This document shows positions 1-64,000 of a DNA stretch of 64,000 bases, piece after piece. How positions within the stretch are numbered: the first letter of the stretch is position 1; every line of letters begins with the position of its first letter. This DNA comes from Anaerolineales bacterium (lineage in GTDB: Bacteria; Chloroflexota; Anaerolineae; Anaerolineales; JABWBV01): positions 6,941 through 70,940 of the forward strand of contig DATKDL010000227.1 in the NCBI GenBank assembly GCA_035512695.1, given 5' to 3'. The notes beneath the pieces were generated by a model that did no database searches, was not told where the DNA came from, and was given only the letters and a program-made list of their open reading frames with translations. The translations under genes were made by a program, and so were the position numbers.

Positions 1-79
1 CATTGTCTATGCCTTCATGCAGGCAGTCGGGATGGTCAACGACCATTCGGTAGATTGCTTCCGAAAAAACCGGGTTTAG
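1..79 (+). CDS. tag: DNA-3-methyladenine glycosylase I, 3' end only (5' part outside window)
   Basis: Frame starting at nt 2 reads IVYAFMQAVGMVNDHSVDCFRKNRV then TAG at 77-79. This matches the conserved Tag C-terminal FMQAxGxVNDHxxxC pattern. Confidence 0.7.
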   Translation, partial: IVYAFMQAVGMVNDHSVDCFRKNRV

Positions 80-166
80 AACCTATCCGAAAATTACCGA
101 CTTGATTAGATCGCAAAAATGGAAGTAGAATCAGGCTTCGCACAACCTCTTCCCCCCTTAAAGTTG

Positions 167-193
167 GAGAGCCGGGTTGCCAACCCGGCTCTC
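167..193. other. GC-rich stem-loop downstream of tag (possible terminator)
   Basis: Inverted repeat GAGAGCCGGGTTG / CAACCCGGCTCTC. No U-tract on either strand, so a terminator role is uncertain. Confidence 0.3.
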
Positions 194-259
194 AAATAAG
201 GAGGAGAAGAAGAGTTATCGCCCTTCCCCTATATTGTAGAGAAAAACGACCGATCCGTC

Positions 260-287
260 TTGACGATTAACCTACGCAAATTATACG
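260..287 (+). promoter_or_regulatory. Candidate sigma70-like promoter for the ABC-2 operon
   Basis: TTGACG (260-265), 16-nt spacer, TATACG (282-287). It lies inside the only AT-rich stretch (80-375) upstream of the ATG at 376. By-eye hexamer match only. Confidence 0.25.
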
Positions 288-375
288 TTTACCCACCGTT
301 TTTTTATTGATTTTGCGTACAATAGGTTTTTTGTCAGAAATTGTGAAGAAAATATAAAGAACGATCCGCACAAGG

Positions 376-1386
376 ATGTCTATGAAACAGGCCATATTCA
401 CCGAAAACCTCGGCAGGGTTTACAAGCTGCGCGGCGGTAAAAAAGAGGACCCCAGGGAGCTGGTCGCCCTCGACGGCGTCAACGTGGAGGTCGCGCAAGG
501 GGAGCTGTTCGGGCTGCTCGGTCCGAACGGCGCCGGGAAGACGACGCTGATCAAAATCCTGACGACCCTGCTGTCCCCCACCACCGGCCGGGCGGAGGTG
601 GCCGGGTTCGACGTCGACCGGCAGCCCGAGCAGGTCCGGCCGCGCATCAACATGGTCTCCGGCGGCGAGTCGTCCGGTTACGGGCTGCTGACCGTGCGAG
701 AGAACCTGTGGATGTTCGCCCAGTTCTATGGGATCCCATCGAAGATCGCCAACGCCCGGATCAAGGAGATGCTGGAGATCGTCGGGCTGGGGGATCGGAT
801 CAACACCAAGTCGTCCGACCTGTCCACCGGGCTGCGGCAGAAGATGAACATCGTCCGAGGCTTCCTGACCGATCCGGACGTCCTGTTCCTGGACGAGCCG
901 ACTCTCGGGCTGGACGTTGGCGCCGCGCGGGACGTCCGCAAGTTCATCCGCGCCTGGATGGAGGAGTCTGCAGACCGGACCCTGCTGCTGACCACCCATT
1001 ACATGGTCGAGGCGGACGACCTGTGCGACCGGGTCGCCATCATCAACGGCGGGAAGGTCCTGGCTTGCGACACGCCGGCCAACCTGAAGCACTCGCTCCA
1101 GCGCGACGCCCTGTTCCGGCTGGAAGTTTCCCCGCTGAACGGGCTGTCTCCGGAGATCTTCGAAGCGATCCCGGGGGTCCGCAAGACGGTCCACCGCCCG
1201 CGTGACGGGCGCTCGGTGCTCGAGTTCATCCTGGAGGAGGAGAACGTCCTGGCGGCCGTGATGAGCAGCCTGACCGAGAACGACCTGACGGTCATGAACC
1301 TTCAGAAGCGCGAGCCGACCCTGGAGGACGTCTTCGTCGAACTGGTCGGAAAGAGCATGTCGGAGGTGGAACATGGCGGTGGGTGA
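376..1386 (+). CDS. ABC transporter ATP-binding protein (ABC-2/DrrA-like exporter ATPase)
   Basis: Walker A GLLGPNGAGKTT, signature LSTGLRQK, Walker B VLFLDEPTLGLD. Followed by two ABC-2 permease genes. Confidence 0.9.
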   Translation: MSMKQAIFTENLGRVYKLRGGKKEDPRELVALDGVNVEVAQGELFGLLGPNGAGKTTLIKILTTLLSPTTGRAEVAGFDVDRQPEQVRPRINMVSGGESSGYGLLTVRENLWMFAQFYGIPSKIANARIKEMLEIVGLGDRINTKSSDLSTGLRQKMNIVRGFLTDPDVLFLDEPTLGLDVGAARDVRKFIRAWMEESADRTLLLTTHYMVEADDLCDRVAIINGGKVLACDTPANLKHSLQRDALFRLEVSPLNGLSPEIFEAIPGVRKTVHRPRDGRSVLEFILEEENVLAAVMSSLTENDLTVMNLQKREPTLEDVFVELVGKSMSEVEHGGG

Positions 1387-2233
1387 GCGCGTCTTCATGG
1401 CCCGGGGGATCCGGAAAAACACCGGTGCGCGGCTGTTCATCCAGACCGTCCTGGCCCGGGCCTACCCGCGCGTGATCGGGCAGCAGCGCGAGAAATCCTG
1501 GGTCTTCTTCGACATCGCCCTGCCGATGATCGCGGTCTCGTCGTATGTCTTCGTCTACCGGGCGATCGGTGCGCCGGATGACTACGTCGGCTTCGTCGTC
1601 ATGGGCGGTGCGATGACGGCCTTCTGGCTGAACGTACTGTGGAGCATGTCCAGCCAGCTATACTGGGAGAAGGAGACCGGCAACCTCGGACTCTATATTA
1701 TGGCGCCAAACTCGCTGATGGCGATCCTGCTCGGGATGGCGCTTGGCGGGATGTTAGCGACGACGATGCGGGCGCTGGTCATCACCGTGCTCGGCAGCTG
1801 GTTCTTTGACGTCAACTTCGTCGTGACCAGCTATTTTCAGCTCTTCGCCGTCTTTATGCTGACGATGGTGGCCCTGTACGGGATGGGGATGATGTTCGCT
1901 TCGCTGTTCCTGCTGCTCAGCCGGGAGGCGTGGCATTGGTCCAACCTGGCGCAGGAGCCGGTCTACCTGGCGTCCGGGTTTTACTTCCCGATCAAGAGCT
2001 TCAATTTCTGGATCGCAGCCGGTGCATCGATCATCCCTTTGACCCTCGGGATGGACGCGATGCGGCAGCTCGTCTTCGAGACCGGGCCGACGCTCGGGTT
2101 CGCCAGCGTCCCGCTGGAGATCGGCGTGCTGACCGGCCTGGCAGTCCTGTTCCTCGTCGGAGCACGGTGGCTGCTGCGCTACATGGAACGGTTGGCGATC
2201 CGGGAAGGACGGATCACAGAGAGCAGGAGGTAA
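1373..2233 (+). CDS. ABC-2 type transporter permease
   Basis: Six-TM-like hydrophobic profile. ATG 1373 overlaps the ATPase stop by 14 nt, with GGAGG 5 nt upstream. Operon context. Confidence 0.8.
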   Translation: MAVGERVFMARGIRKNTGARLFIQTVLARAYPRVIGQQREKSWVFFDIALPMIAVSSYVFVYRAIGAPDDYVGFVVMGGAMTAFWLNVLWSMSSQLYWEKETGNLGLYIMAPNSLMAILLGMALGGMLATTMRALVITVLGSWFFDVNFVVTSYFQLFAVFMLTMVALYGMGMMFASLFLLLSREAWHWSNLAQEPVYLASGFYFPIKSFNFWIAAGASIIPLTLGMDAMRQLVFETGPTLGFASVPLEIGVLTGLAVLFLVGARWLLRYMERLAIREGRITESRR

Positions 2234-2240
2234 GCGACCG

Positions 2241-3128
2241 ATGGCTGCATCCGAAACGATCGCCAACGCGGGCCGACCGGTAGCCCGTTTCTGGCACTCC
2301 TTCAGGACCGCTGCCTGGCTCGGCTGGCAGATCGAATCCAACTGGACCGACCTGCTCGTGTTCGCAATCTATTCGATCATCAAGCCGCTGGCCAGCTCCG
2401 CCATCCTCGTGGTCATGTACGCGATCATCACCGGCGGGAACTTCGAATCGCCCGTGTTCCCGTATATCTACCTTGGGAACGCCTTCTACCAGTACGTCGG
2501 TGCGATCATGGCCGGGATCTCCTGGGCCGTGATCGAGGACCGGGAGCACTACCGCACCTTGAAATACATCTACGTCGCCCCGCTCAATATCCCTTCGTAC
2601 CTGCTCGGACGCGGGATCGCCCGGTTCCTGACGGGGACGATCTCGGTGGCCGTCGTCGTCCTGACCGGTGTGCTGTTCCTCAAGGTCCCGGTTGATCCGG
2701 CACTTGTGAACTGGCCGCTCTTCCTGGTCTCGCTGCTGATCGGGGTAATTATGCTGGCGATGATGGGGCTGATCCTGGCGGGGATCACCCTGCTGATTGC
2801 CAACCACGTCTGGTTTCTCGGGGAGGGGGTGGCCGGGGCGCTGTACCTGTTCAGCGGAGCCATCTTCCCGCTGGAGGTCCTGCCGGCCTGGCTGCGCCCG
2901 GTCGGCTTCGCCATGCCGATCACCTACTGGCTGGAGCTGATCCGGCGGTCGCTTGTCGGGCAGGTGGCCGAGGCCTTTCCCACGCTGGCCGGCTTCAGCA
3001 GCGGCGAGCTGCTGGCGATCCTGGCCGGGATGACCGTCCTGTTCGGGACGGCCTCGATCTTCATCTTCCGCCGCTGCGACCATCTCGCCCGCGAACGGGG
3101 GATGATCGATATGACGACGAATTATTAA
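2241..3128 (+). CDS. ABC-2 type transporter permease (second subunit)
   Basis: Polytopic membrane protein. AGGAGG lies 10 nt upstream of ATG 2241. Same operon as 376-2233. Confidence 0.8.
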   Translation: MAASETIANAGRPVARFWHSFRTAAWLGWQIESNWTDLLVFAIYSIIKPLASSAILVVMYAIITGGNFESPVFPYIYLGNAFYQYVGAIMAGISWAVIEDREHYRTLKYIYVAPLNIPSYLLGRGIARFLTGTISVAVVVLTGVLFLKVPVDPALVNWPLFLVSLLIGVIMLAMMGLILAGITLLIANHVWFLGEGVAGALYLFSGAIFPLEVLPAWLRPVGFAMPITYWLELIRRSLVGQVAEAFPTLAGFSSGELLAILAGMTVLFGTASIFIFRRCDHLARERGMIDMTTNY

Positions 3129-3131
3129 TTC

Positions 3132-3183
3132 CGCAAAATCGGGGCGCACCGGGAAAAATTACCCGGTGCGCTCCAATTTTGCG
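3132..3183 (+). terminator. Stem-loop terminator after the ABC-2 operon
   Basis: CGCAAAATCGGGGCGCACCGGG / CCCGGTGCGCTCCAATTTTGCG: 22-bp stem with 2 mismatches and an AAAAATTA loop, starting 4 nt after the stop. Confidence 0.5.
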
Positions 3184-3199
3184 TTACACTCCATAAGCG

Positions 3200-3973
3200 T
3201 TGAGGTCAACAACCGCCTTCCTTAGGATCGTCGACCGGCAAACATTCATCGTGACCGGTTTGGCGATGCTTTCGACTTATCTGAGCCGCCGCTTCGGGGT
3301 CGTCGGCGAACTGCCGATCGACCTGATCGGGATCGCCGTCGTCTTCCCGCTCGTCTTCTCGATCAACAGCGCCTACCGGATGCGTGAAGACGCGCTGCTG
3401 GCCTTTGCGAACTTGAAGGGGAGTTCGATTGCCCTGTTCTACGCGCCTCGCGATTGGGGGAAGGACAAAGAAGCAGCGCAGCGGGCCCGCACGTTGATCG
3501 ATGAACTGCTGCACGTCCTCTCCGCCGATGTTCGGGAAAAAAGCCGGCAAAACCATGACGTGCGCCTGGGCAGGATCTTCGAGATCTATTCGGAGATCTC
3601 CGTCTCGATCGAGCGGCTGCGCAGACGGGGCGGCTCTTCCGAGGACGTCTCTCGCGCCAACGAGTACCTGAAGAACATGATGGTCGATATCGAGCGAATG
3701 AACAACATCGCTTACTATCGGACCCCCATTTCCTTGCGGGCGTTCACGCGCGTATTCGTGAACCTGCTACCGATCCTGTTCGGGCCGCATTTCGCCTCCC
3801 TCGATTATCCGGCGTTCCCGGTTGTCAGCTACGTTGTCGCGGGGCTTTACGCTTTCGTCCTGGTCAGCCTGGACAACGTCCAGGACCACCTGGAAAACCC
3901 GTTCGACGGGATCGGGGTCGACGACCTGCAGCTTAACGTGGTGGACGAGTTGATCGAACTGCTGGAGGAATAA
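3200..3973 (+). CDS. Bestrophin-like (UPF0187/YneE family) anion channel homologue
   Basis: GIAVVFPLVFSINSAYRMREDA and LDNVQDHLENPFDGIGVDDLQLN resemble bacterial bestrophin motifs (FRNSxSYxRFxEA and EELEDPFG..NDLPLN). The track start is TTG 3200; the alternative ATG at 3266 is plausible. Confidence 0.65.
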   Translation: MRSTTAFLRIVDRQTFIVTGLAMLSTYLSRRFGVVGELPIDLIGIAVVFPLVFSINSAYRMREDALLAFANLKGSSIALFYAPRDWGKDKEAAQRARTLIDELLHVLSADVREKSRQNHDVRLGRIFEIYSEISVSIERLRRRGGSSEDVSRANEYLKNMMVDIERMNNIAYYRTPISLRAFTRVFVNLLPILFGPHFASLDYPAFPVVSYVVAGLYAFVLVSLDNVQDHLENPFDGIGVDDLQLNVVDELIELLEE

Positions 3974-3975
3974 AT

Positions 3976-4917
3976 ATGGCAAAACCCATCGTATTGATCA
4001 CAGACGGCCTGGAAGAAGCCGGGCTGAAGCTCCTGGCCGAGGCCGCCGAGGTCAAAGACTGCACCGGGATTTCGGCGGAGGATCTGCCGGCCGCCCTGGC
4101 CGCTGCGGACGCCGTCATCGTCCGGAGCCGGACGAAGATGACGGCGTCCGTCCTCGAAGCGGCGAGCCGGCTTAAAGTCATCGGCCGGGCCGGGATCGGG
4201 GTCGACTCGATCGATATCGACTCGGCCAGGACCTGCAAGATCGTCGTCGTCAACACCCCGGTCGCGACCACCACGGCGGTCGCCGAGCACGCCCTGGCAC
4301 TGATCCTGGCCCTGGCCCGCCGGATCACGGCCGCCGACGCCTCGATGAAGCAGGGCAAATGGCTCAAGAACGACCTGATGGGCGTGGAGCTGGCCGGACG
4401 GACCCTGGGGATCATCGGGGTCGGCAAAATCGGTCTGGCCGTTGCCCGCCGGGCTTCGCCCTTCCACCTGGAGATCATCGGCTACGATCCATACATGCAG
4501 CCCGAAGCGCTGCGCGCCGCAAACGTCGAACCGGTCGAACTCAACGCGCTCTACGCCCGGGCGGACATCCTCTCGCTGCACGTCCCGCTCACCCCTGAGA
4601 CGCAGGGGATGCTCGACGACGACGCCTTCAAAAAGGTCAAACCCGGCGTACTCGTGGTCTCGACTTCCCGGGGCGAGGTGATCGATGAAGCCGCCCTCCT
4701 CGAAGCCCTGCAAAGCGGCCGGGTGGCAGGCGCAGCACTGGACGTTTTCAGCAAAGAACCGCCCGGGCTGACCCCGCTGGTTGCGCATCCGAACGTGATC
4801 GCCACCCCGCACATCGCAGCGCAGACGGGGGAAGCCCAGGAGCGGGCAGCCGTCGATATCGCAACGGAGGTTTTGAACGCCCTGGGGGATCAGCCGCTTC
4901 GTTGGCGCATCGTGTGA
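3976..4917 (+). CDS. D-isomer-specific 2-hydroxyacid dehydrogenase (short phosphoglycerate dehydrogenase-like, no ACT domain)
   Basis: NAD-binding GIIGVGKIGLAVARR. Catalytic-domain motifs HVPLTPETQGML and ATPHIAAQT. Confidence 0.85.
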   Translation: MAKPIVLITDGLEEAGLKLLAEAAEVKDCTGISAEDLPAALAAADAVIVRSRTKMTASVLEAASRLKVIGRAGIGVDSIDIDSARTCKIVVVNTPVATTTAVAEHALALILALARRITAADASMKQGKWLKNDLMGVELAGRTLGIIGVGKIGLAVARRASPFHLEIIGYDPYMQPEALRAANVEPVELNALYARADILSLHVPLTPETQGMLDDDAFKKVKPGVLVVSTSRGEVIDEAALLEALQSGRVAGAALDVFSKEPPGLTPLVAHPNVIATPHIAAQTGEAQERAAVDIATEVLNALGDQPLRWRIV

Positions 4918-6008
4918 TGAGCGAAACGAAAACCACTCCAACGATCGTCGTCATGCACGGGGATCAGACCGGTGAGGAACTCCTGCTGGATGCGCTGCGG
5001 GTCCTCGAAACCCGGCTGATCCGCCAGCCGCTCGAGTTCCTGCATTTCGATCTCGGCCTGTCTAACCGCCAGTCTACGAAGAACATCGTCGTTCACGAAG
5101 CGGCCGCGGCCGCGGTGCGGACCGGGCTGGCCCTGAAAGCCGCCACGATCACACCGGAGAAAAAGGGCGATGTCGGGTCGCCGAACGCGATCCTGCGCGA
5201 GGAGATAGCCGGAAAGGTGATCCTGCGGACCGGCCGGCGCATCCCAAACATCCGCCCGATGGGCGGCGTCCATGCCCCGATCGCCATCGTGCGCATGGCG
5301 GTCGAGGATGCATATGGGGCGAAAGAGTGGCGTGAAGGCACCGGCACCGCGGAGCGGGCCTACCGGACCTCGGTCATCACCCGTTCCACCTGCAGGGCGG
5401 TGGCCGAATTCTCGTTCCAATATGCCCGGCGGAACCGGGCCCGCGTGTTCGGCGGTCCCAAGTTCACCGTCAGCCCGGTCTACGAGGGGATGTTCAAGGA
5501 AGAGCTGGACGCGGCAGCCGAACGGAATCCGGACGTCCTTTACCAACCGCTCCTGATCGACGCGACCTTCGCCCTCTTGCTTCAGACCAGCGGAGAACCA
5601 CTGGTGATCCCGGCGCTCAACCGCGACGGGGATCTGCTCTCGGACATGGTCCTTCAAATGTACGGCAGCATCGCCGGCAGCGAGAGCCTCGTGCTCGGTT
5701 TCGACGACGACTCCCTGGAAGTCGCCACGGTGATGGCGGAGGCCCCACACGGAACCGCGCCGGCCCTGGAGGGGAAGAACATCGCCAACCCGATGGCCAT
5801 GATCCTGGCGTGCGCAGCCCTGCTCGTCTACGTCCGATCATCTGAGGCGGACCGGGCCTCGCGGGCCATTTACGAGAGCGTCTTCGAAACGCTTTACGAC
5901 GGCGGCGCCACCCCGGATTTGGGCGGTCAGATGACGACCACCGAGTTCACCGACGAGGTGATTCGACGCGTCGCCGCCAAGCTCGAGGTCTGGTCTACAC
6001 TGTCCTGA
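4917..6008 (+). CDS. Isocitrate/isopropylmalate dehydrogenase family protein
   Basis: IVVMHGDQTGEE N-terminus and a GDLLSDMV motif typical of the beta-decarboxylating dehydrogenase family. ATG 4917 overlaps the upstream TGA (TGATG), so this start is preferred over the track start 4902. Confidence 0.8.
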   Translation: MSETKTTPTIVVMHGDQTGEELLLDALRVLETRLIRQPLEFLHFDLGLSNRQSTKNIVVHEAAAAAVRTGLALKAATITPEKKGDVGSPNAILREEIAGKVILRTGRRIPNIRPMGGVHAPIAIVRMAVEDAYGAKEWREGTGTAERAYRTSVITRSTCRAVAEFSFQYARRNRARVFGGPKFTVSPVYEGMFKEELDAAAERNPDVLYQPLLIDATFALLLQTSGEPLVIPALNRDGDLLSDMVLQMYGSIAGSESLVLGFDDDSLEVATVMAEAPHGTAPALEGKNIANPMAMILACAALLVYVRSSEADRASRAIYESVFETLYDGGATPDLGGQMTTTEFTDEVIRRVAAKLEVWSTLS

Positions 6009-6093
6009 CCGGCCGGCCGGTTTCTAAACTGCCCCTTAACCCGCTCCGTTATAATTTTCCACCGCATGGAACGAGCCGGTGTATTCAAACGTT

Positions 6094-6172
6094 GTCAGGG
6101 AAAAACAGGCTATCGAGCACCCTGCCCGGCTTCGCCGGGCAGGGTGCTCGATAGCCTGTTTTTCCACCTGAC
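6094..6172 (+). terminator. Very long hairpin terminator after the dehydrogenase pair
   Basis: Perfect 32-bp stem 6099-6130 / 6134-6165 (GGAAAAACAGGCTATCGAGCACCCTGCCCGGC..) with apical GCTTCGC. A further 5 bp pair after a 2-nt bulge. The T-run lies in the 3' arm. Confidence 0.65.
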
Positions 6173-6175
6173 AAA

Positions 6176-7258
6176 ATGTGGGTGCTCCCAATGAGCGTTA
6201 TGCACAGGTTCCGCCATCCGGCCGGACGGTCTCACTCCGGCAGCCAGACGACGAAACGGGCGAGACGCACGGTATTCAGCCCGGCGATCGCGGCGGCCCT
6301 GTTCTGGCTGGGGCTGACCGGCTGCACCCCGGCCGAGCCCGCACCGCGGATCACGGCGATCCCGACCGAACTGCTGCCGACCTCGATCGCCCTGACTGTG
6401 CAGGCGCAGACGACCCCCGGGTCACCGCCTGCCGGCGCGTCCGCTGCCGGGAGCGGTCAACAGGCCGGGGAAACCGGATCTGCGCCAGCTCCAGCCGCGA
6501 CCGCGACTTCACCACTCGCCGAGGCCATTCCATCCGCCACGGCGAGCCTGGCCCCCAGAGCCACCGTCTCGCCAACCCCGACCGCGGCGCCGGAAATTCC
6601 GGCGGCTGAGATTGAGATCACTGCGCCGGGCACGCTTTCGAAGGTTATTTCCCCGATCCCGGTCCGGGCGCTGCTGATACCCGGCGACCAGGGACGGGTG
6701 ACGATCGACCTCCTCGGGGAGAACGGCCGGCTGCTGACCCGCCAGATCGTCGTCCTCAACCCCGACCTGGGTCGCAAAGCCGGCCTGGTTTTGGACCTGG
6801 TGTACGAGATCCCGGTCGAAGTCGAACTCGGCCGGCTCGTCATCTACCGGCAGGATGAAAGCGGTCGCACGACGGCGCTTTCATCGGTGGACCTGGTCCT
6901 GCTGGATTCGGGTCAACCCGATTACAATCCGATACTCGACCGCTCGGCTGCCGTCATCATCCAGGAACCGCTGCCCGAAAACCTCGTACAGGGCGGGACC
7001 GTCCTCGTCTCGGGTCTCGCCCGACCGTCTGCCGGGGGAGGGCTGGTTGCCGAACTGATCGGGGAGACCGGCCAGGTGGTCGGCCAGCGCGTCTTCGATG
7101 TGACTGCGGGTGCGGGCGAGGTGTACGCCTCGTTCAGCGTCGAAATCCCGTACAATGTCGCCGAGCCAACCTGGGTTCTGCTGATCATCCGCGAGCGCGG
7201 AGAGCGGATCCCGGGGATTGTCTATCTCACCAGCACGGAGGTCTTACTCAGTCCATGA
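6176..7258 (+). CDS. Hypothetical lipoprotein with Ala/Pro/Thr-rich linker
   Basis: Lipobox-like LFWLGLTGC after a basic N-terminus, a low-complexity linker, then a globular C-terminal part. The start could be any of three Met codons in the first 9 codons. Confidence 0.6.
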   Translation: MWVLPMSVMHRFRHPAGRSHSGSQTTKRARRTVFSPAIAAALFWLGLTGCTPAEPAPRITAIPTELLPTSIALTVQAQTTPGSPPAGASAAGSGQQAGETGSAPAPAATATSPLAEAIPSATASLAPRATVSPTPTAAPEIPAAEIEITAPGTLSKVISPIPVRALLIPGDQGRVTIDLLGENGRLLTRQIVVLNPDLGRKAGLVLDLVYEIPVEVELGRLVIYRQDESGRTTALSSVDLVLLDSGQPDYNPILDRSAAVIIQEPLPENLVQGGTVLVSGLARPSAGGGLVAELIGETGQVVGQRVFDVTAGAGEVYASFSVEIPYNVAEPTWVLLIIRERGERIPGIVYLTSTEVLLSP

Positions 7259-9102
7259 TCCCGCACCTACTGCTGCATCTCCACTCACGGAGGTTTCACA
7301 ACGCCGCGAATGCGATCGCACTTGCGGTCCTTGCTGCTTCGCTTCTGGCCGCCTGCTCGACCGGCCCGTCCACGGCGATCCCGCTGCCGACTGCCAAAGT
7401 CCCAAGCCTTTTCGAGGTCAACAGCGCAATCGATCATTGGGAAACGTCCGGCAACGATAATTATTTCGTTGCCGTGGAGGAGACGAGCGCCGCCGGGACC
7501 TTCCTGTACCGGGTCGTGATCATGGACGGGGAAATCCAGGCGGCGCAGCGTCTGGAGCTGGTCGACGGAGCCTGGCAGCAGCCGGTCGCCCTCGACCGGG
7601 ACACGGCCGAGCAGTACACGGTCGATGCGCTCCACGAGCGCATCCTGAACGACATCCAGGGGGAAGGGGCGGCACCGCTCAACATGCTCGTTGTCTACGA
7701 CGATGTCGACGGACACCCGACCCTGGTCGATGCAACCGCCATACAGAGCTACAACGAGGCGGGTCAGATCAGGCTGAACCGGGAGCATTCGTATGTCCTG
7801 ACGATCGCCGTGGATGTGCTGCTCGAAGACAGCTTCGGAGCGAATAAAAACCCGATACTGACCCTGACGCGCAGCGGCGGCGAATCGGCCGCCTGCAGCA
7901 CGCTTCGGATCTACGACGACGGTACGTCGCTCTATGCCGACAACTGCCGCCAAATCCTGCTCCAGCTGCGCCCTCCGGAGGACAGCTTCACCCGGCTCCA
8001 GGACCTGGTGGCCGATTTCGCAAACATAATTGAAACCAGGATGGTTGATGGCCAGGCACAAGAATTCATCCTGCACGGCACCGGGGATGTGGACCCGGGC
8101 CCGGAAGCCTCGGCCGAAATTTGGGATCTGGCGCTCTCGCTGGACGAACTGCTTTCCCGGCCGATCGGAGAAGGGATCACCTTGCTGGTCCGGGGCGGCG
8201 ACGCCATGTTCGGCGTCGACATGCGCAGCAGCCTCTCCCAGCCGGCGACGATCGACCTGTCGCCCCCGCTCCACGGCGGTCTGGTGAATGGATCGGGGGA
8301 TCTGCTGGTTTACAGCGACGCTGCAGGGCTGAAATGGCTGGAAACGGTCAGCGGGGATGCGGGCACTTACTTTTCAAACACGGCGGCGACATGGGTCGTG
8401 CCGGTCGCGATGACCGGGGATGAGCGGGTGGTCCTGAATCGCTATTCGTCCGGATCCGATCAGGTGGAATGGGGTTGGGTTTCGCTGGAAGAACGGTCCT
8501 GGCAGCCCCTGCCGGTCCTTGGGAGCTGTATAACCGATGTGGGCGCCAGCCCGGTTGACGGGCGGCTGGCGGTGGCGACGGGGAGCGGCGACGGCTGCGA
8601 GTCGGAAGCCGCCGTCTGGGTCATCGACCTGGCCGCGGGGGAGGCCGTGCCGATCGCCGAAGAAATGGGCGGAGCGGAACACATCGCCTGGTCGCCGGAC
8701 GGTGCGTGGCTGGCGTATGCGGCGCCCGGGGGGAGCGTCGGCCAGGTCTATATTCTTCGTCCGGACGGCACGGAACGCACCGCGCTGACCGGGCACATTT
8801 CCGGTCTGGTCAGCGGCCTCGTGTGGAGACCGGGCGGGGAAACCCTGGTTTATGGGCTTCAGGGCGCCGGGGAAGCGGACGGGCTGTACGAAATGGATCC
8901 GGAGAACGGGGAAGCGGTCCTTTCGCTCCTGGGCGAGAACCTGGCGCCGATCGGGTTCGATCCATCCGGTGAATTCCTTGCTGTTGCGGAAGGAGCGGAT
9001 CTCGTTATTTGGGTCCTTTCGTTCGGACAGGTGCAGCCGGCGGCCCCGGGCGGCGCGGAGAACGGGTTTGTCGGCTTTATCGGTGGTGCAACCGAAGAGT
9101 AG
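7255..9102 (+). CDS. Hypothetical lipoprotein with TolB-like beta-propeller repeats
   Basis: Lipobox SLLAAC. C-terminal IAWSPDGAWLAYAAPGG...VYILRPDGTERTALT repeats are typical of TolB/WD40-like propellers. ATGA overlap with the upstream gene. Confidence 0.65.
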   Translation: MIPHLLLHLHSRRFHNAANAIALAVLAASLLAACSTGPSTAIPLPTAKVPSLFEVNSAIDHWETSGNDNYFVAVEETSAAGTFLYRVVIMDGEIQAAQRLELVDGAWQQPVALDRDTAEQYTVDALHERILNDIQGEGAAPLNMLVVYDDVDGHPTLVDATAIQSYNEAGQIRLNREHSYVLTIAVDVLLEDSFGANKNPILTLTRSGGESAACSTLRIYDDGTSLYADNCRQILLQLRPPEDSFTRLQDLVADFANIIETRMVDGQAQEFILHGTGDVDPGPEASAEIWDLALSLDELLSRPIGEGITLLVRGGDAMFGVDMRSSLSQPATIDLSPPLHGGLVNGSGDLLVYSDAAGLKWLETVSGDAGTYFSNTAATWVVPVAMTGDERVVLNRYSSGSDQVEWGWVSLEERSWQPLPVLGSCITDVGASPVDGRLAVATGSGDGCESEAAVWVIDLAAGEAVPIAEEMGGAEHIAWSPDGAWLAYAAPGGSVGQVYILRPDGTERTALTGHISGLVSGLVWRPGGETLVYGLQGAGEADGLYEMDPENGEAVLSLLGENLAPIGFDPSGEFLAVAEGADLVIWVLSFGQVQPAAPGGAENGFVGFIGGATEE

Positions 9103-9116
9103 CCCCACGACAATCC

Positions 9117-9169
9117 CTTAAAACGGGAGCGGCGAGCGCGCGGAGTGCGCTCGCCGCTCCGGTTTTAAG
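9117..9169. terminator. Bidirectional hairpin terminator between convergent genes
   Basis: CTTAAAACGGGAGCGGCGAGCGC / GCGCTCGCCGCTCCGGTTTTAAG: 23-bp stem with 1 mismatch, and A/T runs on both sides. Confidence 0.65.
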
Positions 9170-9175
9170 AGGTGG

Positions 9176-9385
9176 TCAGCGTTCCTCGGTGAGGTCCTGG
9201 ATTCGCAACTCGGCCGAATCGAGGAGATCGGAACAGCGGCGTGTGAGCTGCCGCCCGCGTTCGTAAAGTTCGATGGCTTGCTGCAGCGTCAGGGTCTCGG
9301 ATTCGAGGGCGGATACCACCTGTTCAAGCTGTTCGAACGCCATCTCGTAGCTCAGTTCTTCTGCGGGATTTGTGGGGACTTCCAT
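9176..9385 (-). CDS. xseB: Exodeoxyribonuclease VII small subunit
   Basis: 69 aa. LSYEMAFEQLEQVVSALESETLTLQQAIELYERG is the canonical XseB helical pattern. Lies downstream of xseA. Confidence 0.85.
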   Translation of the reverse strand: MEVPTNPAEELSYEMAFEQLEQVVSALESETLTLQQAIELYERGRQLTRRCSDLLDSAELRIQDLTEER

Positions 9386-9386
9386 T

Positions 9387-9857
9387 TCAGGTCTCCTGAT
9401 CCGGTTCCGGCTCGGTTCTCGGTTCCGAAGCAGGCCTCACCAGATATTTGCGCAGCGGAGCGTCGGCCGGGAGCACGGCATCGGCAACGTGGTCGAACTG
9501 GGCTCGCCGGAAACCGTGATCCGCCAGGAAGTGGGCGATATCCGGGCCGACATCCTGTTCGTATTTGTCCTGCACGACCAGGTGTTTGGCGCGGTTGGCG
9601 ACCAGGATCGCAAACCCGGCGGAAAGCATCAACGCCGCAAATGAGTAGACGAAAATGGCGCTGAAATCCACGCCGCGCGTGGCGAAGGTGATCGCCAACA
9701 GGATGATCAAGGGCACGATCAACAGACCGCAGCCGAGCCGCAGCGCGTTGTTGAAGGCCTGGCCTGAGAGGTTGATGCTCTGGGTCAGCAGGGTATCGTT
9801 AAATTCGACCACCCCTTCGGTCATGATCTGGTACTGTTCGTCGGTCAGGTCTGTCAT
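9387..9857 (-). CDS. Hypothetical two-TM membrane protein between xseA and xseB
   Basis: Start moved to the ATG at 9857 (MTDLTDEQ...), because the track start 9917 lies inside xseA. Two hydrophobic helices. Tight spacing to both neighbours. Confidence 0.55.
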   Translation of the reverse strand: MTDLTDEQYQIMTEGVVEFNDTLLTQSINLSGQAFNNALRLGCGLLIVPLIILLAITFATRGVDFSAIFVYSFAALMLSAGFAILVANRAKHLVVQDKYEQDVGPDIAHFLADHGFRRAQFDHVADAVLPADAPLRKYLVRPASEPRTEPEPDQET

Positions 9858-9861
9858 GCTA

Positions 9862-11106
9862 TCACTCCGCCGCCTTGGAGACGACGACCGGGTAGATCCC
9901 ATCGTGTACCCGGACATTGAGCCGGTCCCCGCGGGTCGTTTGCGCCACCGAGGCGATCACGGCGCCGTCCGGACCGGTCACGATGGAATAGCCGCGCTGG
10001 AGGATCCCTACAGGGTTGGCGGCTTCGAGACGGGCCCGGATCGATCCGAGCTGCAGCCCCGTCCGATCCAGGCGTGCAGCGGCAGCCCGGGCGGTGCGCA
10101 GGCTTCGTTCGTCGAGCCGCTGGCGTTCGTTCGCCAGTCGGGCTGTCGGGGCAACCCGTTCGAGCCGGTAATCCATGGCCTCGCAGCCCTGGCGCAAGGT
10201 GAACAGGAGGCTCGCGGCCAGCCGGTCCAGGTGTTCGCCGATCTCACGCAGCGCAGATTGGAGCTCGAGGCGGTCCGGGGTGACGAGTTCGGCGGCGGCG
10301 GTCGGAGTCGGTGCGCGGAGGTCGGAGGCGAAGTCCGCCAGGGTGAAATCCGTTTCGTGCCCGATCCCGGTGACGACCGGGATCGGGCAGGCCGCGATGG
10401 CCCGGACGACGGTTTCGTCGTTGAAGGCCCACAGGTCTTCCAGCGAACCGCCGCCGCGCCCGAGCAGGATCACCTCGGCGCGGCCGTCGGCGGCAAGGCG
10501 TTCGAGGCTGCGGACGATCCCCGGCGGGGCGTCGATTCCCTGGACGGCGGTGGGGGCGATCAGGACCTCCGCCAGGGGGTAGCGCCGCCGGATCGTGTTC
10601 AGCATATCCTGGAGGGCGGCTCCCGTCGGTGAGGTGACGATCCCGATGCAGGCCGGGGCGGTCGGGACAGGCCGTTTACGGGATGGGTCGAACAGACCCT
10701 CGTCTTCGAGCGCCGCTTTGAGCCGCAGAAATTCCTGGTACAGGGCGCCCTGGCCGGCCGGCTGGATCGATTGCATATAAAGCTGGTACTGGCCGCCGGC
10801 TTCATAGACGCCGATACCGCCCTGCGCCTCCACCAGGTCCCCGGCGCGTGGGGTGAAGCGCAGCCGCTGGACTTGCGGCTTCCACATCACGCAGCGCAGC
10901 GATGCCTGCGCGTCCTTGAGGGTCAGATAAAGGTGACCGGATTGGGGGGTGGAGACGTTGGAGACCTCGCCGGTGACACGCACGTTCTGCAGATCCGGGT
11001 CGGTTTCTAACCGGGTCCGGACCAGGCGAGTGAGTTCCCCGACCGTGACGGGCTTCGACGACGCGGAGAAATCCAGGAACATCTGGCTCATGCTGCAAGG
11101 ATACAC
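9862..11106 (-). CDS. xseA: Exodeoxyribonuclease VII large subunit
   Basis: Length and N-terminal OB-fold region (VTVGELTRLVRTRLE...VRVTGEVSN) with a coiled C-terminal part typical of XseA. GTG start at 11106; ATG alternatives lie 5 and 8 codons in. Confidence 0.9.
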   Translation of the reverse strand: MYPCSMSQMFLDFSASSKPVTVGELTRLVRTRLETDPDLQNVRVTGEVSNVSTPQSGHLYLTLKDAQASLRCVMWKPQVQRLRFTPRAGDLVEAQGGIGVYEAGGQYQLYMQSIQPAGQGALYQEFLRLKAALEDEGLFDPSRKRPVPTAPACIGIVTSPTGAALQDMLNTIRRRYPLAEVLIAPTAVQGIDAPPGIVRSLERLAADGRAEVILLGRGGGSLEDLWAFNDETVVRAIAACPIPVVTGIGHETDFTLADFASDLRAPTPTAAAELVTPDRLELQSALREIGEHLDRLAASLLFTLRQGCEAMDYRLERVAPTARLANERQRLDERSLRTARAAAARLDRTGLQLGSIRARLEAANPVGILQRGYSIVTGPDGAVIASVAQTTRGDRLNVRVHDGIYPVVVSKAAE

Positions 11107-11187
11107 GGGGAGGGGCGGTAAGACAAGGGCAGGTCATCCCTCTGCCGGTGAGGGAATTCCCCAACAAGTATGGTTTAATCGAAGGCA

Positions 11188-12048
11188 GTGAACGAGACAC
11201 CGGCACCGCCCCGTACACCCCAATCCCTGCGCCGCCTGACATCCTGGCTCGCGGCGCTCTCCCTGGTCGTCGTCCTTTGGCTGGCGATCAACGCGGTGAC
11301 CGCCGGACGGGAAGTGGCGCCGGACGACGAGACGCCGGTTGCGGGTGGATTGCGTGTGAATGTTGAGGACGGACAGGTCTTCACCGAGCCGGTGGTGAAC
11401 CTGGCCGGCACGGCACCGCCGGATCGGCTGATCTTCATCAATGGGCAGCCGGTGCCCGTCGGTTCGGACGGGGCATTCGAACTGACCTTGCAGCTCGCGG
11501 AGGGGCCGAACCTGATCCTGATCGAAGCCCAGGGCGCCGATGGCGGGACCACTTCGCTGGTCCGGCAGGTGGTGTATTCGGTCCCGGGAGAGGCGGGGGA
11601 AGCTGAAGAAGCGGGACCGCCGGCCGGCCGGCAGCCCGAAATTTCGACCGGGCTGCTGGCGTTGGCGTTGGGGGTGATCCTGCTTGCCGTCGTCATCACG
11701 CTGATCCGGCGCAGGCGGCCGTGGGTCAACCTGACGACCGATGCGCCGGCGCTGCGCCCGGGTCCAAAAGGCACAGGGCCGGTGGTCACCCTGATCGTCG
11801 AGCTGGACCGGGCGGCGCGGATCAGCCTCTATCTGTTGGACGCGCGCGGGCGAACGGTTGCGACCCTGCTCAACAACCGCCGCCGGGGCGCCGGACGGTT
11901 GACCTTCCCATTCGACGGGTACAGCGCCGGTGAGCCGGTCCCGGCCGGGGAATACCGGGTGCGGGTCGAGGCCGGCGTGCCGCTGTTCCGGAGCGTGGCC
12001 GAAACGGCGCTGTTGGTGAACGGCCCGGGTGGGGAACCGATATTCTGA
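11188..12048 (+). CDS. Hypothetical membrane-anchored protein with C-terminal FlgD-Ig-like domain
   Basis: N-terminal TM, a second TM near aa 150-175, and C-terminal LYLLDARGRTVATLL...GEYRVRVEAG resembling the FlgD Ig-like fold. GTG start. Confidence 0.5.
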   Translation: MNETPAPPRTPQSLRRLTSWLAALSLVVVLWLAINAVTAGREVAPDDETPVAGGLRVNVEDGQVFTEPVVNLAGTAPPDRLIFINGQPVPVGSDGAFELTLQLAEGPNLILIEAQGADGGTTSLVRQVVYSVPGEAGEAEEAGPPAGRQPEISTGLLALALGVILLAVVITLIRRRRPWVNLTTDAPALRPGPKGTGPVVTLIVELDRAARISLYLLDARGRTVATLLNNRRRGAGRLTFPFDGYSAGEPVPAGEYRVRVEAGVPLFRSVAETALLVNGPGGEPIF

Positions 12049-12092
12049 TAGAATCCCATCCGAAGTTACGGAAAACCAGATCATCCGATCGT

Positions 12093-13457
12093 ATGGAGAC
12101 CAGAATGGACGATGTCCTGATTATCGGTGGGGGGCCTGCCGGCTCAACCACCGCTGCACTGCTCGCAAAACAGGGCCATTCGGTCCGGTTGTTCGAAAAA
12201 GAGAAATTCCCCCGCGAACATGTTGGAGAATCACTGCTGCCTTTTTGCTATCCCATCCTCAAAGAGTTGGGCGTCTTTTCGGAGTTGGAGAAGCACTTTG
12301 TCCGGAAGCCTGCGGTCCGCTTTTTAAGCAGCGACGGTTCGACGGCCACGAACTGGTGCTTCAACCACGTCATCCACGACGAGAGTTATCTCTCGTTCCA
12401 GGTCGACCGCAAGTATTTCGATACGATCCTGCTCCGCAACGCCGCCCGGTTGGGCGCAAACGTCCGGGAACAGAGCCGGGTGACGACGGTGGATTTCGAT
12501 ACCGATCCCGAACGGGTGATCGTCACCGTCCAGGATGAGGCGGGACAGGAGGAGACCTATTCCGGCCGTTTCCTGATCGATGCGAGCGGGCGCAGTTCGT
12601 TCATCGCCAACCGCAACCGCTGGCGCGTCCCTGACCCGAACCTGCAGCGGACGGCCCTGTGGACGCATTGCTTCGACATCGCCGAGATGAAAGGCGGGTT
12701 GGAGTACGGGGCATCGCTGATCGTCTACCTGGGCGGCGACAAGCGCGGCTGGATCTGGGCGTTTCCGCTCGGTGATAAACACCTGACCGTCGGGGTGGTG
12801 CTGGAGAACAGCTATCTGCGCGAGCGCAAACGGGCCATCTCCGAATCGGGAGACCGGGATTGGCGGATCGCCATTTTCGAAGAGGAGCTCTTTGAGTCCC
12901 CTTTTATCAAAGACCTGCTTGCGGGGGCCCGGATGATGGATATCCCGTATATCGAGGGCGATTACTCGTATAAATCGGACTTCAAATTTGGGTCGCGGTT
13001 TGCGATGGTGGGCGACTCGGGCCAGTTCATCGATCCGATCTTTTCGAGCGGGATCTACCTGTCGATGAAGTCGGCGACTCTCGTGAGCGCCCGGCTGCAC
13101 GCGATGCTGTCGGATGGGGACATGGATCATAACCGGCTGAACGACATCTACGAGACGGTCAACGGGGCGTACAGCCTGGTCAAGCGGCTGATCGAGATGT
13201 ACTACAACCCGCATTCGATCACGTTTGCGGAGGTCGGTCGGGCGGCCAATCAGAAGGAGCACGAGATCGCCATGGCGGCCGGGCATTACTTCCTGTCCGG
13301 GGATTTCTTCGAGAACCAGGCCCGCTACCAGCCTTTGCTGGACCTGCTCGCAAAGCCGCGCGACTTTCAGCGGTTCAAGGTTGCGGTGATCGACCGGTAT
13401 GACCGGCCGCACGAGAAGTGCGAGATCGATGAGGCGACGGTCATCTTCCCGAAATAA
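12093..13457 (+). CDS. FAD-dependent oxidoreductase, flavin-dependent halogenase-like
   Basis: GGGPAGSTTA dinucleotide motif, GWIWAFP (WxWxIP-like) and FIDPIFSSG motifs. The ATG at 12105 (MDDVLIIGGG, GGAG 6 nt upstream) is an equally good start. Confidence 0.8.
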   Translation: METRMDDVLIIGGGPAGSTTAALLAKQGHSVRLFEKEKFPREHVGESLLPFCYPILKELGVFSELEKHFVRKPAVRFLSSDGSTATNWCFNHVIHDESYLSFQVDRKYFDTILLRNAARLGANVREQSRVTTVDFDTDPERVIVTVQDEAGQEETYSGRFLIDASGRSSFIANRNRWRVPDPNLQRTALWTHCFDIAEMKGGLEYGASLIVYLGGDKRGWIWAFPLGDKHLTVGVVLENSYLRERKRAISESGDRDWRIAIFEEELFESPFIKDLLAGARMMDIPYIEGDYSYKSDFKFGSRFAMVGDSGQFIDPIFSSGIYLSMKSATLVSARLHAMLSDGDMDHNRLNDIYETVNGAYSLVKRLIEMYYNPHSITFAEVGRAANQKEHEIAMAAGHYFLSGDFFENQARYQPLLDLLAKPRDFQRFKVAVIDRYDRPHEKCEIDEATVIFPK

Positions 13458-13458
13458 G

Positions 13459-13534
13459 CGGGTCGAGATCGCGAAAAACAAGCGGCCCGGCGGGGTATCC
13501 CGCCGGGCCGCTTGTTTTTCGCGATCTCGACCCG
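13459..13534. terminator. Bidirectional 36-bp perfect hairpin filling the whole intergenic gap
   Basis: CGGGTCGAGATCGCGAAAAACAAGCGGCCCGGCGGG, loop GTAT, then the exact reverse complement. It starts 2 nt after one stop codon and ends 1 nt before the convergent ppdK stop. Confidence 0.75.
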
Positions 13535-16273
13535 TTATTCCGCGTAATCCAACGCCGCCTGCGCCGCTGCCAGCCTGGCGATCGGCACTCGGAACGGCGA
13601 ACAGCTCACGTAGTTCAGCCCCAGCCGGTGGCAGAGCGCGATGCTTTCGGGATCCCCCCCGTGCTCTCCGCAAACGCCGATCTCGAGATCCAACCGGGCC
13701 CCCCGGCCTTTATTGACGGCAATTTCCATCAGGTTCCCGACCCCATCCTCGTCGATCGTCTGGAAGGGGTTGACCAGGAGTATCCCATCCTCGATGTATT
13801 TCACCAGGAAATTGCGCTCCGCGTCATCTCTTGAATAACCGAACGTGAATTGGGTCAGATCGTTCGTTCCAAACGAGAAGAACTCGGCCACCTCTGCGAT
13901 CTGGTCGGCGGTCAGGCCGGCGCGAGGAATCTCGATCATCGTCCCGAACTTGTACGAAAACGACACCCCTTTCTCTTCCATCACCGCCTTCGCGATCTCC
14001 TCCAGCTTCGGCTGGATGAAATGCAGTTCGTTGACGTGCCCGGTCAGCGGGATCATGACCTCCGGGTGCGGCTCGAACCCGCGCAGCTTGACGTCCGCGG
14101 CGGCCTCAAAGATGGCCCGCACCTGCATCGAGACGATCTCGGGCATCATGACGCTCAACCGGACACCGCGCAGACCCATCATCGGGTTGCTCTCGTGCAG
14201 CGCCTGGATGCTGCCCAGCAGCTTATCCTTCTCCGGGACGTTCTCTCCCTTGAGCCGCGCCTCGATCACCTCTTCCAGCAGCGCATGCTCGTCCGGCATG
14301 AATTCGTGCAGCGGCGGGTCGATCAGCCGGATGATCACCGGCAGCCCGGTCATGGCCTCGAACAGCCCGTCGAAATCGACCCGCTGGAACGGCAGCAGCT
14401 TGTCCAGCGCCGCCTGGCGGCCTTCCACCGAGTCGGACAGGATCATGTCCTGTACGATCGGCAGCCGTTCGGTCTCGAAGAACATGTGCTCCGTCCGGCA
14501 CAACCCGATGCCTTTCGCACCGTACGTGCGCGCCCGCCGGGCATCGTCCGGGTAGTCGGCGTTCGCCCAGACCTGGAGACCCTTATCCGGCCAGCCCTCC
14601 GGCGCTTTGCGGATCCCGGGGGTCGCGGCGATCTCGTCGGCCCAGTCGAGCAAGCGCAGCAGGTCGGTCTGCTCTTCAAGCGTCGGCGCGATGGTATCGA
14701 TCTCGCCGACAAAGACTTCCCCCGTCGTCCCGTCCACCGAGAGCCAATCGCCTTCGGAGACCGTCACGTCCCCGGCTGTCAGCCGGCGGTTGGCCTGGTC
14801 GATCCGGATCGCCGAGGCGCCGACCACGCACGGGATCCCGAACTGGCGGGCCACCACCGCAGCGTGAGACGTCGCCCCTCCTTCGCTGGTCAGGATGCCT
14901 TTTGAGGCCAGCATTCCGTGGACGTCGTCCGGCTTGGTGAACGGCCGGACCATGATCACATCCTGCCCATCTTCTTGATGCTTCCGCTCGGCCGTGTCGG
15001 CATCGAAATAGACCCGGCCCACCGCAGCACCCGGCGAGGCGTTGACCCCGCGGGCGATCAGCTTGCCGCTCTCCTCGGCCTCCCGCTTTGACTCGAAATT
15101 GAACTGCGGGTGCAGCAGGGTATCGACATCGGTGGGTTTGACTTTCCGAACCGCTTCTTCTTTTGAGATCAGGCCCTCATCGGCCATATCCACGGCGATC
15201 TTGACGATCGCCTTGGCGGTCCGTTTTCCGTCCCGAGTCTGCAGCATCCAGAGTTTGCCGCGCTCGACGGTGAACTCGACGTCCTGCATCTCCCGGTAGT
15301 GATCCTCCAGCCGGCGGCAGACCTCGATAAAATCTGCATACGCCTGCGGGAGGGTGTCCTCCATATTCGTGATCGGCTCGGTGTTGCGGATCCCGGCGAC
15401 GACGTCCTCGCCCTGGGCGTTCAGCAGGTAGTCGCCATACAGGATCTTCTCGCCCGTGGCCGGGTCACGGGTGAAAGCCACCCCGGTCCCCGAATCCCAG
15501 CCCATGTTCCCGAACACCATCGTCTGGATATTGACCCCGGTGCCCAGGTCATGCGGGATGCCGGCCGCGTTGCGGTAGTCGATGGCGCGCTTGCCGTTCC
15601 AGCTCTCGAAAACGGCTTCCGTGGCCAATCGCAGCTGCTCGTTCGGGTCCTGCGGGAAATCGCGCCCGATCTCCGCCTTGATCGTGGCCTTGAAAGCCTC
15701 GGTCATCGTTTTCCAGTCCTCGGCGGTCAGGTCGGTGTCGGTCTTGTAGCCCTTCTCGGCCTTGTATTTCTCGAGCGGATGCTCGAAGGCGTCGTCGTCG
15801 ATCCCGAGCACGACCGATCCGAACATCTGGACGAGCCGGCGGTAGGAATCGTAGACGAAGCGCTCGTCGCCGGTCAGCGCGGCCATCCCCGCCGCCGTCT
15901 CGTCGTTGAGCCCGATGTTCAGGACTGTGTCCATCATCCCAGGCATCGAGTTCTTCGCCCCGGACCGGCAGGATACCAGCAGCGGGTCGGACGGGTCGCC
16001 AAACTTCTTACCGGTCTCCATCTCCGTGGCCCGCATAGCCTCGAGCTCCTGTTCCCACATGCCGTCCGGGAACTGCATCCCGGCCTTGAGATAGGCGTTG
16101 CAGGCTTCGGTCGTCACCGTGAAACCCGGGGGAACCGGTGCGCCGATACGAGTCATTTCCGCCAGGTTGGCGCCTTTCCCGCCCAACAGCGAACGGACCT
16201 TGTCCCATACCCCCCCGACATAATTTTCCGCTTCATCCACTTCGCGGAACAGATAGACCCATTTGGTCGTCAT
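13535..16273 (-). CDS. ppdK: Pyruvate, phosphate dikinase
   Basis: MTTKWVYLF start with GGAGG upstream, phosphohistidine motif GGATSHAAVVAR, and C-terminal CGEHGGDP. The track ORF start 16465 is an upstream extension. Confidence 0.95.
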   Translation of the reverse strand: MTTKWVYLFREVDEAENYVGGVWDKVRSLLGGKGANLAEMTRIGAPVPPGFTVTTEACNAYLKAGMQFPDGMWEQELEAMRATEMETGKKFGDPSDPLLVSCRSGAKNSMPGMMDTVLNIGLNDETAAGMAALTGDERFVYDSYRRLVQMFGSVVLGIDDDAFEHPLEKYKAEKGYKTDTDLTAEDWKTMTEAFKATIKAEIGRDFPQDPNEQLRLATEAVFESWNGKRAIDYRNAAGIPHDLGTGVNIQTMVFGNMGWDSGTGVAFTRDPATGEKILYGDYLLNAQGEDVVAGIRNTEPITNMEDTLPQAYADFIEVCRRLEDHYREMQDVEFTVERGKLWMLQTRDGKRTAKAIVKIAVDMADEGLISKEEAVRKVKPTDVDTLLHPQFNFESKREAEESGKLIARGVNASPGAAVGRVYFDADTAERKHQEDGQDVIMVRPFTKPDDVHGMLASKGILTSEGGATSHAAVVARQFGIPCVVGASAIRIDQANRRLTAGDVTVSEGDWLSVDGTTGEVFVGEIDTIAPTLEEQTDLLRLLDWADEIAATPGIRKAPEGWPDKGLQVWANADYPDDARRARTYGAKGIGLCRTEHMFFETERLPIVQDMILSDSVEGRQAALDKLLPFQRVDFDGLFEAMTGLPVIIRLIDPPLHEFMPDEHALLEEVIEARLKGENVPEKDKLLGSIQALHESNPMMGLRGVRLSVMMPEIVSMQVRAIFEAAADVKLRGFEPHPEVMIPLTGHVNELHFIQPKLEEIAKAVMEEKGVSFSYKFGTMIEIPRAGLTADQIAEVAEFFSFGTNDLTQFTFGYSRDDAERNFLVKYIEDGILLVNPFQTIDEDGVGNLMEIAVNKGRGARLDLEIGVCGEHGGDPESIALCHRLGLNYVSCSPFRVPIARLAAAQAALDYAE

Positions 16274-16323
16274 GAGTGTGAAACCTCCAGTAAGAGACTT
16301 TTGAACCTTTCCGAAAATGGGGA

Positions 16324-16369
16324 GCGATTTGGGGCGGCTGCAGCAGATCCGCAGTCGCCCCCAAATCGC
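16324..16369. repeat. Imperfect hairpin, member of the GCGAxTTTGGGGGCGG repeat family
   Basis: GCGATTTGGGGCGGCTGC ... GCAGTCGCCCCCAAATCGC (1 bulge, 1 wobble), preceded by CCGAAAATGGGG. Lies in the divergent region between ppdK and the 16460 gene. Confidence 0.5.
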
Positions 16370-16459
16370 CAATGCCTTTCGTAACCCGGGGGATTTTACC
16401 ATGCCCGGACATTCGGCGGACCGGCTCACGGGAGGAGGGTCACAAAAGAGGAGCGCGCC

Positions 16460-16969
16460 ATGCATAAGAGCCTACCGATCCCACCAAAGGTCTTCGCCCT
16501 GATCGCCGGGTTTGCCCTGGTCGCCGCCGCCTGCGTGAACCCGGTCCAGGCCGCCGGATCGCCCACCCCCTGGCCGATACAGACACCCACGGGCACCGCC
16601 GCGCCCTGGGGGGGCACGGCGGCTCCCACCGCCACCATCCCCGCCTCGAGCACCACCGTCCCCCTCCCGCGCCCCATATGCACCATCGAATGGGCCTGGC
16701 GGGATGCGGGCCTGACGATCACGGCGGTCGACGTTTCACGCTCAGACGGTCTCGCCCCGGGCGATCTCATCCTTGCGATCGACGGCCGTGCCGCCGAAGT
16801 CGTGATCGCCGAGATCGAGAGCGGCCTCGGCAATGTGGGCGACCCGGCGCTGCGCCGTGCCCTGGCGCTGGATGCGCTGCTCTACGGGAACGAGATCCTG
16901 GTCCTCCGCGTCCGCCACGGGCAGCAGCCGGCGTATTTTTACATCCTGAGGCCGGATTGCCGCGTGTAG
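16460..16969 (+). CDS. Hypothetical lipoprotein with PDZ-like segment
   Basis: Signal/lipobox FALVAAAC, AGGAG 8 nt upstream of the ATG, and GLAPGDLILAIDG resembling a PDZ carboxylate-binding region. Confidence 0.5.
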   Translation: MHKSLPIPPKVFALIAGFALVAAACVNPVQAAGSPTPWPIQTPTGTAAPWGGTAAPTATIPASSTTVPLPRPICTIEWAWRDAGLTITAVDVSRSDGLAPGDLILAIDGRAAEVVIAEIESGLGNVGDPALRRALALDALLYGNEILVLRVRHGQQPAYFYILRPDCRV

Positions 16970-17040
16970 GTAGGTCAGCGTTTTTTGCTTTTAAGCGTAC
17001 GCGGTATACTATCAAAAAATTAAGTATCAGGAGTCCACCC

Positions 17041-18615
17041 ATGGCCGAACCCTTCCGCCTGACCTACGCCACCATGTACGATCCGCCCGAGCACCTCCAC
17101 GAAAGCTACGATGCCGCCGTGGCCGATCTGAAGGCGGACCTCGGCCGGGAATACGGCATGATCATCAACGGAGAGGAGCGTTTCAGCGACGAAAAATTGG
17201 AAGACACCTCCCCGATCGACACCGGCATCGTCCTGGGGGTCTTCCAGAAAGGCACGGAGCAGGACAGCCGGGATGCCGTCGCAGCCGCCAAAACCGCCTC
17301 TCGTGCCTGGGGCCGTCTGCCCTGGGGTGAGCGGGTCGATCTGCTGCGTAAAGCCGCCGCCCTGATCGACGAACGGGTTTACAAATTCGGCGCCGTCCTC
17401 TCGATGGAGGTCGGCAAGAACCGGATGGAGGCCCTGGCCGACGCGGCCGAGACTGCCGACCTGATCCGCTACGCCTGCGACCAGATGGAAGCCAACAACG
17501 GCTACATCGTGGAGATGGGCGTCGACCCGCTCGTCGGCTATACCGCCCGGAACGTCTCCGTCTTGCGGCCCTACGGCGTCTGGGCGGTCATCTCCCCGTT
17601 CAACTTCCCGGGCGCGCTGACCGGCGGTCCTGCCGGCGCCGCACTGGTGACCGGGAACACGATCGTCATCAAGCCTGCGTCCGACACCGTCTTCACCGTC
17701 CGCCTGCTGGTGGAATGCTTCCGCGATGCGGGGATCCCGGACGGGGTCTTCAACTACGTCACCGGCGGCGGGAGCACGGTCGGCCAGGCGATCATCGACA
17801 GCCCGGATGTCGACGGGGTGACCTTCACCGGTTCGTTCGATGTCGGGATGGGAATCTACCGCGCCTTCGCCGCCGGAAAATACCCGCGGCCGACCATTCT
17901 CGAGATGGGCGGGAAGAACCCTGCCGTCGTCTCCCGCAACGCCGACCTCGATCGAGCCACCGCCGGGATCATCCGCTCCGCCTTCGGACTCCAGGGCCAG
18001 AAGTGCTCGGCGGCCTCCCGGGTCTACATCGAAGGACCGGTCTACGACGAGATGCTCGAACGGCTGAAGCAGGCCACCGAAAAACTCGTCGTCGGTGACC
18101 CGACCCGGCGGGAGACCTTCATGGGTCCAGTGATCAATAAGTGGGCCTACAACGATTTCAAGAACTTCACCGAGGACCTGTCCCAGAACGGATCGTTCCT
18201 GGCCGGCGGGAAGGTCCTGACCGAAGGCGACTACGGTCGCGGTTATTTTTGCGCCCCGACCTTTGCGACGGGGACCCCGGACGAGCACAAGCTCTGGAAG
18301 CAGGAAATGTTCCTGCCGATCTCGATGATCCGGAAAGTAGACAGCCTGGAGGAGGCCATGGCCTTTGCCAACGACGTCGATTACGGCCTGACCGCCGGGA
18401 TCTACGGCAGCGAGGACGAGGTGGACTGGTTTTTCGAGAACATCGAAGCCGGGGTCACCTACGCCAACCGGCCCCAGGGCGCCACCACCGGTGCGTGGCC
18501 GGGTTTCCAACCGTTCGGCGGCTGGAAAGGCTCCGGTTCGTCCGGCAAGAACGCGGGTGGGCTGTACTACCTGCCGCTCTACATGCACGAACAAAGCCGG
18601 ACCCTGATCGTATAA
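17041..18615 (+). CDS. pruA: L-glutamate gamma-semialdehyde (1-pyrroline-5-carboxylate) dehydrogenase
   Basis: Aldehyde dehydrogenase motifs EMGGKN and GQKCSAASR. N-terminal EPFR... pattern as in P5CDH. ATG 17041 with CAGGAG upstream. The track start 16678 is an out-of-gene extension. Confidence 0.85.
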   Translation: MAEPFRLTYATMYDPPEHLHESYDAAVADLKADLGREYGMIINGEERFSDEKLEDTSPIDTGIVLGVFQKGTEQDSRDAVAAAKTASRAWGRLPWGERVDLLRKAAALIDERVYKFGAVLSMEVGKNRMEALADAAETADLIRYACDQMEANNGYIVEMGVDPLVGYTARNVSVLRPYGVWAVISPFNFPGALTGGPAGAALVTGNTIVIKPASDTVFTVRLLVECFRDAGIPDGVFNYVTGGGSTVGQAIIDSPDVDGVTFTGSFDVGMGIYRAFAAGKYPRPTILEMGGKNPAVVSRNADLDRATAGIIRSAFGLQGQKCSAASRVYIEGPVYDEMLERLKQATEKLVVGDPTRRETFMGPVINKWAYNDFKNFTEDLSQNGSFLAGGKVLTEGDYGRGYFCAPTFATGTPDEHKLWKQEMFLPISMIRKVDSLEEAMAFANDVDYGLTAGIYGSEDEVDWFFENIEAGVTYANRPQGATTGAWPGFQPFGGWKGSGSSGKNAGGLYYLPLYMHEQSRTLIV

Positions 18616-18623
18616 AGGTCTTC

Positions 18624-18671
18624 AAAAATGAGCCCCGGCCCGCGCGGCGTGCGGGCCGGGGCTCATTTTTT
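18624..18671 (+). terminator. Rho-independent terminator of pruA
   Basis: ATGAGCCCCGGCCCGC, loop GCGGCGT, GCGGGCCGGGGCTCAT, flanked by AAAAA and TTTTTT. Confidence 0.8.
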
Positions 18672-18681
18672 GCGAATTCGT

Positions 18682-18963
18682 ATGGAAACAGCACGCAGGC
18701 TCGGGTATTTTTTCCTGGTCCTGGCTTTTATCTTTTACATCGCTTCCACCCAGGCTGAAACCGCCGGCCCGGTGGTCCGAGGCCAGCTGGTCGTCTTCCG
18801 AATCTTGTTCGGCCTGCTCGGCATTATCCTGGTGACCCGCTACAGGGGCCGGGCGCGTGAGACCTCCCGGTTTTCCTGGATCCGAAATTTTCTGTTTAAA
18901 CGCAAAGCGCCTCGCAGAAAGAAGGACCGCCAAAAGCGGGGCCGGGGCGAAACGGAGGCCTGA
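18682..18963 (+). CDS. Hypothetical small two-TM protein with basic tail
   Basis: Start moved to ATG 18682, because the track start lies inside the terminator hairpin. Two hydrophobic helices, then an RKAPRRKKDRQKRGRG tail. Confidence 0.4.
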   Translation: METARRLGYFFLVLAFIFYIASTQAETAGPVVRGQLVVFRILFGLLGIILVTRYRGRARETSRFSWIRNFLFKRKAPRRKKDRQKRGRGETEA

Positions 18964-18968
18964 CAACG

Positions 18969-19838
18969 TTGCCATTGCGAAACCTGTTCTTCAGTCCAAA
19001 GGACGGCCGGCTGCGCGCCGGCTGGCGGATCGCTTTCTTTTTCGTCCTCTATTTTTCGATCACCTTCCTGCTGGCCATCCCCGCTTTTGCTCTCATGGGA
19101 TTCAACCCGGACGTTACCAACCCGCGCGACCTGCTTTTCGCATCGCTGATCGGCGGCATCGCCTCGGGGCTGGCTGTGTTTATGACCCGGCGGTCGATCG
19201 ACCGCAAATCCGTCGAGAGCCTGGGGCTGGCGCCCGCCCGGATGTGGCGCGACCTGCTCGCCGGCGTCGGGATTGGGACTTTGATGATCGCCCTGATCTA
19301 TCTGTTCCTGCTCGTCCCCGGCTGGCTCGTTTTTGAAGGTTTTGCCTGGGAAACCGACCCGTTCTCCGTCTGGGCGTTGGCGCTGTTGAACCTGACCCTG
19401 GCATTCATCCTGGTCGGGATCTCCGAGGAGGTCATGGTCCGGGGCTACATCCTCCAGAACATTGAAGATGGGCTGAACCTGCTCTGGGCCATCGTGATCT
19501 CATCATCCCTGTTCGCCCTGCTCCACCTTGGAAACCCGGGCGGTGCAGCATTCGGACCCATATTCGGGATTTTCCTGGCGGGGCTGTTTTTCGCCTACGC
19601 CTACCTCCGGACGCGCAGCCTGTGGCTGGCGATCGGTCTGCATTTCGGCTGGAACCTGGCGATGAATGCCGTGTTCGGTTTCGCCGTAAGCGGGGCAGAC
19701 GCACCCGGACTTCTCCACCAGGCGGTCACCGGGCCGGAGATATGGACGGGTGGGGCCTTTGGGCCGGAGGCCGGTCTGGTCCTGCTCCCGGCGCTGGCGG
19801 CAGGCGTGGCATTGGTGGCCTGGTACACCCGGGGCTGA
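18969..19838 (+). CDS. CPBP family intramembrane glutamic endopeptidase (CAAX protease/Abi)
   Basis: Motifs EEVMVRGY (EExxxR), FALLHL (FxxxH) and HFGWN. TTG start. Confidence 0.85.
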   Translation: MPLRNLFFSPKDGRLRAGWRIAFFFVLYFSITFLLAIPAFALMGFNPDVTNPRDLLFASLIGGIASGLAVFMTRRSIDRKSVESLGLAPARMWRDLLAGVGIGTLMIALIYLFLLVPGWLVFEGFAWETDPFSVWALALLNLTLAFILVGISEEVMVRGYILQNIEDGLNLLWAIVISSSLFALLHLGNPGGAAFGPIFGIFLAGLFFAYAYLRTRSLWLAIGLHFGWNLAMNAVFGFAVSGADAPGLLHQAVTGPEIWTGGAFGPEAGLVLLPALAAGVALVAWYTRG

Positions 19839-21364
19839 TGAACCTGCTGCTCGCCGCCTTTCCGATCCTGCTGATCCTCTACCTGATGGTCGCCCGCCGC
19901 TGGGGGGCCGCGCGCGCAGGCATAGCCGGATACCTGGCGGCCGTCCTCCTGGCCGCCACCGCCTTTGGCGCGGGTCTCGACGCCCTCTGGGTCGCCCACG
20001 CCAAATCCCTGCTGCTCTCGTTCGACGTGCTTTATATCGTCTGGGCGGCCTATCTGCATTTCCGCATCGCGGACGAGGCCGGGGCGATCACCGCCCTCGG
20101 GCGTGGGCTGCGCCGGCTGACGGCCGATCCCGGGATGCTGGCGCTCGTCCTGGGGTTCGCCTTTGCTTCGTTCCTGCAGGGGATCGGCGGGTTCGGGGTC
20201 CCGATCGCGATCGTGGCACCGATGCTGATCGGGTTGGGGTTCGACCCGCTGGCGGCCGTCGTGATCCCGGCGATCGGGCATTCCTGGGCGGTCACGTTCG
20301 GTTCGTTGGGCTCTTCCTTCCAGGCGCTGATCGCCTCGACCGGTCTGCCCGGCGAGGCGCTGGAAGTCCCGTCGGCGGCCCTGCTGGGTCTGATGGCGGT
20401 CGGCGCCGGGTTCGGGACCGCGCACGCAGCGGCCGGGGCCGCCGGCCTGCGCCGCCTGTGGTTGCAGACGCTGCTCCTGAGCGTGGGGATGGCGCTTGTC
20501 CAATTCGGGCTGGCGGCGGCCGGGCTCTGGAATATGGCTGCGACCGGCGCAGGGGCGGCCGGGTTGGGCCTGAGCGTTTTCCTGGCGACCCGGGACCGCT
20601 CCGCACGGCCCGCGCAGTGGACGGTCGAAGACCCGCGCCCGATCCGGGCGGCCTTCGGCGCCTACGCTGCGCTGGTGGCGATCATGGCCGCGATCCAGCT
20701 GATCGGACCGGTCAACGACCTGCTCGGCGCGGCGGCGTTGACGCTCGAGTTCCCGGAAGTCCGCACCTCGCAGGGGTTCACCGTTCCCTCGGAGACCGGG
20801 CGGGTGATCCACTGGTTTTCGCACGGCGGGGCGATCCTGGTCTATGCCTCGCTGGCCGGCTACCTGATCTTCCGCCGGCTCGGGCTTTATGGACCCGGGA
20901 CCGGGGGGAGGATCCTGCGCGACACCGCGCGCGGTGTCCGGTCATCCACGGTCAGCATTCTGGCGATGGTGGCGATGGCGTCGGTCATGAGCCATGCCGG
21001 GATGACCGACACATTGGCCCGCGGCATAGCGGCCGCGGTCGGGGCCGGGTTTCCGCTGGTCTCGCCCTGGATCGGCGCCTTCGGCGCATTTATGACCGGC
21101 AGCAATACGAACTCGAACGTCGTCTTCGCCGCCCTCCAGCAGCGGACGGCCGAGATCCTGGCGCTCAGCATCCCCTGGCTGTTAGGCGCACAGACCGCCG
21201 GCGGGGCGATCGGGTCGATCGTCGCCCCGACCAAGATCGTCGTCGGGGCGGCGACGGCGGGGCTGGAGGGCCGCGAGGGGGAGGTGATCCGGAAGCTGGC
21301 CGTTTATGTCATCCCGCTGATCCTGTTCCTGTCTGTCGTTACCTGGATTGCTACCCATCTGTAG
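19838..21364 (+). CDS. L-lactate/glycolate permease family transporter
   Basis: MNLLLAAFPILLILYLMV start overlapping the upstream TGA (TGATG). Polytopic LctP-like sequence throughout. The track start 19622 is an extension in the same frame. Confidence 0.85.
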   Translation: MNLLLAAFPILLILYLMVARRWGAARAGIAGYLAAVLLAATAFGAGLDALWVAHAKSLLLSFDVLYIVWAAYLHFRIADEAGAITALGRGLRRLTADPGMLALVLGFAFASFLQGIGGFGVPIAIVAPMLIGLGFDPLAAVVIPAIGHSWAVTFGSLGSSFQALIASTGLPGEALEVPSAALLGLMAVGAGFGTAHAAAGAAGLRRLWLQTLLLSVGMALVQFGLAAAGLWNMAATGAGAAGLGLSVFLATRDRSARPAQWTVEDPRPIRAAFGAYAALVAIMAAIQLIGPVNDLLGAAALTLEFPEVRTSQGFTVPSETGRVIHWFSHGGAILVYASLAGYLIFRRLGLYGPGTGGRILRDTARGVRSSTVSILAMVAMASVMSHAGMTDTLARGIAAAVGAGFPLVSPWIGAFGAFMTGSNTNSNVVFAALQQRTAEILALSIPWLLGAQTAGGAIGSIVAPTKIVVGAATAGLEGREGEVIRKLAVYVIPLILFLSVVTWIATHL

Positions 21365-21376
21365 GGACGCCTCGTT

Positions 21377-22138
21377 GTGGCGTCTCCAGATATCCCACCA
21401 CTATCCCACATGTTTCCCACGGTATCCCACATCCTGTACGATCTAGGAAACACGCTCCTGTATTTCCACGGGGACCGGGACGTCGTTTTCCGGCAGGCGG
21501 TGGCGGCGGCCGGGCGGGCCGGGGGGCGGTTCGGGCTGGATCCGGACCGGCAGGCGGAACTCACCCGGCGGCTGGCTGCCCGGCTGCTGTCGAACTACGC
21601 CCGGCGCGAGACGGACCTGATCGAGCTCGCGGCCGGGCTGGTTTTTGTCGAGGCAATGGTTTCGATGGGCTTCCCGCCGGATAACCGGGGCCCGGCGGAT
21701 GCGGTGATGTCCGCCTTCTACGCGGTCACGCAGACGCATTGGCGGCCGGTGCGGGGCGCGGAGCAGGCGCTGGCCCTGCTGAAGGAGATGGGGTACCGGC
21801 AGGCCGTGCTTTCCAACGCCGCCCACGATGAAGACGTCCAGGCCCTGGTGGACAAGGCCGGGTTGCGGCCATACCTCGACTTCGTCCTGACTTCGGCGGC
21901 GATCGGCCGCCGGAAGCCGGATCCGCAGCCCTTTCTGCGGGCCGCGGCGGATTGGGGCGTCTCCCCGGCCGTCGTCCTGATGGTCGGCGATATGATGTCC
22001 ATCGACGTCAGGGGCGCGCGCGCGGCTGGCATGGCCGCGGTATGGGTACAAAAATTTTCAAGGGATCCGTCCGGGGAGGTCCCTCCGGACGCAATGATCG
22101 AGACGGTCGTCGAACTGCCGCAGATACTAACAAATTGA
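21377..22138 (+). CDS. HAD family hydrolase
   Basis: Motif I DLGNT, motif II VLSNA, motif IV GDMMSIDVRGARAAG. GTG start. Confidence 0.8.
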   Translation: MASPDIPPLSHMFPTVSHILYDLGNTLLYFHGDRDVVFRQAVAAAGRAGGRFGLDPDRQAELTRRLAARLLSNYARRETDLIELAAGLVFVEAMVSMGFPPDNRGPADAVMSAFYAVTQTHWRPVRGAEQALALLKEMGYRQAVLSNAAHDEDVQALVDKAGLRPYLDFVLTSAAIGRRKPDPQPFLRAAADWGVSPAVVLMVGDMMSIDVRGARAAGMAAVWVQKFSRDPSGEVPPDAMIETVVELPQILTN

Positions 22139-22174
22139 GCCCCTGGGACCTGCGGTTCGTGGGGGTCAATTTTT

Positions 22175-24904
22175 TCAGTTTCTCCTTTTGAACCATTTCT
22201 CGACTTCGACTGCCACGAACACGACCGCGCTGAGCGCCATACAGAGCAGCAGTTCACCCGCGCTCAGGTCCATGGTGCCGAAGATGTCCTGCAGCGGCGT
22301 CCAGTAGATGACGGCTAGCTGCAGGACGAACGTCAGCGCCACCGAACCGACCATCAGCGGGTTGCTGAACAGGCCCAGGGTAAACAGCGATTCGCGCCCG
22401 GACCGGATCACGGTGGCGTGCGCCATCTGCGAGATCGTCAGGGTCGTGAATACGAGCGTGGGCCAGGTCGGCAGATCGATCGCCCAGCCCCAATACCCGA
22501 CTCCCAGCGAAACGGCACCCATCAGCAGCCCGATCCAAAGGATATGCCTGCCCATCCCGCGGGCGAAAATGCTCTCATTCGGCGCATACGGCGGCCGGTG
22601 CATCACGTTTTTCTCGGGCGCTTCGACCGCCAGCGCCAGGCCCGGTAGGCCGTCCGTGACCAGGTTGATCCACAGGATCTGCAGCGCGGTCAGGGGGAGC
22701 GGCATCCCGAAAAACGGGGCGAACAGCATGACGTAGATCTCGGCCGCGTTGCTCGTCATCGTGTACTTGATGAATTTGCGGACGTTGTCGAAGATCGTGC
22801 GGCCTTCCCGGACTGCGTTGACGATCGTCGCAAAGTTGTCGTCCAGGATGATCATATCGGCAGCTTCCTTGGCGACATCGGTGCCGGTGATCCCCATCGC
22901 CACACCGATATCGCTTTTGCGCAGCGCCGGGGCGTCGTTGACGCCGTCTCCCGTCATCGCGGCGATGTGGCCATTTCGCTGCAGCGCCTCCACGATCCGC
23001 AGCTTGTGTTCCGGCGAGACCCGGGCATAGACAGAGACCTTTTCGACGACCGCTTCGAGATCCTGGGGGCTCATCTCTGACAGATCGACGCCGGTGAGCA
23101 CCTCGCCTTCCCCGTCCAGGATCCCCAGGTCCTGGGCGATCCTTTTCGCGGTCAGCGGGTGGTCCCCTGTGATCATGAGCGGGCGGATCCCGGCCGCCCT
23201 GGCCAGTGCGACCGATTCCTTCACTTCGGCGCGGGGCGGGTCCAACATGGCGATCAGGCCGATGAAGGTCAGGTCCTGTTCGAGTTCGGCTTCGTCGACG
23301 CTCTCACCAGGATGGTCGGCGAGCGGCCGGAAGGCCACGCCGAGGACCCGCTGCCCGGCCTGGGCGAGTTCGTCGTTGGAGTCCTGGATGCGGCCGGCGA
23401 CCTCCGCATCCATCGGGATCTCCCCATCGCCGGACCAGACCCGGGTGCAGATTTCAAGCAGACCGTCGACCGAGCCCTTGCAGAAAGCGACGTAATCCGC
23501 ATGGCGCCAGGGGGCGTTCGAAGGATCATCGACCTCGATGGCGACCCGGTGGACGGTCGTCATGCGTTTGCGCTCGGAGGTGAACGGCGCTTCGGCGATG
23601 CGCGGCCAGCGTTTGTCCAATTCGGGCTTCCACAGGCCGATCTGCGCCGCGGCTGCGACGAGGGCGCCTTCCGTCGGATCACCGATCACGCGCAGGTCGC
23701 CGTCATGGTCGGTATCCTCCTCCAGGATCGCATCGTTGGCCAGCGCCGCCGCCTTGATCATCAGCCCCAGGCTGCGCACGGGCGGGGTGACGCCTTTGCG
23801 GAGTTCGGCATCGACCACCGGGAGACCGTCCTCGAGCAGGGTCTCCAGTTCCTGGGTCGAGCCGAGCACGTCCAGGACCGTGACCGTCATGCGGTTCTCG
23901 GTCAGTGTTCCGGTCTTGTCCGAGCAGATCACCGTCACTGAGCCGAGCGTCTCTACCGCCGGGAGTTTGCGGATCAGGGCTTGCCGGCGCAGCATCCGCT
24001 GGGCCCCCAGGGCCAGCGCGATCGTCACGACCGCCGGGAGCCCCTCCGGCACGGCGGCAACGGCCATGGCGACGGCGGTGAGGAACATTTCGGTCGGATC
24101 CTCCCCGCGGAGAATCCCGAGCGAAAAGACCAGGCCGACGATCAGCAAAGCCGCCCATGCGAGCGATTTGCCCAGCTGGTCCATCTTCCGCTGCAGCGGG
24201 GTCTGCTCGCTTTCAACGGCCTGGATCAACTCGGCGATCTTGCCGAGCTCGGTGGCCATCCCCGTCCCGGTAGCCACGGCGACGCCGCGGCCGTAGGTGA
24301 CTGCCGTCCCCAGAAAGACCATGTTTTGCCGGTCGCCCAGGGGAGCACCTGCAGCGACCGTCGTCGCGGCCGTCTTTTCGACCGGCACCGATTCGCCCGT
24401 CAGGGAGGCTTCCTGGATGCGCAGGTTAGCGCTCTCGATCAGCCGTCCGTCCGCCGGGATCGAGTCGCCCGCCTCGAGCAGGATGACGTCGCCTGGGACG
24501 AGTTCTCGGGATGGAAGTTCGAGCACGTGGCCGTCCCGGCGCACCTTGACCACCGGGGTCGCCATCCGTTTCAACGCCGCCATGGCCTGCTCGGCCCGGT
24601 ATTCCTGGACAAAGCCTAAAATGGCATTCAGCACGACGATCGCCAGGATGGCGATCGTGTCTTTCAAATCGCCGAGCAACCCGGAGATCAGGGCAGCCGC
24701 CAGCAGGACGATGACCATCGTCTCGCGAAACTGGCCGAGCAGGATGCGCCAGGGGGAAATGACGCCTCGCTCGACCAGTTCGTTTAGACCGTATTTCGCC
24801 TGCCTGGATCGCACCTCCTGATCCGGCAGGCCGGTTTCCGGTTCGACGCCCAGCTCGGCCACGGTATTTGCAACGGTTTTGGTGTGCCAGTTGTTTTCGC
24901 TCAT
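22175..24904 (-). CDS. Cation-translocating P-type ATPase (P2, Ca2+-type)
   Basis: DKTGTLT phosphorylation site, [20 protein letters not shown], ten-TM layout, and an N-terminal cation-ATPase domain. Confidence 0.95.
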
Positions 24905-25044
24905 ATCACCTTGATCGCACCCTGAATTATTAACTGCTCAGGCTGTCGCTGAGAATGTCGCGTGTGGAATTGAACTATGAATTCACTATCGTAAATGCAC
25001 CGCCACCGATCATACCCATATTATATGGGGGAACGTGTTGGGTT

Positions 25045-25095
25045 GGCGACATTGGGGGCGGCTGCGGCTCCAACGAATCCGCCCCCAATATCGCC
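25045..25095. repeat. Hairpin of the GCGAxATTGGGGGCGG family, downstream of the antiporter gene
   Basis: GGCGACATTGGGGGCGG ... CCGCCCCCAATATCGCC: 17-bp stem with 1 mismatch and a 17-nt loop. Confidence 0.5.
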
Positions 25096-25122
25096 CGTTC
25101 TCCGAATATCCGGATTGGTTCT

Positions 25123-27033
25123 CTAATCGAACATGACCGTGACCTGGTCCAGGCTTTCCCGTGAGCCGACCAGGGTGACCTGGTCCTTCAAATAAAGCCG
25201 CGTATGGCCCATCGAAATGATCGGGTGGCCGTTCCGGCTTACGGCCATGATGAGAACGTCAGCCGGGAGCTGGAGATCTCGGATCGCAACACCGTGCAGG
25301 TCCGGATCGCGCACCTCGAGGTCGATGATGTCGTGGTCGTCTTCCATGCCCAGGATCAGGGAGGCGGCTACCGGTGAGCGTACCAGGTGGTCGAGCAGGC
25401 TCACGATCGCAGTGGCTGGGTCGACGATCAAGGCCCCAAGTTCGTGAAAACTGGAAAAGTGGTTCCGATCGTCCAGCAAGACGATAAAATCCCGCACACC
25501 GAAATGTTCGTAGTTCAGCTCACACAAGCGATAATTCTCATCATCCGAAAGCAGGGCGACGACCGCGTCGGCCCGATCCATCCCGAGAGATTTTAGCGCC
25601 TTCCGGTCGAGTTCGCCCTCTTGAAGGACGATCTCCACATCCTGATCGTCCACATTGACCATGTTCTCCGCGTGGCAGCAGATGATGCGAGATTGCCAGC
25701 CATGCGCCTTGAGCTGGCGTGCCAGCGCCAGCGACTGGTTGTCCAGTCCGAAGATGAGGGCGTCCCGCACGCCGTCGAATTCGGAATCGCCCGCGCGGGG
25801 GTGCGCCTCTCCGGTTTTGCCGAGCACCCATTTGAAAAAGGGCGGTCCGATCAGCTGGCTGACGACGATTCCACCGATTAACAGGGTCGCTAACGGGTCG
25901 CCCCAGGGGCTGAATTCGACGGCCACTTCCTTCGCCAGTCCCACGCTCACGCCGGCCTGGGTGATATATGCGAAGCCGTACAGCAAGTTGTGTTTCATCG
26001 GATCGCCGGCCGCGATCCCGCCCAGCAGGCTGCCCAGGTACAGACCGGCGAAACGCACGACGACCAGGACCAGGATGATGATCCAGGAGGCGGTCAAAAC
26101 TTGCAGATTGAGGGCGATCCCTACCGCGGTGAAAAAGGCGATGAAGACGGGCACGGAGAGGACGTCGATCACGTGATGGAATTCGCCGCGATAGCGAGTG
26201 TAATTGACCAGGTAGAACCCGGCCGTCATGCAGATCAGCAGCGGCTCCGAGAACAACCTTAGACCGAAGAGATGGAACTCACGCAGCTCAGCCGACAGGG
26301 TGAAGACGCCGTAGCCGAGTGCAAGGATCAGGAGCGGTTTGATCCGCACCAGCGGCAGCGATAAAAGGCCGCGCAGCGCCAGTCCTATGAGTACCCCCAT
26401 CACGATGTCGATGGCGATTTCGGTCACGACGATGGCGAGCAGGTTCAGCGTGAACCCGCCGCCCCCGACCAGTCCGGACGCGATCGAGACTGCCGTGGCG
26501 AAAACGATGATGACGACGGCGTCTGTCAGGACGGTGACTCCCATGACCATGGAAGTGAACTTGCCTTTGGCGCGCGTTTCCTTGATGATCGCAAGGACAG
26601 AGGAGGGCGACCGGGCGACCATGATCGTCGCAGCCAGCAGAGCGATCGCAAATATCTCCTGGAATCGGGTCAGCGGCTGCATGAACGGGATTTGGTCGGC
26701 CAGCAGGATAAAAGCCAGGATCCCGACAATCAGGATGACGACGGTCTGCGCGCTGAGGGCGGTCAGCAGGCCGCGGAGATTCCCGCGCACGAACCGGACC
26801 TGCAGCTCGCCACCGGCCGCAAAGGCGATGAAAGCCAGGGCGGTCCGGTCGATGAAACGCAGGTTCCCGACCGCTTCGGCCGGGAAGAGGCCGAGAACGT
26901 ACGGCCCGGCGACCAGGCCGGCGACCAGGAAGCCGGAGATCAGCGGCAGGTGATAACGCTTGAAGAGATCGCCGATCTGGCGGGAGGCCAGCGCGATGAA
27001 CAGGAAGGCAGCCAGGAAGATGATAAAATTCAC
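25123..27033 (-). CDS. CPA2-type cation:proton antiporter with C-terminal RCK (TrkA-N/TrkA-C) domains
   Basis: Na_H exchanger-like membrane domain of about 400 aa, then a soluble region ending in an RCK_C-like LEVRDPDLHGVAIRDLQLPADVLIMAVSRNGHPI. Confidence 0.9.
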   Translation of the reverse strand: MNFIIFLAAFLFIALASRQIGDLFKRYHLPLISGFLVAGLVAGPYVLGLFPAEAVGNLRFIDRTALAFIAFAAGGELQVRFVRGNLRGLLTALSAQTVVILIVGILAFILLADQIPFMQPLTRFQEIFAIALLAATIMVARSPSSVLAIIKETRAKGKFTSMVMGVTVLTDAVVIIVFATAVSIASGLVGGGGFTLNLLAIVVTEIAIDIVMGVLIGLALRGLLSLPLVRIKPLLILALGYGVFTLSAELREFHLFGLRLFSEPLLICMTAGFYLVNYTRYRGEFHHVIDVLSVPVFIAFFTAVGIALNLQVLTASWIIILVLVVVRFAGLYLGSLLGGIAAGDPMKHNLLYGFAYITQAGVSVGLAKEVAVEFSPWGDPLATLLIGGIVVSQLIGPPFFKWVLGKTGEAHPRAGDSEFDGVRDALIFGLDNQSLALARQLKAHGWQSRIICCHAENMVNVDDQDVEIVLQEGELDRKALKSLGMDRADAVVALLSDDENYRLCELNYEHFGVRDFIVLLDDRNHFSSFHELGALIVDPATAIVSLLDHLVRSPVAASLILGMEDDHDIIDLEVRDPDLHGVAIRDLQLPADVLIMAVSRNGHPIISMGHTRLYLKDQVTLVGSRESLDQVTVMFD

Positions 27034-27097
27034 AATGGGTATTTTACCAAACTGTTCATAAGCGGCTCAAGCGGGGAAGTACATCAGAGGTATTCGC

Positions 27098-27988
27098 ATG
27101 CATCTGCTCTTCATCATCCTGGACGACCTGCAGCGCCTGCCGGATCTGCTGGCCGCCTGGCGGAAGATCGGCGTCCGCGCGACGCTGGTCACCAGCCAGG
27201 GCGGTTACCGGACGGGAAACTGGCTCGATCGGGTGGGGCTGGGCGGAGTGAACCGCCTGCTCTCGGGTGACCACTCGCACGGGCAGCGGCTGTTGTTCAG
27301 CGTGGTGAAAAGTGAGGCGCTGCTCGAGCAGGCGATCACCGAAGCCGAGCGCGTTGTGGAAGGCTTTGACCGTCCCGGCAGCGGGATCGTCTTCGTGATG
27401 CCCGTTACACGCACGCTGGGTCTGGACAAAAACCCACAGCCGGCGACTCCCGAAAAAAGCAGCGTCGTCTCCCCGGCCGGCAAACCGGGCTTCGACCCCA
27501 ACACGCCGATCTCCAGGATCGTCGACACGCTGGGGCTCGAGCCCTCCTTCGTCCGGCGGAACGATTCACTCGAGACCGTCGTGCAGGTGATGCTCTCGCA
27601 CCCCTCGGTCAATGTGGTCGGCGTTGTGAGCGAAGAGGGGCGGCTGATCGGCCTGATCGACATGGCCTCGCTCTCCGAGGCGCTGTTTTTCTCGGTCTTT
27701 CCCGAGTCCTACCTGGCGGAGCTGCACGACGTGGAGACCGTCATGGAATTCGTCAAGCGACCGCACGGCGCCTCCACGGCGGGGGATATCATGGGGGAGG
27801 CCGAGTTCGTCCACCGGGACGACACGCTGATGAAGGCCTTCAAAGTGCTCCAGCGCCGCAAGCTCGAAGGCATACCCGTGGTCGATGAACACAACCGACC
27901 GACCGGCTACATCCACCTGGTGGAGGTCATGGAGGCGTGCGTCCGGGTGCAGACTCGCCCGGACCCGGCAGGCGCCGATGGGATTTGA
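27098..27988 (+). CDS. PII-like (PstA/DarA-like) domain fused to a CBS-domain pair
   Basis: The N-terminal ~110 aa (MHLLFIILDD, TLVTSQGGYRTGN, GSGIVFVMPV) resemble the c-di-AMP receptor PstA/DarA. The C-terminal ~140 aa is a tandem CBS pair (VVGVVSEEGRLIGLID..., IPVVDEHNRPTGYIHLVE). Confidence 0.65.
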   Translation: MHLLFIILDDLQRLPDLLAAWRKIGVRATLVTSQGGYRTGNWLDRVGLGGVNRLLSGDHSHGQRLLFSVVKSEALLEQAITEAERVVEGFDRPGSGIVFVMPVTRTLGLDKNPQPATPEKSSVVSPAGKPGFDPNTPISRIVDTLGLEPSFVRRNDSLETVVQVMLSHPSVNVVGVVSEEGRLIGLIDMASLSEALFFSVFPESYLAELHDVETVMEFVKRPHGASTAGDIMGEAEFVHRDDTLMKAFKVLQRRKLEGIPVVDEHNRPTGYIHLVEVMEACVRVQTRPDPAGADGI

Positions 27989-29246
27989 AACCCTTGCGAC
28001 CGGCGTCATATTCCTGCTGACCTACGCCGCCATCGTCAGCGAGAAAATCCACCGGACGGTCACCGCGCTGGTCGGCGGGATGCTGATGATCATCCTCGGC
28101 GTGGTCTCCCAGGAGGAGGCTTTCCACGCCATCGATCTCAACGTCATCTTCCTGCTGGTCGGGATGATGGTGATCGCCAACGTCATGGCCGAGACCGGCG
28201 TGTTTCAATGGATGGCGATCCGGGCCGTTCAGCTTGGGAAAGGCCGTCCGGGCCGGGTCATGGTCATCCTCGCGCTGGTGACGGCCGTCAGCTCTTCGGT
28301 GCTGGACAACGTGACCGTCATCGTTCTGATCGCTCCCGTGGCCATCTTCGTCGCCGGAAGCCTTGGCGTGAGCCCGATCCCTTTCCTGATCACTTCCGTG
28401 ATGGCGTCCAACATCGGCGGGGCTGCGACGCTGGTCGGGGACCCGCCCAACATCCTGATCGGAAGCGCGGCCGACATCGATTTCTTCGAATTCCTCGTCA
28501 ACATGGCGCCTCCCGTGCTGATCTCGCTGGTCTGCTACGTCCCGATTATGTTGATGCAGTTTCGGAAACAGCTGGATATCGATCCCGAGAAAATCGAAGG
28601 GCTGCTGCACCTGTCCACTGAAGGCGTGATCACCAACCCGGACCTGCTGCGTCGATCGCTGATCGTCTTGGGGCTGATCCTGGTCGCATTTTTGCTCGAA
28701 ACCGTGACCCACCTGGAAACGGCCACGATCGCGATGGCAGGTGCGACTTTGCTGCTCCTCATTACCGGTTTCAACCCGGCCAGGGCCCTGGAAAAGGTGG
28801 AATGGTCGACCCTGTTCTTTTTCGTCGGGCTGTTCATCCTGGTCGAATCCGTGGTCGAGGTCGGATGGATCGAGCGAGCTGCGGGCGGGCTGCTCCGGCT
28901 GACGGAAGGGAACGTCCGCATCACGACACACCTGCTGCTGTGGGTTTCGGCGCTGGCTTCGGGGATCGTCGACAACATCCCGTACACGGCGGCGATGATC
29001 CCGCTGATCGAATCGTTGCGCAGTTCGATGAACATCGCGCCGCTGTGGTATGCCCTGGCGCTCGGGGCTGATTTTGGGGGGAACCTGACCCTGGTCGGCG
29101 CTTCGGCCAACATCGTGGCCGCCAACCTGGTCATGCATTCCGGGCACAGGATTTCGTTCCGGGAGTTTTTTCTTTACGGGATTTCAACCGTTTTCGTCAC
29201 GCTGGTCGTGGCAACCCTGTGGCTGGAATGGGCTTATCTTTCCTGA
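27978..29246 (+). CDS. ArsB/NhaD-superfamily (SLC13/CitMHS-like) permease
   Basis: MGFETLATGVIFLLTYAAIVSEKIHRT start typical of the family. ATG 27978 overlaps the upstream stop by 11 nt. The track start 27885 is an extension. Confidence 0.85.
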   Translation: MGFETLATGVIFLLTYAAIVSEKIHRTVTALVGGMLMIILGVVSQEEAFHAIDLNVIFLLVGMMVIANVMAETGVFQWMAIRAVQLGKGRPGRVMVILALVTAVSSSVLDNVTVIVLIAPVAIFVAGSLGVSPIPFLITSVMASNIGGAATLVGDPPNILIGSAADIDFFEFLVNMAPPVLISLVCYVPIMLMQFRKQLDIDPEKIEGLLHLSTEGVITNPDLLRRSLIVLGLILVAFLLETVTHLETATIAMAGATLLLLITGFNPARALEKVEWSTLFFFVGLFILVESVVEVGWIERAAGGLLRLTEGNVRITTHLLLWVSALASGIVDNIPYTAAMIPLIESLRSSMNIAPLWYALALGADFGGNLTLVGASANIVAANLVMHSGHRISFREFFLYGISTVFVTLVVATLWLEWAYLS

Positions 29247-29773
29247 TCGACAGGTAGCTCCCAGCCGTACCCCGTCTCCTCCAGGTCCACCCCGACGATC
29301 CGGACCACCCGGCGCGTCTCAAAAACTCCCCCTCTCGCCTCGTAGAACCGGCAGCCGAGCTCGTTTTCCGTGAGCACCCAGACCAGCATGCGGGAGAAGC
29401 CGGCCATGACCAGCGCTGCAGCCAGGAGGCGGAAGAGCTCGGTTCCGATCCCGCGCCGTTGGAATTCCTCCAGGATGTACAGGGCGTAGAGTTCGCCGTC
29501 GAAGGGCAGGCGGTCTGTGCGGCGCAGCGTCTCTTCTCGCTCCGGCCCGCCGGCGACGAAGCCGACGATCTCCTCGCCATCGACCACCACGAAAATATAA
29601 TTGGCCCCCCTCGTGATGCTCTCCGTCCAGGCCTCTGCCCGGCGCTCCACCGACAGGTTGGCCAGCGTCTCGTCCGGGATCAACCCGACGTAGGTCGTCC
29701 GCCAACCGGACACGTGGACGCGGGCGATCCCGTCCGCATCGTCTTCTTCGGCGGGCCGGTACTGCAGGGTCAT
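29234..29773 (-). CDS. GNAT family N-acetyltransferase
   Basis: Acetyl-CoA motif QRRGIGTELFRLL. 179 aa. Overlaps the upstream ATPase gene by 4 nt. Confidence 0.85.
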   Translation of the reverse strand: MTLQYRPAEEDDADGIARVHVSGWRTTYVGLIPDETLANLSVERRAEAWTESITRGANYIFVVVDGEEIVGFVAGGPEREETLRRTDRLPFDGELYALYILEEFQRRGIGTELFRLLAAALVMAGFSRMLVWVLTENELGCRFYEARGGVFETRRVVRIVGVDLEETGYGWELPVDQER

Positions 29774-30828
29774 TTCCGGTTTGCGACAGCCTGCCCCAGG
29801 TGGTAGCAGGCCAGCGGATGGCCGGGCTCCAGCCGGATCCGGACCGGCGTCCCGGGGCGGATCAGCTCGGTGTGCGCCTTCATCGCGTGCAGCAGCCGGC
29901 CGGACGGCAGCCGCAGCCGGTAGATGTTGTATGCGCCTTTGAAATGGCGGGCCAGGACCATCGATTCCCCGGCCTCGCTCTGCTCGAAGACGACGTCGTC
30001 GAAGCGGACGGCGACCTCCACCTCGGTGCCCGGGGGGAGGTCCAGCCGCTGGTCGAGCAGCCCGATCTCGGTCTCGACCCCGTCTTCCCGAACGACGCCG
30101 GGCAGGAAATCGGTGCTGCCGATGAACTCGGCCACGAAACGGGTCTGCGGGGTGTGGAAGATCTCATCCGGCGCGCCGGTCTGGACGATCCGGCCCCGGT
30201 CCATGACGGCCAGGCGGTCGCCGAGGAAAAGCGCCTCTTCCTGGTCGTGGGTGACGAAGACGGCAGTCGAGCCGGTGGCTTTCAGGATGGCACGGACGTC
30301 TTCGCGCACCTGTGCCCTCCGGTCAGCGTCCAGGTTGCTGAAGGGCTCGTCCAACAGGATCAGGACCGGTTTGGTCGCCAGGGCGCGGGCGAGCGCAACG
30401 CGCTGCCGCTCGCCGCCGGAGAGCTCGTGCGGGTAGCGGTCTCCGAAACGTTCGAGCCCGGTCAGCCGGAGCAGGTAGGCGATCTGCCGTGAGGAGTCTT
30501 TTCCGTCCAGCCCGAAGGCGATGTTCTCGGCGGCGGTCAGGTGCGGAAACAGGGCGTGCTCCTGGAAGACCATCCCGACGCCGCGTTTCTCGGGAGGGAC
30601 GAAACGCCCGCCTCCGGCCACCATCCGCCCGGCAATGGCGATCTCCCCGGCATCCGGCCGGATAAAACCGGCGATCAGCCGCAGAGTCGTCGTCTTCCCG
30701 CAGCCGCTGGGGCCGAGAAGCGCCAGGATCTCGCCTTCCCGGACCTCCAGGTCCAGGTCGTAGACGGCCGGGATCTCCCCGTCGAAGGTCTTGGTCAGAC
30801 CCCGGCAGACGACGGCGAAATCATCCAT
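29770..30828 (-). CDS. ABC importer ATP-binding protein (FbpC/PotA-like, with C-terminal TOBE-like domain)
   Basis: Walker A GPSGCGKTT, signature LSGGERQRVALARAL, Walker B LLDEPFSNLD. Confidence 0.9.
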   Translation of the reverse strand: MDDFAVVCRGLTKTFDGEIPAVYDLDLEVREGEILALLGPSGCGKTTTLRLIAGFIRPDAGEIAIAGRMVAGGGRFVPPEKRGVGMVFQEHALFPHLTAAENIAFGLDGKDSSRQIAYLLRLTGLERFGDRYPHELSGGERQRVALARALATKPVLILLDEPFSNLDADRRAQVREDVRAILKATGSTAVFVTHDQEEALFLGDRLAVMDRGRIVQTGAPDEIFHTPQTRFVAEFIGSTDFLPGVVREDGVETEIGLLDQRLDLPPGTEVEVAVRFDDVVFEQSEAGESMVLARHFKGAYNIYRLRLPSGRLLHAMKAHTELIRPGTPVRIRLEPGHPLACYHLGQAVANRK

Positions 30829-31198
30829 ATCCGGTCCCTTCCACCAGGACTTCGATCAATGGGCTATCTTCGATAAATTGCTCGAGCTGGCCCTGCCGGT
30901 TCCAGCGCTCGACGACCCGCGTGAGGACCGCCCGGCGCTCGGCCGGTTCCGTGATCGGCCTGGCGGTCGCGGCGAGGTCCGCCTGCGCGCTCTGCTTGAG
31001 GTGAAAAGTGAACTGCGGATCGGCGAGCAGGTTGGCGAACCAATCGCGCCGGCCGGGCATTCCGCTGATGTAGATCGTCCCGTCCAGATAGTGGAAGGTG
31101 ATCTCGATCCGGTGAGGTTCGCCGGACTTGCGGCCGGTGGTGGTGATATCGACCAGGCGGTCGGTTTGGAGGGCGTTTTCGATTTTTTCGATATCCAT
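30821..31198 (-). CDS. Nitroreductase-family deazaflavin-dependent oxidoreductase-like (DUF385/DDN split-barrel)
   Basis: TTTGRKSGEPHRIEITFHYLDGTIYISG...WFANLLADPQ matches the DDN-family core pattern. Overlaps the ATPase start by 8 nt. Confidence 0.7.
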   Translation of the reverse strand: MDIEKIENALQTDRLVDITTTGRKSGEPHRIEITFHYLDGTIYISGMPGRRDWFANLLADPQFTFHLKQSAQADLAATARPITEPAERRAVLTRVVERWNRQGQLEQFIEDSPLIEVLVEGTGYG

Positions 31199-31220
31199 CG
31201 TATTCTTTCCACACCGGTAC

Positions 31221-31283
31221 CGGAAATTTCGAACCGCAGCGGGGTGGTTCTGCGAACCACCCCGCTGCGGTTCGAAATTTCCG
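31221..31283 (-). terminator. 30-bp perfect hairpin between permease and DDN-like genes
   Basis: CGGAAATTTCGAACCGCAGCGGGGTGGTTC, loop TGC, then the exact reverse complement. Confidence 0.7.
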
Positions 31284-31291
31284 ATTCTTTA

Positions 31292-32842
31292 TCAGAGATC
31301 TCTGCGGAGAATCAGAATCCCCATCGGGACAGAGGATACCACGATCAAGAGCAGCGCGGGTACGGCGGCTCGGGCGAAGAAGACGGCGTTGACGGCGCCC
31401 CAGACCGACGTGGCCAGGGTTCCGAAGCCGATCGGGCTCAAGATCAGGGTCGCCGGGAGTTCCTTCATCGCGGTCAGGAAGACGAGGGCGGCGCCGGAGA
31501 GCAGCCCCGGGCGCACGATCGGCAGGATCACCCGGCGAAATACCGTCAGCGGCGAGCGGCCCAGGCTGCGGCCGGCCTCTTCCAGGTTTGGGTGGACCTG
31601 TTTCAGGGAGGTCTGGACGGCGCCGGTGGCTTGCGGGAGGAACAGGACCAGGTAGGCGAAGATCAGCATGGGGATGGTCTGGTACAGCCAGGGCGCGTAG
31701 TTGGCCCCGAAAAAGACCAGCGCCAGGGCGATGACGACCCCCGGCAGCGCAAAACCGATGTAGGAAACCCGGTCCAGCAGCCCGGCCAACCGCCCAGGCC
31801 GCCGGACGGACAGCACCGAGACAGGCAGCGCCGCAGCCACGATCACGACCGCCGCCGCGGCGGAGACGGCCAGCGAGTTGAAGGTCGCCCCCCAGTGTCG
31901 GCCGAGCTGCTCGCCGGCCGCAAACCCGCGCACCAGCCAGAAGCCCAGGTTGGCGGCAGGGATGACGAGCGAAACCAGCACGACGAACCCGCAGAAAAGG
32001 ACGGCCGGGAGCTTCCAGCGCCCGAGCGGCAGGATCGCCGGCGGGCGTTTGAAAGAACCCGAGCTATACAGCCTGTGCGCCTGCTGCGTCCGCTGCTCGA
32101 TCCATATCATCCCGATCGTCACCGCCACCAGGACCAGCGCCAGCCCGGCTGCGGCGGAGCGGTCGATCAGCGATTGGTACTGGATGTAGATGACCCGTGT
32201 GAAGGAATCGTAGCGCATGATCGCCACCGCACCGAAATCCCGCAGTGCGTAGAGGGCGACCAGCAGGCTCCCCGCCGCGAGACCCGGGCGCATCTGCGGG
32301 AAGGTCACCTTCCAGAAAGTGTCCCACGCCGTCCGGCCCAGGCTGCGTGAGGCCTCTTCAAGCGCCGGGTCCATCCCAAGCAGCGAGGCGCGGACGCTCA
32401 GCAGGGTGTACGGGTAACTTAAAAGGGTCAGGACGGTCAGCGCCCCGGGGAAGCCGTAGATCGATGGCAGACGCTCCACCCCCAGCGGTTCGAGCCAGCC
32501 CTGGAGCAGGCCGCGCGGGCCGATCGTCGAGACCATAAGGTAAGCCCCGATATAGCTCGGGATCACGAGCGGCAGGGCGGTCAGCACGGCCCAGAAGCGG
32601 CGTAAAGGCAGGTCCGTCCGGACGGTCAGCCAGGCCAGGGGCGTGGCAAGCAGGGCGGAGCAGAAGGCCACTCCGATCGCCAGGGCGAGGCTGTTGCCCA
32701 AAACGGCGGCATTTTGCGGGCGGAAGACGGTCTCCCACAGCCCCTGGCTCCCACTCGCAGCCCGGATGACCAGGTACACGACCGGAACCAGCAGGCTCGC
32801 CGCCACCAGCGCCGCGGGGAGCCAGAGCAGCAGGCTGCGCAA
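31292..32842 (-). CDS. Fe(III)/thiamine-type ABC importer permease (duplicated two-domain FbpB-like)
   Basis: Two tandem binding-protein-dependent permease domains. Start set to TTG 32842, just after the hairpin. The track start 32977 reads through the hairpin and the SBP stop region. Start uncertain. Confidence 0.8.
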   Translation of the reverse strand: MRSLLLWLPAALVAASLLVPVVYLVIRAASGSQGLWETVFRPQNAAVLGNSLALAIGVAFCSALLATPLAWLTVRTDLPLRRFWAVLTALPLVIPSYIGAYLMVSTIGPRGLLQGWLEPLGVERLPSIYGFPGALTVLTLLSYPYTLLSVRASLLGMDPALEEASRSLGRTAWDTFWKVTFPQMRPGLAAGSLLVALYALRDFGAVAIMRYDSFTRVIYIQYQSLIDRSAAAGLALVLVAVTIGMIWIEQRTQQAHRLYSSGSFKRPPAILPLGRWKLPAVLFCGFVVLVSLVIPAANLGFWLVRGFAAGEQLGRHWGATFNSLAVSAAAAVVIVAAALPVSVLSVRRPGRLAGLLDRVSYIGFALPGVVIALALVFFGANYAPWLYQTIPMLIFAYLVLFLPQATGAVQTSLKQVHPNLEEAGRSLGRSPLTVFRRVILPIVRPGLLSGAALVFLTAMKELPATLILSPIGFGTLATSVWGAVNAVFFARAAVPALLLIVVSSVPMGILILRRDL

Positions 32843-32862
32843 AGAGGGTTTTGATGATGTGA

Positions 32863-32913
32863 AAAAAACGGACTTGCGCACCGGGCTTCGCCCCGTGCGC
32901 AAGTCCGTTTTTT
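32863..32913 (-). terminator. Hairpin between SBP and permease genes
   Basis: AAAAAACGGACTTGCGCAC / GTGCGCAAGTCCGTTTTTT: 19 bp, plus an apical GGG-CTTCG-CCC. Confidence 0.6.
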
Positions 32914-32942
32914 CGGTTACAGGCGGCAGCATCGTCGAGTGA

Positions 32943-33944
32943 TCAAGGCAGCGCTCCTGTCGATTGCAGCAGCTCAACCGTGCCGGCCAAATCCTCCAGG
33001 TCGGCCAGGTTGATCGCCGGACTGGTCAGGCTTTCCAGAACCGGAAGTTCACTCGGTAGGGCCACGCCCGCGATGACCGGGTATTCGAAGGTCTCTTCGG
33101 CGAAGTAAGCCTGGGCGGTCGTCCCCAGCAGGAAGTCCAGGAACGCCTGGGCGTATTCCTCATTGTCGCTGGAGGCCAGTACACCGGCCCCGGCGACCAT
33201 AACCAGCGACCCGGGCCCCCCGGAGTCCAGGAAAGCGTTGCGGGCGGAGAAGCTCTCCCCTTCCTCGGCTAGAAAGCGGTAGAGGTAATAATGATTGACG
33301 AATCCGACTTCGACCTCACCCGCCGCGACGGCGGCGACGATCGATGTATTGTTCTCATAGACGACCGGGTTGTTTGCGATGATGCCCTCCAGCCAGGCGC
33401 GGGCCTCGTCCTCACCCCAGATCTGGCGCATCGCGGTGACCATAACCTGGAGCGAGCCGTTGGTCGGCGCCCAGCCGATCCGGCCGGACCAGGCCGGGTC
33501 GGTGAAGCCCATGATATCGTCGGGCAGGTCATCCGCGGAGAGCATATCCGTATTGTAAACGACGACCCGGGAGCGCCCGGAGATGCCGACCCAGGTCCCT
33601 TCGGGAGAGCGGAAGCCGGGCGGAACCCGGTCCAGCAGGTCGTCCGGCAGTTCTGCGAACAGGCCGGCGGCGGCCACGGCGCCGAGACCGCCGGGGTCCT
33701 GCGCCCAGAAAAGGTCGGCGGGCGAATTGGCGCCCTCCTCGAGGATCGTGGCGGCCATCTCGGCCGTCCCACCGTAGCGGACCTCGACCTCGATCCCGGT
33801 CTCGGTGGTGAACTGTTCGATGATCGGGGCGACCAGGCTCTCGCTGCGGCCCGAGTAGAGGACGAGGGGGGTTTCCTCCTGCGGGCTGCAGGCGGCGAGC
33901 GGAAGCAGGACGGCGAACAGAAACAGGTAACGAAAAATCTTCAT
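32943..33944 (-). CDS. Fe(III)-type ABC importer substrate-binding lipoprotein (FbpA/AfuA-like)
   Basis: MKIFRYLFLFAVLLPLAAC lipoprotein signal with AAGGAG 7 nt upstream. Periplasmic-binding fold sequence (LVLYSGRSE...). The track start 34181 is an extension. Confidence 0.85.
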   Translation of the reverse strand: MKIFRYLFLFAVLLPLAACSPQEETPLVLYSGRSESLVAPIIEQFTTETGIEVEVRYGGTAEMAATILEEGANSPADLFWAQDPGGLGAVAAAGLFAELPDDLLDRVPPGFRSPEGTWVGISGRSRVVVYNTDMLSADDLPDDIMGFTDPAWSGRIGWAPTNGSLQVMVTAMRQIWGEDEARAWLEGIIANNPVVYENNTSIVAAVAAGEVEVGFVNHYYLYRFLAEEGESFSARNAFLDSGGPGSLVMVAGAGVLASSDNEEYAQAFLDFLLGTTAQAYFAEETFEYPVIAGVALPSELPVLESLTSPAINLADLEDLAGTVELLQSTGALP

Positions 33945-34114
33945 GTAGATGCTCCTTTTGAACCGATCCGAATATTCGGAGGCCGGGCGATTTGGGGGTA
34001 GAATTATGAGCCGGGACAGGAGCGCCGCTCCCATCCGGACTTGAATCTCCCGGGTACGAGCGACAGTATATCGGCAGGGTGCGTCCTTTCCTACTACCTT
34101 GTATTGAATTTCAC

Positions 34115-34131
34115 TTTCAACCTGGTTGAAA
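34115..34131. promoter_or_regulatory. 17-bp perfect palindrome, candidate operator
   Basis: TTTCAACCTGGTTGAAA in the divergent SBP/DtxR intergenic region. Confidence 0.25.
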
Positions 34132-34139
34132 TCTGATTG

Positions 34140-34188
34140 CTGGAAAATGGGGCATGAATGTCGAAACCATTCATGCCCCATTTTCCAG
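34140..34188. promoter_or_regulatory. 49-nt perfect palindrome abutting the DtxR-family gene start
   Basis: CTGGAAAATGGGGCATGAATG, loop TCGAAAC, CATTCATGCCCCATTTTCCAG: 21-bp arms. It ends 6 nt before ATG 34195. It shares its outer module with hairpin 58732-58788 (a looser variant occurs at 43284-43336). Confidence 0.5.
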
Positions 34189-34194
34189 AATATT

Positions 34195-34929
34195 ATGAAA
34201 ATTTCTCAGACCATGCGCCGTTATGCGGCCGAGATCTACCGCCTGCAGCAGGACCACCCCTACGCGCCGCTTTCGTCGGTGGCGGAGCATGTCGACGCGT
34301 CGCTGCAAGCCGTCTCGCGGATGGTCATCCGGATGGAGCAGGCAGGGTTGGTGACGCGCGAGCCGTACCGGGGGATGCGGCTCACGCCGGAGGGGGAAAG
34401 GGAAGCTATGCCGGCGCTGCGCCGGCACCGGCTGACGGAGGTCTTCCTGGTCAAGGTGATGAACTTCGGCTGGGAGGAGGCCCACGAACTGACCGACCAT
34501 TTCGAGCGCGGGATCGACGAGACCCTGGAGGACCGGATCGACGAACTGACCGGGCGCCCGACCCGCTGCCCACACGGGGAGGCGATCCCGTCGAAGGACG
34601 GCGTCATGCCGGTGGTCAACGATACGGCGCTCGTCAACCTTCAGCCGGGGGAGGCCGGGCACATCAGCCGGGTCCGGACGCACGACCCCGACAAGCTGCG
34701 CTACCTGGCGGCGGAGGGGCTGGTCCCGGGGACCGGGTTCAAGGTCGTCGGCCGGGCGCCGTTCAACGGGCCGCTGCGGGTGCTGGTGGACAGCAGGGAA
34801 TATGTCTTAGGGCCGGAGCTTTCGGCCTGGATCTGGGTGGAGCGGCTGGACGGGGAGATCGACCCGAGTTTGTGCAACCGGACGGGGTGCCCGCTACCGA
34901 AGGCGACGCATTTATATCTGAAAAAGTAG
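34195..34929 (+). CDS. DtxR/MntR-family metal-dependent transcriptional regulator with FeoA/SH3-like C-terminal domain
   Basis: N-terminal wHTH (YAAEIYRLQQDHPYAPLSSVAEHVDASLQAVSRMVIRMEQAGLV), metal-site region RRHRLTEVFL, and C-terminal GEAGHISRV...GLVPGTGFKVV. Confidence 0.85.
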   Translation: MKISQTMRRYAAEIYRLQQDHPYAPLSSVAEHVDASLQAVSRMVIRMEQAGLVTREPYRGMRLTPEGEREAMPALRRHRLTEVFLVKVMNFGWEEAHELTDHFERGIDETLEDRIDELTGRPTRCPHGEAIPSKDGVMPVVNDTALVNLQPGEAGHISRVRTHDPDKLRYLAAEGLVPGTGFKVVGRAPFNGPLRVLVDSREYVLGPELSAWIWVERLDGEIDPSLCNRTGCPLPKATHLYLKK

Positions 34930-34964
34930 ACCAACCGGGGCCGGCCCCGTATGGTCTACTTTTT
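34921..34964. terminator. Bidirectional terminator between the DtxR-family gene and the loader gene
   Basis: AAAAAGTAGACCA / TGGTCTACTTTTT outer stem with an inner GGGGCCGGCCCC palindrome. Spans both stop codons. Confidence 0.65.
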
Positions 34965-36433
34965 CATTGCTTCTTCTTGCCCCCCCGATACGGCGGCACC
35001 GTCAGCGCGTAGATCCGCGCCACCCGCTGGTCCAGCATCCGGCTGGCGATGTAGGGTTCGTTCTTGTAAAGGTTCTCCAGCGTGTCCGCCGTGGTCACCA
35101 CCGTCGGGAGCTCGCGCACGTGCCGGTGGTTGAACAGCTGGTTCAGCTTCTCCCGCACCCAGTTCGTCATCGACTGCCTACCCAGGTCGTCCAGCAGCAG
35201 CAAGGGGACGTCCTTGAAGCTGTCGAACTGGCGGTCATAGCGGCTGCGGTTTTCCGGGGCAAACGTCGCCCGCAGTTCGTCCAGCAGGTCGGGGATGCTG
35301 ACGAGCAGCGGCGGGTATCCCAGCCCGGCGCGGTAGTTGCCGATCGCGGCGGCCAGGTGGGTTTTCCCGGTCCCGTTCGCGCCCATCAGGATCAGCCAGC
35401 CGTGCGGGCTCTCGGCGAACTGGCGGGCGGACTTGAAGGCCATGGCGAGCGAGCGGACTTCGTCCGCCGGGAGGCCTTCCCCGCCCCGCTCCTCGAAGTT
35501 CCCGAAGGTCAGTTGCGCGAAATGCGGCAGGGAGGACAGCTCGTGGTGCCCGGTGTCGTCAGCCGGGCGGCGGTAATCCGGGGACTGGATCGTGACGCGG
35601 GTGACCAGCTCCGGGTCCTGCAACCGGGAGCGCAGGCGCGGCTCGACCTCGTCGAGCGGGAGGTTGGTGGTCACCACCAGGGGGAGCTTGTTTGTGTAGC
35701 GGTAGTTGAGGATCTGGAATAGCTTCTCCCCGGCCCATTCGGTCGCGTTCTGGGTGCCGAAATCGTCCAGGACGAGCAGCGGGGCGCGGCGGACGGCCTC
35801 AAATCGCTCTTCGAAGGTCTCCTCGGTGGAGCTGTAGGCGAAACGGAGCTGGTCGAGCAGGTCCGGGACGGTGAGGAAAAGGGCCGGGACGCCGAGCGAG
35901 GCAGATTCGTTGGTGATCGCGGCCGCCAGGTGGGTCTTCCCGCAGCCGTAGCCGCCCTGCAGGACCAGCCAGCCGTCCTGGCTCTGCGCGAACTGGCGAG
36001 CCTGGTTGAAAGCCCGTTCGAGCGAATCGGCCTGGTAAGGGCCAATCCCGATCCGGCCGCGCGGCTGGAAGGCCTCAAAGGTCAGGTTCTCGAGCCGGTT
36101 GAGGTGGCTGAGGGCGAAGAGCTTTTCGCGCGCCCGCGCTTCGATCTCCGGTTGGCGGCACGAGCAAACGTGCATCCGGCCGAACTCGGGATGGCCGACC
36201 GGGACGTCGTAGCTGATGTAGCCGATCCCGCGGCAGTGCGGGCAGTCCGGGTCGCCCAGGCGGCCGGGCAGGTCCGCGGGCGACCGCGGCGCCGGGGTTT
36301 CGTCCGCGGCCGGTTTATCTTTCGACAAAGATTTATCTCTCGATAAAGATTTATCTCTCGATAAATTCCGAGAACTCGCCTTCGATATATTTTCGGCCGC
36401 TTGTTTCAGCGGCTTGTCGATCTTCCCGGTCAT
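34964..36433 (-). CDS. DnaC/DnaI-like helicase loader homologue with zinc-ribbon N-terminus and two tandem AAA+ modules
   Basis: CPHC..(x23)..CSC cluster. Module 1: GGYGCGKTHLAAA, LLVLDDFG, VVTTN. Module 2: GANGTGKTHLAAA, LLLLDDLG, VVTTA. ATG 36433 overlaps the upstream gene by 83 nt; the alternative TTG at 36328 would remove the overlap. Confidence 0.8.
   Translation of the reverse strand: MTGKIDKPLKQAAENISKASSRNLSRDKSLSRDKSLSKDKPAADETPAPRSPADLPGRLGDPDCPHCRGIGYISYDVPVGHPEFGRMHVCSCRQPEIEARAREKLFALSHLNRLENLTFEAFQPRGRIGIGPYQADSLERAFNQARQFAQSQDGWLVLQGGYGCGKTHLAAAITNESASLGVPALFLTVPDLLDQLRFAYSSTEETFEERFEAVRRAPLLVLDDFGTQNATEWAGEKLFQILNYRYTNKLPLVVTTNLPLDEVEPRLRSRLQDPELVTRVTIQSPDYRRPADDTGHHELSSLPHFAQLTFGNFEERGGEGLPADEVRSLAMAFKSARQFAESPHGWLILMGANGTGKTHLAAAIGNYRAGLGYPPLLVSIPDLLDELRATFAPENRSRYDRQFDSFKDVPLLLLDDLGRQSMTNWVREKLNQLFNHRHVRELPTVVTTADTLENLYKNEPYIASRMLDQRVARIYALTVPPYRGGKKKQ
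36313..36366. repeat. 3 x 18-bp tandem repeat across the dnaD-like stop / loader 5' end
   Basis: GTTTATCTTTCGACAAAG, ATTTATCTCTCGATAAAG, ATTTATCTCTCGATAAAT. It encodes SRDKSL repeats in the loader frame. Confidence 0.75.
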
Positions 36434-37046
36434 TTCGTCCTTTTTCGCGCCACGAGTGCAGGATCGCTTCGACGTAGCGCCACTTGCGCACGTTGTTCGA
36501 TAGGGCGATCGCGAGCGCGTCCTCGATCCATTCCGGCGGGTACTCAGCCTCGGCCTCCCGCAAGGTGTCCGCCAGCAGCGGGGTCAGCGGGCCGATGTTC
36601 TTCTCGTAAAGTTGGAATATATTCGGCCGCTCCGGCAGAGGTTCCGGGATCTCTTCGTCGTCCGGTCCCCACCGGCCTTCCTCCAGCCCCCGCAGGGCGG
36701 CCCGGCCGCGCGGCGAGTTGAGCAGGTAAAGCATCTGCTCCTCTTCGCCGCCCCGGAATACACCCCGCAGCAGGATCCCCCGGGCGACGGCCCGCTCGAG
36801 CGAGTCGGCGATGGCCGCCTTCCGCTCCGCCGGCGTCTCCCCGAAACCGGCTGTGAAATCCGCATCTCCCAACACGGCTTCCGGATCCAGGTACGGCTGC
36901 GGCGCTTCCTGCCGCTCGAGCCGGTGCAGGGCGTACAGGCTGATCTTGAGTTCGCCGAGGTGGTCAATGGCGGGGAGCAGGTCGTGGAAGAAGGCGGACG
37001 GGACCGCCGTGGCGCCGCGATTTGATTCAAATCCTGAAAACGGCAT
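36351..37046 (-). CDS. DnaD-domain replication protein (DnaD/DnaB_2-like)
   Basis: C-terminal WIEDALAIALSNNVRKWRYVEAILHSWREKG matches the DnaD/phage replisome-organiser domain. GGAGGA upstream of ATG 37046. Sits between dnaB and the loader. Confidence 0.7.
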   Translation of the reverse strand: MPFSGFESNRGATAVPSAFFHDLLPAIDHLGELKISLYALHRLERQEAPQPYLDPEAVLGDADFTAGFGETPAERKAAIADSLERAVARGILLRGVFRGGEEEQMLYLLNSPRGRAALRGLEEGRWGPDDEEIPEPLPERPNIFQLYEKNIGPLTPLLADTLREAEAEYPPEWIEDALAIALSNNVRKWRYVEAILHSWREKGRNDREDRQAAETSGRKYIEGEFSEFIER

Positions 37047-37066
37047 ATTCCTCCAGGAAAAATTTT

Positions 37067-37117
37067 GAAAAAACGATGGTCAGGTGGGACGTAGCCCCAC
37101 CTGACCATCGTTTTTTC
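37067..37117 (-). terminator. 22-bp perfect hairpin between dnaB and the dnaD-like gene
   Basis: GAAAAAACGATGGTCAGGTGGG, 7-nt loop, CCCACCTGACCATCGTTTTTTC. Confidence 0.7.
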
Positions 37118-37127
37118 GGTCCTTTTT

Positions 37128-38489
37128 TCATCGCATTTGGGTCACGTCGTACGTCACCCGCGCCGCATTCTCGAACTTGGCCAGCTCCGAGCGGAAATAC
37201 AGGTGAACGCTGCCGACCGGGCCGTTGCGGTGCTTGGCGACGATGATCTCGGCCGCGTTGGTCATCGTCGAATCCGGCTCGTACTGGTCGGGACGGTAAA
37301 TGAACATGACCACGTCCGAGTCCTGCTCGATCGATCCGCTTTCGCGCAGATCGGACAGCATCGGGCGTTTGTCGGCGCGCTGCTCGACGGCCCGGGAGAG
37401 TTGGGCGGCGGCCAGCACCGGCACGTTGAGCTCTTTGGCCAGCACCTTGAGCTGCCGGGAGATGAATGACACTTCCTGGACCCGGTTCTCGTTGCGCATC
37501 CCGCTGCTCATCAGCTGGATGTAGTCGATGATGATCAGGTCCAGGTTGAACTCCATGTGTAGCCTGCGGCATTTCGTGCGCAGTTGGAGCGGGGTGATCG
37601 CCGGGGTGTCATCCAGGTAAATGTGGGTGTCTCCCAGGACCTCGATCGACTGGGCGAAGATCGGCCACTCGTTTTCGGACAGCTTGCCGGTGCGGAGGCG
37701 CTGGGAGTCGATCCCCGTCTCCTGTGCGATCAGCCGCTGGACGAGCTGCTCGTTGGACATCTCCATCGAGAAGATGGCGACGTGCTTGTTGCGCTGGGAG
37801 GCATTCCGGGCGACCGACATCATGAAGCCCGTCTTGCCCTGGCCGGGTCGGCCGGCGATGATCAGGAGGTCGGAGGGCTGCAGGCCGCTCAGCAGCCGGT
37901 CCAGGTCGATGAAGCCGGTCGGGACGCCGAGGATCTCCTCGTCTCGGTGCGAGAGGCGGTCGACCCGTTCGTAATAGTCGCTCAGGACGGTCTGGATGGG
38001 CTGCAAGGCGGTGTTGAGGCGCCGTTCGCTGACCCCGAAGATCGATTTCTCGGCCTCGTCCATGGCGCTGTCTACCGTAATCCCTTCTTCGTAGGCTAGC
38101 TTGGCGATCTCGTTGGCGGCCGAGATCATCCGGCGCCGGATTGACGTCTCCTCGACGATCCGCCCGTAGGCCTCGGCGTGCAGCGAAGTCGGGACGTTGC
38201 CGACCAGGGCGGTCAGGTAGGCCGGGCCGCCGAGTTCGGCCAGCTGACCGGTCTGGTCCAACTCCTCGGTGACGGTCAGGAAATCGATCGGAATCCGGCG
38301 CTCATTGAGCCGGACGAAAGCTTCCCAGATCCATTGGTGGCGGTGGATGTAGAAGTCCTCGGTGCGCAGGAACTGGGCCACCTCGAAATAGCTGTCCGGG
38401 TTGATCATCACCGAGCCGAGGACCGCTTCCTCGGCTTCACGCGAATGGGGGACGATGTGGGGGGCGCCGCCGTTGCTCTGGGACGTCAT
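37128..38489 (-). CDS. dnaB: Replicative DNA helicase
   Basis: N-terminal PHSREAEEAVLGSVM, Walker A GRPGQGKTGFMMS, and IIIDYIQLM Walker B region. 453 aa. Confidence 0.95.
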   Translation of the reverse strand: MTSQSNGGAPHIVPHSREAEEAVLGSVMINPDSYFEVAQFLRTEDFYIHRHQWIWEAFVRLNERRIPIDFLTVTEELDQTGQLAELGGPAYLTALVGNVPTSLHAEAYGRIVEETSIRRRMISAANEIAKLAYEEGITVDSAMDEAEKSIFGVSERRLNTALQPIQTVLSDYYERVDRLSHRDEEILGVPTGFIDLDRLLSGLQPSDLLIIAGRPGQGKTGFMMSVARNASQRNKHVAIFSMEMSNEQLVQRLIAQETGIDSQRLRTGKLSENEWPIFAQSIEVLGDTHIYLDDTPAITPLQLRTKCRRLHMEFNLDLIIIDYIQLMSSGMRNENRVQEVSFISRQLKVLAKELNVPVLAAAQLSRAVEQRADKRPMLSDLRESGSIEQDSDVVMFIYRPDQYEPDSTMTNAAEIIVAKHRNGPVGSVHLYFRSELAKFENAARVTYDVTQMR

Positions 38490-38497
38490 GGGCAGGT

Positions 38498-39112
38498 TCA
38501 GGGTCCGTCGATGTCGGGGGCGTCATCGTCATCGTCGTCCCCGTCATCCTCTTCGTCATCCCCGCTGCCAAAATCGAGCCCTTCCAGAAAATCTTCGAAA
38601 ACGGAGAGCCGCTCTTCAGCCGCCGGATCTTCATCCTCGGTGGTCTCGAGCTGTTCCCGCTCGCGGCGGGAGAGGACGACGTCCGACTCAAGGCTTTCCT
38701 CGGGGATGATCCCGGCGTCCTCCATCACATCCTCTTCGACCAGGATCGGGATCCGGGCCCGGACGGCGATGGCCAGCGCATCCGACGGGCGTGAGTCGAC
38801 GTCGATCGTCTCCCCGTTCAGCTCGGCGACGATGTTGCCGTAGTAGACCTGGTCGCGCAGGGAATTGACTTCCACCCGGACCAGCCGGGCGTTTAGCGTG
38901 CGGAAGACGCTCAACAGCAGATCGTGGGTCAGGGGGCGGGAGGTCTCGGTGCCCTGCAGGGCGATGGTGATCGCCTCGGCCTCGTACGGACCGATCCAGA
39001 TCGGCAGATACCGGTCGGCGTCCTTCTCGCGCAGGATGACGATGCGCTGCTGCGACATCAGGCTGACCCGGATGCTGTCGATCACGACTTCCACGTAGTT
39101 TGTATCTGTCAC
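38498..39112 (-). CDS. Bifunctional nuclease family protein (DUF151/BFN) with acidic tail
   Basis: RYLPIWIGPYEAEAI...RPLTHDLL...DSRPSDALAIAVR core of the BFN domain. C-terminal GDDEEDDGDDDDDD. GTG start with GGAG upstream. Only 8 nt from dnaB. Confidence 0.85.
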   Translation of the reverse strand: MTDTNYVEVVIDSIRVSLMSQQRIVILREKDADRYLPIWIGPYEAEAITIALQGTETSRPLTHDLLLSVFRTLNARLVRVEVNSLRDQVYYGNIVAELNGETIDVDSRPSDALAIAVRARIPILVEEDVMEDAGIIPEESLESDVVLSRREREQLETTEDEDPAAEERLSVFEDFLEGLDFGSGDDEEDDGDDDDDDAPDIDGP

Positions 39113-39188
39113 AGAGGGCTCCAGCGAAGGGCCTCCCGCTACGGCAGGCCGAATTCTCCTTCGAGAATGTATTCTAACATGATCTCAA

Positions 39189-39300
39189 GAGAGGGCGAAT
39201 AGGGGAATGGGCGAGAGGGCGAATGGGCGAGAGGGCGAGAGGGCGAATGGGCGAATGGGCGATTCACCCATTCGCCCATTCGCCCATTCGCCCATTCCCC
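39189..39300. repeat. Octamer microsatellite (GAATGGGC/GAGAGGGC) with inverted copies forming a hairpin
   Basis: About 9 direct 8-mers (39189-39260) followed by about 3.5 inverted copies (39267-39297). The core 15-bp stem is 39245-39259 / 39267-39281. The GT2 stop codon (39264-39266) sits in the loop. Confidence 0.75.
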
Positions 39301-40289
39301 TCCTCCCCCAACACCCTCTTCACCGTATATGTCGGTTTGCGCTGCGATTCGTGGTAGGTGCGAACGAGGAGTTCGGCGATCAGACCCATCAGGACAGACT
39401 GAACACCGAGGATCAGGAGCATGATCCCGACGATGAAGAGTGGTGAATCGAAAACCGATGTCCCGAGCCACAGGCGGCGCACCAGCAGGAAGAGCAGCAT
39501 CAACCCGCTCCCGCCCATCAAGGCGATCCCGGTCCCGCCGAACAGGTAGATCGGTTTGGCCGCGTAGCTGATCAGGAATTTGACCGTGAACAGGTCCAGG
39601 ATGACTTTGACGGTCCGCTCGAGGCCGTACTTGGTGCGGCCGAACCGGCGCGGGTGGTGCCGGACCGGCACCTCGACGATCCGGGCTCCGACCGTGCCGG
39701 CGTAGGCCGGGATGAAGCGGTGCATTTCCCCGTAAAGCCGGAAACCGGTGATGACCTCGCGGCGATAAGCCTTGAGCGTGCAGCCGTAATCGTGCAGGTG
39801 GACCCCGGTTACACGTGAGATGATCCCGTTGGCGATCCGGGATGGGAGGGTGCGGGTGATGAAGCGGTCTTGCCGGTCGCGGCGCCAGCCGCTGACCACG
39901 TCATAGCCTTCTTCGATCTTTGCGACCATCATCGGGATATCGGCCGGGTCGTTCTGTAAATCGGCGTCCAGCAGGACGATGATTTCGCCTGCGGCGTGAT
40001 CGATCCCGGCCGCGACGGCCGCCGTCTGGCCGAAATTGCGGCGCAGTTCGACCACCCGGACACGACCCGGATCACCGGCCTGCAGCTTCTCCAGCACCGA
40101 CACGCTGCCGTCCGTGCTGCCGTCGTCGACGTAGACGACCTCCCAGATATGCGGCAGGTCCCGGAGCGCCTCGCAGATCTTCTGCTGCAGAATCGGCAGG
40201 CTATCTTCTTCGTTGCGGACGGGGATCACGAGGGAGAGGTGCACGAGGGGAAGTATGAGACCGGGAAGGGGTTTTGTCAATCGAAACAT
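39264..40289 (-). CDS. GT2 polyprenol-phosphate glycosyltransferase (ArnC/GtrB/DPM1-like, with C-terminal TMs)
   Basis: LSLVIPVRNEE, VYVDDGSTDGS, LDADLQNDP, and two C-terminal TM helices. Confidence 0.9.
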   Translation of the reverse strand: MFRLTKPLPGLILPLVHLSLVIPVRNEEDSLPILQQKICEALRDLPHIWEVVYVDDGSTDGSVSVLEKLQAGDPGRVRVVELRRNFGQTAAVAAGIDHAAGEIIVLLDADLQNDPADIPMMVAKIEEGYDVVSGWRRDRQDRFITRTLPSRIANGIISRVTGVHLHDYGCTLKAYRREVITGFRLYGEMHRFIPAYAGTVGARIVEVPVRHHPRRFGRTKYGLERTVKVILDLFTVKFLISYAAKPIYLFGGTGIALMGGSGLMLLFLLVRRLWLGTSVFDSPLFIVGIMLLILGVQSVLMGLIAELLVRTYHESQRKPTYTVKRVLGEEGNGRMGEWANG

Positions 40290-40340
40290 TCAGGGAGGGT
40301 TGATGGATGGGAACACGGATTGCACTGATTTTCCGGATTT

Positions 40341-42329
40341 TTAGGGTTCAATTAAATTTACCGGCGGACATTCCGGGTTTGCCTTCGGCGCCAGCACCTC
40401 GACCCGCGCGGTTTCGAGGGTCTGGACCTCCTCGTAAAAGCACAGCAGCGGGTAGGTGACGTACCTGTCCCAGGCGTCGTTCTCCTCGCCGAACCGGAAT
40501 GCGCTGCCCTGGGGATTGTAGCGGACCGGGTCGGTCACGATCAGGGCGAAGCGGCCGTTCTCCAGTTCGCTTTCGAACCGGTCCAGATAGTCCGTGTTCC
40601 CGGCCATGGCCATCTCCATCAGAAAGACCTTCTCGTAATCGGGGACCAGGGCGACCGCTTCAAAAGGGCCGAAGACGAGCAGGTGCCGCTCGGCGATGAA
40701 CAGGACCGCTCCCCCGCCGGCGACAGCCTCATCGACCAGCCGCTCCAGATCGGACAATTCGGCCGCCAGGGCATCCGGGTCTTTCGCCTGGACCGGTACC
40801 CCCACCGAAACCGCGAACCCGATCGGGACCAGGATCGCCAATCCCACGACCCACCGCGGGACGTCCCCCATACGGACCCCGGACCCGAGCACCCCGCACA
40901 CAACCGCCGCCAGCAGCAGGGCGATGTACCCGTCCAGGTTGTGCAAATTGCTCCCGCCGCCGATCTTGACGCTGACGACCAGCCCGCCCGCGAGAAAGAC
41001 GGCCAGGATCGCCGCGATCCAATGTTGGGGCAGGGCTCGTCCCTGCCCGGCTCGTCCCTGCCCGGACCGGACCTGCCCGGACCGGACCGCCCACCAAAGC
41101 GCCGCCGCCGGGGGAAGTGTCACCAACAGGATCCCCGGCAGGACGCCCAATGGGTAGGTGGCGCTCGGAAACAATCGATACCACAGCAGGTCGGAGGTGA
41201 AGGCCGAGCCGAACTGGTCGGGCGGGTTTCCGGAGAGGGCCATATAGGTCGATTGCGCGGCGAACCCGGCCCCCGTACCGGCGATCCCCCAGGCCAGGAC
41301 CGGGGCCAGGTAACGCGGCAGCGAGCGCCCGTCCTGTGGGACCTCGATGAAATAGATCAAGGCAGCCAGGGCAGCCGGGAACGGGATCCAATTGACCCGG
41401 CTGGCGCCGGCCCAGATCGATGCCGCGACCACAACGAGCAGCGTCCGCCGGAAATCGGCGGCGTCGATCCCCCAGTACAGCAGGGCCGCTATGACAACCA
41501 GGTGATACCAGATCGGACCCTGGAACAGGAACAGGAACGCCCAGACCGCCAGCAGCGCCCGCCCGGCGCCCCCGCCGCTGCGCAGCCCGGGCCGCCGCGC
41601 CAGCAGCCAGGCGGCCAGGCCGTTCGCCCCGAGCCACAGGAAGACCTGCCAGAGCCGGTGGATCCACAACGGCAGCCCGCTGACCAGGAACGGCGCCGCC
41701 TGCAGCCAGTACCGGGTCGGGTGCAGGACGCTCCAGGGCACACGCTCCCCGTAGATCCGCTCGGCCGCAAACAGCGAAGCGTAATAGTAGCGGCTGGCCT
41801 CCGACCAACCGAGCGAGAACGGGCTGGTCGATATGTCCGGGATGAACACCGCAGCCTGGTGGACGGCGGCGAAGGCCAGCGCTGTGCCCGCCAGGAGCGA
41901 CTCGAATGAATGCGCCTTGAACCCGGTCGAGAGGGCGATCGCCCCACCCAGGGCAGCCAACCAGAACGCAACGGCCCGCCAGGAGAAGGTCTCCATCAGC
42001 CGTCCGAGGGGCTCCGGCAATGGAGCCAGGACGAGGACCGGCAGAACCAGGGCAAACAGCCCGCACAACGCGGCGGCAGGCGGTGGGGGGAGCGCCGTTC
42101 GGGACCATTTCTCCCGGATCCGGTTTGCCAGCCCGCGGCCGGCTGGCAGCCAGCCGAAGACGAACAAGATCACAGCGGCGAGCAGGGCCAGCCCCCACAT
42201 TGCGAACAGGACCAGCCACTGTGTCGAGGCAGTCGTCACGCCCAGGTCGCGGGCCGTCGAAATCGCGTCCACCAGGCCGGCCGCCAGGAGCAGGACGGTC
42301 GCGCCGGTCATCCAACGGAAACCGGTCAT
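40341..42329 (-). CDS. Hypothetical polytopic membrane protein with soluble C-terminal domain (possible GT-C-like)
   Basis: More than 12 predicted TM helices, then a ~150-aa soluble tail. ATG 42329 overlaps the upstream TGA (TGATG). No diagnostic motif recognised. Confidence 0.6.
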   Translation of the reverse strand: MTGFRWMTGATVLLLAAGLVDAISTARDLGVTTASTQWLVLFAMWGLALLAAVILFVFGWLPAGRGLANRIREKWSRTALPPPPAAALCGLFALVLPVLVLAPLPEPLGRLMETFSWRAVAFWLAALGGAIALSTGFKAHSFESLLAGTALAFAAVHQAAVFIPDISTSPFSLGWSEASRYYYASLFAAERIYGERVPWSVLHPTRYWLQAAPFLVSGLPLWIHRLWQVFLWLGANGLAAWLLARRPGLRSGGGAGRALLAVWAFLFLFQGPIWYHLVVIAALLYWGIDAADFRRTLLVVVAASIWAGASRVNWIPFPAALAALIYFIEVPQDGRSLPRYLAPVLAWGIAGTGAGFAAQSTYMALSGNPPDQFGSAFTSDLLWYRLFPSATYPLGVLPGILLVTLPPAAALWWAVRSGQVRSGQGRAGQGRALPQHWIAAILAVFLAGGLVVSVKIGGGSNLHNLDGYIALLLAAVVCGVLGSGVRMGDVPRWVVGLAILVPIGFAVSVGVPVQAKDPDALAAELSDLERLVDEAVAGGGAVLFIAERHLLVFGPFEAVALVPDYEKVFLMEMAMAGNTDYLDRFESELENGRFALIVTDPVRYNPQGSAFRFGEENDAWDRYVTYPLLCFYEEVQTLETARVEVLAPKANPECPPVNLIEP
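41035..41094. repeat. In-frame 15-bp minisatellite (4 units) inside the 40341-42329 gene
   Basis: GGCTCGTCCCTGCCC x2, then GGACCGGACCTGCCC and GGACCGGACCGCCCA. Encodes VRSGQVRSGQGRAGQGRA in a loop. Confidence 0.75.
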
Positions 42330-43228
42330 CAAGGCGCCTCACCTTCCGGCGGGCGGCCGCCGCTCAGGATATCGGGGAGGAACAAAGCGCCCGGCAGACT
42401 GGCCAGCGTCTGGAGCGTCCGCACCAGCAGGGCGGCGGTGGCCGCGGCGCCCACGCTCACCCCACCCAGCCCGGTGAAGATGGCCGTCATCGAGAGCTCC
42501 TGCAATCCCAGCCCGTTGATCGAGACCGGCAGCAGGGTCACGAAATACGTGAGGCTCCACAACCCCCCGACCAGCCAGAAAGGCGGCGGCTCGCCGAGCC
42601 CGCCGAGCATCAGCCAGACCACCCCGAATAGCGCCAGCTGGTGTGCCCAGGTCCAGGCAAAAGCCAGCAGCAGACCGCGCGGCGAGCGCATCCACAGGTG
42701 CAGCGCCTCCCACAGCCGGGCGCGAATATTCCCCACCCGACTCGAGAACGCGCCAAAGGCACCGGCGGCCACCGGTCCGGAAGACAGGCCCCCGAACAAC
42801 GGGATCAGCCCCAGCGGTGCAGCCGTCGCCATCCCGGCCACCCCGACCAGCCGGTCGACGACCAGCGAGGCGGTCGCAACGACGTTGTCATACCCCATCC
42901 GCAGCGCCATGGCGAGCCGGACGACGTCTCCGCCGATCGTGGTCGGCAGGAAATTGGATGCAAACAGACCGGAAAACGTGATCCTCAAGCTGTCCGACAA
43001 GCGGATCGGTTGACCGGCGGTTTGAAGCAGCACGTGCCAGCGGACGGCGACGACCAGGCGCGAAACCAGGATCAGGACGATGGCGGCAGCGAAGCGCCAG
43101 GGTGGAATCGCGGCGACGCTTTCCAGGATCTCGGACCAGCCCTGCCGGCGGAGTTGATAGAGCAGGAGCCCAAAGGCGGCGATCGTCCCGGTCGTGCGCA
43201 GGAGGCGGTTGATGTGTTTTTTCTGCAT
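42329..43228 (-). CDS. UPF0104 / lysyl-PG-synthase-TM-like flippase-type membrane protein
   Basis: YQLRRQGWSEILESVAAIPPWRFAAAIVLILVSRLVVAVRWHVLL is the typical family N-terminus. Start moved to ATG 43228, because the track start reads through a hairpin. Confidence 0.75.
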   Translation of the reverse strand: MQKKHINRLLRTTGTIAAFGLLLYQLRRQGWSEILESVAAIPPWRFAAAIVLILVSRLVVAVRWHVLLQTAGQPIRLSDSLRITFSGLFASNFLPTTIGGDVVRLAMALRMGYDNVVATASLVVDRLVGVAGMATAAPLGLIPLFGGLSSGPVAAGAFGAFSSRVGNIRARLWEALHLWMRSPRGLLLAFAWTWAHQLALFGVVWLMLGGLGEPPPFWLVGGLWSLTYFVTLLPVSINGLGLQELSMTAIFTGLGGVSVGAAATAALLVRTLQTLASLPGALFLPDILSGGRPPEGEAP

Positions 43229-43283
43229 TTCTGGTAGAACTAATTCTAACGTTTCAAACTGCGCAAACGATGCAGGAAAATGT

Positions 43284-43336
43284 GAAAAAAACGGGTGCAA
43301 GCGGGGGCTCTGCCCCCGCTTGCACCCATTTTTTTC
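43284..43336 (-). terminator. 24-bp hairpin (1 mismatch) between tandem genes
   Basis: GAAAAAAACGGGTGCAAGCGGGGGC TCT GCCCCCGCTTGCACCCATTTTTTTC. The core is homologous to hairpin 58732-58788. Confidence 0.7.
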
Positions 43337-43360
43337 GGAATTTCAGTCGCGGATCAGCAG

Positions 43361-45229
43361 TTACCTTTTTTTCAGGAAAACGATGATCTCCGACCCAAGA
43401 TCGCAGGGATGCACCGGGGATGTGCCGGCCGCAGGCGTGAAGCCGGCTGCCACGATCGAGTCGAGCAGCCAACCGGTTTCGGCGCCTTGGAGCACATCAT
43501 CGCTGGTGAGCACGGCATCCGCCTCCCGGAGCCAGTCTTCCGCAAGCGACCGGTTCCAATGACCGTACCGGGCGAGCGCCTCCGGATCGCCGCCGAATTT
43601 AAAGGAATACGCACCGTTGAGTTGGGCCGGGAAGATGCCGGCCTCCGGAAGATAAAGCAGGGCACCCGGCGATCCGCCGGTCCACCAGAAGATCCGGCCT
43701 CCGGGCGGGACGAGCCCAGCCAGCTCGGCTCCGACCTGTTCGTATCCCGCGGCCACATCCCCCGAACAATCGTAAGCCGCGTATCCGCCGGCCAGGAAGG
43801 GGGTCGGCGAGAACACCAGGCCCAGCGCCAGAAAACAAACACCGGCGCGGTGTGCGAACGGCCGGCCGCTGTCCGGCAGCCGGCGCGCCAGGGCGAGTAC
43901 GGCCAGCCCCGCCGCAAGGCCGATCCCACCGGCCAGGACCGCCCGGCCGGCGAGCAGGGTCGACCGGACGATGCTATCGTATTCCCGCCCGGTCACGTTC
44001 TCGATCAGACCCCAGAGCGGGATCGTCCCCGGACCGGCAGTGCGGGGCACCTCTGTTCGCAGCAGGCGGACGGCGGACGGCTGGTCCATCAGCCTGGGAC
44101 CGACGAGGCCGGCCGCCCCGGCGCCCAAAACGGTGGCAGCGATCAGAACGGCGCCTGCTGCGAGCACCCGGTCGCGGCGGGGGTTCCAAACCGGATAGGT
44201 CAGCGGCAGCAGGAGCAGCGCCGGGAGGCTGAAGAACGAGAGGTAAACCGGGAAGCAGAACACGCAGTAATTCTGCCCCAACGAGGCCCAGGCATGCATG
44301 GCGAATAGAAGACCGAACAGGGCGAGCAGGAGCAGGGCCGCCGTCCTGCGCGATCGGGACCAGCCGGAATCCCGGGCCGGCCAGAACGCCAGGGCGGTGA
44401 CCACCGCCGAGATGGGTAGCAGGTGGAAACGCAGTCCCTGGAGGAAACTGGCGACCCGGCCGCGCCAATCGACCTCCGGCGCCCATAACCCGCCGTCGTT
44501 GGCCGGGCGGCGGAACGAGTCCAGGAACGGGGTGAGGGCCTCCGGGAACCAGGGCGCCCATAGCCGCAGGATGCCCGGCCAATATGCGGCGTGCCCGGCC
44601 GTGAAGATCCCCATCCCGGCCGCCGCGAACACGATCCCGGTCCGCCGGCCGTGGGCGGCGAAAGCATAGGCGGCGAGGAGCGGGAGGAACGGAGCCAGGT
44701 TGATGCGGGTCAGCGCCAGGGCGCCGGCCAGGGCGCCGCCGAGTGCGACCTCCCAGTTCCGCCGGCCTGTGCCCAGCGTGAAGACCAGCGCCCAGATCAG
44801 GATGCAGGCGGCCAATCCCTGGGAGGCCTGGATACTGTAAATTTTTATCAGCGCGGGATTGAGCGCCACAACCCAGACGGCTGCCGCAGCCCACCAGGCG
44901 CTCCCAAACCGACGCGCCAGGGTCCAGAGACCGGTCACGGACAACGCCCCGGTGAACAGGGCCAAAAGCCGCCCGGTGCGAAGCCCCGGCCCGAGCAGGA
45001 GCTGGACCCACCCGGGCAGCAGGAACGAGAGCGGCATGTGGTTCGTCCAGGGGCCGAAGTCCTGGTAGGGGATGTAGCGGCCGGTCGCAAACAGCCAGCC
45101 TTTGTACAGGTACATCCCTTCATCGATGACGGAGGCCTGCGTCCGAGAATGGTGCCAGGCCAGCGCCAGGTAGACGGCAAAACCGGCTGCCGCCGCGGCA
45201 TGCGGCAACCAAGCGTATTTATCACCCAT
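43361..45229 (-). CDS. GT-C fold membrane glycosyltransferase-like protein (ArnT/PMT-like), paralogue 1
   Basis: First-loop IDEGMY (DE motif), multiple TMs, and a ~190-aa soluble C-terminal domain. Start moved to ATG 45229 (MGDKYAW), after the hairpin. Confidence 0.7.
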   Translation of the reverse strand: MGDKYAWLPHAAAAAGFAVYLALAWHHSRTQASVIDEGMYLYKGWLFATGRYIPYQDFGPWTNHMPLSFLLPGWVQLLLGPGLRTGRLLALFTGALSVTGLWTLARRFGSAWWAAAAVWVVALNPALIKIYSIQASQGLAACILIWALVFTLGTGRRNWEVALGGALAGALALTRINLAPFLPLLAAYAFAAHGRRTGIVFAAAGMGIFTAGHAAYWPGILRLWAPWFPEALTPFLDSFRRPANDGGLWAPEVDWRGRVASFLQGLRFHLLPISAVVTALAFWPARDSGWSRSRRTAALLLLALFGLLFAMHAWASLGQNYCVFCFPVYLSFFSLPALLLLPLTYPVWNPRRDRVLAAGAVLIAATVLGAGAAGLVGPRLMDQPSAVRLLRTEVPRTAGPGTIPLWGLIENVTGREYDSIVRSTLLAGRAVLAGGIGLAAGLAVLALARRLPDSGRPFAHRAGVCFLALGLVFSPTPFLAGGYAAYDCSGDVAAGYEQVGAELAGLVPPGGRIFWWTGGSPGALLYLPEAGIFPAQLNGAYSFKFGGDPEALARYGHWNRSLAEDWLREADAVLTSDDVLQGAETGWLLDSIVAAGFTPAAGTSPVHPCDLGSEIIVFLKKR

Positions 45230-45244
45230 CCGGAAAATGGGGCT

Positions 45245-45293
45245 GCGAATTTGGGGGCGGATGCGGTGGAGCCGCATCCGCCCCCAAATTCGC
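45245..45293 (-). terminator. 22-bp perfect hairpin between the two GT-C paralogues
   Basis: GCGAATTTGGGGGCGGATGCGG, loop TGGAG, CCGCATCCGCCCCCAAATTCGC. Preceded by CCGGAAAATGGGG. Confidence 0.7.
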
Positions 45294-45351
45294 CCGGCCT
45301 CAGAATTTTCGGGTGGGTTCTTCGTGATCCGTCGGATGGGTGTCAGAACCG

Positions 45352-47235
45352 TCATCGTTTTCCAAAATCTTGAGGCCTGGTGAATTCGGGTGTGGATGCA
45401 AGGGGCCGGGTGAAGACCAGGATCGCGGAGCCGGGCCGGCAGGGGTACGGCGCCGAGGTCTCTGCGGATAAAACCAGCCCGGCCGCCTCAACGGACGACC
45501 TGAGCGGATCCACAAAACCGGCCGACTCGACCAGGATGAAATCGGCCTCCCCTAGCCAGCGCTCGGACAGCGCCTCGCTCCATAGACCGAATTTTAGCAG
45601 GGCATCCGCATCGGGATGATCGAAAATGGTGTAATCACCATTGATCTGGGGCAGATAGAGGACCGGCTCGCGGAGGTACAGCAGCGGGGAGGCGGAATCG
45701 CCACCGCGCCAGTACACTGCATTGCCCGGTGGGATCAGGCCTGCCAGCTCGGCTCCGGTCTGTTCGAGGGCCGTCAGGGCGTCCTGGCCGCAATCGTAGG
45801 TGCGGTAGCCGTCCCCCAGGACGGCGGTCGGGGTGAGCAGGAGGCCGGCGGCCAGGAAAAGATGGAGCACGCCGGCGCCGATCCGATCGAGCCGGCTTCG
45901 TAAACCGGCCGCCAATCCGGCGACGGTCAGCCCGCCGATCAGCCCGGCAGCCGCCGGCAGGACCCGGCGGGTAGTGGTGTAGGCCAGCCCAAAGCGATGC
46001 TCGAGCACATCCCACAGCGGGAGCCCGGGCGCAGGATCGCCCGCCAGCCAGGAACGCAGGCGCGGGACCCGCAGCCGGGCCAGGCCATCGCCGATCCGGT
46101 CGTGGGCGCCAAGGCCGATCAGGATGGCGAAAAGGATGACCAAAACGGCCGCGGCCGCGCGCTGCCGGGTGGACCAGTCTCCGGTGATCGCCGGGAGTGA
46201 TGCGGCCAGCAGGTACAGACCCAGGGGGGCAAAGAAGGCGATGTAGACCGAAAAGCAGTAGACGCAGTAGGTCAATGCCAGCGATGCGGCCATGTGTTCG
46301 AACAAAAGCAAGGTGTAGAGCCCGGCTGCAAAGGCCAGGCTCCGCCGGTCGGCAGGTTCGCCCCCCCGGTGAGACAGAGAAAAGAGCGCCAGGACGAGCC
46401 CCATCACGGAGAGGAAATGCAGCCGCAGCCCCTCCAGGAAGCTGTAAAAACGGTTGGAGAAGGTCACCTGTGGGTCCCAGAACCGGGCCGCGGCCGGCTG
46501 CCGCCAGGGATCGAGGAACGGGGTCAGGGCATCCGGGAGCCAGTAGGCCCAGATCTTCAGGATGCCCGGCCAGAAAAATGCGTGGCCCAATGCAATCACC
46601 AGCACCCCGGCCCCCAGCGCCGACCAGCCCGCCCGCCGGCCGTGCACCCAGAAAATAAACGGCACGAGCAGGAAGAAGACCGGCGCCAGGTTCAGGCGCA
46701 CCAGCATCATTGAACCCGCCAGCGCGGCCGCGGCCGTCGTTCGCCACAGCGGGAGGGCGCCGCCCGAACGGTTGGGCAGGGCCAGGGCCAGGGTCCAGAT
46801 CAGCAGGCAGGCGATCAGCGCCTGGGAGGTCGCCAGGCTGTAGAAGCGGGCCGTGGCCGGGTTGATCGCCAGCAGCCAGACCGCCAGGGCCGCCCACCCG
46901 GGTGTGCAACGCTCCCTTACGAGGGTCCATAACCCCACGGCCAGCAGAAGGCCGACAGCCAGGATGAAATACCGCCCTTCCCGCAGCCCCGGCCCAAACA
47001 GCGCCTGGACGGCGCCGTGCACCAGGAACGAGAGCGGCATGTGGTTGGTCAGCGGGCCGTAATCCTGGAACGGTGCGTAATCCCCCCGGACAAACATCAG
47101 GCCCTTGATCAGATAGGCCCCTTCGTCCAGGACGGAGACCTGGGTGAGGGCGTAGTAGCGAGCATGGAGAAAAAATACCAGCGCCCCCGCTGCGGCGCAG
47201 ATTCCGGCCAGGTGCTTCTTCACGATCGGAATCAT
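45352..47235 (-). CDS. GT-C fold membrane glycosyltransferase-like protein, paralogue 2
   Basis: Colinear with 43361-45229 along its whole length (LDEGAY..PFQDYGPLTNHMPLSF..GPGL..GLWTL, and C-terminal YDCGQD...GAELAGLIPPG). Confidence 0.7.
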   Translation of the reverse strand: MIPIVKKHLAGICAAAGALVFFLHARYYALTQVSVLDEGAYLIKGLMFVRGDYAPFQDYGPLTNHMPLSFLVHGAVQALFGPGLREGRYFILAVGLLLAVGLWTLVRERCTPGWAALAVWLLAINPATARFYSLATSQALIACLLIWTLALALPNRSGGALPLWRTTAAAALAGSMMLVRLNLAPVFFLLVPFIFWVHGRRAGWSALGAGVLVIALGHAFFWPGILKIWAYWLPDALTPFLDPWRQPAAARFWDPQVTFSNRFYSFLEGLRLHFLSVMGLVLALFSLSHRGGEPADRRSLAFAAGLYTLLLFEHMAASLALTYCVYCFSVYIAFFAPLGLYLLAASLPAITGDWSTRQRAAAAVLVILFAILIGLGAHDRIGDGLARLRVPRLRSWLAGDPAPGLPLWDVLEHRFGLAYTTTRRVLPAAAGLIGGLTVAGLAAGLRSRLDRIGAGVLHLFLAAGLLLTPTAVLGDGYRTYDCGQDALTALEQTGAELAGLIPPGNAVYWRGGDSASPLLYLREPVLYLPQINGDYTIFDHPDADALLKFGLWSEALSERWLGEADFILVESAGFVDPLRSSVEAAGLVLSAETSAPYPCRPGSAILVFTRPLASTPEFTRPQDFGKR

Positions 47236-47245
47236 AATAGAAACT

Positions 47246-47296
47246 GAAAAAATAACAGGCGGGGTGGATATTGCCCGCCCCGCCTGTTATTTTTTC
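47246..47296 (-). terminator. Hairpin after gmd (19 bp perfect plus 3 bp)
   Basis: GAAAAAATAACAGGCGGGG...CCCCGCCTGTTATTTTTTC. The gmd stop codon (47287-47289) lies within the 3' arm as read on the plus strand. Confidence 0.7.
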
Positions 47297-48291
47297 GCCT
47301 CTTCGGGGAGATGGATGATCCCGTGCTTCAGCTGCCGCTCGAGGCTCTCCAGGTCTGCGTCCACCATCATTTTGACCAGCCCTTCGAAGTCGACGGTCCG
47401 TTCCCAACCCAGCTTCTCCCTGGCCCGGGTGGGATCCGAGACGAGCAGATCGACCTCGGCCGGGCGGTAGAAGCGGGCGTCCTGGACGACGTAATCCCGG
47501 TAATCGAGCCCCAGGTAGCCGAAGGCGACGTCGCAAAACTCGCGCACCGAGTGGGTTTTCCCGGTCCCGACCACAAAGTCTTCGGGCTCGTCCCGCTGGA
47601 GCATCATCCACATCGCCTGGACGTAGTCTCCGGCGTAGCCCCAATCGCGGCGGGAGTCGAGGTTACCCAGGCGCAGCTCGTTTGCGAGCCCCATCTTGAT
47701 CCGGGTTGCGCCGTGGGTGATCTTGTGCGTTACGAACTCCAGGCCGCGGCGCGGGCTCTCGTGGTTGAACAGGATCCCGGATACGGCGAACAGATCGTAG
47801 GATTCGCGGTAGTTGACCGTGATCCAGTGGGCGTAGACCTTAGCGACGCCGTAAGGGCTGCGCGGGTAGAAGGGGGTATCTTCGTTCTGCGGCGTTTCGA
47901 CGACCTTGCCGAACATTTCACTGGATGAGGCCTGGTAGAAGCGGGCTTTCGGCGTGACGAGGCGCATGGCTTCAAGCAGGCGGGTTACCCCGAGGGCGGT
48001 CACCTCCCCCGTGAGGACCGGCTGGTTCCAGGAGGTCGGCACAAAGGATTGGGCGGCCAGGTTGTAGATCTCGTCCGGTTGGTAGCGTTCGAGCAGATCG
48101 ACCAGGGAGCTCTGGTCGTGCAGATCGCCCTGTTCAAGGGTAATCGCGTCCTGGAAATGTTCGATCCGCTCGAAGGTGATCGTGCTGGAGCGCCGCACCA
48201 TTCCAACGACGTCGTAGCCTTTTTCGAGCAGGAATTCGGCCAGGTAGGAACCGTCCTGGCCTGTGATACCGGTGACGAGTGCGGTTGGCAT
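47287..48291 (-). CDS. gmd: GDP-mannose 4,6-dehydratase
   Basis: [24 protein letters not shown]-terminus, SSEMFG, and [10 protein letters not shown] catalytic region. Confidence 0.95.
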
Positions 48292-48415
48292 GGGGACCTC
48301 GCGTTCCGGCGGCTTCCGTGGGGCTGCCGCCGGGTGGTGATCGGGTCAAAATTCAACTTTTGAATTATAATGGCGAATCGGTTGTGGTCAAGTGTACCGG
48401 GTACAATACCCGCCA

Positions 48416-49900
48416 ATGAACCGCCTGCTCCTAACGGCTGCCCTGGCTGCAATTTTCACCCTCGGCCTCGCCATCCGTCTCTACGATCTCTCCGATCCGC
48501 CCTTCGACTTCCACACCACCCGCCAGTTCCGAGCCGCCCTGATCGCCCGCGGGATGTTCTACGCCGACTGGTCGGGGGCAACCGAACCTCAAAAGACGAT
48601 AGCCATCGAACAGCGTGCGCGCGAGGCGCTGATCGAACCGCCGCTCTTCGAGTTCCTCGTCTCCCGTCTCTACCTGCTCGCCGGCCGCGCCGATCTGCGG
48701 ATCCCACGCGCCCTTTCCACCGTTTTCTGGCTGCTCGGCGGCGCGGCCGTCTTCGGCCTGGCGCGCGACCTGTCTTCCACCTCCGGCGCGCTGATCGCCC
48801 TGGTCTATTTCCTCTTCCTGCCGTTCGGAATGCTTGCCAGCCGCAGCTTCCAGCCCGACCCCCTCATGGCGGCCCTGATCGCCGCCGCCGCCTGGTCGCT
48901 ATACCGCTGGGTCCGATTGCCGGGCCTGGGAGCAGCCGTCCTGGCCGGGTCGCTGACTGGTCTCGCCATACTGGTCAAGGTGGTCGCCCTGCTCCCGCTC
49001 GGGCTCGGCGCCCTCTTGCTGATCTTGTTCGGACCGGGCCTGAAGAAAAGCCTGCGCGATCCGCAGACCTGGACCGTCGCCGGGCTGGCTATGCTTCCCG
49101 TCGGCGCATACTACCTCAATGGGCTGTTCATTTCCGGGTTCCTCCGGGGCCAGGAGTCGTTCCGATTCTTTCCCGCATATTGGTCGGACCCGGCCTTCTA
49201 CATCCGCTGGATCGAGACGGCGGCCGGGATCTGCGGTTTCGCGGCGCTGATCGTCGGGTTGATCGGCGTGTTCCTGGTCCGCGACCGGGCCGGTCGCGGG
49301 CTGCTCGCCGGTCTATGGCTGGGCTACCTCGTATACAGCCTGGCCCTCCCATACCACACCTTGACTCACGACTATTACCAGCTTCTGCTCATCCCGATTG
49401 CGGCCGTCTCGCTCGCCGCCCCTGCAGCGCTGGTCTTTGACGAACTCGTCCGCGGCCCCCACGTCCGCCTGGCGGGGACTGCCGCCGTGCTGCTGATCGC
49501 CGGTGCCGTCCTGTTCAAGGTCTGGGATACACGCGTGATCCTGGCCCGAACCGATTACCGTCCGGAGGCTGTGGAATGGGCCCGGTTCGAAGGATTGCTC
49601 CCGCCGGATGCACAGGTCATCGCCCTCGCCCGGGCGTACGGCTATCCACTGGCCTACTACGGTTGGGTCACCGCCCGGACCTGGCCAACCGGCGCAGATC
49701 TGGACCTGCGCACACTGGCCGGACTGGACGAAGCGGAGATCGTCTCTCGCCACTTCTCGACCCTGGCCGGCGCCGATTATTTCATCGTGACGCAATTCAG
49801 TGAATTTGACCGCCAGCCCGATCTCCAGGCCTACCTCTCACAGCACGCCGAGATCCACCTGGAAGGCGACGGGTTCGTGATCTACGCTTTGAACCCATGA
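48416..49900 (+). CDS. GT39/ArnT-like membrane glycosyltransferase (putative)
   Basis: MNRLLLTAALAAIFTLGLAIRLYDL start typical of PMT_2/ArnT-like proteins, polytopic, with a soluble C-terminus. ATG 48416 preferred over the track GTG 48392. Confidence 0.65.
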   Translation: MNRLLLTAALAAIFTLGLAIRLYDLSDPPFDFHTTRQFRAALIARGMFYADWSGATEPQKTIAIEQRAREALIEPPLFEFLVSRLYLLAGRADLRIPRALSTVFWLLGGAAVFGLARDLSSTSGALIALVYFLFLPFGMLASRSFQPDPLMAALIAAAAWSLYRWVRLPGLGAAVLAGSLTGLAILVKVVALLPLGLGALLLILFGPGLKKSLRDPQTWTVAGLAMLPVGAYYLNGLFISGFLRGQESFRFFPAYWSDPAFYIRWIETAAGICGFAALIVGLIGVFLVRDRAGRGLLAGLWLGYLVYSLALPYHTLTHDYYQLLLIPIAAVSLAAPAALVFDELVRGPHVRLAGTAAVLLIAGAVLFKVWDTRVILARTDYRPEAVEWARFEGLLPPDAQVIALARAYGYPLAYYGWVTARTWPTGADLDLRTLAGLDEAEIVSRHFSTLAGADYFIVTQFSEFDRQPDLQAYLSQHAEIHLEGDGFVIYALNP

Positions 49901-50676
49901 CCCGCGTCACCATCGTGACACCTTCCTTCAACCAGGCGCCGTTCCTGGAGCAGACGATCCGCTCGGTCCTCGATCAGGACCACGCCGATCTGGAATACAT
50001 CCTCGTCGACGGCGGATCGACCGACGAAAGCTCAGAGATCATCCGCCGGCACGCCGACAGGCTCGCCTGGTGGGTATCCGAACCTGACCGAGGCCAGACC
50101 GATGCGATCAACAAGGGTTTCGCCCGTGCGACCGGCGAGATCCTGGCCTGGCTCAATTCGGACGACACCTACGAGCCCGGCGCCGTCCGTGAAGCGGCGG
50201 CCTACCTGGATTCTCACCCGGATGTGGGCATGGTCTACGGGGACGCCAACTTCATCGATTCGGACAGCAGGATCATCGGCCGCTTCAACGCCCGGCAAAC
50301 CGATTACGAACGGCTGATGCGCGGCGCAGTCTATATCCCCCAGCAGGCAGCTTTCTTCCGCCGATCGCTCTGGGAGCGGGTCGGTCCGCTCGATTCGAGC
50401 TTTTATTTCGCCATGGACTTCGATCTGTGGGTGCGCCTGGCGAAGATTTCCCGACTAGAATATCTGCCCGGCCGCATCTGGGCCAATTTCCGCCTGCACG
50501 AGGCGGCCAAGACGATCGCCGACGATCCACGCTGCTGGCCTGAGATGCTGAAAGTCCACCGGCGGGAAGGCGGGCAGCCGATTTCGATCATGACGCTCCG
50601 CTACCACGCCCGGCGGATCCTGGCTCCGTTGATCCACGTGCGACGGAAGCGGATGTTGGATAGCTCAGTGCAATGA
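49897..50676 (+). CDS. Glycosyltransferase family 2
   Basis: VTIVTPSFNQAPFLEQTIRSVLDQ, VDGGSTDES, LNSDDTY. ATGA overlap with the upstream gene. Confidence 0.9.
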   Translation: MTRVTIVTPSFNQAPFLEQTIRSVLDQDHADLEYILVDGGSTDESSEIIRRHADRLAWWVSEPDRGQTDAINKGFARATGEILAWLNSDDTYEPGAVREAAAYLDSHPDVGMVYGDANFIDSDSRIIGRFNARQTDYERLMRGAVYIPQQAAFFRRSLWERVGPLDSSFYFAMDFDLWVRLAKISRLEYLPGRIWANFRLHEAAKTIADDPRCWPEMLKVHRREGGQPISIMTLRYHARRILAPLIHVRRKRMLDSSVQ

Positions 50677-52769
50677 AATCCTTCAATCGATATTTAATCC
50701 CTTTCTCGGCGGTCCTGGCCGCTGCCTTCGCCCTGCTTATCGGTTTCCGGACGGCCCGGGCGATCCAGCCTCCTGGATTTTCATATGAGCCGGTCGCCTC
50801 CGGCCTCAACCTGCCGATCGACGCCGAGTTCATGCCGGACGGCGGCATCCTGGTCGCCGAAAAGGGCGCCGGCGCCGGCATCGACGGCCAGTCCGCCATC
50901 CGGCTCATTCGGGACGGTGAGGTCCAGGAAGTTCCGGTCCTGCTCCTGAGTACGTACACGTTTGGCGATTCCGGCATCCTGGGCCTGGTCCTGGACCCGG
51001 GCTTCGCCGGCAACGGCTATTTTTACGCCTGGTACGGCACCGGTCGGGATGCGCTGGGCTGGTCGGGCGTAACGGTCTATCGTCTCTCCCGTTTCACCTT
51101 CGATCCACTCACCGAGACGGCTGACCCGGCCAGCGAGCGGATTTTGATCGACGGCGTTCCGGCCGGCGATTATCACAACGGCGGTGGGCTGGTCTTCGAC
51201 GATGACGGTCTGCTCTACATCGCCACCGGCGACGCGAACGTCCCTGAACGGTCGCAGGACCTGACCGCCTGGAACGGTAAGATCCTGCGAATCTTGCCGA
51301 CGGAAACCGGGTATATCGTCCCAGGCGGGAACCCGTTCGTCGGCGATCCGAACATCCCGGACGAGATCTTCGCCTATGGCCTGCGGAATCCTTTCAGAAT
51401 TGCCGTCCGGGGCGCGAACGGTCAGGTCTATGCGGCCGATGTCGGCGAGATCAAGTGGGAGGAGGTCAACCTCGTCAGCGCCGGAGCGAACTTCGGCTGG
51501 CCGGTCCGGGAAGGCCCCTGCCCGATCGGGCAGGTCACGCCGTGCGAACCGGCGCCGCCGGGATACGTTGACCCGGTGCTCTACTACCGACACACGAGCC
51601 CTGCGATCGGTGCGGCCGTCTCCGCGGTCGCATTCTACGAAGGGACGATATTCCCCGAACCCTACCGGGGCAATCTCTTCTTCGCCGACATAAACCAGGG
51701 GTTCATCGCCCGTTCGGACCTGACCGGTCTGCCCGTCATCGACGGCGAGTTCGAGATCTTCGATCCCGCCGCCGGGTTCCTGGTCGACGCGGCGTACCGC
51801 CAGGGCGCCCTCTACTTTGTCGATATCGTTGCCGGAAAAATTATGAGGCTGGCGTACACTGGGGATTCCCCCCAGCCGTATGCCGTCCTCGCGGCCGACC
51901 CGCGGCTCGGACCGGCGCCGCTCGTCGTCTCCTTCAGCGCGGCCGGGAGCACGATCGTCCCCGGGACGACGCCGACCTATCATTGGGATTTCGGCGACGG
52001 CAGCGCACCGGGCCTGACTTCGACCCCCTCAACCGCCCACACCTATCCGGCCGACGGCAACTATCTCGCCACGCTGATGATCACCGATAACACCGGCGGG
52101 GGATCGAATACAGCCGAGGTTGGGATCACGGTCTATTCCGGCGAGCTGCCCGCCATTGAGCTCACCAATCTGACCGACCCCGAGAGAACGCTCTATCACG
52201 GCGGTGACGAGATCGAATACCGGGCCGTCCGATCCACGACCGCCGATCTGGATCCGGACACGCCGTTCACCTGGAAGATCGATCTGATGCACAATCAGCA
52301 TTTCCACCCGATCATCTCCGGTCACTCCGTCGTTTCCGGTACCCTCCAGATCGACTCCAGCGATCACGGCGGCAGCGTCAACCTCTGGTATCGCTTCACC
52401 CTGACGATGCTCACCGATACCGGGATCGCAGTGGAGATCTTCGAGGAGATCTTCCCAAAGATCGTGACCCATACCGTCACGACCACGCCTTTGGAGCCCG
52501 GAGTCACCCGCGTTTCGATCGGGAACGTCCCTCACTACGTCCCGCATGACTTCCTCACGATTGCCGGGACCGAGATCCATATCGCTGCGCCAGCCGTGAT
52601 CTTATTCGAGGACGGGGTCTACGATTTCGGCTCCTGGTCGCCTCAGCCCGGGTCCGAGCCGTTCATCCTGTTTGTCTCGCCGGAAGTCGAAACGGTGCTG
52701 AATGCGAGCTACGATTTCATCGGGCCGGTGTTAAAAGTGTGGATGCCCGTCCTGTTGGCGGATGGATAA
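50673..52769 (+). CDS. Secreted glucose/sorbosone dehydrogenase-like (PQQ-SGDH beta-propeller) protein with PKD domain and extra C-terminal domains
   Basis: Signal anchor. GILGLVLDPGF, YHNGGGLVFDDDG, YGLRNPFR, GANFGWP motifs of the SGDH family. PKD signature YHWDFGDGS...HTY..GNY. ATGA overlap with the upstream gene. Confidence 0.8.
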   Translation: MKSFNRYLIPFSAVLAAAFALLIGFRTARAIQPPGFSYEPVASGLNLPIDAEFMPDGGILVAEKGAGAGIDGQSAIRLIRDGEVQEVPVLLLSTYTFGDSGILGLVLDPGFAGNGYFYAWYGTGRDALGWSGVTVYRLSRFTFDPLTETADPASERILIDGVPAGDYHNGGGLVFDDDGLLYIATGDANVPERSQDLTAWNGKILRILPTETGYIVPGGNPFVGDPNIPDEIFAYGLRNPFRIAVRGANGQVYAADVGEIKWEEVNLVSAGANFGWPVREGPCPIGQVTPCEPAPPGYVDPVLYYRHTSPAIGAAVSAVAFYEGTIFPEPYRGNLFFADINQGFIARSDLTGLPVIDGEFEIFDPAAGFLVDAAYRQGALYFVDIVAGKIMRLAYTGDSPQPYAVLAADPRLGPAPLVVSFSAAGSTIVPGTTPTYHWDFGDGSAPGLTSTPSTAHTYPADGNYLATLMITDNTGGGSNTAEVGITVYSGELPAIELTNLTDPERTLYHGGDEIEYRAVRSTTADLDPDTPFTWKIDLMHNQHFHPIISGHSVVSGTLQIDSSDHGGSVNLWYRFTLTMLTDTGIAVEIFEEIFPKIVTHTVTTTPLEPGVTRVSIGNVPHYVPHDFLTIAGTEIHIAAPAVILFEDGVYDFGSWSPQPGSEPFILFVSPEVETVLNASYDFIGPVLKVWMPVLLADG

Positions 52770-54246
52770 CTTGAGGACCGATCCGAAAATTTGGGCATTC
52801 CTTTACGTCCTCGCGGTCACCGGGGGGCTGTTCTATTTCTTCAGGGGGTGGAGCTACGACGACCCCTATATCACCTACCGCTACGCCGCCAACCTGGCCG
52901 ATGGCTTCGGGTTCGTTTACAACCCCGGTGAGCGGGTCCTGAGTACGACCTCGCCGCTTCTGGCGCTGGCGCTGGCCGGGCTGCACCGGCTCGGCGCCGA
53001 CATCCCCGCCACGGCCAACCTGCTCGGCACCTTTAGCCTGGCCGTCGGCGGACTGCTGCAGTGGGAAATCGCCCGCCGCCTCGAACTCCCGGCGGCGGGT
53101 TGGGCCGGCCTTTTGCTGTACCCGACCACACCCCTGCTGGTCAGTACGCTCGGGTCGGAAACACCGATCTACCTGGCGCTCTGCCTGGGGGCAGTTTCTT
53201 TATATCTTCAAAAAAAATACGCCGCGGCCGGGGTCTTTCTGAGCCTGGCCGTCCTCAGCCGGGCGGACGCCCTGGTCCTGGGCGCGCTGCTCGCTGCGGA
53301 TTGGCTGATCCGGGCGTTCCGGACCACGCGTTCGCCGGCCGCCGTCATCCGGTCGGTGCCGCTGAAAACATTGATCGCCCCGGTCGCCGTCCTGCTGCCG
53401 TGGGTGCTGTTCGGTTGGCTGTATTTCGGGTCCCCGCTCCCGGCCACGCTGGCGGCCAAGCGGGCCCAGGGGTTGTTGAACCCGGCCGATCGTTTTCTCC
53501 CGGGTCTCTGGGATCTCGCCGGCCGCCTCGCGGAGTTTCCCCATTACTGGATCTATTTTGTCCTGATCCCGGCCGGTTTTCTGGTCGCCATTAAAAGGCC
53601 CGCCTGGTACCCGCTCCTGCTCTGGCCGGTCTGTTTCGCCGCGGGATATACCCTTCTCTCCGTGAATCGCTATCCCTGGTATTACGCCTCTCTCTTCCCG
53701 GGTGCGCTGGCCGGAGCGGGACTGGCGCTGGGGGCCTGGTTTCACGGGCCGGCGGGAGGCGCACCGGCTCGAACGGGGCTTTTCGCGGAATCGGTCCGGC
53801 GGCTCCGGACTGCCGGGCCGGTCTTGCTTCTTCTGCTCTTGTTTGCAGGGCAGCTCACGGACCTCAAACGGCTCCACGCCGGCTTTGACACACGATTTGC
53901 GATTTACCGGGAAATCGGTCTGTGGCTGGTGGAAAACACACCACCGGACGCTTCGATCGGCACGCTGGAGGTCGGAATCATCGGTTTTTTCGCCCGGCCC
54001 CGGCCGATGGTCGATTTCACCGGGCTGATCCAGCCGGACGTCGCCACGCAGTTCCGACCCGGATATGCCTATACCGATGCCGCAGCCTGGGCCGCCGAGC
54101 GCTACCAGCCGGACGTCCTCGTGCTGGCAGGCGGGTTTGGCGAACTGCGGCAAACGTACATGCGGGATCGCTGCCGGTCGGCGGCGGAATTCGCCGGCGC
54201 CGATTTCGGGTATGATCGGGACATCGTGATCTATGTCTGCGGTTAA
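52762..54246 (+). CDS. Polytopic membrane protein, GT-C-like (putative glycosyltransferase)
   Basis: First-loop WSYDDPYITYRYAANLADGFGFVYNPGERV (acidic DD motif), 10 or more TMs, and a soluble C-terminus. Overlaps the upstream stop by 8 nt. Confidence 0.6.
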   Translation: MDNLRTDPKIWAFLYVLAVTGGLFYFFRGWSYDDPYITYRYAANLADGFGFVYNPGERVLSTTSPLLALALAGLHRLGADIPATANLLGTFSLAVGGLLQWEIARRLELPAAGWAGLLLYPTTPLLVSTLGSETPIYLALCLGAVSLYLQKKYAAAGVFLSLAVLSRADALVLGALLAADWLIRAFRTTRSPAAVIRSVPLKTLIAPVAVLLPWVLFGWLYFGSPLPATLAAKRAQGLLNPADRFLPGLWDLAGRLAEFPHYWIYFVLIPAGFLVAIKRPAWYPLLLWPVCFAAGYTLLSVNRYPWYYASLFPGALAGAGLALGAWFHGPAGGAPARTGLFAESVRRLRTAGPVLLLLLLFAGQLTDLKRLHAGFDTRFAIYREIGLWLVENTPPDASIGTLEVGIIGFFARPRPMVDFTGLIQPDVATQFRPGYAYTDAAAWAAERYQPDVLVLAGGFGELRQTYMRDRCRSAAEFAGADFGYDRDIVIYVCG

Positions 54247-54272
54247 GCGTTATACTTGTCCGGTTCGGGAGG

Positions 54273-54422
54273 ATGACCACCCCAGGGAGTGTTTTTTTGA
54301 AACCGCCGCATCTGCATGTCGAGATCGAACCGACCCACAACTGCAACACCCGCTGCTTTCACAGCCCGCACGAGACCATCACGCGCCCCGTGGGGCTGAT
54401 GGACGCGAGGCTTTTTTCTTGA
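54273..54422 (+). pseudogene. Remnant of a radical SAM gene (N-terminal ~49 codons only)
   Basis: Unlisted short ORF MTTPGSVFLKPPHLHVEIEPTHNCNTRCFHSPHETITRPVGLMDARLFS*. It resembles the IEPTxxCNLRCxxCP...G.M..elf N-terminus, but the third Cys is Ser and a stop follows. Confidence 0.45.
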
Positions 54423-54440
54423 AGCGCTTCAGATCTTGAG

Positions 54441-55001
54441 ATGGAATTTCTCCCGACCGCTATCCCTGACGTCGTCCTGATCCGGCCAAAAGTATTCGGC
54501 GATGCGCGCGGTTTCTTCATGGAGACCTTTCATGCGCGCCGCTTCGCCGAAGCCGGGATCACCGGCGATTTCGTCCAGGACAATCACTCCGGCTCGCACC
54601 GCGGCACCCTGCGCGGTCTGCACTACCAGATCCGGCAGGCCCAGGGCAAGCTGCTGCGCTGCCTCGCCGGGGAGATCTTCGACGTCGCCGTCGACATCCG
54701 CCGCGGCTCCCCCACCTTCGGGAAGTGGGTCGGGGTCACGCTCACGGCCGAGAACCGGCACATGGTCTGGGTCCCGCCCGGTTTTGCCCACGGTTTCTAC
54801 GTCCTGAGCGAGTGGGGCGAGCTGGCGTACAAGACCACCGATTACTACGCTCCGGAGTGGGAGCGCAGCCTCTCCTGGAACGACCCTGCGATCGGGATCG
54901 ACTGGCCGCTGATTCCGGGCGCCGAGCCCATCCTGTCCGACCGGGACAAGGCGGCGCCTCCGCTTGCGGAAGCGGAGATCTTCCCGGCTGACGGGGATTA
55001 A
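54441..55001 (+). CDS. rfbC: dTDP-4-dehydrorhamnose 3,5-epimerase
   Basis: IPDVVLIRPKVFGDARGFFMETF, LRGLHYQ, GFAHGF motifs. Confidence 0.95.
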   Translation: MEFLPTAIPDVVLIRPKVFGDARGFFMETFHARRFAEAGITGDFVQDNHSGSHRGTLRGLHYQIRQAQGKLLRCLAGEIFDVAVDIRRGSPTFGKWVGVTLTAENRHMVWVPPGFAHGFYVLSEWGELAYKTTDYYAPEWERSLSWNDPAIGIDWPLIPGAEPILSDRDKAAPPLAEAEIFPADGD

Positions 55002-55005
55002 ATCC

Positions 55006-56079
55006 ATGAAGAACCTTCTCGTCACCGGCGGGGCCGGTTTTATCGGCTCGAACTTCGTCCGCTACCTGCTGGGCAATGAGCCGGAGGTCCGGATCGTCAA
55101 TCTCGATGCCCTGACCTACGCCGGCAGCCCGGAGAACTTGCGCGACCTTCCGGATCCGGAGCGACATCAATTTATCCGGGGGGACATCAACGACCGGGTA
55201 CTGGTCGACCGGCTGCTGCGGGAATCGGCCGTCGACACGATCATCCATTTCGCGGCCGAGACCCACGTCGACCGGTCGATCCACCACCCCGAAGCCTTCG
55301 TCCGCGCCAACGTCCTGGGCACGTTCACCCTGCTCGAGGCGGTGCGGGTTTTCTGGCTCGTCGAACGGGCATTCCCGACCGCCGACGTCCTGTTCCATCA
55401 CGTCAGCACCGACGAAGTCTTCGGATCGCTGTCGCCGTCCGACCCGGCTTTTAACGAGACCACCCCGTACGACCCGCGTTCGCCCTATTCCGCCAGCAAG
55501 GCCGCATCGGATCACCTGGTCCGGGCCTACCACCACACCTACGGCCTCCCTATCACGATCACGAACTGCTCGAACAACTACGGCCCGCAGCAGTTCCCCG
55601 AAAAGCTGATCCCGCTGATGCTTCTCAACGCCCGGTCCGGCAGGCCGCTCCCGGTCTACGGCGACGGGCTGCAGATCCGGGACTGGTTGTACGTTGACGA
55701 TCACAGCGAGGCCATCCGCCGGGTGATCAAGAGCGGCCGCCGCGGCGAGACCTACTGTATCGGCGGAGACAACCAGCCCCCGAATATCGAGATCGTGCGC
55801 ACGCTCTGCCAGATCCTGGACGAGCTCGAGCCCGCCTCCCCGCACAGCCCGCACGAATCCCTGATCACCCACGTCGCCGACCGGCCCGGCCACGACCGCC
55901 GCTACGATATCGATATCGACAAAATCCGCTCGGAGCTGGGCTGGTCCCCCCAGGAATCGCTCGCCAGCGGCCTGCTCAAAACCGTGCGCTGGTATATCGA
56001 CCACCCGGAGTGGGTCGAGGCGATCCGGTCCAGCGAAGATTATGCGGAGTGGGTGGAGAGGAATTATGGGAAGAGATAG
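55006..56079 (+). CDS. rfbB: dTDP-glucose 4,6-dehydratase
   Basis: MKNLLVTGGAGFIGSNF, YSASKAASDHLVRAY, and DRPGHDRRY near the C-terminus. The track start 54964 is an extension. Confidence 0.95.
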   Translation: MKNLLVTGGAGFIGSNFVRYLLGNEPEVRIVNLDALTYAGSPENLRDLPDPERHQFIRGDINDRVLVDRLLRESAVDTIIHFAAETHVDRSIHHPEAFVRANVLGTFTLLEAVRVFWLVERAFPTADVLFHHVSTDEVFGSLSPSDPAFNETTPYDPRSPYSASKAASDHLVRAYHHTYGLPITITNCSNNYGPQQFPEKLIPLMLLNARSGRPLPVYGDGLQIRDWLYVDDHSEAIRRVIKSGRRGETYCIGGDNQPPNIEIVRTLCQILDELEPASPHSPHESLITHVADRPGHDRRYDIDIDKIRSELGWSPQESLASGLLKTVRWYIDHPEWVEAIRSSEDYAEWVERNYGKR

Positions 56080-56099
56080 TGCGAGGTACGAGGTGAAAC

Positions 56100-56140
56100 G
56101 TGCAATGTGCAAGGTGCAAAGTGCACCTTGCACATTGCAC
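56100..56140 (+). repeat. 19-bp perfect hairpin between rfbB and rfbA (no U-tract)
   Basis: GTGCAATGTGCAAGGTGCA, loop AAG, TGCACCTTGCACATTGCAC. Confidence 0.6.
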
Positions 56141-56160
56141 CTTGCAAATCCGAGGTTGCC

Positions 56161-57066
56161 TTGAAAGGAATTATTCTCGCCGGCGGTAAAGGCACCCGCC
56201 TATACCCGATCACGATCAGCGTCAGCAAGCAGCTCCAGCCGGTCTATGACAAGCCGATGGTGTACTACCCGCTTTCGATGCTGATGCTGGCCGGGATCCG
56301 TGAGATCCTCGTGATCAGCGATCCGGCCGGGCTGCCGCTGTTCAAAAGCCTGCTCCAGGACGGGTCGCAGTGGGGGCTGTCGTTCAATTATGCCGAGCAG
56401 GCGGAGCCGCGCGGGCTGGCGGACGCTTTCATCGTCGGGCGCGACTTTGTCGGTTCCGACACCGTAGCCCTGATCCTGGGCGACAACATATTCTACGGCC
56501 ACGGGCTTCCGGCCCAGCTGCGCCAGGCTGCCGAGATTGCGGACGGTGGGCTGATCTTCGCCTACCCGGTCCGCGACCCGCAGCGGTATGGCGTGATCGA
56601 GTTCGACGAGACCGGAATGGCGCTGAGCATCGAAGAGAAGCCGGAGCGGCCGCGATCGAGCTTCGCCGTTCCCGGCTTGTATTTCTACGACAACGAAGTC
56701 CTCGACATCGCCGCCAACCTCGCGCCTTCCGCTCGCGGGGAACTCGAGATCACGGACGTGAACCGGGTCTATCTCGCCCGGCAGAAACTGCGGGTCGAGG
56801 TCCTCGGCCGGGGAGTGGCATGGCTGGATGCGGGCACGCATGAGTCGCTGCTTGAATCTTCCCAGTTCGTTCACGCCCTCCAGGCCCGGCAGGGAATGAT
56901 GATCTCCTGTCCGGAGGAAATCGCTTACCAGATGGGCTACATTTCCACCGACCAGGTCCGTCGAATCGCCGAAGGGATGAAGGGGAACGAATACGGGCAA
57001 TACTTGATGCGCCTGATCGACGATCGCGGCGACAAGATCGCATCTCAAAACCGGACAGGGATATAA
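56161..57066 (+). CDS. rfbA: Glucose-1-phosphate thymidylyltransferase
   Basis: [25 protein letters not shown], and EITDVN motifs. TTG 56161 with GAGG 7 nt upstream. The track start 56107 lies inside the hairpin. Confidence 0.9.
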
Positions 57067-57091
57067 GAAGCTGGCGAACACCTGGAAACAT

Positions 57092-58846
57092 TTGAGCCGT
57101 CCGGCTCTGGATAAACTGGGGCTGCTTTCGCGACGGCAGGCCCTGGGCTGGGGGATGCTCGCCTGCGCGGCGCTGATCGGGCTGTGGACCATTCGTTGGG
57201 GCCTGTCCGACGTCGAAGGGGACGCCCTGGTCACCGGTTTCCACATGAGCAAAGGCAGGCTCCTGTACCGGGACATTTTTTCACATCATTTTCCCTTTAT
57301 CTATTTCTGGTCGACGGCTTCTGTCGCGCTGTTTGGAAAATCGCTCTACCTGCACCGCCTCACCGTCTGGCTTTTTCAGCTGGTCGTTTTCGGCGTCGTC
57401 ATGGTTTTGAGCAGGCAGGAACTCACGATCGGTATCACGAGCCTGATCTGGAGCATTCTGCGGCACCTGTACCTGAATAACATCCTCGTCTACCAGGCCT
57501 TCAGCGCACCCGCTGTGATAGGGATCGGCGCGCTGGTGCTGTACATCCTGCTCCAGCGCGATCAGACCGGGTTCCGCCATTACCTGGCGATCGGCCTGCT
57601 GGCCTCGGTCAGCGTGCTTTCGGACCCGCTCACGATCTACCCGGTCGGTGTTGCGCTGGTGCTGCTGTGGCTGCGGTCACCGCGTATCGGTTTTCAGACA
57701 TCCCTGGTCGCCGGCGCATGTGCGGTCCTGTTTCTCGGCTACCTGCTGCTGACCGGAGCACTCACCGATTTCCTTTCGGACGCCTTGCGTTTCAATTCGG
57801 AAATCTATGCCCGGTATAACAACAATTTCGCCTCGCCCTGGCGTTTCTCAAGATTTTCGGAACAGCTCCTCAGCGGGTTCGGGATCACGAACAGGCAGTT
57901 CCTCAACCTCGATCCTTTCCGGGAGATCACGACCCAGTACACGGATTTTGACCGCTGGCTGTTCACCGGTTTTCTCTACCGCATCGGCGCGCTTTCGGGC
58001 ATCCTGCTGTTCCTGGTCCGGAAGGAAACCTTCGCCGCCTTTTTCCTGTACACTTACTGCGCGGGCGCCCTGGCGATCGAGGTCTGGGGCCACCGCGCCG
58101 TGAATTTTGTCCCGCTGGCGCTGTTCATCGCGGCGGGGATGATTTCCCAGGAATGGTGGCCCGCCGAGGATGACCGCCGCCGGGCGATCGTCCGGAATGC
58201 CCTCACCTTCGCGATCGGATCGATGTTCGTATGGTTGGGGTTTCGGGTGATCGTCTTCACGCACGGCGGATTCGACGAGTATGCTTATATCAAACCGATC
58301 ATCGCATATCGGAACGAGGCCCGGGAACTGGTCGACCTCGCCTGCGGCCAGGACGGGGTGCAGCTCATCTTTTACCCGAACCGGATCTATCCCTATTTTT
58401 TTGCGGAGATGGAGGCGGTCGCAGGCTATTATTACATGTGGCCATGGGTGGCGGAAATTGCGCTTGACGAAGTCGTCGAGGCGTTGGAACGGCCTGGCGT
58501 GCTGGTCATCGCCCACCGGCAATTGAACGGATTGGTTTTCCAGCAATACGACACCCGGGAATACTTGAAACCGCTGGACGATTACTTGATGAACAACTAT
58601 ATCGCGGTCGATGACGGTCTTTATATCTCTCCGGCGCTGGCTGCCCGGTGCGCTGCGCAGGGCCATTCCAGCCCCCCTCTCAGGCAGATGCGCGACACGG
58701 GTACAGACGTCACGCAGCCGGGTGAAAATTTCTGGAAAAATGGGGTGCAGGCGGGGGCTTCGCCCCCGCCTGCACCCCATTTTTCCAGTATTCACGACGA
58801 CAGCCTGTGTACTTGCTGGGCGCAGATCAAAGTTGTGAGCGTATGA
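57092..58846 (+). CDS. Hypothetical polytopic membrane protein inserted between rfbA and rfbD (possible GT-C-like)
   Basis: About 11 TM helices and a soluble ~150-aa C-terminus. TTG start at 57092 (alternative ATG 57155). The last ~35 codons read through hairpin 58732-58788. Confidence 0.55.
   Translation: MSRPALDKLGLLSRRQALGWGMLACAALIGLWTIRWGLSDVEGDALVTGFHMSKGRLLYRDIFSHHFPFIYFWSTASVALFGKSLYLHRLTVWLFQLVVFGVVMVLSRQELTIGITSLIWSILRHLYLNNILVYQAFSAPAVIGIGALVLYILLQRDQTGFRHYLAIGLLASVSVLSDPLTIYPVGVALVLLWLRSPRIGFQTSLVAGACAVLFLGYLLLTGALTDFLSDALRFNSEIYARYNNNFASPWRFSRFSEQLLSGFGITNRQFLNLDPFREITTQYTDFDRWLFTGFLYRIGALSGILLFLVRKETFAAFFLYTYCAGALAIEVWGHRAVNFVPLALFIAAGMISQEWWPAEDDRRRAIVRNALTFAIGSMFVWLGFRVIVFTHGGFDEYAYIKPIIAYRNEARELVDLACGQDGVQLIFYPNRIYPYFFAEMEAVAGYYYMWPWVAEIALDEVVEALERPGVLVIAHRQLNGLVFQQYDTREYLKPLDDYLMNNYIAVDDGLYISPALAARCAAQGHSSPPLRQMRDTGTDVTQPGENFWKNGVQAGASPPPAPHFSSIHDDSLCTCWAQIKVVSV
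58732..58788 (+). repeat. 26/27-bp perfect hairpin inside the 3' end of the 57092 gene, upstream of rfbD
   Basis: CTGGAAAAATGGGGTGCAGGCGGGGGC TTC GCCCCCGCCTGCACCCCATTTTTCCAG. Confidence 0.7.
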
Positions 58847-59724
58847 AGATCCTCATCATCGGCAAAAACGGACAGCTGGGTTGGGAACTCGAGCGCTCGC
58901 TCGCCGTGCTTGGCGAGGTCGTCGCCGTTGCCCGGCCGGAGATCGATCTGTCGAACCCGGAGAGCACCGCCGGATGGGTCCGCCGCGTCGAGCCCGATGT
59001 CGTTGTGAACGCCGCCGCATACACGGATGTCGATGGAGCCGAGCGGGAAACAGGCGCGGCCCGGGCAGTAAACGCCCGCGCACCCGGGGTCCTGGCCGCC
59101 GAAACCGAACGGCTGGGGTCCGCCCTGATCCACTACTCGACCGATTTCGTCTTCGACGGCGAAAAACGCGAACCTTACCGCGAAACCGATCCGACCCGGC
59201 CGCTGGGAGTCTACGGACGCACCAAGCTGGAAGGCGAACAGGCGGTGGCTGCGGCCGGCGGGGCCGGTCTGATCTTCCGCACCGCCTGGGTTTACAGCCT
59301 GCGCCGGCCCAGCTTCGTCACCAGGGTGCTGGAATGGGCCCGCCGGTCCCCCGAACTGCGGATCGTGACCGACCAGACCGGCAGCCCGACCTGGTGCCGG
59401 ACGCTCGCCCAAGCGACCGCCCGGGTCATCGCCATGGGCGGCCCGGATCCGGCCGGGTTCCTGCGCGAGCGGCACGGCCTCTATCACGTGGCCTGCGATG
59501 GCGCCGCCAGCCGGGCCGAATGGGCCCGGGCGATCCTGCGCGGGGACCCGCACCCCGAGGAGCAGCTGGCGAAGGTCGTCATCCCCGCGTTGACCTCCGA
59601 TTTCCCGTCGCCGGCGATGCGCCCGGCTTATTCGGTCCTGGACTGCACCAAGTTCGCCGATGTCTTCGGCTTCCGGCTCCCGCCCTGGGAGGAAGCCCTG
59701 GGGCTGGCGATGGAGGCGGGATGA
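58843..59724 (+). CDS. rfbD: dTDP-4-dehydrorhamnose reductase
   Basis: MKILIIGKNGQLG, NAAAYTDVDGAE, STDFVFDG, and DQTGSPT motifs. Confidence 0.9.
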   Translation: MKILIIGKNGQLGWELERSLAVLGEVVAVARPEIDLSNPESTAGWVRRVEPDVVVNAAAYTDVDGAERETGAARAVNARAPGVLAAETERLGSALIHYSTDFVFDGEKREPYRETDPTRPLGVYGRTKLEGEQAVAAAGGAGLIFRTAWVYSLRRPSFVTRVLEWARRSPELRIVTDQTGSPTWCRTLAQATARVIAMGGPDPAGFLRERHGLYHVACDGAASRAEWARAILRGDPHPEEQLAKVVIPALTSDFPSPAMRPAYSVLDCTKFADVFGFRLPPWEEALGLAMEAG

Positions 59725-60833
59725 TCGCCAGGGACGAGTTGATCGTCGGGGACAGGTTGGTCGTCTCCGTGGTCGGCGCGCGGCCGAACTTCGTCAAGAT
59801 GGCGCCGGTCATTGCCGCGCTCGACCGGCGCGGCATCGCACAGGTCACGGTCCACACCGGGCAGCATTACGACGCACGCATGTCGGCCGTCTTCTTCGAT
59901 GAGCTCGGGATGCCCGAGCCGGGCATCTCCCTTGGCGTCGGCTCCGGGTCGCACGCCGAACAGACCGCACGGGTCATGCTGGCCTTCGAGCCTGTCCTGG
60001 TCGAGCACCGACCCGACCTCGTCGTCGTAGCCGGAGACGTCAACTCGACCCTGGCCTGCGCGCTGACCGCAACCAAGCTGGACATCCCCGTCGCCCATGT
60101 GGAATCAGGGCTGCGCTCCTTCGACCGGACGATGCCGGAAGAAGTCAACCGTATTCTGACCGACCACATCTCCGATCTGCTCTTTGTCACCGAGCCATCC
60201 GGCGCGGCCAACCTCCGGAAGGAGGGCATCGATCCGGACAAAATTCATTTCACCGGAAACACGATGATCGATTCGCTCGACCGGCACCTCCCGGCCGCCC
60301 TGGCCCGGGCACCCTGGGCCGCCTACGGCCTCGAGCCGGGCAGCTACGCCGTCCTGACCCTCCACCGGCCCGCCAACGTCGATGAGGAGACGAAGCTGCG
60401 CGAGCTGCTGGCGGCGGTCGCCGAGATCGGCGCACATACGCCGGTCCTGTTCCCGGCGCACCCGCGCACGCAAGAGCGGATGGATGGGTGGGGATTGGCC
60501 CAGGCGGGCGTCCGGCTGGTAGAGCCGCTGGGGTATCTGGATTTCCTGGGTCTGATGGCCCGCGCCCGCCTCGTCCTGACCGATTCCGGCGGGGTCCAGG
60601 AGGAGACGACGGCCCTCGGCGTGCCCTGCCTCACCATCCGGGACAACACCGAACGGCCCGTGACGATCGAGCAGGGCAGCAACCAGCTGGCCGGGACGAC
60701 CGGAGCCGGTCTGCTGGCGGCGTATGCCGGACTAAAAGCCGCCCCGGATCCGGCCCAGCGGCCGCACCTGTGGGACGGCCACGCCGCAGAGCGGATCGCG
60801 GACGTACTGACGGACTGGACGAGGGGCAGGTGA
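59721..60833 (+). CDS. wecB: UDP-N-acetylglucosamine 2-epimerase (non-hydrolysing)
   Basis: VVGARPNFVKMAPV, HTGQHYD, HVESGLRSFDRTMPEEVNR, and DSGGVQEE motifs. ATGA overlap with rfbD. The track ORF 58881-60833 is a same-frame extension. Confidence 0.9.
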   Translation: MIARDELIVGDRLVVSVVGARPNFVKMAPVIAALDRRGIAQVTVHTGQHYDARMSAVFFDELGMPEPGISLGVGSGSHAEQTARVMLAFEPVLVEHRPDLVVVAGDVNSTLACALTATKLDIPVAHVESGLRSFDRTMPEEVNRILTDHISDLLFVTEPSGAANLRKEGIDPDKIHFTGNTMIDSLDRHLPAALARAPWAAYGLEPGSYAVLTLHRPANVDEETKLRELLAAVAEIGAHTPVLFPAHPRTQERMDGWGLAQAGVRLVEPLGYLDFLGLMARARLVLTDSGGVQEETTALGVPCLTIRDNTERPVTIEQGSNQLAGTTGAGLLAAYAGLKAAPDPAQRPHLWDGHAAERIADVLTDWTRGR

Positions 60834-61777
60834 ACGCCGTACTCATCACCGGCGGGAACGGGTTTATCGGTTCGCATCTGGTCGATGCGCTGGCTGCGGC
60901 CGGCCGGCGGGTCGTCTCCTACGATCTTTACCCGCGCCCGTTTGAACCTCCCCCGGATAACGCCGTATTCATCCAGGGCAACCTGGACGACTCGGAGCTC
61001 GTCCGCCGGACGATCGTCGACGAAGGCGTCGAGGTCGTCGTCCACGCCGCCTGGGCGTCGATCCACGAAACATCGCTGAAGGACCCGGCTGCCGACGTCG
61101 AGGCCAACCTGGTCCCGACGCTGCGGCTGCTGGATGCCTGCCGGGAGGCCGGTGTGCGGCGCCTGGTCTTCCTGTCATCCGGCGGGCAGGTCTATGGAGT
61201 CCCGGAACGCAATCCCATCCGGGAGGATCACCCGGCGAACCCGATCAGCGCATACGGGGCGGCCAAGCTGGCGGCGGAGAAGTACGTCGGAATGTACGAA
61301 CGGTTGTACGGTTTGGAGAGCGTCATCCTGCGGCCCTCGGTGCCTTATGGGCCGCGCCAGAACCCGCGCCGCCGGCAAGGGGCGGCGGCCGTCTTCATCC
61401 ACCGGGCGCTCCACCGTCTCCCGGTCGAGATCTGGGGCGACGGAGAAGTGCAGCGAGATTACTTTTATATCGAAGACCTGAGCCGGGCTTTGGCTGCTGC
61501 GGTCGACTCGCCCGCTGCAGCCGGCGGCGTGTTCAACCTGGGCGGGCGAGAGACGATCTCGCTGAACGGCCTGGCCGCCGCCATCGAGCGGGCGCTGGAG
61601 CTGAAAATCGAGATCCAATATAAAGAAGCCCGCCGCTTTGACGTGCCGGCGCTGGCGCTGGATTGGTCGGCGGCGCAGCGGGTCCTGGGCTGGTCCCCCG
61701 AAGTCGAGCTGGAGGACGGGATCCGCCGAACGGCCGCCTGGCTGAAGAAATGGTTCGATGAACGAGATGGGAAGTGA
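60830..61777 (+). CDS. NAD-dependent epimerase/dehydratase (SDR, UDP-glucose 4-epimerase-like)
   Basis: VLITGGNGFIGSHLV and YGAAKLAAEKY catalytic motif. GTG 60830 overlaps the wecB TGA (GTGA). Confidence 0.85.
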   Translation: MNAVLITGGNGFIGSHLVDALAAAGRRVVSYDLYPRPFEPPPDNAVFIQGNLDDSELVRRTIVDEGVEVVVHAAWASIHETSLKDPAADVEANLVPTLRLLDACREAGVRRLVFLSSGGQVYGVPERNPIREDHPANPISAYGAAKLAAEKYVGMYERLYGLESVILRPSVPYGPRQNPRRRQGAAAVFIHRALHRLPVEIWGDGEVQRDYFYIEDLSRALAAAVDSPAAAGGVFNLGGRETISLNGLAAAIERALELKIEIQYKEARRFDVPALALDWSAAQRVLGWSPEVELEDGIRRTAAWLKKWFDERDGK

Positions 61778-61889
61778 CCTGGCCGCGGGGCTCGCCCGAG
61801 AGGACTTCACCGCCGTAACCGAGGCGCACACCGCCGGGCACCTCGGCAGCGGGGACGTGCGGGTGCTTGCCACACCGATGATGATCCTT
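61758..61889 (+). pseudogene. Truncated hotdog-fold thioesterase (first ~44 codons only)
   Basis: FTAVTEAHTAGHLGSGDVRVLATPMMIL matches the family N-terminus (VTxxxTAxxxGSGxxxVLATPxMIxLME). Similarity stops at about 61889, and the rest of track ORF 61758-62117 is antisense to the next gene. Confidence 0.5.
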
Positions 61890-61944
61890 AAATTCGGAGG
61901 ACGGGCGATATTGGCCGCGGTCTGGTCCGTCGAGATTGACTTCT

Positions 61945-64000
61945 TCACGCCTGCCAGACCGGATCAAAACCCGGGAGTTCGAACGTCCCGGCGGACGACT
62001 CGACCAGCAGGTACGGCAGCCAGGCCACCCCGAAAAGCTCGACCAGGATGTCCTTCTTGTAAGGTGCGACCGGGATCTCGTCGACGTGCTCGAGCGCTTC
62101 GCTCCAGTGCGACTTGATCGACGCGATCAGTTCGTCCAATTCCTGCCGGGTCTCGACGATCTCCTCCTGCAGCCGTTTGATCGTATCGAGCGACTCGTCG
62201 ACATCGGCCTTGGCCTGGGAGGTCATGCGGCGCTTCGACAGCGAGGTGGTCAGGGTTCGGCGGCGCTTGTTGAACAGGCTGAGCAGGTTCTCTGCATGCG
62301 TGCCGTATTCCTCCATCCTGCGCTGGGCGACCTCATCTTTATTCTCCTCGAGTTCCCGCTCCTCCCGTGATAGCTTGTCGGAGAGCGACTTTATCCGGGT
62401 CTCCAGCGTCCGCGTCTTTGTGGCCAGTTCCTTGTCGCGCAGCCTGGCGGCTTCCTCGGTCGACATCCGCCGGAACTCGGCCTCCGAGACATCCGGGCCG
62501 GCGTGGATCTTCAAAGTCGGGTTGGTGCGGACGGTGACGGTCCCGGCGCGGTAAATCCATTCGGAGAAATCCGTATCCAGTGATTTCATCAACCGCTCGT
62601 CGGTGAGCGGTGCGGTGAGTTCGCCGAAGGTGGACGTCGGAAGCGGACCCGGATCCAGCCCGCGCGGCTCGATCCGGGCGCAGAGATGTTCCTCCCAGCG
62701 GACGATCCCGCGGGCATCCGGTTCGACGACGACGCCGGTCCAGGTCTTTTCCATATTCAGGTTGTAGGTCCGATTGACGAAGCGGACGTTGGCCTGCGCC
62801 AGCAGGACGGGGCGGTAGATCAGACCGGCGCTCCGTGCATCCGCGGGCAGCTCCCTTCCGGCCTTCCTGGCGGAATCGCCGAGGGTCAGTTTGTGCGGGA
62901 GGAAGAATTCGTTGACGCGGGCGGGGAGGGCGGGTTTCGTGGAAGTGCCGGGTGCCGGGTGCCTGGTGCCTGGTGATGTTTCGGCCGGTTTAGATGGTCG
63001 GTCATGGGAGGCGGTCGGGGCGTCCGACACGGACGCTGGTTGTGCGGTCACCTGGAAAAGCGCGGAACCCGGATGGGGGCCGGCTGGTTGATCCGTGGAC
63101 GAGGTCCAACCAAGATCCGATGTACCTATCCTTCCCGTCCTTGTCCCGACTCCGGCCAGAACGTTGAGGGCCGGGATCTGGGTCCGGGTGAGCGGGCCGG
63201 CCATGTAGTTCATCGCCCAACGGGTCTGGAAGATGTGGGGCTGTTTTTCGTGGACATTGTGAAGCAGGAACCGGCGTTTCCCCAAACCGGAGATCAGGCG
63301 CTCAACGGTCCCCCGGTCGAGCGAGCCGGCGGCCGCGCCCTGCAGGCCGTCGAGCAGCCGCTGCTTGTCGCGATCGGCCTGGAGACGACCGATGAACCAG
63401 GTGCCGGCATTGGTCAGCGCCTTGTAGTCCAGATCGGCCGGGTTCTGGGTGACGAGCAGCATCGCGACCCCGAAGGCCCGGGCCTGTTTGAGCAGCCGCA
63501 GCATGGGCGGCTTGGAGGGCGGGTTGGCGGTCGGCGGAAGGTAGCCGAAGATCTCGTCAAAATAGACGATCGCCCGCAGCGATGAGGTCCCGCTCTGGCC
63601 GCGCATCCAGCTTTCGACGGCGCTGTAAAGCAAGGTGATGAAGAACATCCGCTCCGCATCGGTCAGGTGGGCCACGTAGAATACGCTGTGGCGCGGTCTG
63701 CCGTCCTGGGTGTACAACAGGGTCTGAATATCGAGCGGGGCGCCCGAGGTCCAGACCTGGAAAGTCGGGGCGGCCAGGATGTTATTCAGCAGCATGGCCA
63801 GGTTGAACCGGTCCCCATCCGGGAAGAAGCGGCCGACCTCAAAGACACCTAGCTTGTCAAACGGCGGGGTCTGGACCTGCAGGATCAGCTCCCCCATGTC
63901 CAGGTCGGCGCCGCGGCTCCAGGCGTGCTCGAAAATATTGGCGAGCAGGATATGCTCGCGCGAGCGCAGCGGGTCGATGTCCTGCAGCCCGACTAGCCCG
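61945..64000 (-). CDS. HerA/DUF853-like P-loop NTPase with long C-terminal linker and coiled coil (5' end outside window)
   Basis: AIVYFDEIFGYLPP (Walker B-like hhhhDE) and AFGVAMLLVTQNPADLDYKALTNAGTWFIGRLQ resemble the HerA/YjgR-type core. The reading frame stays open upstream of Met 63897 to the window edge (…GLQDIDPLRSREHILLANIFEHAW…). The C-terminal ~180 aa are heptad-rich (RLRDKELATKTRTLETRIKSLSDKLSREERELEENKDE...). Confidence 0.7.
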   Translation of the reverse strand, partial: GLVGLQDIDPLRSREHILLANIFEHAWSRGADLDMGELILQVQTPPFDKLGVFEVGRFFPDGDRFNLAMLLNNILAAPTFQVWTSGAPLDIQTLLYTQDGRPRHSVFYVAHLTDAERMFFITLLYSAVESWMRGQSGTSSLRAIVYFDEIFGYLPPTANPPSKPPMLRLLKQARAFGVAMLLVTQNPADLDYKALTNAGTWFIGRLQADRDKQRLLDGLQGAAAGSLDRGTVERLISGLGKRRFLLHNVHEKQPHIFQTRWAMNYMAGPLTRTQIPALNVLAGVGTRTGRIGTSDLGWTSSTDQPAGPHPGSALFQVTAQPASVSDAPTASHDRPSKPAETSPGTRHPAPGTSTKPALPARVNEFFLPHKLTLGDSARKAGRELPADARSAGLIYRPVLLAQANVRFVNRTYNLNMEKTWTGVVVEPDARGIVRWEEHLCARIEPRGLDPGPLPTSTFGELTAPLTDERLMKSLDTDFSEWIYRAGTVTVRTNPTLKIHAGPDVSEAEFRRMSTEEAARLRDKELATKTRTLETRIKSLSDKLSREERELEENKDEVAQRRMEEYGTHAENLLSLFNKRRRTLTTSLSKRRMTSQAKADVDESLDTIKRLQEEIVETRQELDELIASIKSHWSEALEHVDEIPVAPYKKDILVELFGVAWLPYLLVESSAGTFELPGFDPVWQA

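What the first reader, a model, noticed from the sequence alone, without database searches (positions are those of the whole stretch)
34964..36433. Helicase-loader homologue with two complete tandem AAA+ modules behind a zinc ribbon
Seen in sequence: the 489-aa product has an N-terminal four-Cys cluster (CPHC...CSC), then two colinear DnaC/DnaI/IstB-like AAA+ modules of about 190 aa each. Both have intact motifs. Module 1: Walker A GGYGCGKTHLAAA, Walker B LLVLDDFG, sensor-I VVTTN. Module 2: GANGTGKTHLAAA, LLLLDDLG, VVTTA. Both also have matching flanks (LTFxxF, ARQFAxSxxGWL).

Established knowledge: characterised bacterial loaders (DnaC, DnaI) and IstB carry one AAA+ module and assemble non-covalently on DnaB.

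Inference: a covalently duplicated loader, sitting in an operon directly after dnaB and a DnaD-like gene, would be an unusual way to build the loader oligomer.
Basis: partly seen in the sequence, partly recalled or inferred. Interest (0 to 1): 0.7.

Follow-up and report, generated by a model that had tools for sequence, protein, structure and literature searches.

The report
Tandem two-module DnaC/DnaI-type helicase loader
This gene encodes a helicase loader with two copies of the ATPase module fused in one chain; the fusion is real, old and standard in Chloroflexota, the second copy has lost part of its catalytic kit, and I found no paper that describes it.

Summary
ORF 34964-36433 (-) encodes 489 aa: a disordered tail, a conserved four-Cys element (C64, C67, C90, C92), then two co-linear DnaC/DnaI/IstB-type AAA+ modules that are 43% identical (E 3e-44).

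It is not an assembly artefact. At least 573 GTDB species genomes encode a relative, and the best 80 all match at full two-module length. Named members are Anaerolineae or Dehalococcoidia. The gene almost always follows BFN-dnaB-dnaD-like.

The duplication is old: no module's closest relative is its own partner.

One correction. Module 2 is not fully intact. Its sensor-I Asn is Ala or Ser (never Asn in 120 close homologues) and its sensor-II Arg is half lost. Walker A/B, the Arg finger and the ssDNA-contact residues are kept.

Rare variants carry three or four modules, and a one-module relative sits in the same operon.

Best reading: this is the lineage's chromosomal DnaB loader, a covalent, functionally asymmetric AAA+ pair, perhaps three chains per hexamer.

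Databases call it only "ATP-binding protein" or "DnaC". I rate it a new variant of a known kind, of moderate interest.

The parts
34964..36433 (-). Whole loader ORF, 489 aa including the stop codon at 34964-34966. NCBI's call of the same gene starts 35 codons later, near 36328.
   Evidence: P0001 is 100% identical, 454 aa. An AAGGA sequence lies 5-9 nt upstream of the ATG at 36433.
36260..36433 (-). N-terminal low-complexity, predicted disordered tail (aa 1-58). It holds SRDKSL repeats encoded by an 18-nt tandem repeat at 36314-36365 and overlaps the 3' end of the dnaD-like ORF by 83 nt.
   Evidence: pLDDT is below 50 for model residues 16-55. Tandem repeat. Sequence.
36155..36259 (-). Four-Cys zinc-ribbon-like element (aa 59-93): C64-P-H-C67 ... 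H81 ... C90-S-C92. By analogy with the N-terminal domain of DnaI it is the presumed helicase-interaction domain.
   Evidence: Translation. C64 and C67 are present in 114/120 close homologues, C90 and C92 in 120/120, H81 in 117/120. The model shows two short strands followed by a helix. No Pfam family or PDB fold matches it.
35558..36154 (-). Module 1 (aa 94-292): a linker helix plus a complete DnaC/DnaI-type AAA+ core. Walker A K166/T167, Walker B D223/D224, sensor-I N257, Arg-coupler R266, Arg finger R270, sensor-II R288. ssDNA-contact equivalents R197, Y200, T231, W233.
   Evidence: all seven catalytic residues are 120/120 in close homologues. The model has two helices between beta2 and beta3, which is the initiator-specific motif. 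Walker A at 35933-35956.
34967..35557 (-). Module 2 (aa 293-489): a second AAA+ core of the same clade. Walker A K357/T358, Walker B D415/D416 and Arg finger R465 are kept, as are the ssDNA-contact equivalents R388, F391, T423, W425. The sensor-I position is A449, the coupler position is Y461, and the sensor-II position R483 is only half conserved in the family.
   Evidence: Walker A at 35360-35383. The conserved inter-module linker PDYRRPxDDTGHxELSSL appears.
36351..37046 (-). DnaD-domain (DnaB_2/DDBH2) protein, 231 aa. Presumed co-loader or origin adaptor. Translationally overlapped with the loader gene.
   Evidence: PF07261 E 2.3e-11 and TIGR01446 E 1.8e-11. Found immediately upstream of the loader in 80/80 related loci.
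37128..38489 (-). Replicative helicase DnaB, 453 aa, the presumed client of the loader.
   Evidence: TIGR00665 scores 554.6 bits against a cutoff of 385.25; DnaB and DnaB_C Pfam domains are present. Syntenic in 77 of 80 related loci.
38498..39112 (-). Bifunctional-nuclease-domain (BFN) protein with an acidic C-terminal tail. It is the first gene of the conserved BFN-dnaB-dnaD-loader cluster. Whether it belongs to the function is unknown.
   Evidence: PF02577 E 1.5e-39. Upstream of dnaB in about 70 of 80 loci.

Best explanation
This is the chromosomal replicative-helicase (DnaB) loader of this Chloroflexota lineage. It is a DnaC/DnaI-clade AAA+ protein in which one N-terminal zinc-ribbon domain is followed by two covalently linked AAA+ modules that are no longer equivalent.

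Shown:
- Both modules belong to the DnaC/DnaI/IstB clade.
- The gene is fixed in a dnaB-dnaD-loader operon.
- The duplication predates the diversification of the family.
- Module 1, and one-module relatives, keep all catalytic residues.
- Module 2 keeps the residues for nucleotide binding (Walker A/B), the trans-acting Arg finger and the ssDNA-contact residues, but has relaxed sensor-I, sensor-II and Arg-coupler positions.

Inferred:
- On DnaB the modules assemble into the usual open AAA+ spiral, with module 1 and module 2 alternating.
- That gives two kinds of composite ATP site. The fully equipped site is module 1's pocket plus module 2's Arg finger, and it would be the hydrolytic switch. 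Module 2's pocket plus module 1's finger mostly binds ATP and holds the pair together.
- Three chains, and so only three zinc-ribbon helicase-binding domains, would supply six AAA+ modules per DnaB hexamer. This would hard-wire the trimer-of-dimers arrangement seen for B. subtilis DnaI.
- The DnaD-domain protein encoded just upstream would link the complex to DnaA at oriC, as in Firmicutes.
For: Architecture and clade:
- The halves are 43% identical, E 3e-44.
- Each half alone hits IstB_IS21 (5.7e-19 and 1.3e-13) and ranks the same NCBIfam families and PDB chains, with DnaI and DnaC on top.
- Foldseek on the AF2 model (pLDDT 79) gives single-domain matches to A. aeolicus DnaC 3ec2 (TMt 0.79), DnaI 2w58 (0.72) and E. 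coli DnaC 6qem_G (0.66).
- The model has two helices between beta2 and beta3 in both modules, which is the initiator-specific motif.

Real and lineage-wide:
- More than 8000 word-sharing homologues; the top 120 are 402-489 aa except one of 827 aa.
- At least 573 GTDB species genomes encode a relative, and the best 80 match at full length.
- 665 clusters at 50% identity have E<=1e-30. About 120 of the top 150 carry two modules.
- Named members are Anaerolineae or Dehalococcoidia.

Role:
- dnaD-like is directly upstream in 80/80 related loci, and dnaB upstream of that in 77/80.
- The four-module variant (L081) and the one-module relative (L082, which also has rplI next to dnaB) sit in the same operon slot.
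- The window has no other module-like ORF.
- Brezellec et al. 2016 (PMC5109545) list a domesticated dna[CI] in Chloroflexi.
- C. difficile has the same DnaD-like/loader/helicase neighbourhood (PMC5204125).

Old duplication and asymmetry:
- The nearest neighbour of 77/81 N-modules is another N-module, and of 68/81 C-modules another C-module. It is never the module's own partner.
- One-module relatives resemble N-modules.
- Across 81 diverse proteins (N-module / C-module): Walker A Lys 81/80, Walker B Asp 81/79, Arg finger 76/78, sensor-I Asn 45/9, coupler Arg 64/36.
- In 120 close homologues the sensor-I position of module 2 is Ala 78, Ser 35, never Asn. Sensor-II is Arg 56, His 55.
- In E. coli DnaC, N203A or R237D abolishes ATPase activity, and R216A uncouples it from ssDNA (PMC8213410).

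ssDNA contact: equivalents of DnaC K143/F146/S177/Y179 are conserved in both modules (alignments; conservation).

Trimer-of-dimers precedent: DnaI binds DnaB as three dimers whose two subunits contact the helicase differently (PMC3791466).
Against: - There are no biochemical data for any member.
- The inter-module geometry is not established. pTM is only 0.55 and no coordinates or PAE were available, so I cannot say that modules 1 and 2 form a canonical AAA+ interface, nor which ATP site would be completed within one chain.
- Variants with three or four modules behind a single zinc ribbon, sitting in the same operon (P0123; P0011 in L081), do not tile a hexamer as 3 x 2. Strict 3:6 stoichiometry therefore cannot be general.
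- In the wider family 35 of 81 C-modules still have a polar Ser, Thr or Asn at the sensor-I position, so module 2 may hydrolyse ATP in some members.
- The zinc element shows no detectable similarity to the DnaI N-domain, so helicase binding by it is an assumption.
- I could not check whether these genomes also encode DciA or a second loader.
Confidence: 0.7

Rival explanations
1. Module 2 is not a working member of a six-module spiral. It is a built-in regulatory pseudo-protomer. It would cap module 1's oligomerisation face or supply its Arg finger within the chain, making a self-contained ATP switch that keeps the loader monomeric or autoinhibited until DnaB, DnaD or ssDNA is bound. Six chains would then still bind one DnaB hexamer.
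For: Module 2's cis-acting catalytic residues (sensor-I, sensor-II) are relaxed while its trans-acting Arg finger is kept. The C-type module is always the terminal one, including in the three- and four-module variants. Regulation by N-terminal or linker elements has been reported for DnaI-type loaders (abstract of PMC4887207; the DnaI NTD is described as a 'molecular switch' in PMC3791466).
Against: Module 2 keeps its Walker A Lys (80/81), its Walker B Asp (79/81) and all four ssDNA-contact equivalents (R388, F391, T423, W425) about as well as module 1 does. A module that itself binds ATP and ssDNA would be expected to keep these; a mere cap would not. Variants that amplify the N-type module up to three times argue that extra modules extend an oligomer rather than cap it.
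Confidence: 0.2
2. The gene belongs to a mobile element. It would be an IstB-like transposition helper or a prophage or plasmid replication module, not the chromosomal loader.
For: The best Pfam family is IstB_IS21. dna[CI] genes are thought to derive from phage genes (PMC5109545).
Against: No transposase or phage gene is adjacent; the neighbours are dnaD-like and a DtxR-type regulator. The IstB equivalog scores 131 bits against a cutoff of 200. The BFN-dnaB-dnaD-loader order is conserved across 80 species-level genomes with differing outer flanks, including chromosome-scale contigs such as L080 (3.4 Mb) and L065 (1.86 Mb). The adjacent DnaB passes the replicative-helicase equivalog cutoff. 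In L082 rplI sits next to dnaB, which is the usual chromosomal context.
Confidence: 0.04
3. The two-module ORF is an artefact. Two adjacent one-module genes would have been fused by a sequencing or assembly error (a missed stop or frameshift near 35.5 kb).
Against: The continuous two-module reading frame recurs in independent assemblies of at least 80 species at full length, and in hundreds of 50%-identity clusters. The inter-module linker PDYRRPxDDTGHxELSSL is one of the best conserved stretches in the protein.
Confidence: 0.01

Closest known systems
DnaI of Bacillota (B. subtilis / G. kaustophilus DnaI; PDB 2w58, 4m4w; NCBIfam PRK08939)
   Same: It is the best-scoring solved relative of each module (E 8.9e-18 and 4.5e-15). 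The layout is similar: an N-terminal Cys/His metal-binding domain followed by an AAA+ core. It works with DnaD-family proteins, and its gene lies next to a DnaB_2-family gene. On the helicase it forms a trimer of dimers with non-equivalent subunits (PMC3791466).
   Different: DnaI has one AAA+ module per chain; this protein has two. The score is 132.9 bits against the family cutoff of 228. The zinc element here shows no detectable sequence or fold similarity to DnaI_N. The dimer is covalent here, and its second member has degenerate sensor residues.
E. coli / A. aeolicus DnaC (PDB 6qel/6qem, 3ec2; NCBIfam PRK07952)
   Same: The AAA+ fold with the initiator-specific motif is shared (TMt 0.66-0.79). 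The R-x-x-x-R coupler/finger motif, the sensor-I Asn and the K143/F146/S177/Y179-type ssDNA patch are all recognisable in module 1. Most are recognisable in module 2.
   Different: DnaC has one module, a helical rather than zinc-binding N-terminal domain, and binds DnaB 6:6. The score here is 107.8 bits against a cutoff of 357.
Clostridial-type DnaC-like loaders (NCBIfam PRK08116 / PRK06835 / PRK06921; e.g. C. difficile CD3654)
   Same: PRK08116 is the best-scoring family. The PRK06835 and PRK06921 profile matches begin at residue 63, so they include the CxxC...CxC element. The gene neighbourhood is the same: a DnaD-like gene next to the loader and near the helicase (PMC5204125).
   Different: Those proteins have one module and are about 270-330 aa. 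CD3654 is monomeric and binds the helicase 6:6. Here the PRK08116 cutoff of 189 is reached (219.3 bits) only because two modules add up; alone they score 123.6 and 99.8 bits.
One-module relatives in the same operon (e.g. P0301, 278 aa, locus L082)
   Same: It has the same zinc ribbon, the same module type (closest to the N-module, 45% identity to residues 64-288), the same rplI-dnaB-dnaD-loader order and the same 83-nt overlap with dnaD.
   Different: It lacks the second module. It probably represents the state before duplication. Its host taxon is unknown (JGI metagenome, 43% GC).
IstB of IS21-family elements (PDB 5bq5, 8q3w)
   Same: It belongs to the same AAA+ clade and the same Pfam family, PF01695.
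   Different: It scores lower than DnaI and DnaC for both modules. The equivalog cutoff is not met (131 against 200). There is no IstA transposase nearby, and IstB has one module.

Membership tests
DnaC/DnaI/IstB clade of AAA+ ATPases (Pfam PF01695) | A significant profile match of the ATPase core, for each module separately. | tested here: met
   Module 1 scores 69.0 bits (E 5.7e-19) and module 2 scores 51.5 bits (E 1.3e-13); the cutoff is 24.1.
DnaC/DnaI/IstB clade of AAA+ ATPases (Pfam PF01695) | An initiator-specific motif (two-helix insertion between beta2 and beta3) and no canonical lid domain. | tested here: met
   The DSSP string of the AF2 model shows helices 188-197 and 206-214 between strands 183-187 and 218-224, and helices 379-390 and 398-406 between strands 375-378 and 411-416. 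Each module ends right after beta5 (model numbering is real numbering minus 1). This rests on a predicted model, not a solved structure.
DnaC/DnaI/IstB clade of AAA+ ATPases (Pfam PF01695) | A full catalytic set: Walker A Lys, Walker B acid, sensor-I Asn, Arg finger, sensor-II Arg. | tested here: inconclusive
   Module 1 has all of them (K166, D223/D224, N257, R270, R288; 120/120 in close homologues). Module 2 has K357, D415/D416 and R465, but Ala449 at sensor-I and a half-conserved R483. The feature is met for module 1 and not met for module 2.
DnaI (NCBIfam PRK08939; Pfam DnaI_N PF07319) | A score above the family cutoff. | tested here: not met
   132.9 bits against a cutoff of 228.
DnaI (NCBIfam PRK08939; Pfam DnaI_N PF07319) | An N-terminal DnaI-type zinc-binding helicase-interaction domain. 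| tested here: not met
   The N-terminal 72-aa fragment matches no Pfam or NCBIfam family at E<=1. The AF2 model of aa 55-135 has no PDB match with E<1. A conserved four-Cys element does exist, but homology to DnaI_N is not shown.
DnaC (NCBIfam PRK07952) | A score above the equivalog cutoff. | tested here: not met
   107.8 bits against a cutoff of 357.
IstB, IS21 helper ATPase (NCBIfam NF038214) | A score above the cutoff and an adjacent IstA transposase. | tested here: not met
   131 bits against a cutoff of 200. The neighbours are dnaD-like and a DtxR-type regulator.
PRK08116 subfamily (uncharacterised DnaC-like proteins) | A whole-protein score above the cutoff of 189. | tested here: met
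   219.3 bits over two stretches. Each module alone is below the cutoff (123.6 and 99.8 bits), and the profile is 269 positions long, so it models a one-module protein.
Bacterial replicative helicase loader (functional class) | Conserved genomic linkage with the replicative helicase gene. | tested here: met
   dnaB-dnaD-loader order in 77 of 80 related loci and in L081 and L082.
Bacterial replicative helicase loader (functional class) | Binds DnaB, opens or assembles the ring on ssDNA, and has ATPase activity stimulated by DnaB and ssDNA. | not testable with these tools
   This needs biochemistry. Only conservation of the ssDNA-contact and ATP-site residues could be shown.

The most novel reading that the evidence does not exclude
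Chloroflexota load DnaB with three covalent AAA+ pairs rather than six free protomers. Three helicase-binding domains would then suffice. The loader spiral would be built from alternating catalytic sites (module 1 pocket with module 2 finger) and structural, ATP-binding sites (module 2 pocket with module 1 finger). The module count per chain (one, two, three or four in natural variants) would tune how the spiral is assembled. That would make this family a natural experiment on how many ATP sites and helicase contacts a bacterial loader really needs.
Probability: 0.3. Interest if true: 0.7.

Novelty: new variant of a known kind. Interest (0 to 1): 0.55.

Why it matters
Models of bacterial helicase loading rest on one-module loaders (DnaC, DnaI) that form a six-membered AAA+ spiral non-covalently. 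Which of the six ATP sites and six helicase contacts are actually needed is still inferred from mutants that change all six at once.

A natural loader whose protomers are fused in pairs, with one member of each pair stripped of its sensor residues, lets the two interface types be mutated separately. It also gives a direct test of the trimer-of-dimers picture proposed for DnaI.

It shows too that a large, environmentally abundant phylum (Anaerolineae and Dehalococcoidia) uses a loader architecture that current annotation hides under 'ATP-binding protein' or 'DnaC'. The best family model (PRK08116) is a one-module profile that this protein passes only by counting twice.

The one-, three- and four-module relatives in the same operon slot give an evolutionary series to work with.

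Tried and rejected
- Assembly or frameshift artefact: rejected. The full-length frame is conserved in 80 of 80 best species loci, and the linker is highly conserved.
- One half belonging to another AAA+ clade: rejected. Family and PDB rankings are identical for both halves.
- Recent or recurrent duplication: rejected. No module has its own partner as nearest neighbour. A crude NJ tree did not give a clean N/C split, though; the largest pure clade held 40 of 81 C-modules. A single origin is therefore likely but not proven.
- Zinc ribbon homologous to DnaI_N: no support. There were no Pfam or NCBIfam hits. The separate AF2 model of aa 55-135 (pLDDT 74.6) found nothing in the PDB.
- Whole-model Foldseek hits to p97, NSF and NVL (rmsd 10-18 A, TMq about 0.4): discarded. 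They arise because those proteins also have two AAA+ domains in sequence. They say nothing about stacked-ring geometry.
- Inter-module geometry: could not be read. The tool returns no coordinates or PAE, and pTM is 0.55.
- Literature: five searches and two full-text look-ups found no description of a tandem DnaC/DnaI loader. The library does not cover subscription journals, so this is absence of evidence only.
- My own slip: references of the form window:34964-36430:- dropped Met1, not the stop codon. Residue numbers in A1, A2 and model m9ad6df259557 are therefore real numbering minus 1. All numbers in this report use real numbering unless stated otherwise.
Full report
**1. What is there**

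The minus-strand ORF 34964-36433 encodes 489 aa. It has four parts.

- Residues 1-58 form a low-complexity tail. It contains SRDKSL repeats encoded by an 18-nt tandem repeat at 36314-36365. The model predicts it disordered (pLDDT below 50).
- Residues 59-93 hold the Cys cluster C64-P-H-C67 ... H81 ... C90-S-C92. In 120 close homologues C64 and C67 are present in 114, C90 and C92 in all 120, and H81 in 117.
- Residues 94-292 and 293-489 are two co-linear units. Each is a short helix, an 'LTFxxF' segment and an AAA+ core.

The two units align at 43% identity over 185 residues, E 3e-44. Walker A is GGYGCGKT at 35933-35956 and GANGTGKT at 35360-35383.

A note on numbering. My references of the form window:34964-36430:- dropped Met1. 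Alignments A1 and A2 and the AF2 model are numbered one lower than the real protein. Real numbering is used here.

**2. Both halves belong to the same clade**

Taken separately, each half hits Pfam IstB_IS21 (E 5.7e-19 and 1.3e-13). Each ranks NCBIfam families in the same order: PRK08116, then IstB/PRK06835/DnaI, then DnaC, then DnaA/Hda. Each ranks solved structures in the same order: DnaI 2w58 and 4m4w, E. coli DnaC 6qel, S. pyogenes and S. aureus DnaI, A. aeolicus DnaC, IstB, DnaA.

The AF2 model of the whole protein has mean pLDDT 79 and pTM 0.55. It shows two alpha/beta cores. Each has two helices between beta2 and beta3, which is the initiator-specific motif, and neither has a lid domain.

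Foldseek gives good single-domain matches:

| Structure | TMt | rmsd |
|---|---|---|
| A. aeolicus DnaC 3ec2 | 0.79 | 2.5 A |
| S. aureus DnaI 5he8 | 0.77 | |
| DnaI 2w58 | 0.72 | |
| E. coli DnaC 6qem_G | 0.66 | |

The long alignments to p97, NSF and NVL have rmsd of 10-18 A. They reflect only that those proteins also have two AAA+ domains in one chain.

No equivalog cutoff is met: DnaI 132.9 against 228, DnaC 107.8 against 357, IstB 131 against 200. The one-module profile PRK08116 (269 positions) is passed at 219.3 bits against 189, but only because two modules add up. Alone they score 123.6 and 99.8 bits.

**3. It is real, old and the norm of the lineage**

- The word-indexed search saturated at 8000 hits. 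The top 120 are 402-489 aa, with one exception of 827 aa. They come from Anaerolineales or Chloroflexota MAGs and are named 'ATP-binding protein' or 'DNA replication protein DnaC'.
The best 80 all match over essentially the whole two-module length at 54-64% identity.
- The exhaustive search of 50%-identity representatives found 665 clusters at E<=1e-30. About 120 of the best 150 carry two modules.
- Distant two-module members at 33-36% identity are labelled Dehalococcoidia or Chloroflexota and include Tara Oceans sequences.
- Two of the 80 loci are labelled Nitrosomonadaceae and Bacteroidota. They carry the same operon at 58% identity and are probably mis-binned contigs.

A frameshift or assembly artefact is excluded. 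The inter-module linker PDYRRPxDDTGHxELSSL is among the best conserved stretches of the protein.

**4. Genomic role**

The upstream genes on the same strand are:

- a DnaD-domain protein at 36351-37046 (PF07261, E 2.3e-11), which overlaps the loader ORF by 83 nt;
- DnaB at 37128-38489 (TIGR00665, 554.6 bits against 385.25);
- a bifunctional-nuclease-domain protein at 38498-39112.

The order dnaD-loader is present in 80 of 80 related loci. dnaB precedes it in 77, and BFN precedes that in about 70. The outer flanks vary. Some of these loci lie on Mb-scale contigs.

No transposase or phage gene is adjacent, and the window has no other module-like ORF.

Brezellec et al. 2016 list a domesticated dna[CI] gene in Chloroflexi (PMC5109545). 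C. difficile has the same neighbourhood of a DnaD-like gene, the loader and the helicase (PMC5204125).

The gene is therefore best read as the chromosomal DnaB loader of this lineage.

**5. History of the duplication**

I split 81 diverse two-module proteins into N- and C-modules and compared them all against all.

- The nearest neighbour of 77 of 81 N-modules is another N-module.
- The nearest neighbour of 68 of 81 C-modules is another C-module.
- It is never the module's own partner.

So the duplication predates the family's diversification. A crude NJ tree did not give a clean two-way split, so a single origin is likely but not proven.

One-module relatives that carry the same zinc ribbon are closer to N-modules. 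One of them, P0301 (278 aa), sits in an rplI-dnaB-dnaD-loader operon with the same 83-nt overlap (L082). This looks like the state before duplication.

Rare proteins carry more modules.

- P0011 (827 aa) has four Walker A motifs. Its modules are of types N-N-N-C. It lies in a dnaB(intein)-dnaD-loader operon (L081) and was seen on two contigs.
- P0123 (792 aa) has modules of types N-N-C.

Expansion therefore occurs by amplifying the N-type module, and the C-type module stays terminal.

**6. The two modules are not equivalent**

The functional residues of E. coli DnaC come from Puri et al. 2021 (PMC8213410): Walker A K112, Walker B E170, sensor-I N203, Arg-coupler R216, Arg finger R220, sensor-II R237, and the ssDNA tetrad K143/F146/S177/Y179.

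The equivalents here are as follows (alignments). The pairing of R266/R270 with R216/R220 rests on the shared R-x-x-x-R pattern. HMMER's terminal alignment is shifted by four residues at that point.

| Element | Module 1 | Module 2 |
|---|---|---|
| Walker A | K166 | K357 |
| Walker B | D223/D224 | D415/D416 |
| Sensor-I | N257 | A449 |
| Arg-coupler | R266 | Y461 |
| Arg finger | R270 | R465 |
| Sensor-II | R288 | R483 |
| ssDNA tetrad | R197, Y200, T231, W233 | R388, F391, T423, W425 |

In 120 close homologues all seven module 1 residues are invariant. In module 2:

- K357, D415 and R465 are invariant, and D416 is present in 119 of 120;
- the sensor-I position is Ala 78, Ser 35, Val 3, Thr 2, and never Asn;
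- sensor-II is Arg 56, His 55;
- the coupler is Arg in 113, and this protein is one of five with Tyr.

Across 81 diverse proteins the counts are:

| Residue | N-module | C-module |
|---|---|---|
| Walker A Lys | 81 | 80 |
| Walker B Asp | 81 | 79 |
| Arg finger | 76 | 78 |
| Sensor-I Asn | 45 | 9 |
| Coupler Arg | 64 | 36 |
| Tetrad Arg | 76 | 73 |
| Tetrad Trp | 79 | 77 |

One-module relatives have Asn at sensor-I in 12 of 13 and the coupler Arg in 13 of 13.

In E. coli DnaC, N203A or R237D abolishes ATPase activity, and R216A makes it independent of ssDNA.

Module 2 keeps nucleotide binding, the trans-acting finger and the ssDNA contacts. It has relaxed the cis-acting hydrolysis sensors.

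**7. Most likely mechanism (inference)**

On DnaB the modules would form the usual open AAA+ spiral with N- and C-modules alternating. That gives two classes of composite ATP site.

- Module 1's pocket completed by module 2's finger R465 has every catalytic element and would be the hydrolytic switch.
- Module 2's pocket completed by module 1's finger R270 would mainly bind ATP and hold the assembly together.

Three chains would supply six modules but only three zinc-ribbon domains. This would be a covalent version of the trimer of dimers seen for B. subtilis DnaI on DnaB, where the two subunits of each dimer contact the helicase differently (PMC3791466).

Several points weigh against a strict 3:6 rule or leave it open.

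- The three- and four-module variants do not tile a hexamer as 3 x 2.
- The relative orientation of the modules is not established. pTM is 0.55 and I had no coordinates or PAE.
- The zinc element has no detectable similarity to DnaI_N, so its role in helicase binding is assumed.
- 35 of 81 C-modules still have Ser, Thr or Asn at sensor-I.

The main rival is that module 2 is an internal regulatory cap and six chains still bind. I give this about 0.2. The retained Walker A/B and ssDNA tetrad of module 2, and the existence of variants that amplify the N-module, argue for real participation in the oligomer.

**8. Novelty**

Every characterised member of the clade has one AAA+ module: DnaC, DnaI, CD3654 and IstB.

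Five literature searches and two full-text look-ups found no description of a tandem loader. The library omits most subscription journals, so this is not proof. Databases carry the proteins in large numbers under generic names.

I therefore class it as a new, undescribed variant of a known kind. It is lineage-wide rather than a curiosity of this genome, and of moderate interest. It does not overturn the loading paradigm. It does offer a natural covalent, asymmetric loader pair, plus one-, three- and four-module relatives, for dissecting how many ATP sites and helicase contacts loading needs.

Noticed in passing
window 36314-36365 and 36351-36433: An 18-nt tandem repeat (2.9 copies, 94% matches) encodes the SRDKSL repeats of the loader's disordered N-terminus. 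The loader ORF overlaps the dnaD-like ORF by 83 nt. The same 83-nt overlap occurs in the one-module locus L082 (dnaD-like ends at 5083, loader starts at 5001). NCBI's gene call avoids the overlap by starting 35 codons later.
   Followed up: partly
window 39189-39324: Arrays of an 8-nt unit (AGGGCGAA about 9 times, then its complement ATTCGCCC about 4.5 times) form an imperfect 63-nt-arm palindrome (78% complementary, 5-nt spacer). It lies between the BFN gene and the 3' end of the glycosyltransferase ORF 39264-40289. It is translated as GEWANGRMGEWANG at the end of that ORF. It may be a hairpin, a terminator or a repeat element.
   Followed up: partly
window 38498-39112 (-): A bifunctional-nuclease-domain (PF02577) protein with a poly-acidic C-terminal tail lies directly upstream of dnaB. 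It holds this position in about 70 of 80 related Chloroflexota loci. That suggests a conserved, unexplained link between a BFN protein and the helicase-loading operon.
   Followed up: partly
L081 7001-9484 (protein P0011) and 4433-6259: A loader with four tandem AAA+ modules (827 aa; module types N-N-N-C) sits behind one zinc ribbon in the same dnaB-dnaD-loader slot. The dnaB there carries an intein (608 aa, PF14890). A further protein, P0123 (792 aa), has modules of types N-N-C.
   Followed up: partly
L082 2592-5837: A one-module relative with the same zinc ribbon (P0301, 278 aa) sits in an rplI-dnaB-dnaD-loader operon on a 532-kb metagenomic contig (43% GC, taxon unknown). It probably represents the state before duplication. 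Its sensor-I position is Cys.
   Followed up: partly
L044 and L057: Contigs assigned to a Nitrosomonadaceae MAG and a Bacteroidota MAG carry the Chloroflexota-type BFN-dnaB-dnaD-tandem-loader operon at 56-58% identity. They are most likely binning errors in those MAGs.
   Followed up: no
window 41034-41092, inside ORF 40341-42332 (-): 15-nt tandem repeats (about 3.5 copies) encode a GQVRSGQGRAGQGRA-type repeat inside a large multi-pass membrane protein ORF.
   Followed up: no
window 29770-34929: Downstream of the loader lies an iron-uptake-type ABC system: ATPase 29770-30828, permease 31292-32977 and substrate-binding protein 32943-34181, all on the minus strand. Next to it is a divergent DtxR/FeoA-type metal regulator (34126-34929, +). 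The regulator gene recurs next to the loader in only about 5 of 80 related loci.
   Followed up: no

Follow-up and report, generated by a model that had tools for sequence, protein, structure and literature searches.

Remnants of deletion-derived pseudogenes occur at the variable ends of surface-polysaccharide clusters of the O-antigen or capsule type. The thioesterase FlK employs Thr42 as nucleophile (Ser is tolerated at this position), together with the conserved Glu50 and the catalytic His76 (PMC2903362). The 64-kb stretch of DNA analyzed here, referred to as the window, very probably carries a pseudogene of such a FlK-type thioesterase, which on comparison with related loci would have arisen by a deletion of ~1.0 kb (Table 1). 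It is situated directly behind an epimerase gene, the last intact gene of a polysaccharide biosynthesis locus that also contains genes for a GDP-mannose dehydratase and PMT_2 and GT2 glycosyltransferases, rmlCBAD-like genes and wecB. The epimerase protein was matched exactly on Logan contig L001 and as P0122/HUF39919.1, and orthologues with 81-83% amino acid identity to the window are present in all related contigs.

Table 1. Features at the distal end of the polysaccharide locus (window coordinates).
Feature	Position	Strand	Remarks
NAD-dependent sugar epimerase/dehydratase, 315 aa, GTG start, HUF39919.1	60830..61777	+	Pfam PF01370 E=1.2e-51
5' stump of FlK-type hotdog thioesterase, probable pseudogene remnant	61767..61888	+	41 codons; alternative upstream ATG 61758
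Left breakpoint of the probable ~1.0-kb deletion	61888..61889	.	end of the blastn and tblastx alignments with L002
56-nt spacer between breakpoint and ATPase stop; right breakpoint probably somewhere inside	61889..61944	.	no significant similarity to L151 (982-nt stretch) or L002
Non-homologous read-through of the stump frame, antisense to the ATPase gene, not a gene	61889..62117	+	no homologue
DUF87/HerA-like P-loop ATPase with coiled-coil tail, C-terminal 684 of 862 codons, HUF39920.1	61945..64000	-	P0002

The thioesterase stump and its read-through frame

An ORF check of the window confirmed a 119-codon frame at 61758-62117, which overlaps the epimerase stop codon (61775-61777), as the preliminary description of this DNA had stated, by 20 nt when counted from 61758 and by 11 nt from ATG 61767, the position at which the start of the intact homologue aligns. 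This homologue, a protein of 128 aa (P0001), matches PF22636 over profile positions 1-102 (E=2.6e-33, 114.6 bits) and aligns with residues 38-130 of FlK (E=8e-14), such that its Ser36, Glu44 and His70 are placed on FlK Thr42, Glu50 and His76. Residues 4-44 of the window frame are 78% identical to residues 1-41 of P0001, and the match stops at ...MMIL, where residue 44 of the window, the end of homology, corresponds to Leu41 of P0001; from there the window continues with the unrelated KFGGRAIL.... The abrupt truncation of a hotdog thioesterase gene after ~44 codons, as described before, is therefore reproduced by the protein alignment with P0001 as well as by the alignment with the DNA of contig L002 (below), and the family length of ~130 aa given at that time agrees with the 128 aa of P0001 and the 139 aa of FlK. 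The position of the FlK nucleophile is kept in the stump as Thr39 (...VLATPMMIL; Ser36 in P0001), and the counterparts of P0001 Glu44 and His70 are missing. Because the retained piece is short, its Pfam match to FlK (PF22636; E=0.15; residues 20-46, profile positions 1-26 of 103) scores 12.7 bits and stays below the threshold of 27 bits, and a complete domain is not present. Judged from what is retained, the stump would be a remnant unable to form the hotdog fold or an active site, and thus presumably non-functional. For the intact relatives, a putative glycan-modifying role is suggested by their place in the locus.

Past residue 44, where the sole database match stops, no homologue was found for the ORF, nor was a continuation of the thioesterase protein found in other frames past 61888. 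The apparent 119-codon ORF exists by chance, in that the stump frame reads on along the strand antisense to the ATPase gene. The NCBI protein accessions of the epimerase and the ATPase are consecutive (HUF39919.1, HUF39920.1), so that no protein is annotated between the two.

Breakpoint and ancestral order of the locus tail

The comparison set comprised metagenome contigs from the same Anaerolineales clade (L002, L003 and L143-L155), and these establish by synteny the ancestral order epimerase, thioesterase (128 aa), FkbM methyltransferase (262 aa) and, on the opposite strand, the ATPase. In L002 the epimerase (82% amino acid identity by tblastx) is followed by the thioesterase P0001, the start codon of which is located 1 nt past the epimerase stop, and then by a PF05050 methyltransferase. 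This intact gene occupies the same locus, its DNA is colinear with the window over 61222-61888 and its product shows the 78% identity over 41 codons, which marks it as the orthologue of the stump. The DNA alignment with L002 is ungapped, has 76% identity and ends exactly at 61888, so that the end of the thioesterase match, previously placed at ~61889, represents a genuine breakpoint; the ATPase stop codon (61945-61947) follows after 56 nt, close to the 55 nt reported earlier. No colinear continuation with L002 reached significance past 61888, where the best placement gives 21 of 56 matches (background 14.6 +/- 3.4; maximum 28 elsewhere). A resumption of the thioesterase after a 6-nt in-frame gap, as hinted at by MAFFT, was rejected, since it reaches only these 21 of 56 matches (z ~1.9) and unrelated offsets score higher.

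The other flank is provided by L151, positions 834-3722 of which match window 58843-61767 (76.9% identity), while positions 4699-5710 match window 61941-62952 (83.1%). Between the epimerase and ATPase stops L151 has 982 nt, which contain a 3' remnant of the thioesterase and the 262-aa methyltransferase, compared with 167 nt in the window. L153 has the same layout, and in both contigs the ATPase lies 16 nt past the methyltransferase stop in the same orientation as in the window. Both flanks are thus colinear with a relative that keeps the intervening DNA, the arrangement by which a deletion-derived pseudogene is recognized. The 56-nt spacer itself has no significant similarity to the 982-nt stretch of L151, and its derivation from the methyltransferase 3' end or from the L151 spacer was discarded, as with each of three scoring schemes the local alignments did not surpass those of shuffled sequences. 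By eye, one frame of the spacer, reading IRRTGDIGRGLVRRD up to a stop codon, is weakly like the methyltransferase C-terminus (...LRERGYLIVIGFTETLAYMR, likewise followed by a stop), a likeness that is not demonstrable. The last ~16 nt of the spacer (GAGATTGACTTCT) also resemble by eye the spacer at the ATPase stop of L003/L143 (GAAATCGTTTTTC).

Altogether, five allelic states of the locus tail were found. State B (L151/152/153) lacks the 5' part of the thioesterase, in state C (L154/155) the thioesterase is precisely absent, and in state E (L003, L143-L148) the thioesterase and the methyltransferase are both gone; L149 and L150 share the state-E epimerase, with the L149 contig reaching only 22 ATPase codons and the L150 contig ending before the ATPase. 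Relative to L151, L143 is missing 959 nt in a clean deletion with flanks of 95.4% identity. In the epimerase tree the window forms a basal lineage with 82-84% amino acid identity to all others, while 98% identity is seen between B and E, so that the deletion in the window is a separate event, independent of those of its sister lineages. A junction common to the L003 lineage, and hence ancient, was considered and rejected, since L003/L143 derive from an L151-like state by the different 959-nt deletion and bear the left scar of L151, not that of the window. The preliminary description had named homologues matching the C-terminal part of ORF 61758-62117, and related genomes with the same arrangement and no intact gene anywhere, as observations against its reading. 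No such homologue was found; adjacency of epimerase and ATPase was found in relatives, but it arose there via independent deletions, and one relative does hold the intact thioesterase.

The pre-deletion sequence was reconstructed from relatives 75-83% identical, and no contig with the intact thioesterase arrangement was found from the window's own lineage. A scan of GTDB species representatives with the epimerase gave best matches of 61% (Victivallales) and 57% (Pyrinomonadaceae), with no thioesterase near any of them, while a metagenome scan with the intact thioesterase yielded 56 loci of at most 59% identity, none adjoining an orthologous epimerase or ATPase. In the outgroup L156, which has a 67%-identical epimerase, the contig ends 37 nt past the gene.

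Origin of the junction

Taken together, the comparison would be explained as follows. The ancestor of the clade carried a FlK-type thioesterase (128 aa) and a FkbM methyltransferase (262 aa) at the distal end of the surface-polysaccharide locus, with the thioesterase start abutting or overlapping the epimerase stop and the convergent, conserved DUF87/HerA-like ATPase following the methyltransferase. A single deletion of ~1.0 kb would then have started at codon 42 of the thioesterase and taken all, or almost all, of the DNA through the methyltransferase gene, so that 41 thioesterase codons remained, separated from the ATPase stop by the 56-nt spacer. In the ancestor the stops of epimerase and ATPase lay ~1186 nt apart, a composite value made up of the 982 nt of L151 and ~204 nt that are present in L002 but missing from L151, and the 167 nt of the window therefore correspond to a net loss of ~1.0 kb. 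With L002 as query, tblastx gave no match for the 3' part of the thioesterase or for the methyltransferase anywhere in positions 1-64000 of the window, which spans 64 kb of the 72.9-kb source contig. We infer that the DNA was lost in one event and that its right end lies within the spacer, but a more complex event, such as a deletion with filler DNA or two successive deletions, is conceivable.

The preliminary description had instead read the junction as one of insertion or rearrangement and had proposed that everything to the right may be island DNA, i.e. that a foreign block starting with the ATPase was inserted into the thioesterase, the 3' part of which would reside at the far end of the island. 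The abrupt truncation and the lack of a terminator hairpin between the convergent 3' ends would fit such an insertion, as would the fact that the window ends within the ATPase gene, so that the far side is out of view. However, the DNA to the right, which in the case of an island should be absent from the site in relatives, is present there: position and orientation of the ATPase are shared by L151 and L153, which keep the methyltransferase, and by L143-L148 and L003. Furthermore, an insertion would not remove the methyltransferase. The first 2 kb right of the junction are all ATPase gene, with no integrase gene among them, the 64-kb window contains no tRNA, and no flanking repeats are seen, with only short two-copy chance matches and nothing meaningful in 59000-64000. 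A compositional difference from the flanking chromosome is not found either, since GC right of the junction is 0.56-0.73 (100-nt windows) against a window mean of 0.64, and the GC3 of the ATPase gene (0.82) is like that of its neighbours.

The ATPase itself was correctly described as a convergent gene of more than 680 codons, with 684 codons inside the window and 862 aa in the whole protein (P0002), which is 100% identical to the window ATPase across the whole query; the gene was computed to run to ~64533, past the window end, and its N-terminus is matched by Pfam DUF87 and FtsK_SpoIIIE. More than 8000 full-length homologues of 820-865 aa (55-60% identity) cover 99-100% of the query, indicating that the C-terminus is intact. 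The family is widespread in Chloroflexota, from which the named homologues come, is of uniform length and occurs in ordinary, varied chromosomal contexts. On this sequence evidence, the right-hand ATPase gene is intact and a native neighbour of the glycan locus. The insertion is thus extremely improbable, and comparison with relatives, as proposed in the preliminary description, has yielded an intact thioesterase behind the epimerase (L002) and an ATPase that was not inserted. By synteny with L151 and L153 the junction is a deletion scar, and because the ATPase is the native neighbour there, the missing 3' two-thirds of the thioesterase are not expected beyond 64 kb.

The junction does lack a hairpin, unlike most convergent gene pairs in the window, as had been noticed before. 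Near-perfect hairpins are present in four of the five other pairs (9114-9173, 13467-13526, 22123-22182 and 34916-34967; -24 to -60 kcal/mol), the fifth being an overlapping pair with only an imperfect fold of -20 kcal/mol. At the junction the fold is imperfect and does not surpass that of shuffled sequences (z=-1.0 and -0.2), and no Rfam family reaches threshold, the only match being a chance one of 15 bits where the gathering score is 54. This absence had been taken to fit a recent junction, but the ancestral methyltransferase/ATPase pair of L151 is separated by a T-rich spacer of 16 nt that leaves no room for a hairpin either, and the argument is thus void. The recency as such is supported by the stump, which has no frameshift or stop and differs from the intact homologue in L002 mostly by synonymous substitutions (pN 0.158, pS 0.718). 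Since this coding-like pattern is kept, the deletion is probably recent when measured against the divergence from the sampled relatives.

The same open frame and synonymous bias, together with a start that, like that of the intact gene, overlaps the epimerase stop, could also mean that the 41-codon stump or the 119-codon ORF has been kept for use, either as a translationally coupled small protein or as a shared 3' untranslated or terminator region of the epimerase and ATPase transcripts. However, a coding-like signature is exactly what is expected of a recently truncated gene, and the differences from L002 arose for the most part before the gene was truncated. Moreover, the 41 residues span 26 of the 103 hotdog profile positions without the catalytic His, and the extension past 61888 has no homologue. 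The segment is deleted in the sister states B, C and E and is therefore dispensable, so that a retained function carries very little probability.

Finally, as the source is a metagenome-assembled genome (MAG; NCBI 'MAG TPA ... Anaerolineales bacterium'), the contig might be a chimera of two loci joined within or close to 61889-61944, and the Logan contig L001 indeed breaks off at 61931, shortly ahead of the ATPase stop, as at an assembly-graph branch. By contrast, L001, an independent assembly from run SRR8556377 with 5 mismatches over 6055 nt, agrees with the junction sequence as far as 61931, repeating the left breakpoint and 43 nt past it base for base, so that the breakpoint is no error peculiar to the MAG assembly. 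L001 stops 14 nt short of the ATPase stop, and the final join to the ATPase is given by the MAG assembly and the synteny of the relatives. In all related contigs reaching that far the ATPase is the expected neighbour, within ~1.2 kb, and a false join that recreates the native neighbour in its native orientation would be improbable. A chimera is thus very unlikely, and deletion remains the preferred explanation.

Erosion of the locus tail and comparison with known systems

At least four apparently independent deletions are found among the six sampled lineages of the clade, one of which segregates between contigs 95% identical. It is possible, if rather doubtful, that the 1.2-kb tail of the glycan locus (thioesterase and FkbM methyltransferase) represents a recurrent deletion hot spot. 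If so, the losses could stem not from neutral decay but from selection, exerted for instance by phages or grazers, to switch off a methyl or acyl decoration of the surface polysaccharide. The verdict reached here is that of a real but ordinary deletion-derived pseudogene, i.e. ordinary gene decay, which matters little except for a correct annotation: the stump is to be labelled a pseudogene remnant, no protein should be called from ORF 61758-62117, and the right-hand DNA is no island. The comparison of the contigs also provides a small case in which accessory genes at the edge of a polysaccharide locus were lost step by step and independently within an uncultured lineage of Chloroflexota, and this may interest students of surface-glycan microdiversity in metagenomes.

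Compared with FlK of Streptomyces cattleya, a fluoroacetyl-CoA thioesterase (PF22636; PDB 3kuv/3kv7), the stump, an orthologue of the first 41 residues of the FlK-type protein P0001, has lost the central helix and the beta-sheet as well as the counterparts of Glu50 and His76. With genomic island junctions, which result from integration targeted to a tRNA or another gene and are accompanied by attachment-site repeats and an integrase, it shares the abrupt break of a gene and the unrelated sequence beyond, whereas the DNA past the breakpoint is here the ancestral neighbour, and DNA is missing, not added. In contrast to the ends of O-antigen or capsule-type clusters, no insertion sequences, repeats or recombination signals are seen at the breakpoints, and the hosts are uncultured Anaerolineales represented by metagenomes only, so that no link to a glycan structure or serotype is possible. 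The likeness to these cluster ends lies in the arrangement, with a truncated accessory gene at the edge of a glycan locus, conserved flanks and a variable tail.

The truncated thioesterase gene and its breakpoint

A search of a large protein database with the thioesterase ORF returned a single match, a 128-aa "predicted thioesterase" (P0001) encoded on metagenome contig L002, which carries the full FlK-type domain (PF22636, E = 2.6e-33). In the ORF itself, Pfam detects FlK only below threshold (PF22636, E = 0.15), with residues 20–46 corresponding to profile positions 1–26 of 103. BLASTP aligns ORF residues 4–44 with P0001 residues 1–41 at 78% identity, the match ending at MMIL/IMIL. L002 is syntenic, leading from the epimerase (82% amino acid identity, tblastx) through the thioesterase to an FkbM-family methyltransferase (PF05050), and its DNA aligns with window 61222–61888 without gaps at 76% identity, ending exactly at 61888. 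The comparison with a relative bearing an intact thioesterase after the epimerase, as proposed in the preliminary description, is thereby provided, and the abrupt end of the match reported there is borne out at both the DNA and the protein level, as are the ORF from 61758 overlapping the epimerase stop and the convergent gene beyond it.

Features of the window at the thioesterase breakpoint, in the glycan locus and between convergent genes
Feature	Position	Strand	Remarks
Inverted repeat between convergent genes	9114–9173		long, nearly perfect, A-runs and T-runs alongside
Inverted repeat between convergent genes	13467–13526		as above; perfect 28-bp stem
Inverted repeat between convergent genes	22123–22182		long, nearly perfect, A-runs and T-runs alongside
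Inverted repeat between convergent genes	34916–34967		long, nearly perfect, A-runs and T-runs alongside
584-aa polytopic membrane protein	57003–58842 (gene 57092–58846)	+	between rmlA and rmlD
NAD-dependent epimerase	60830–61777		glycan locus
Thioesterase ORF	61758–62117	+	second ATG at 61767; start region overlaps epimerase stop
DUF87/HerA-like P-loop ATPase	61945–64000, on to ~64533 beyond the window	−	862 aa, C-terminal 684 codons within the window

A MAFFT hint that homology resumes past 61888 after a small in-frame gap was rejected, the best colinear offset giving 21/56 matches (background 14.6 ± 3.4; unrelated offsets up to 28/56). No protein continuation was found in other reading frames beyond the breakpoint, and the rest of the 119-codon ORF past the stump, which is antisense to the ATPase gene, had no homologue in the protein database search, so that no homologous C-termini match this remainder. 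The epimerase and ATPase proteins are identical to NCBI HUF39919.1 and HUF39920.1, entries "MAG TPA ... [Anaerolineales bacterium]" from a 72,921-bp contig, and since these accessions are consecutive, no protein is annotated between them. The independently assembled Logan contig L001 (run SRR8556377), with five mismatches to the window in 6 kb, repeats the breakpoint and the following 43 nt, and then stops at 61931. The ATPase stop codon lies 14 nt further on, and the contig end may reflect an assembly-graph branch (strain-level variation at this junction in the sample) or low coverage.

P0001 matches solved FlK structures (E = 8e-14), such that its Ser36, Glu44 and His70 align with Thr42, Glu50 and His76 of FlK. 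The stump keeps only the Thr (ORF residue 39); having lost the His together with the central helix and the sheet, it is predicted to be unable to act as a thioesterase.

The epimerase–ATPase interval in relatives

Same-clade contigs were reached via the closest epimerase and ATPase homologues and sorted by tblastn and blastn, which resolved five states of the interval. In state A (L002), the epimerase is followed by the intact thioesterase, the methyltransferase and the contig end. State B (L151, L152 and L153, of which L152 ends before the ATPase) has a 10-nt scar, the 3' third of the thioesterase (P0001 residues ~72–128, the 5' part being short by about 204 nt), a 262-aa methyltransferase, a 16-nt T-rich spacer and the convergent ATPase. 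In state C (L154, L155) the methyltransferase follows the epimerase 5 nt on, the thioesterase being precisely absent. State D, represented by the window and by L001 (only to 61931), retains the 5' 41 thioesterase codons, followed by 56 nt and the ATPase, while in state E (L003, which is L145, together with L143, L144 and L146–L148) 31–33 nt separate epimerase and ATPase. L149 and L150 carry a state-E epimerase, but L149 reaches only 22 ATPase codons and L150 ends before the ATPase.

L151 aligns with the window on both sides of the affected region (834–3722 with window 58843–61767, 76.9% identity; 4699–5710 with 61941–62952, 83.1%). The ancestral order was therefore epimerase, thioesterase, FkbM methyltransferase and, on the opposite strand, the ATPase as a native neighbour. 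The stop-to-stop distance of the composite ancestor is ~1186 nt, the sum of the 982 nt present in L151 and the roughly 204 nt by which L151 is shorter than L002, compared with 167 nt in the window, so that about 1.0 kb was lost here.

The truncation had been taken to mark a probable insertion or rearrangement junction, with everything to the right possibly being inserted (island) DNA. The insertion or island reading is not supported, since the relatives have the ATPase at the same place and in the same orientation, DNA was lost rather than added, and the ATPase belongs to a widespread family without an island-cargo profile. More than 8000 database proteins of 820–865 aa match it at 55–60% identity over 99–100% of the query, so that its C-terminus is intact and the family widespread; wherever a source is named, it is Chloroflexota or Anaerolineales. 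Relatives at 59% identity have unrelated, housekeeping-type surroundings (e.g. aconitase, peptidase M32, a CBS-domain protein), neighbourhoods that do not fit an island cargo gene. The protein has its P-loop at the N-terminus, followed by a low-complexity linker rich in Pro, Thr and Ser (~62900–63150) and a C-terminal coiled coil; its best PDB match is a HerA central domain (E = 3e-7, ~110 residues), and the searches turned up neither a characterised family member nor a closely related solved structure. Very probably, the thioesterase stump is a pseudogene of an ordinary kind, produced by deletion where the polysaccharide gene cluster has its variable end.

Junction sequence, independence and age of the losses

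Near-perfect stem-loops (−24 to −60 kcal/mol) are present at four of the five other convergent gene pairs of the window, the fifth pair overlapping and giving only an imperfect fold. These inverted repeats look like bidirectional intrinsic terminators. Across the thioesterase/ATPase junction the fold is no better than that of shuffled sequence and no terminator pattern was found, so that the missing hairpin noted in the preliminary description, unlike the situation at most other pairs, is confirmed. In alignments to the relatives' intervening DNA, the 56-nt spacer (61889–61944) matched none of the ancestral sequences compared, and therefore the right breakpoint is placed only within 61889–61944; the last ~16 nt of the spacer resemble, by eye only, the spacer beside the ATPase stop in state E. 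A deletion with filler DNA, or a two-step event, instead of a simple deletion, is possible. The 64-kb window contains no tRNA; at the junction no Rfam match reached threshold, and no meaningful repeats were found in 59000–64000.

At the DNA level L143 (state E) is 95.4% identical to L151 (state B), from which it differs by one clean 959-nt deletion (L151 3733–4691, versus L143 10949–10959) spanning the methyltransferase and the thioesterase 3' remnant. In both, the epimerase stop is followed by the common scar GAGAAA[A/G]GGCGCGC. Presence or absence of the segment is a deletion polymorphism segregating in a natural Anaerolineales population. L143 and L151 come from related ENA assemblies, and further contigs of both states from JGI metagenomes. 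The epimerase proteins of states B and E are 98% identical, and that of the window, at 82–84% identity to every other lineage, forms a basal branch. Because the window keeps the 5' part of the thioesterase that is lost in B and E, its deletion represents a separate event. At least four independent events have thus eroded the 1.2-kb tail: the one that left the scar in B, the deletion in E, the loss of the thioesterase in C and the deletion in the window. The idea that the junction is common to L003, and hence ancient, was dropped, the L003/L143-type state being a different deletion with the L151 scar.

Between stump and L002, pN is 0.158 and pS 0.718, where the neighbouring epimerase gives 0.105 and 0.566, and the stump has neither frameshift nor stop. 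This coding-like pattern indicates that most divergence arose while the gene was intact; the window deletion would then be recent compared with the divergence from the relatives sampled, a reading that with 40 codons is qualitative only.

The surrounding glycan locus

The window contig has a high GC content (64%), and its surface-polysaccharide locus spans 47–61.8 kb, with genes for GDP-mannose dehydratase, two PMT_2 proteins, a GT2 glycosyltransferase, a GSDH-PKD protein, rmlC, rmlB, rmlA, the 584-aa membrane protein, rmlD, wecB and the NAD-dependent epimerase. The membrane protein (~6–7 hydrophobic segments in a Kyte-Doolittle scan) matches no Pfam family, and its gene is lower in GC than the flanks (58.8% versus 63.5–68.1%) and missing from L143, L144 and L151, in which 10–32 nt separate rmlA from rmlD; the gene was probably gained in this lineage or lost in the others. 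Among GTDB species representatives, the nearest epimerase homologues are not from Chloroflexota (Victivallales, 61%; Pyrinomonadaceae, 57% and 54%), which suggests either patchy, transfer-prone glycan-locus genes or a clade absent from the representative set.

A mildly interesting by-product is that sister lineages have lost the thioesterase/methyltransferase tail repeatedly and independently. The window pseudogene itself is a further example of a familiar type of event.

Follow-up and report, generated by a model that had tools for sequence, protein, structure and literature searches.

A conserved Anaerolineae ATPase of the FtsK-HerA superfamily with a previously undescribed coiled-coil C-terminal module

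The window analysed here (the whole stretch of 64,000 nucleotides) was found to end inside a gene for a HerA/FtsK-superfamily ATPase, of which the 3' 2,055 nt (residues 179-862 and the stop codon) lie at 61945-64000 on the minus strand. The frame is open from its stop codon at 61945-61947 up to base 63999, a run of 684 codons. The exact full-length database protein is HUF39920.1 (NCBI; 862 aa, 100% identical, from a 72,921-bp contig of an Anaerolineales MAG), which carries the title "DUF87 domain-containing protein". Residues 179-862 of this protein are encoded inside the window and residues 1-178 outside it. The original prediction, made from the letters of the window, had described a reading frame running off the edge with its Walker A motif beyond position 64000; the frame is real, and Walker A (GMTGSGKTG) was located at residues 35-43 of the full-length protein, outside the window. 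Anaerolineae, the class to which the source belongs, are abundant, mostly uncultured filamentous bacteria.

Of the ATPase domain, the window shows residues 179-449 (63187-63999, minus strand), which comprise a helical insert and the Walker B/sensor half of the ASCE core. The expected hhhhDE Walker B is present as the strand RAIVYFDE (63553-63576), and the expected VTQNPxDLD as VTQNPADLD, following the sensor strand at 63427-63453; D326 and E327 of the former and Q363, N364, P365, D367 and D369 of the latter are invariant in the alignment of homologues. Downstream on the same strand are a disordered A/P/S/T/G-rich linker (residues 450-535; 62929-63186), the beta-rich first half of a C-terminal module (residues 536-683; 62485-62928), an antiparallel coiled-coil hairpin (helices 684-754 and 765-815; 62089-62484) and a set of C-terminal beta strands (residues 816-862; 61948-62088). 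The layout first proposed, namely a HerA-type core followed by a disordered linker, a beta domain and a coiled coil, thus agrees with the profiles and the structural models.

The ATPase gene is met head-on by a plus-strand cluster of dTDP-rhamnose/envelope-sugar genes (54441-61777), the last of which encodes a NAD-dependent sugar epimerase (60830-61777, by Pfam); about 25 kb of envelope-glycan genes flank the ATPase gene within the window. The epimerase product was found exactly on an independent 6-kb Logan contig, which ends at window position 61931. An ORF at 61175-61948 on the minus strand, overlapping the ATPase stop codon, was rejected as a shadow of the epimerase gene. The same convergent layout was observed in contigs L084, L166 and L168. 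The rhamnose/envelope-sugar flank is collinear in relatives about 81% identical; over both gene and flank, the window also aligns collinearly to the sister-lineage contigs L166 and L168, with a nucleotide identity of about 80%.

The epimerase and ATPase genes are separated by a spacer of 167 bp (61778-61944), about 145 bp of which is extra when compared with the sister-lineage contigs, the spacer being 32-34 bp in L084 and L166. It overlaps a weak FlK-thioesterase-like N-terminal fragment on the plus strand (61764-61898; Pfam FlK, E = 0.04), and searches of the spacer for terminator-like sites, tRNAs and flanking repeats found none. An assembly chimera at 61.89 kb was rejected, since the convergent layout recurs in four contigs, which come from three sister-lineage metagenome samples and one ENA assembly. 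What had been read as a junction at 61.89 kb is therefore this spacer between convergent genes, with its thioesterase-like fragment, and not an island boundary.

The affinities of the ATPase domain (residues 1 to about 449 in the AlphaFold2 model) were assessed by profile searches. Pfam DUF87 (PF01935, the HerA central domain) matched with 37.1 bits, above its cut-off of 23.2, with only residues 9-72 aligned; this part is the Walker A region and lies outside the window. FtsK_SpoIIIE also matched (24.9 bits against a cut-off of 24) in the Walker A region only, as did TrwB at Walker A. HerA_C (PF05872, DUF853/YjgR) fell short of its cut-off of 22, with 21.3 bits, and aligned to 42 residues only (21-62 of the 502 profile positions). 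The description of the protein as HerA/DUF853-like thus holds for its HerA/FtsK-type core and fails for the DUF853/YjgR assignment. The best full-domain HMM match was PADLOC mad8 (E = 7e-15, residues 9-391), with the PADLOC HerA models matching partially. A sequence search of the PDB gave 8wiv (HerA) as the best match (3e-7 to 2e-8), in the Walker B half.

Structural comparison was consistent with these matches. A full-length AlphaFold2 model (monomer) was built on 41 homologues, and when it was compared with the PDB using Foldseek, 137 chains were retrieved at E <= 1e-3. The top 50 listed were HerA, DndH C-domain, VirB4 and TdpAB chains, all with a probability of 1.0. HerA matches included 8wld, 4d2i and 7wrw, and the highest target-normalised TM-scores were those of the DndH C-domain (7es4, 0.68) and VirB4 (4ag5, 0.66); E for the HerA, DndH and VirB4 matches was in the range of 1e-9 to 1e-11. 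Walker A, Walker B followed by a polar sensor, and a fold like that of solved members place the protein among the cytoplasmic ASCE P-loop motors of the FtsK-HerA superfamily. No membrane segment was found, the best 19-residue hydropathy window scoring 1.47 and falling inside a predicted beta hairpin. Nor does the model contain an N-terminal HAS barrel, as only short strands (8-13 and 19-22) precede Walker A; with the latter at residues 35-43, the protein starts directly with the P-loop domain.

Conservation of the ATPase domain is high, with a mean majority-residue frequency of 0.85 across the 41 homologues; the mean column identity of the alignment is 69%. The active site is invariant in Walker A (G35-T42), in Walker B (D326/E327) and in the sensor (Q363/N364), and the protein is therefore taken to be an active NTPase. 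Residues K341, R346, K349 and R352 form a further invariant cluster.

The linker was predicted to be disordered, with pLDDT below 50 at residues 453-525, and has a composition of 20% A, 16% P, 10% S and 9% T. It is poorly conserved among homologues (43-81 aa; majority-residue frequency 0.35). The P/S/T/A-rich linker of some 90 aa in the original prediction is thus confirmed, at about 85 aa. The beta-rich region that follows (pLDDT 85-93) includes a long beta hairpin and one helix. A coiled coil is present as predicted, although not at the proposed length of about 180 aa: the hairpin (pLDDT about 90) spans about 130 aa, with helices of 71 and 51 residues, from which the length of the arm is estimated at about 10 nm. 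Its tip, NKRRRTLTTSLSKRRMT (62221-62271), is basic, Ser/Thr-rich and conserved, residues S764, L765, K767, R768 and R769 being invariant in the alignment, and pLDDT is locally low at residues 757-763. The short C-terminal cap anticipated at the end of the protein exists as a terminal region of beta strands (818-822, 829-846 and 849-854), in which K826, K827, D828, F834, G835, W838 and P840 are invariant. As the hairpin returns the chain to the beta-rich half, these strands probably pack against that middle beta domain.

No match to the C-terminal 327 aa was found in Pfam, in the PDB (Foldseek and profile) or in BFVD (Foldseek). The profile search of the middle and C-terminal domains that had been proposed at the outset was run against the PDB and returned non-significant coiled-coil matches only. 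A separate model of the C-terminal part (mean pLDDT 86) likewise had fold matches only to generic coiled coils (SMC, HlyD and Wzc), all at E >= 0.02 and non-significant, the best being the Wzc co-polymerase at E = 0.02. The module was found only at the C-terminus of proteins of ~820-930 aa, those named being from Anaerolineae. The literature yielded nothing relevant on the HUF39920.1 family or on a HerA-PLD pairing, and the coiled-coil C-terminal module is previously undescribed.

The family is large: clustered at 90% identity, its full-length orthologues fall into at least 8000 clusters, and relatives occur in at least 528 GTDB species-representative genomes and on 475 metagenome contigs. No cultured Anaerolineae isolate was among the best 120 hits of either of two protein searches. 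Among the 80 loci listed, the named taxa are all Anaerolineae/Chloroflexota with the exception of one 5-kb contig binned as Zixiibacteriota, and one further locus is labelled "uncultured bacterium". Full-length pairwise identity has a minimum of 55% and a median of 64%; genome and metagenome scans gave no copy closer to HUF39920.1 than 83% identity. On a similarity dendrogram of the protein itself, loci of one synteny class group in contiguous blocks. These comparisons suggest a chromosomal, single-copy gene conserved across the class Anaerolineae, apparently by vertical descent, its breadth being counted from the carriers found. The patchy distribution expected of an accessory gene was not seen; instead, the number of clusters and species representatives and a synteny that follows the protein tree point to vertical conservation.

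Rings of the HerA/FtsK type are mostly encountered as motors of defence, repair, conjugation or division. The gene had been put forward as the edge of an accessory system on inserted DNA. Its composition (GC 0.641, GC3 0.82) is that of the window, which has a mean GC of 0.642. No match to the ATPase protein was found in phage records, and plasmid records gave a single weak match to the ATPase part only. About 150 neighbourhoods contained no relaxase, T4SS or integrase gene. In the closest lineage (81-83% identity) the upstream gene encodes a riboswitch-controlled secreted Ig-like surface protein, not a defence or conjugation function. The proposal is therefore unsupported by conservation, composition, collinearity or the phage and plasmid searches, and on these comparisons the ATPase gene is judged neither to be cargo of an inserted element nor to mark the border of a mobile island for defence or transfer. 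Finding a HerA-like gene beside a wobble in composition where a window ends is no evidence of a defence island.

The most frequent neighbour of the relatives is a gene for an exported, tandem Nuc-like PLD protein, which occurs about twice as often as any other. Among the 62 loci whose flanks each extend for at least 4 kb, it was found within 4 kb of the ATPase gene in 51, on the same strand in every case: adjacent upstream in 31, upstream with an intervening gene in 10 and downstream in 10. The PLD chain is about 367 aa with two PLDc_2 domains (Pfam). All of the 52 PLD proteins compared have two HKD motifs, and 40 of them have a strong N-terminal hydrophobic or lipobox segment. Its nearest solved relatives are Nuc (1byr, 3e-18), Zucchini (2e-17) and NucT (4e-7), with which it shares the HKD phosphodiesterase fold. 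However, two HKD domains are joined in one chain of the linked PLD, whereas Nuc-type enzymes are homodimers of single-HKD chains of about 160 aa. Nuc and NucT are exported, as the linked PLD is predicted to be. Scores of the PLD lie far under the NCBIfam equivalog cut-offs, and the PADLOC models DrmC, MkoB and DpdK match it partially.

No PLD gene is present anywhere in the 64-kb window, and none is adjacent to the ATPase gene in the closest lineage (81-83% identity). The PLD is predicted to lie outside the membrane and the ATPase inside, so that a direct complex of the two is unlikely, and synteny by inheritance could account for part of the linkage. The association is a statistical one and points to a common process handling nucleic acid on both sides of the membrane. 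Recurrent neighbours in about 150 loci were the PLD gene and genes for YgjP-like, ATC hydrolase and PEMT proteins, and LPG_synthase_TM, PMT_2-like and GSDH genes are often near the ATPase gene of relatives. Neither PADLOC nor Pfam had a match for the remaining recurrent neighbours, namely a 150-aa protein and zinc-ribbon membrane proteins. No NurA, Sir2 or DUF4297 partner was among the recurrent neighbours of the approximately 150 loci, and no recurrent defence or secretion-system genes were seen beside relatives.

When compared with known systems, the protein shares with HerA the ASCE P-loop fold with Walker A, hhhhDE Walker B and sensor (Foldseek E 3e-11), at an identity of only about 14%. 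However, HerA has the N-terminal HAS barrel that HUF39920.1 lacks and is without the 410 aa of linker and coiled-coil module. The HerA systems (archaeal and bacterial HerA-NurA, and anti-phage HerA-Sir2 and HerA-DUF4297) have cognate partners, none of which recurs beside HUF39920.1 relatives in the approximately 150 loci, and are patchy, unlike this family, which is conserved in one lineage. YjgR/DUF853 (PDB 11kk) is a stand-alone bacterial HerA-clade ATPase that also starts with the P-loop (residues 24-71 align to its 22-69), but which is about 500 aa long and has neither linker nor coiled-coil module. YjgR sits in a chromosomal, non-island context. The DndH C-domain, the VirB4 C-domain and MADS mad8 are short FtsK-HerA ATPases without a HAS barrel, at about 14% identity; they are parts of restriction, T4SS or defence systems with other partners, and none has the C-terminal module. 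FtsK/SpoIIIE belong to the same motor superfamily and share the logic of a ring motor, a long low-complexity linker and a separate localising domain. Their domain order, however, is the reverse of that in HUF39920.1, which has no membrane domain and in which Pfam and PDB searches found no FtsK-type domain C-terminal to the motor.

With moderate confidence, the gene is regarded as a lineage-core, vertically kept Anaerolineae gene for an FtsK-HerA motor, probably DNA-translocating, and not as inserted cargo. By analogy with solved relatives about 14% identical, the motor may form a ring, probably a hexamer, and ATP would power the passage of a polymer, DNA most likely, along its central pore. 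The flexible low-complexity linker of 45-85 aa would tether this motor to the family-specific C-terminal module, whose beta platform is predicted to project the two-helix coiled-coil arm, ending in an invariant tip rich in Arg/Lys and Ser/Thr. The arm may serve in targeting or assembly by binding a partner or an anionic surface, either nucleic acid or membrane. Such an arrangement would be FtsK-like, with a linker-tethered motor and a localising domain in reversed order, and the linked exported tandem-HKD PLD, with its signal peptide or lipobox, would place it in a common nucleic-acid process spanning the membrane. A known engine is here fused to a 327-aa module without detectable relative, under strong constraint in Anaerolineae, and its pairing in most cases with an exported Nuc-like nuclease would mark an unstudied lineage-specific core function. 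Should that function be to import DNA or to handle it at the septum, it would close a gap in the account of how Anaerolineae exchange or partition DNA.

An alternative to which we give an outside chance is DNA uptake or trans-envelope processing, in which the PLD would cut DNA outside the cell and the HerA ring would pull it through a ComEC-type channel in a ComFA-like role. NucT and Gram-positive membrane nucleases take part in natural transformation, and the linked PLD is an exported nuclease of the Nuc/NucT type; however, an exported nuclease could just scavenge extracellular DNA as a nutrient. In 9 of 55 loci, and also in locus L001, a ComEC gene is found no more than 10 kb away, with eight of the nine co-oriented, but this linkage is weak (16%), with unrelated genes in between, and the window contains no ComEC gene. 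The DNA-import ATPases CedD and CedB were the highest-ranked NCBIfam models, although at about 30 bits against cut-offs of 600-700, which indicates shared P-loop motifs only, and the ATPase has no membrane-interaction domain. The full version of this scheme, a trans-envelope DNA module, most plausibly for uptake, of exported PLD and ring motor, with the arm tip docking at the membrane or ComEC and the whole replacing ComFA-type motors, is considered just as doubtful.

A motor tied to the envelope and not acting on DNA, for instance an ATPase for assembly or secretion resembling VirB4, or one that partners polysaccharide or lipid machinery, is considered unlikely. The envelope-glycan flank in the window and the LPG_synthase_TM, PMT_2-like and GSDH genes near relatives would suit such a role, as would the place of VirB4 among the best structural matches and of Wzc as top C-terminal fold match. 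However, the envelope genes converge on the ATPase gene, are not co-oriented with it and vary between lineages, while the C-terminal fold matches fall short of significance and neither a membrane anchor nor recurrent secretion-system neighbours were found in the protein and the loci compared.

It is very improbable that the pair is an anti-phage engine widespread in Anaerolineae, with a HerA-type ATPase and a PLD nuclease effector comparable to HerA-Sir2 or HerA-DUF4297. The two genes are always co-oriented and PADLOC models match both products (HerA and mad8 the ATPase; DrmC, MkoB and DpdK the PLD), but every such match is partial and at the level of domains, and the predicted export of the PLD would put it out of reach of intracellular phage DNA. 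In addition, the high conservation (median identity 64%; 0.85 in the ATPase domain), the single syntenic locus, the empty phage search with one weak ATPase-only plasmid match, and neighbourhoods without recurrent defence genes run directly counter to what defence islands show, namely patchiness and fast evolution.

Weak matches to TrwB, TraD, IcmO and FtsK in the Walker A region would suit a VirD4/TraD/FtsK-type coupling protein or translocase belonging to a conjugative or integrative element. This reading is close to refuted, given that HUF39920.1 has no N-terminal membrane segment, that relaxase, T4SS and integrase genes are absent from the approximately 150 neighbourhoods, that plasmid records gave just one weak ATPase-only match, and that the gene occupies a conserved chromosomal locus. 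At locus L082, one copy lies within a closed chromosome of 6.36 Mb.

The minus-strand gene at the window edge runs open for 684 codons, from its stop codon (61945–61947) to the final complete codon inside the window. Its G+C content by codon position (0.63, 0.47, and 0.82) follows the pattern of the other confident genes of the window, and its overall G+C content of 0.641, with a GC3 of 0.82, matches the window mean of 0.642. Database searching identified the full-length product as HUF39920.1 (P0001), a protein of 862 amino acids encoded on a 72,921-bp contig and 100% identical to the visible ORF, with only residues 1–178 lying beyond base 64000. The Walker A motif (GMTGSGKTG, residues 35–43) was found within this unseen portion, as had been expected. 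The HerA-type motifs reported in the original prediction were also present, with the Walker B motif (RAIVYFDE) at 63553–63576 and the sensor motif (VTQNPADLD) at 63427–63453, both on the minus strand.

The visible part alone had no significant Pfam match and matched only the HerA models of PADLOC, across the Walker B half. The full-length protein scored 37.1 bits against Pfam DUF87 (cut-off 23.2), over the Walker A region only, while its top full-domain HMM match was PADLOC mad8 (7e-15, residues 9–391). Structural matches were to HerA, the DndH C-domain, VirB4, and TdpAB (E-values of 1e-9 to 1e-11, ~14% identity), and sequence searches of the PDB gave weak matches to the same families. On the basis of these HMM, Pfam, PDB sequence, and structural matches the protein is a member of the FtsK-HerA superfamily. 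The DUF853-like/YjgR label previously given to it was not upheld, as the score of the full-length protein against DUF853/HerA_C (21.3 bits) falls below the 22-bit threshold, and the protein is not YjgR. Nor is it HerA in the strict sense; the ATPase domain has no HAS barrel in the AlphaFold2 model.

This model, built on 41 full-length homologues, had a mean pLDDT of 79, and a separate model of the C-terminal 327 amino acids alone had a mean of 86. The ATPase domain (residues 1 to ~449) opens directly with the P-loop strand and is followed by a disordered linker (453–525), a beta-rich region (536–683), a coiled-coil hairpin of two long antiparallel helices (684–754 and 765–815) and terminal beta strands (816–856). 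The domain outline proposed earlier was thus correct, and a coiled coil is indeed present, although it is a hairpin of ~130 rather than ~180 amino acids; the region described as a C-terminal cap exists and consists of beta strands, which the hairpin probably returns to the beta domain in the predicted fold. Among homologues the catalytic residues are invariant, as is a basic cluster directly after the Walker B strand (K341, R346, K349, and R352). The linker is A/P/S/T/G-rich, varies from 43 to 81 amino acids and is poorly conserved (majority-residue frequency of 0.35 vs. 0.85 for the ATPase). The loop between the two helices carries a near-invariant basic, Ser/Thr-rich motif (G-R-R-R-R-L-S-T-S-L-S-K-R-R-M-T). 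The C-terminal module had no match in Pfam, nothing below E = 0.1 in profile searches of the PDB and only non-significant coiled-coil matches by Foldseek against the PDB and BFVD, and is undescribed as far as these libraries go.

Database searches returned at least 8000 clusters of full-length relatives with 55–73% identity. A scan limited to six exact 8-residue patterns placed relatives in at least 528 GTDB species-representative genomes and at least 475 metagenome contigs. The named taxa among the 80 genome loci listed are Anaerolineae/Chloroflexota, with the exception of one 5-kb contig binned as Zixiibacteriota; one further locus is labelled "uncultured bacterium". One copy (L082) sits in a closed 6.36-Mb chromosome. 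When a profile of the C-terminal module was searched against 1.84 billion representatives, it was found only C-terminally in proteins of ~820–930 amino acids, or in fragments, and the named carriers were Anaerolineae. The homologue alignment had a mean column identity of 69%, and pairwise identity among 146 orthologues had a minimum of 55% and a median of 64%. No match was present among 50,697 phage records, and 72,556 plasmids yielded a single weak one, to the ATPase domain only.

The gene is convergent with a 7.3-kb plus-strand cluster in which Pfam identified rmlC, rmlB, rmlA, rmlD, a UDP-GlcNAc 2-epimerase gene and an NAD-dependent epimerase gene, and beyond which lie genes for glycosyltransferases, a GDP-mannose dehydratase, a PMT_2-like protein and LPG_synthase_TM. 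Sister-lineage contigs (ATPase 81–83% identical) have exactly the same convergent layout, one being collinear with the window at ~80% nucleotide identity through the gene and the adjoining flank. Searches of the boundary for tRNAs, flanking repeats, terminator-like sites and Rfam elements found none. The original prediction, citing a junction at 61.89 kb, had called the gene the best candidate edge of an undescribed accessory system on inserted DNA. What lies there is a convergent spacer of 167 bp between the epimerase and ATPase genes, of which ~145 bp are missing in the sister lineage (spacer of only 32–34 bp), with a weak FlK fragment; it reads as a small scar and not an island edge. Distribution, sequence constraint, synteny, near-absence from mobile elements and the collinear flank are all contrary to an accessory or inserted element. 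Relatives occur lineage-wide rather than patchily. Their pattern appears vertical, loci sharing a gene order forming contiguous blocks on the ATPase dendrogram.

Within the spacer region, a short plus-strand ORF (61764–61898) overlaps the epimerase stop codon and is probably a gene remnant. Its start (…HTAGHLGSGDVRVLATPMMI…) resembles the N-terminus of an FlK/hotdog thioesterase (Pfam FlK, E = 0.04, weak), a likeness that fades at ~61890. Assembly breaks recur at both ends of the ATPase gene. An independent assembly (L165, Logan contig SRR8556377_273705) matches the window exactly along the aligned 61740–61931 and ends at 61931, 14 bp short of the stop codon, and three sister-lineage contigs (L084, L166, and L167) all start 75–88 bp upstream of the start codon, beside a T7–T11 homopolymer.

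Neighboring genes were counted in 151 unique related loci, 62 of which extend for 4 kb or more to either side. A gene for a phospholipase-D-family (PLD) protein of ~367 amino acids was found within 4 kb in 51 of these 62, always on the same strand: directly upstream in 31, upstream past an unrelated gene in 10 and downstream in 10, in the last case with a gene for a 150-aa protein in between. Every other neighbor was less than half as frequent. The loci with the downstream arrangement all cluster on the dendrogram, their named taxa being Ardenticatenaceae and Candidatus Leptofilum. The PLD product carries two PLDc_2 domains, two HKD motifs (52 of 52) and a hydrophobic segment at the N-terminus that often includes a lipobox. 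Among solved structures it is closest to the nucleases Nuc (3e-18), Zucchini, and NucT rather than to cardiolipin synthases. From these features it is most likely a tandem Nuc-like phosphodiesterase that is exported and tethered to the membrane. A YgjP-like metallopeptidase gene directly follows the ATPase gene in 16 of 62 loci, and ComEC occurs no more than 10 kb away in 9 of 55. In ~10 related loci (L003:6406–8782 and equivalents), the PLD gene is preceded by two or three overlapping genes whose uncharacterized products have zinc ribbons at the N-terminus. These products are of two types, one of ~350–400 amino acids with C-terminal membrane segments and one of ~180, neither with Pfam or PADLOC matches; in one sub-lineage these genes may make up a 4–5-gene operon with those for the PLD protein and the ATPase. 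None of the PLD, YgjP-like, zinc-ribbon or ComEC genes is present in the 64-kb window. In the closest lineage no partner gene adjoins the ATPase gene. The gene immediately upstream there follows a c-di-GMP-I-GGC riboswitch (RF03167; L168:64–154, plus strand, 74 bits, E = 4e-17), and its secreted product of 465 amino acids combines a Thr/Pro-rich region with an Ig-like (Big_1) domain.

The protein is a cytoplasmic FtsK-HerA-type ATPase joined by a flexible linker to a conserved beta platform and a coiled-coil arm with a basic tip, of a family conserved lineage-wide and linked to the gene for the putatively exported Nuc-like enzyme. By analogy with all characterized relatives, it would form a ring that moves a polymer at the expense of ATP, DNA being the likeliest substrate. 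The K341/R346/K349/R352 cluster would fit a pore or DNA contact, and the architecture suggests that an anionic surface or a partner may be where the arm places or assembles the motor. This scheme of motor, linker, and localizer is similar to that of FtsK, with the order reversed. Trans-envelope DNA handling (uptake or processing) by the motor and the PLD nuclease is the most attractive specific idea because one partner is an intracellular motor and the other a putatively extracellular nuclease, but it is improbable as matters stand; roles in defence, envelope secretion, or conjugation are each less likely still. As to the conserved, PLD-linked motor family, the gene itself is not new, since the family is deposited as "DUF87 domain-containing protein". 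Its class-wide conservation, its C-terminal module without detectable relative and its association with a gene for an exported tandem Nuc-like PLD protein all appear to be undescribed in the literature.

Further observations concern the envelope-glycan cluster. Four large ORFs (40341–42332, 43361–45355, 45352–47235, and 52762–54246; 663, 664, 627, and 494 amino acids, respectively) have coding-like GC3 and no Pfam match at E ≤ 1e-5. Between rmlA and rmlD, a 1.84-kb segment (57003–58842) has no counterpart in sister-lineage contig L166, which is otherwise collinear, and has a G+C content of 0.59, below the 0.61–0.70 of its neighbors. It carries a plus-strand ORF (57092–58846) for a 584-aa product with at least six hydrophobic segments and no Pfam match, and a gene for an envelope membrane protein seems to have been inserted here into the rhamnose operon in a lineage-specific event. 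At the right end of this segment, within the final 115 nt of the ORF and just upstream of rmlD, lies a perfect inverted repeat of 27 bp with a loop of 3 nt (CTGGAAAAATGGGGTGCAGGCGGGGGC and its complement, 58732–58788), which could be a terminator, an attenuator or an insertion-associated hairpin.
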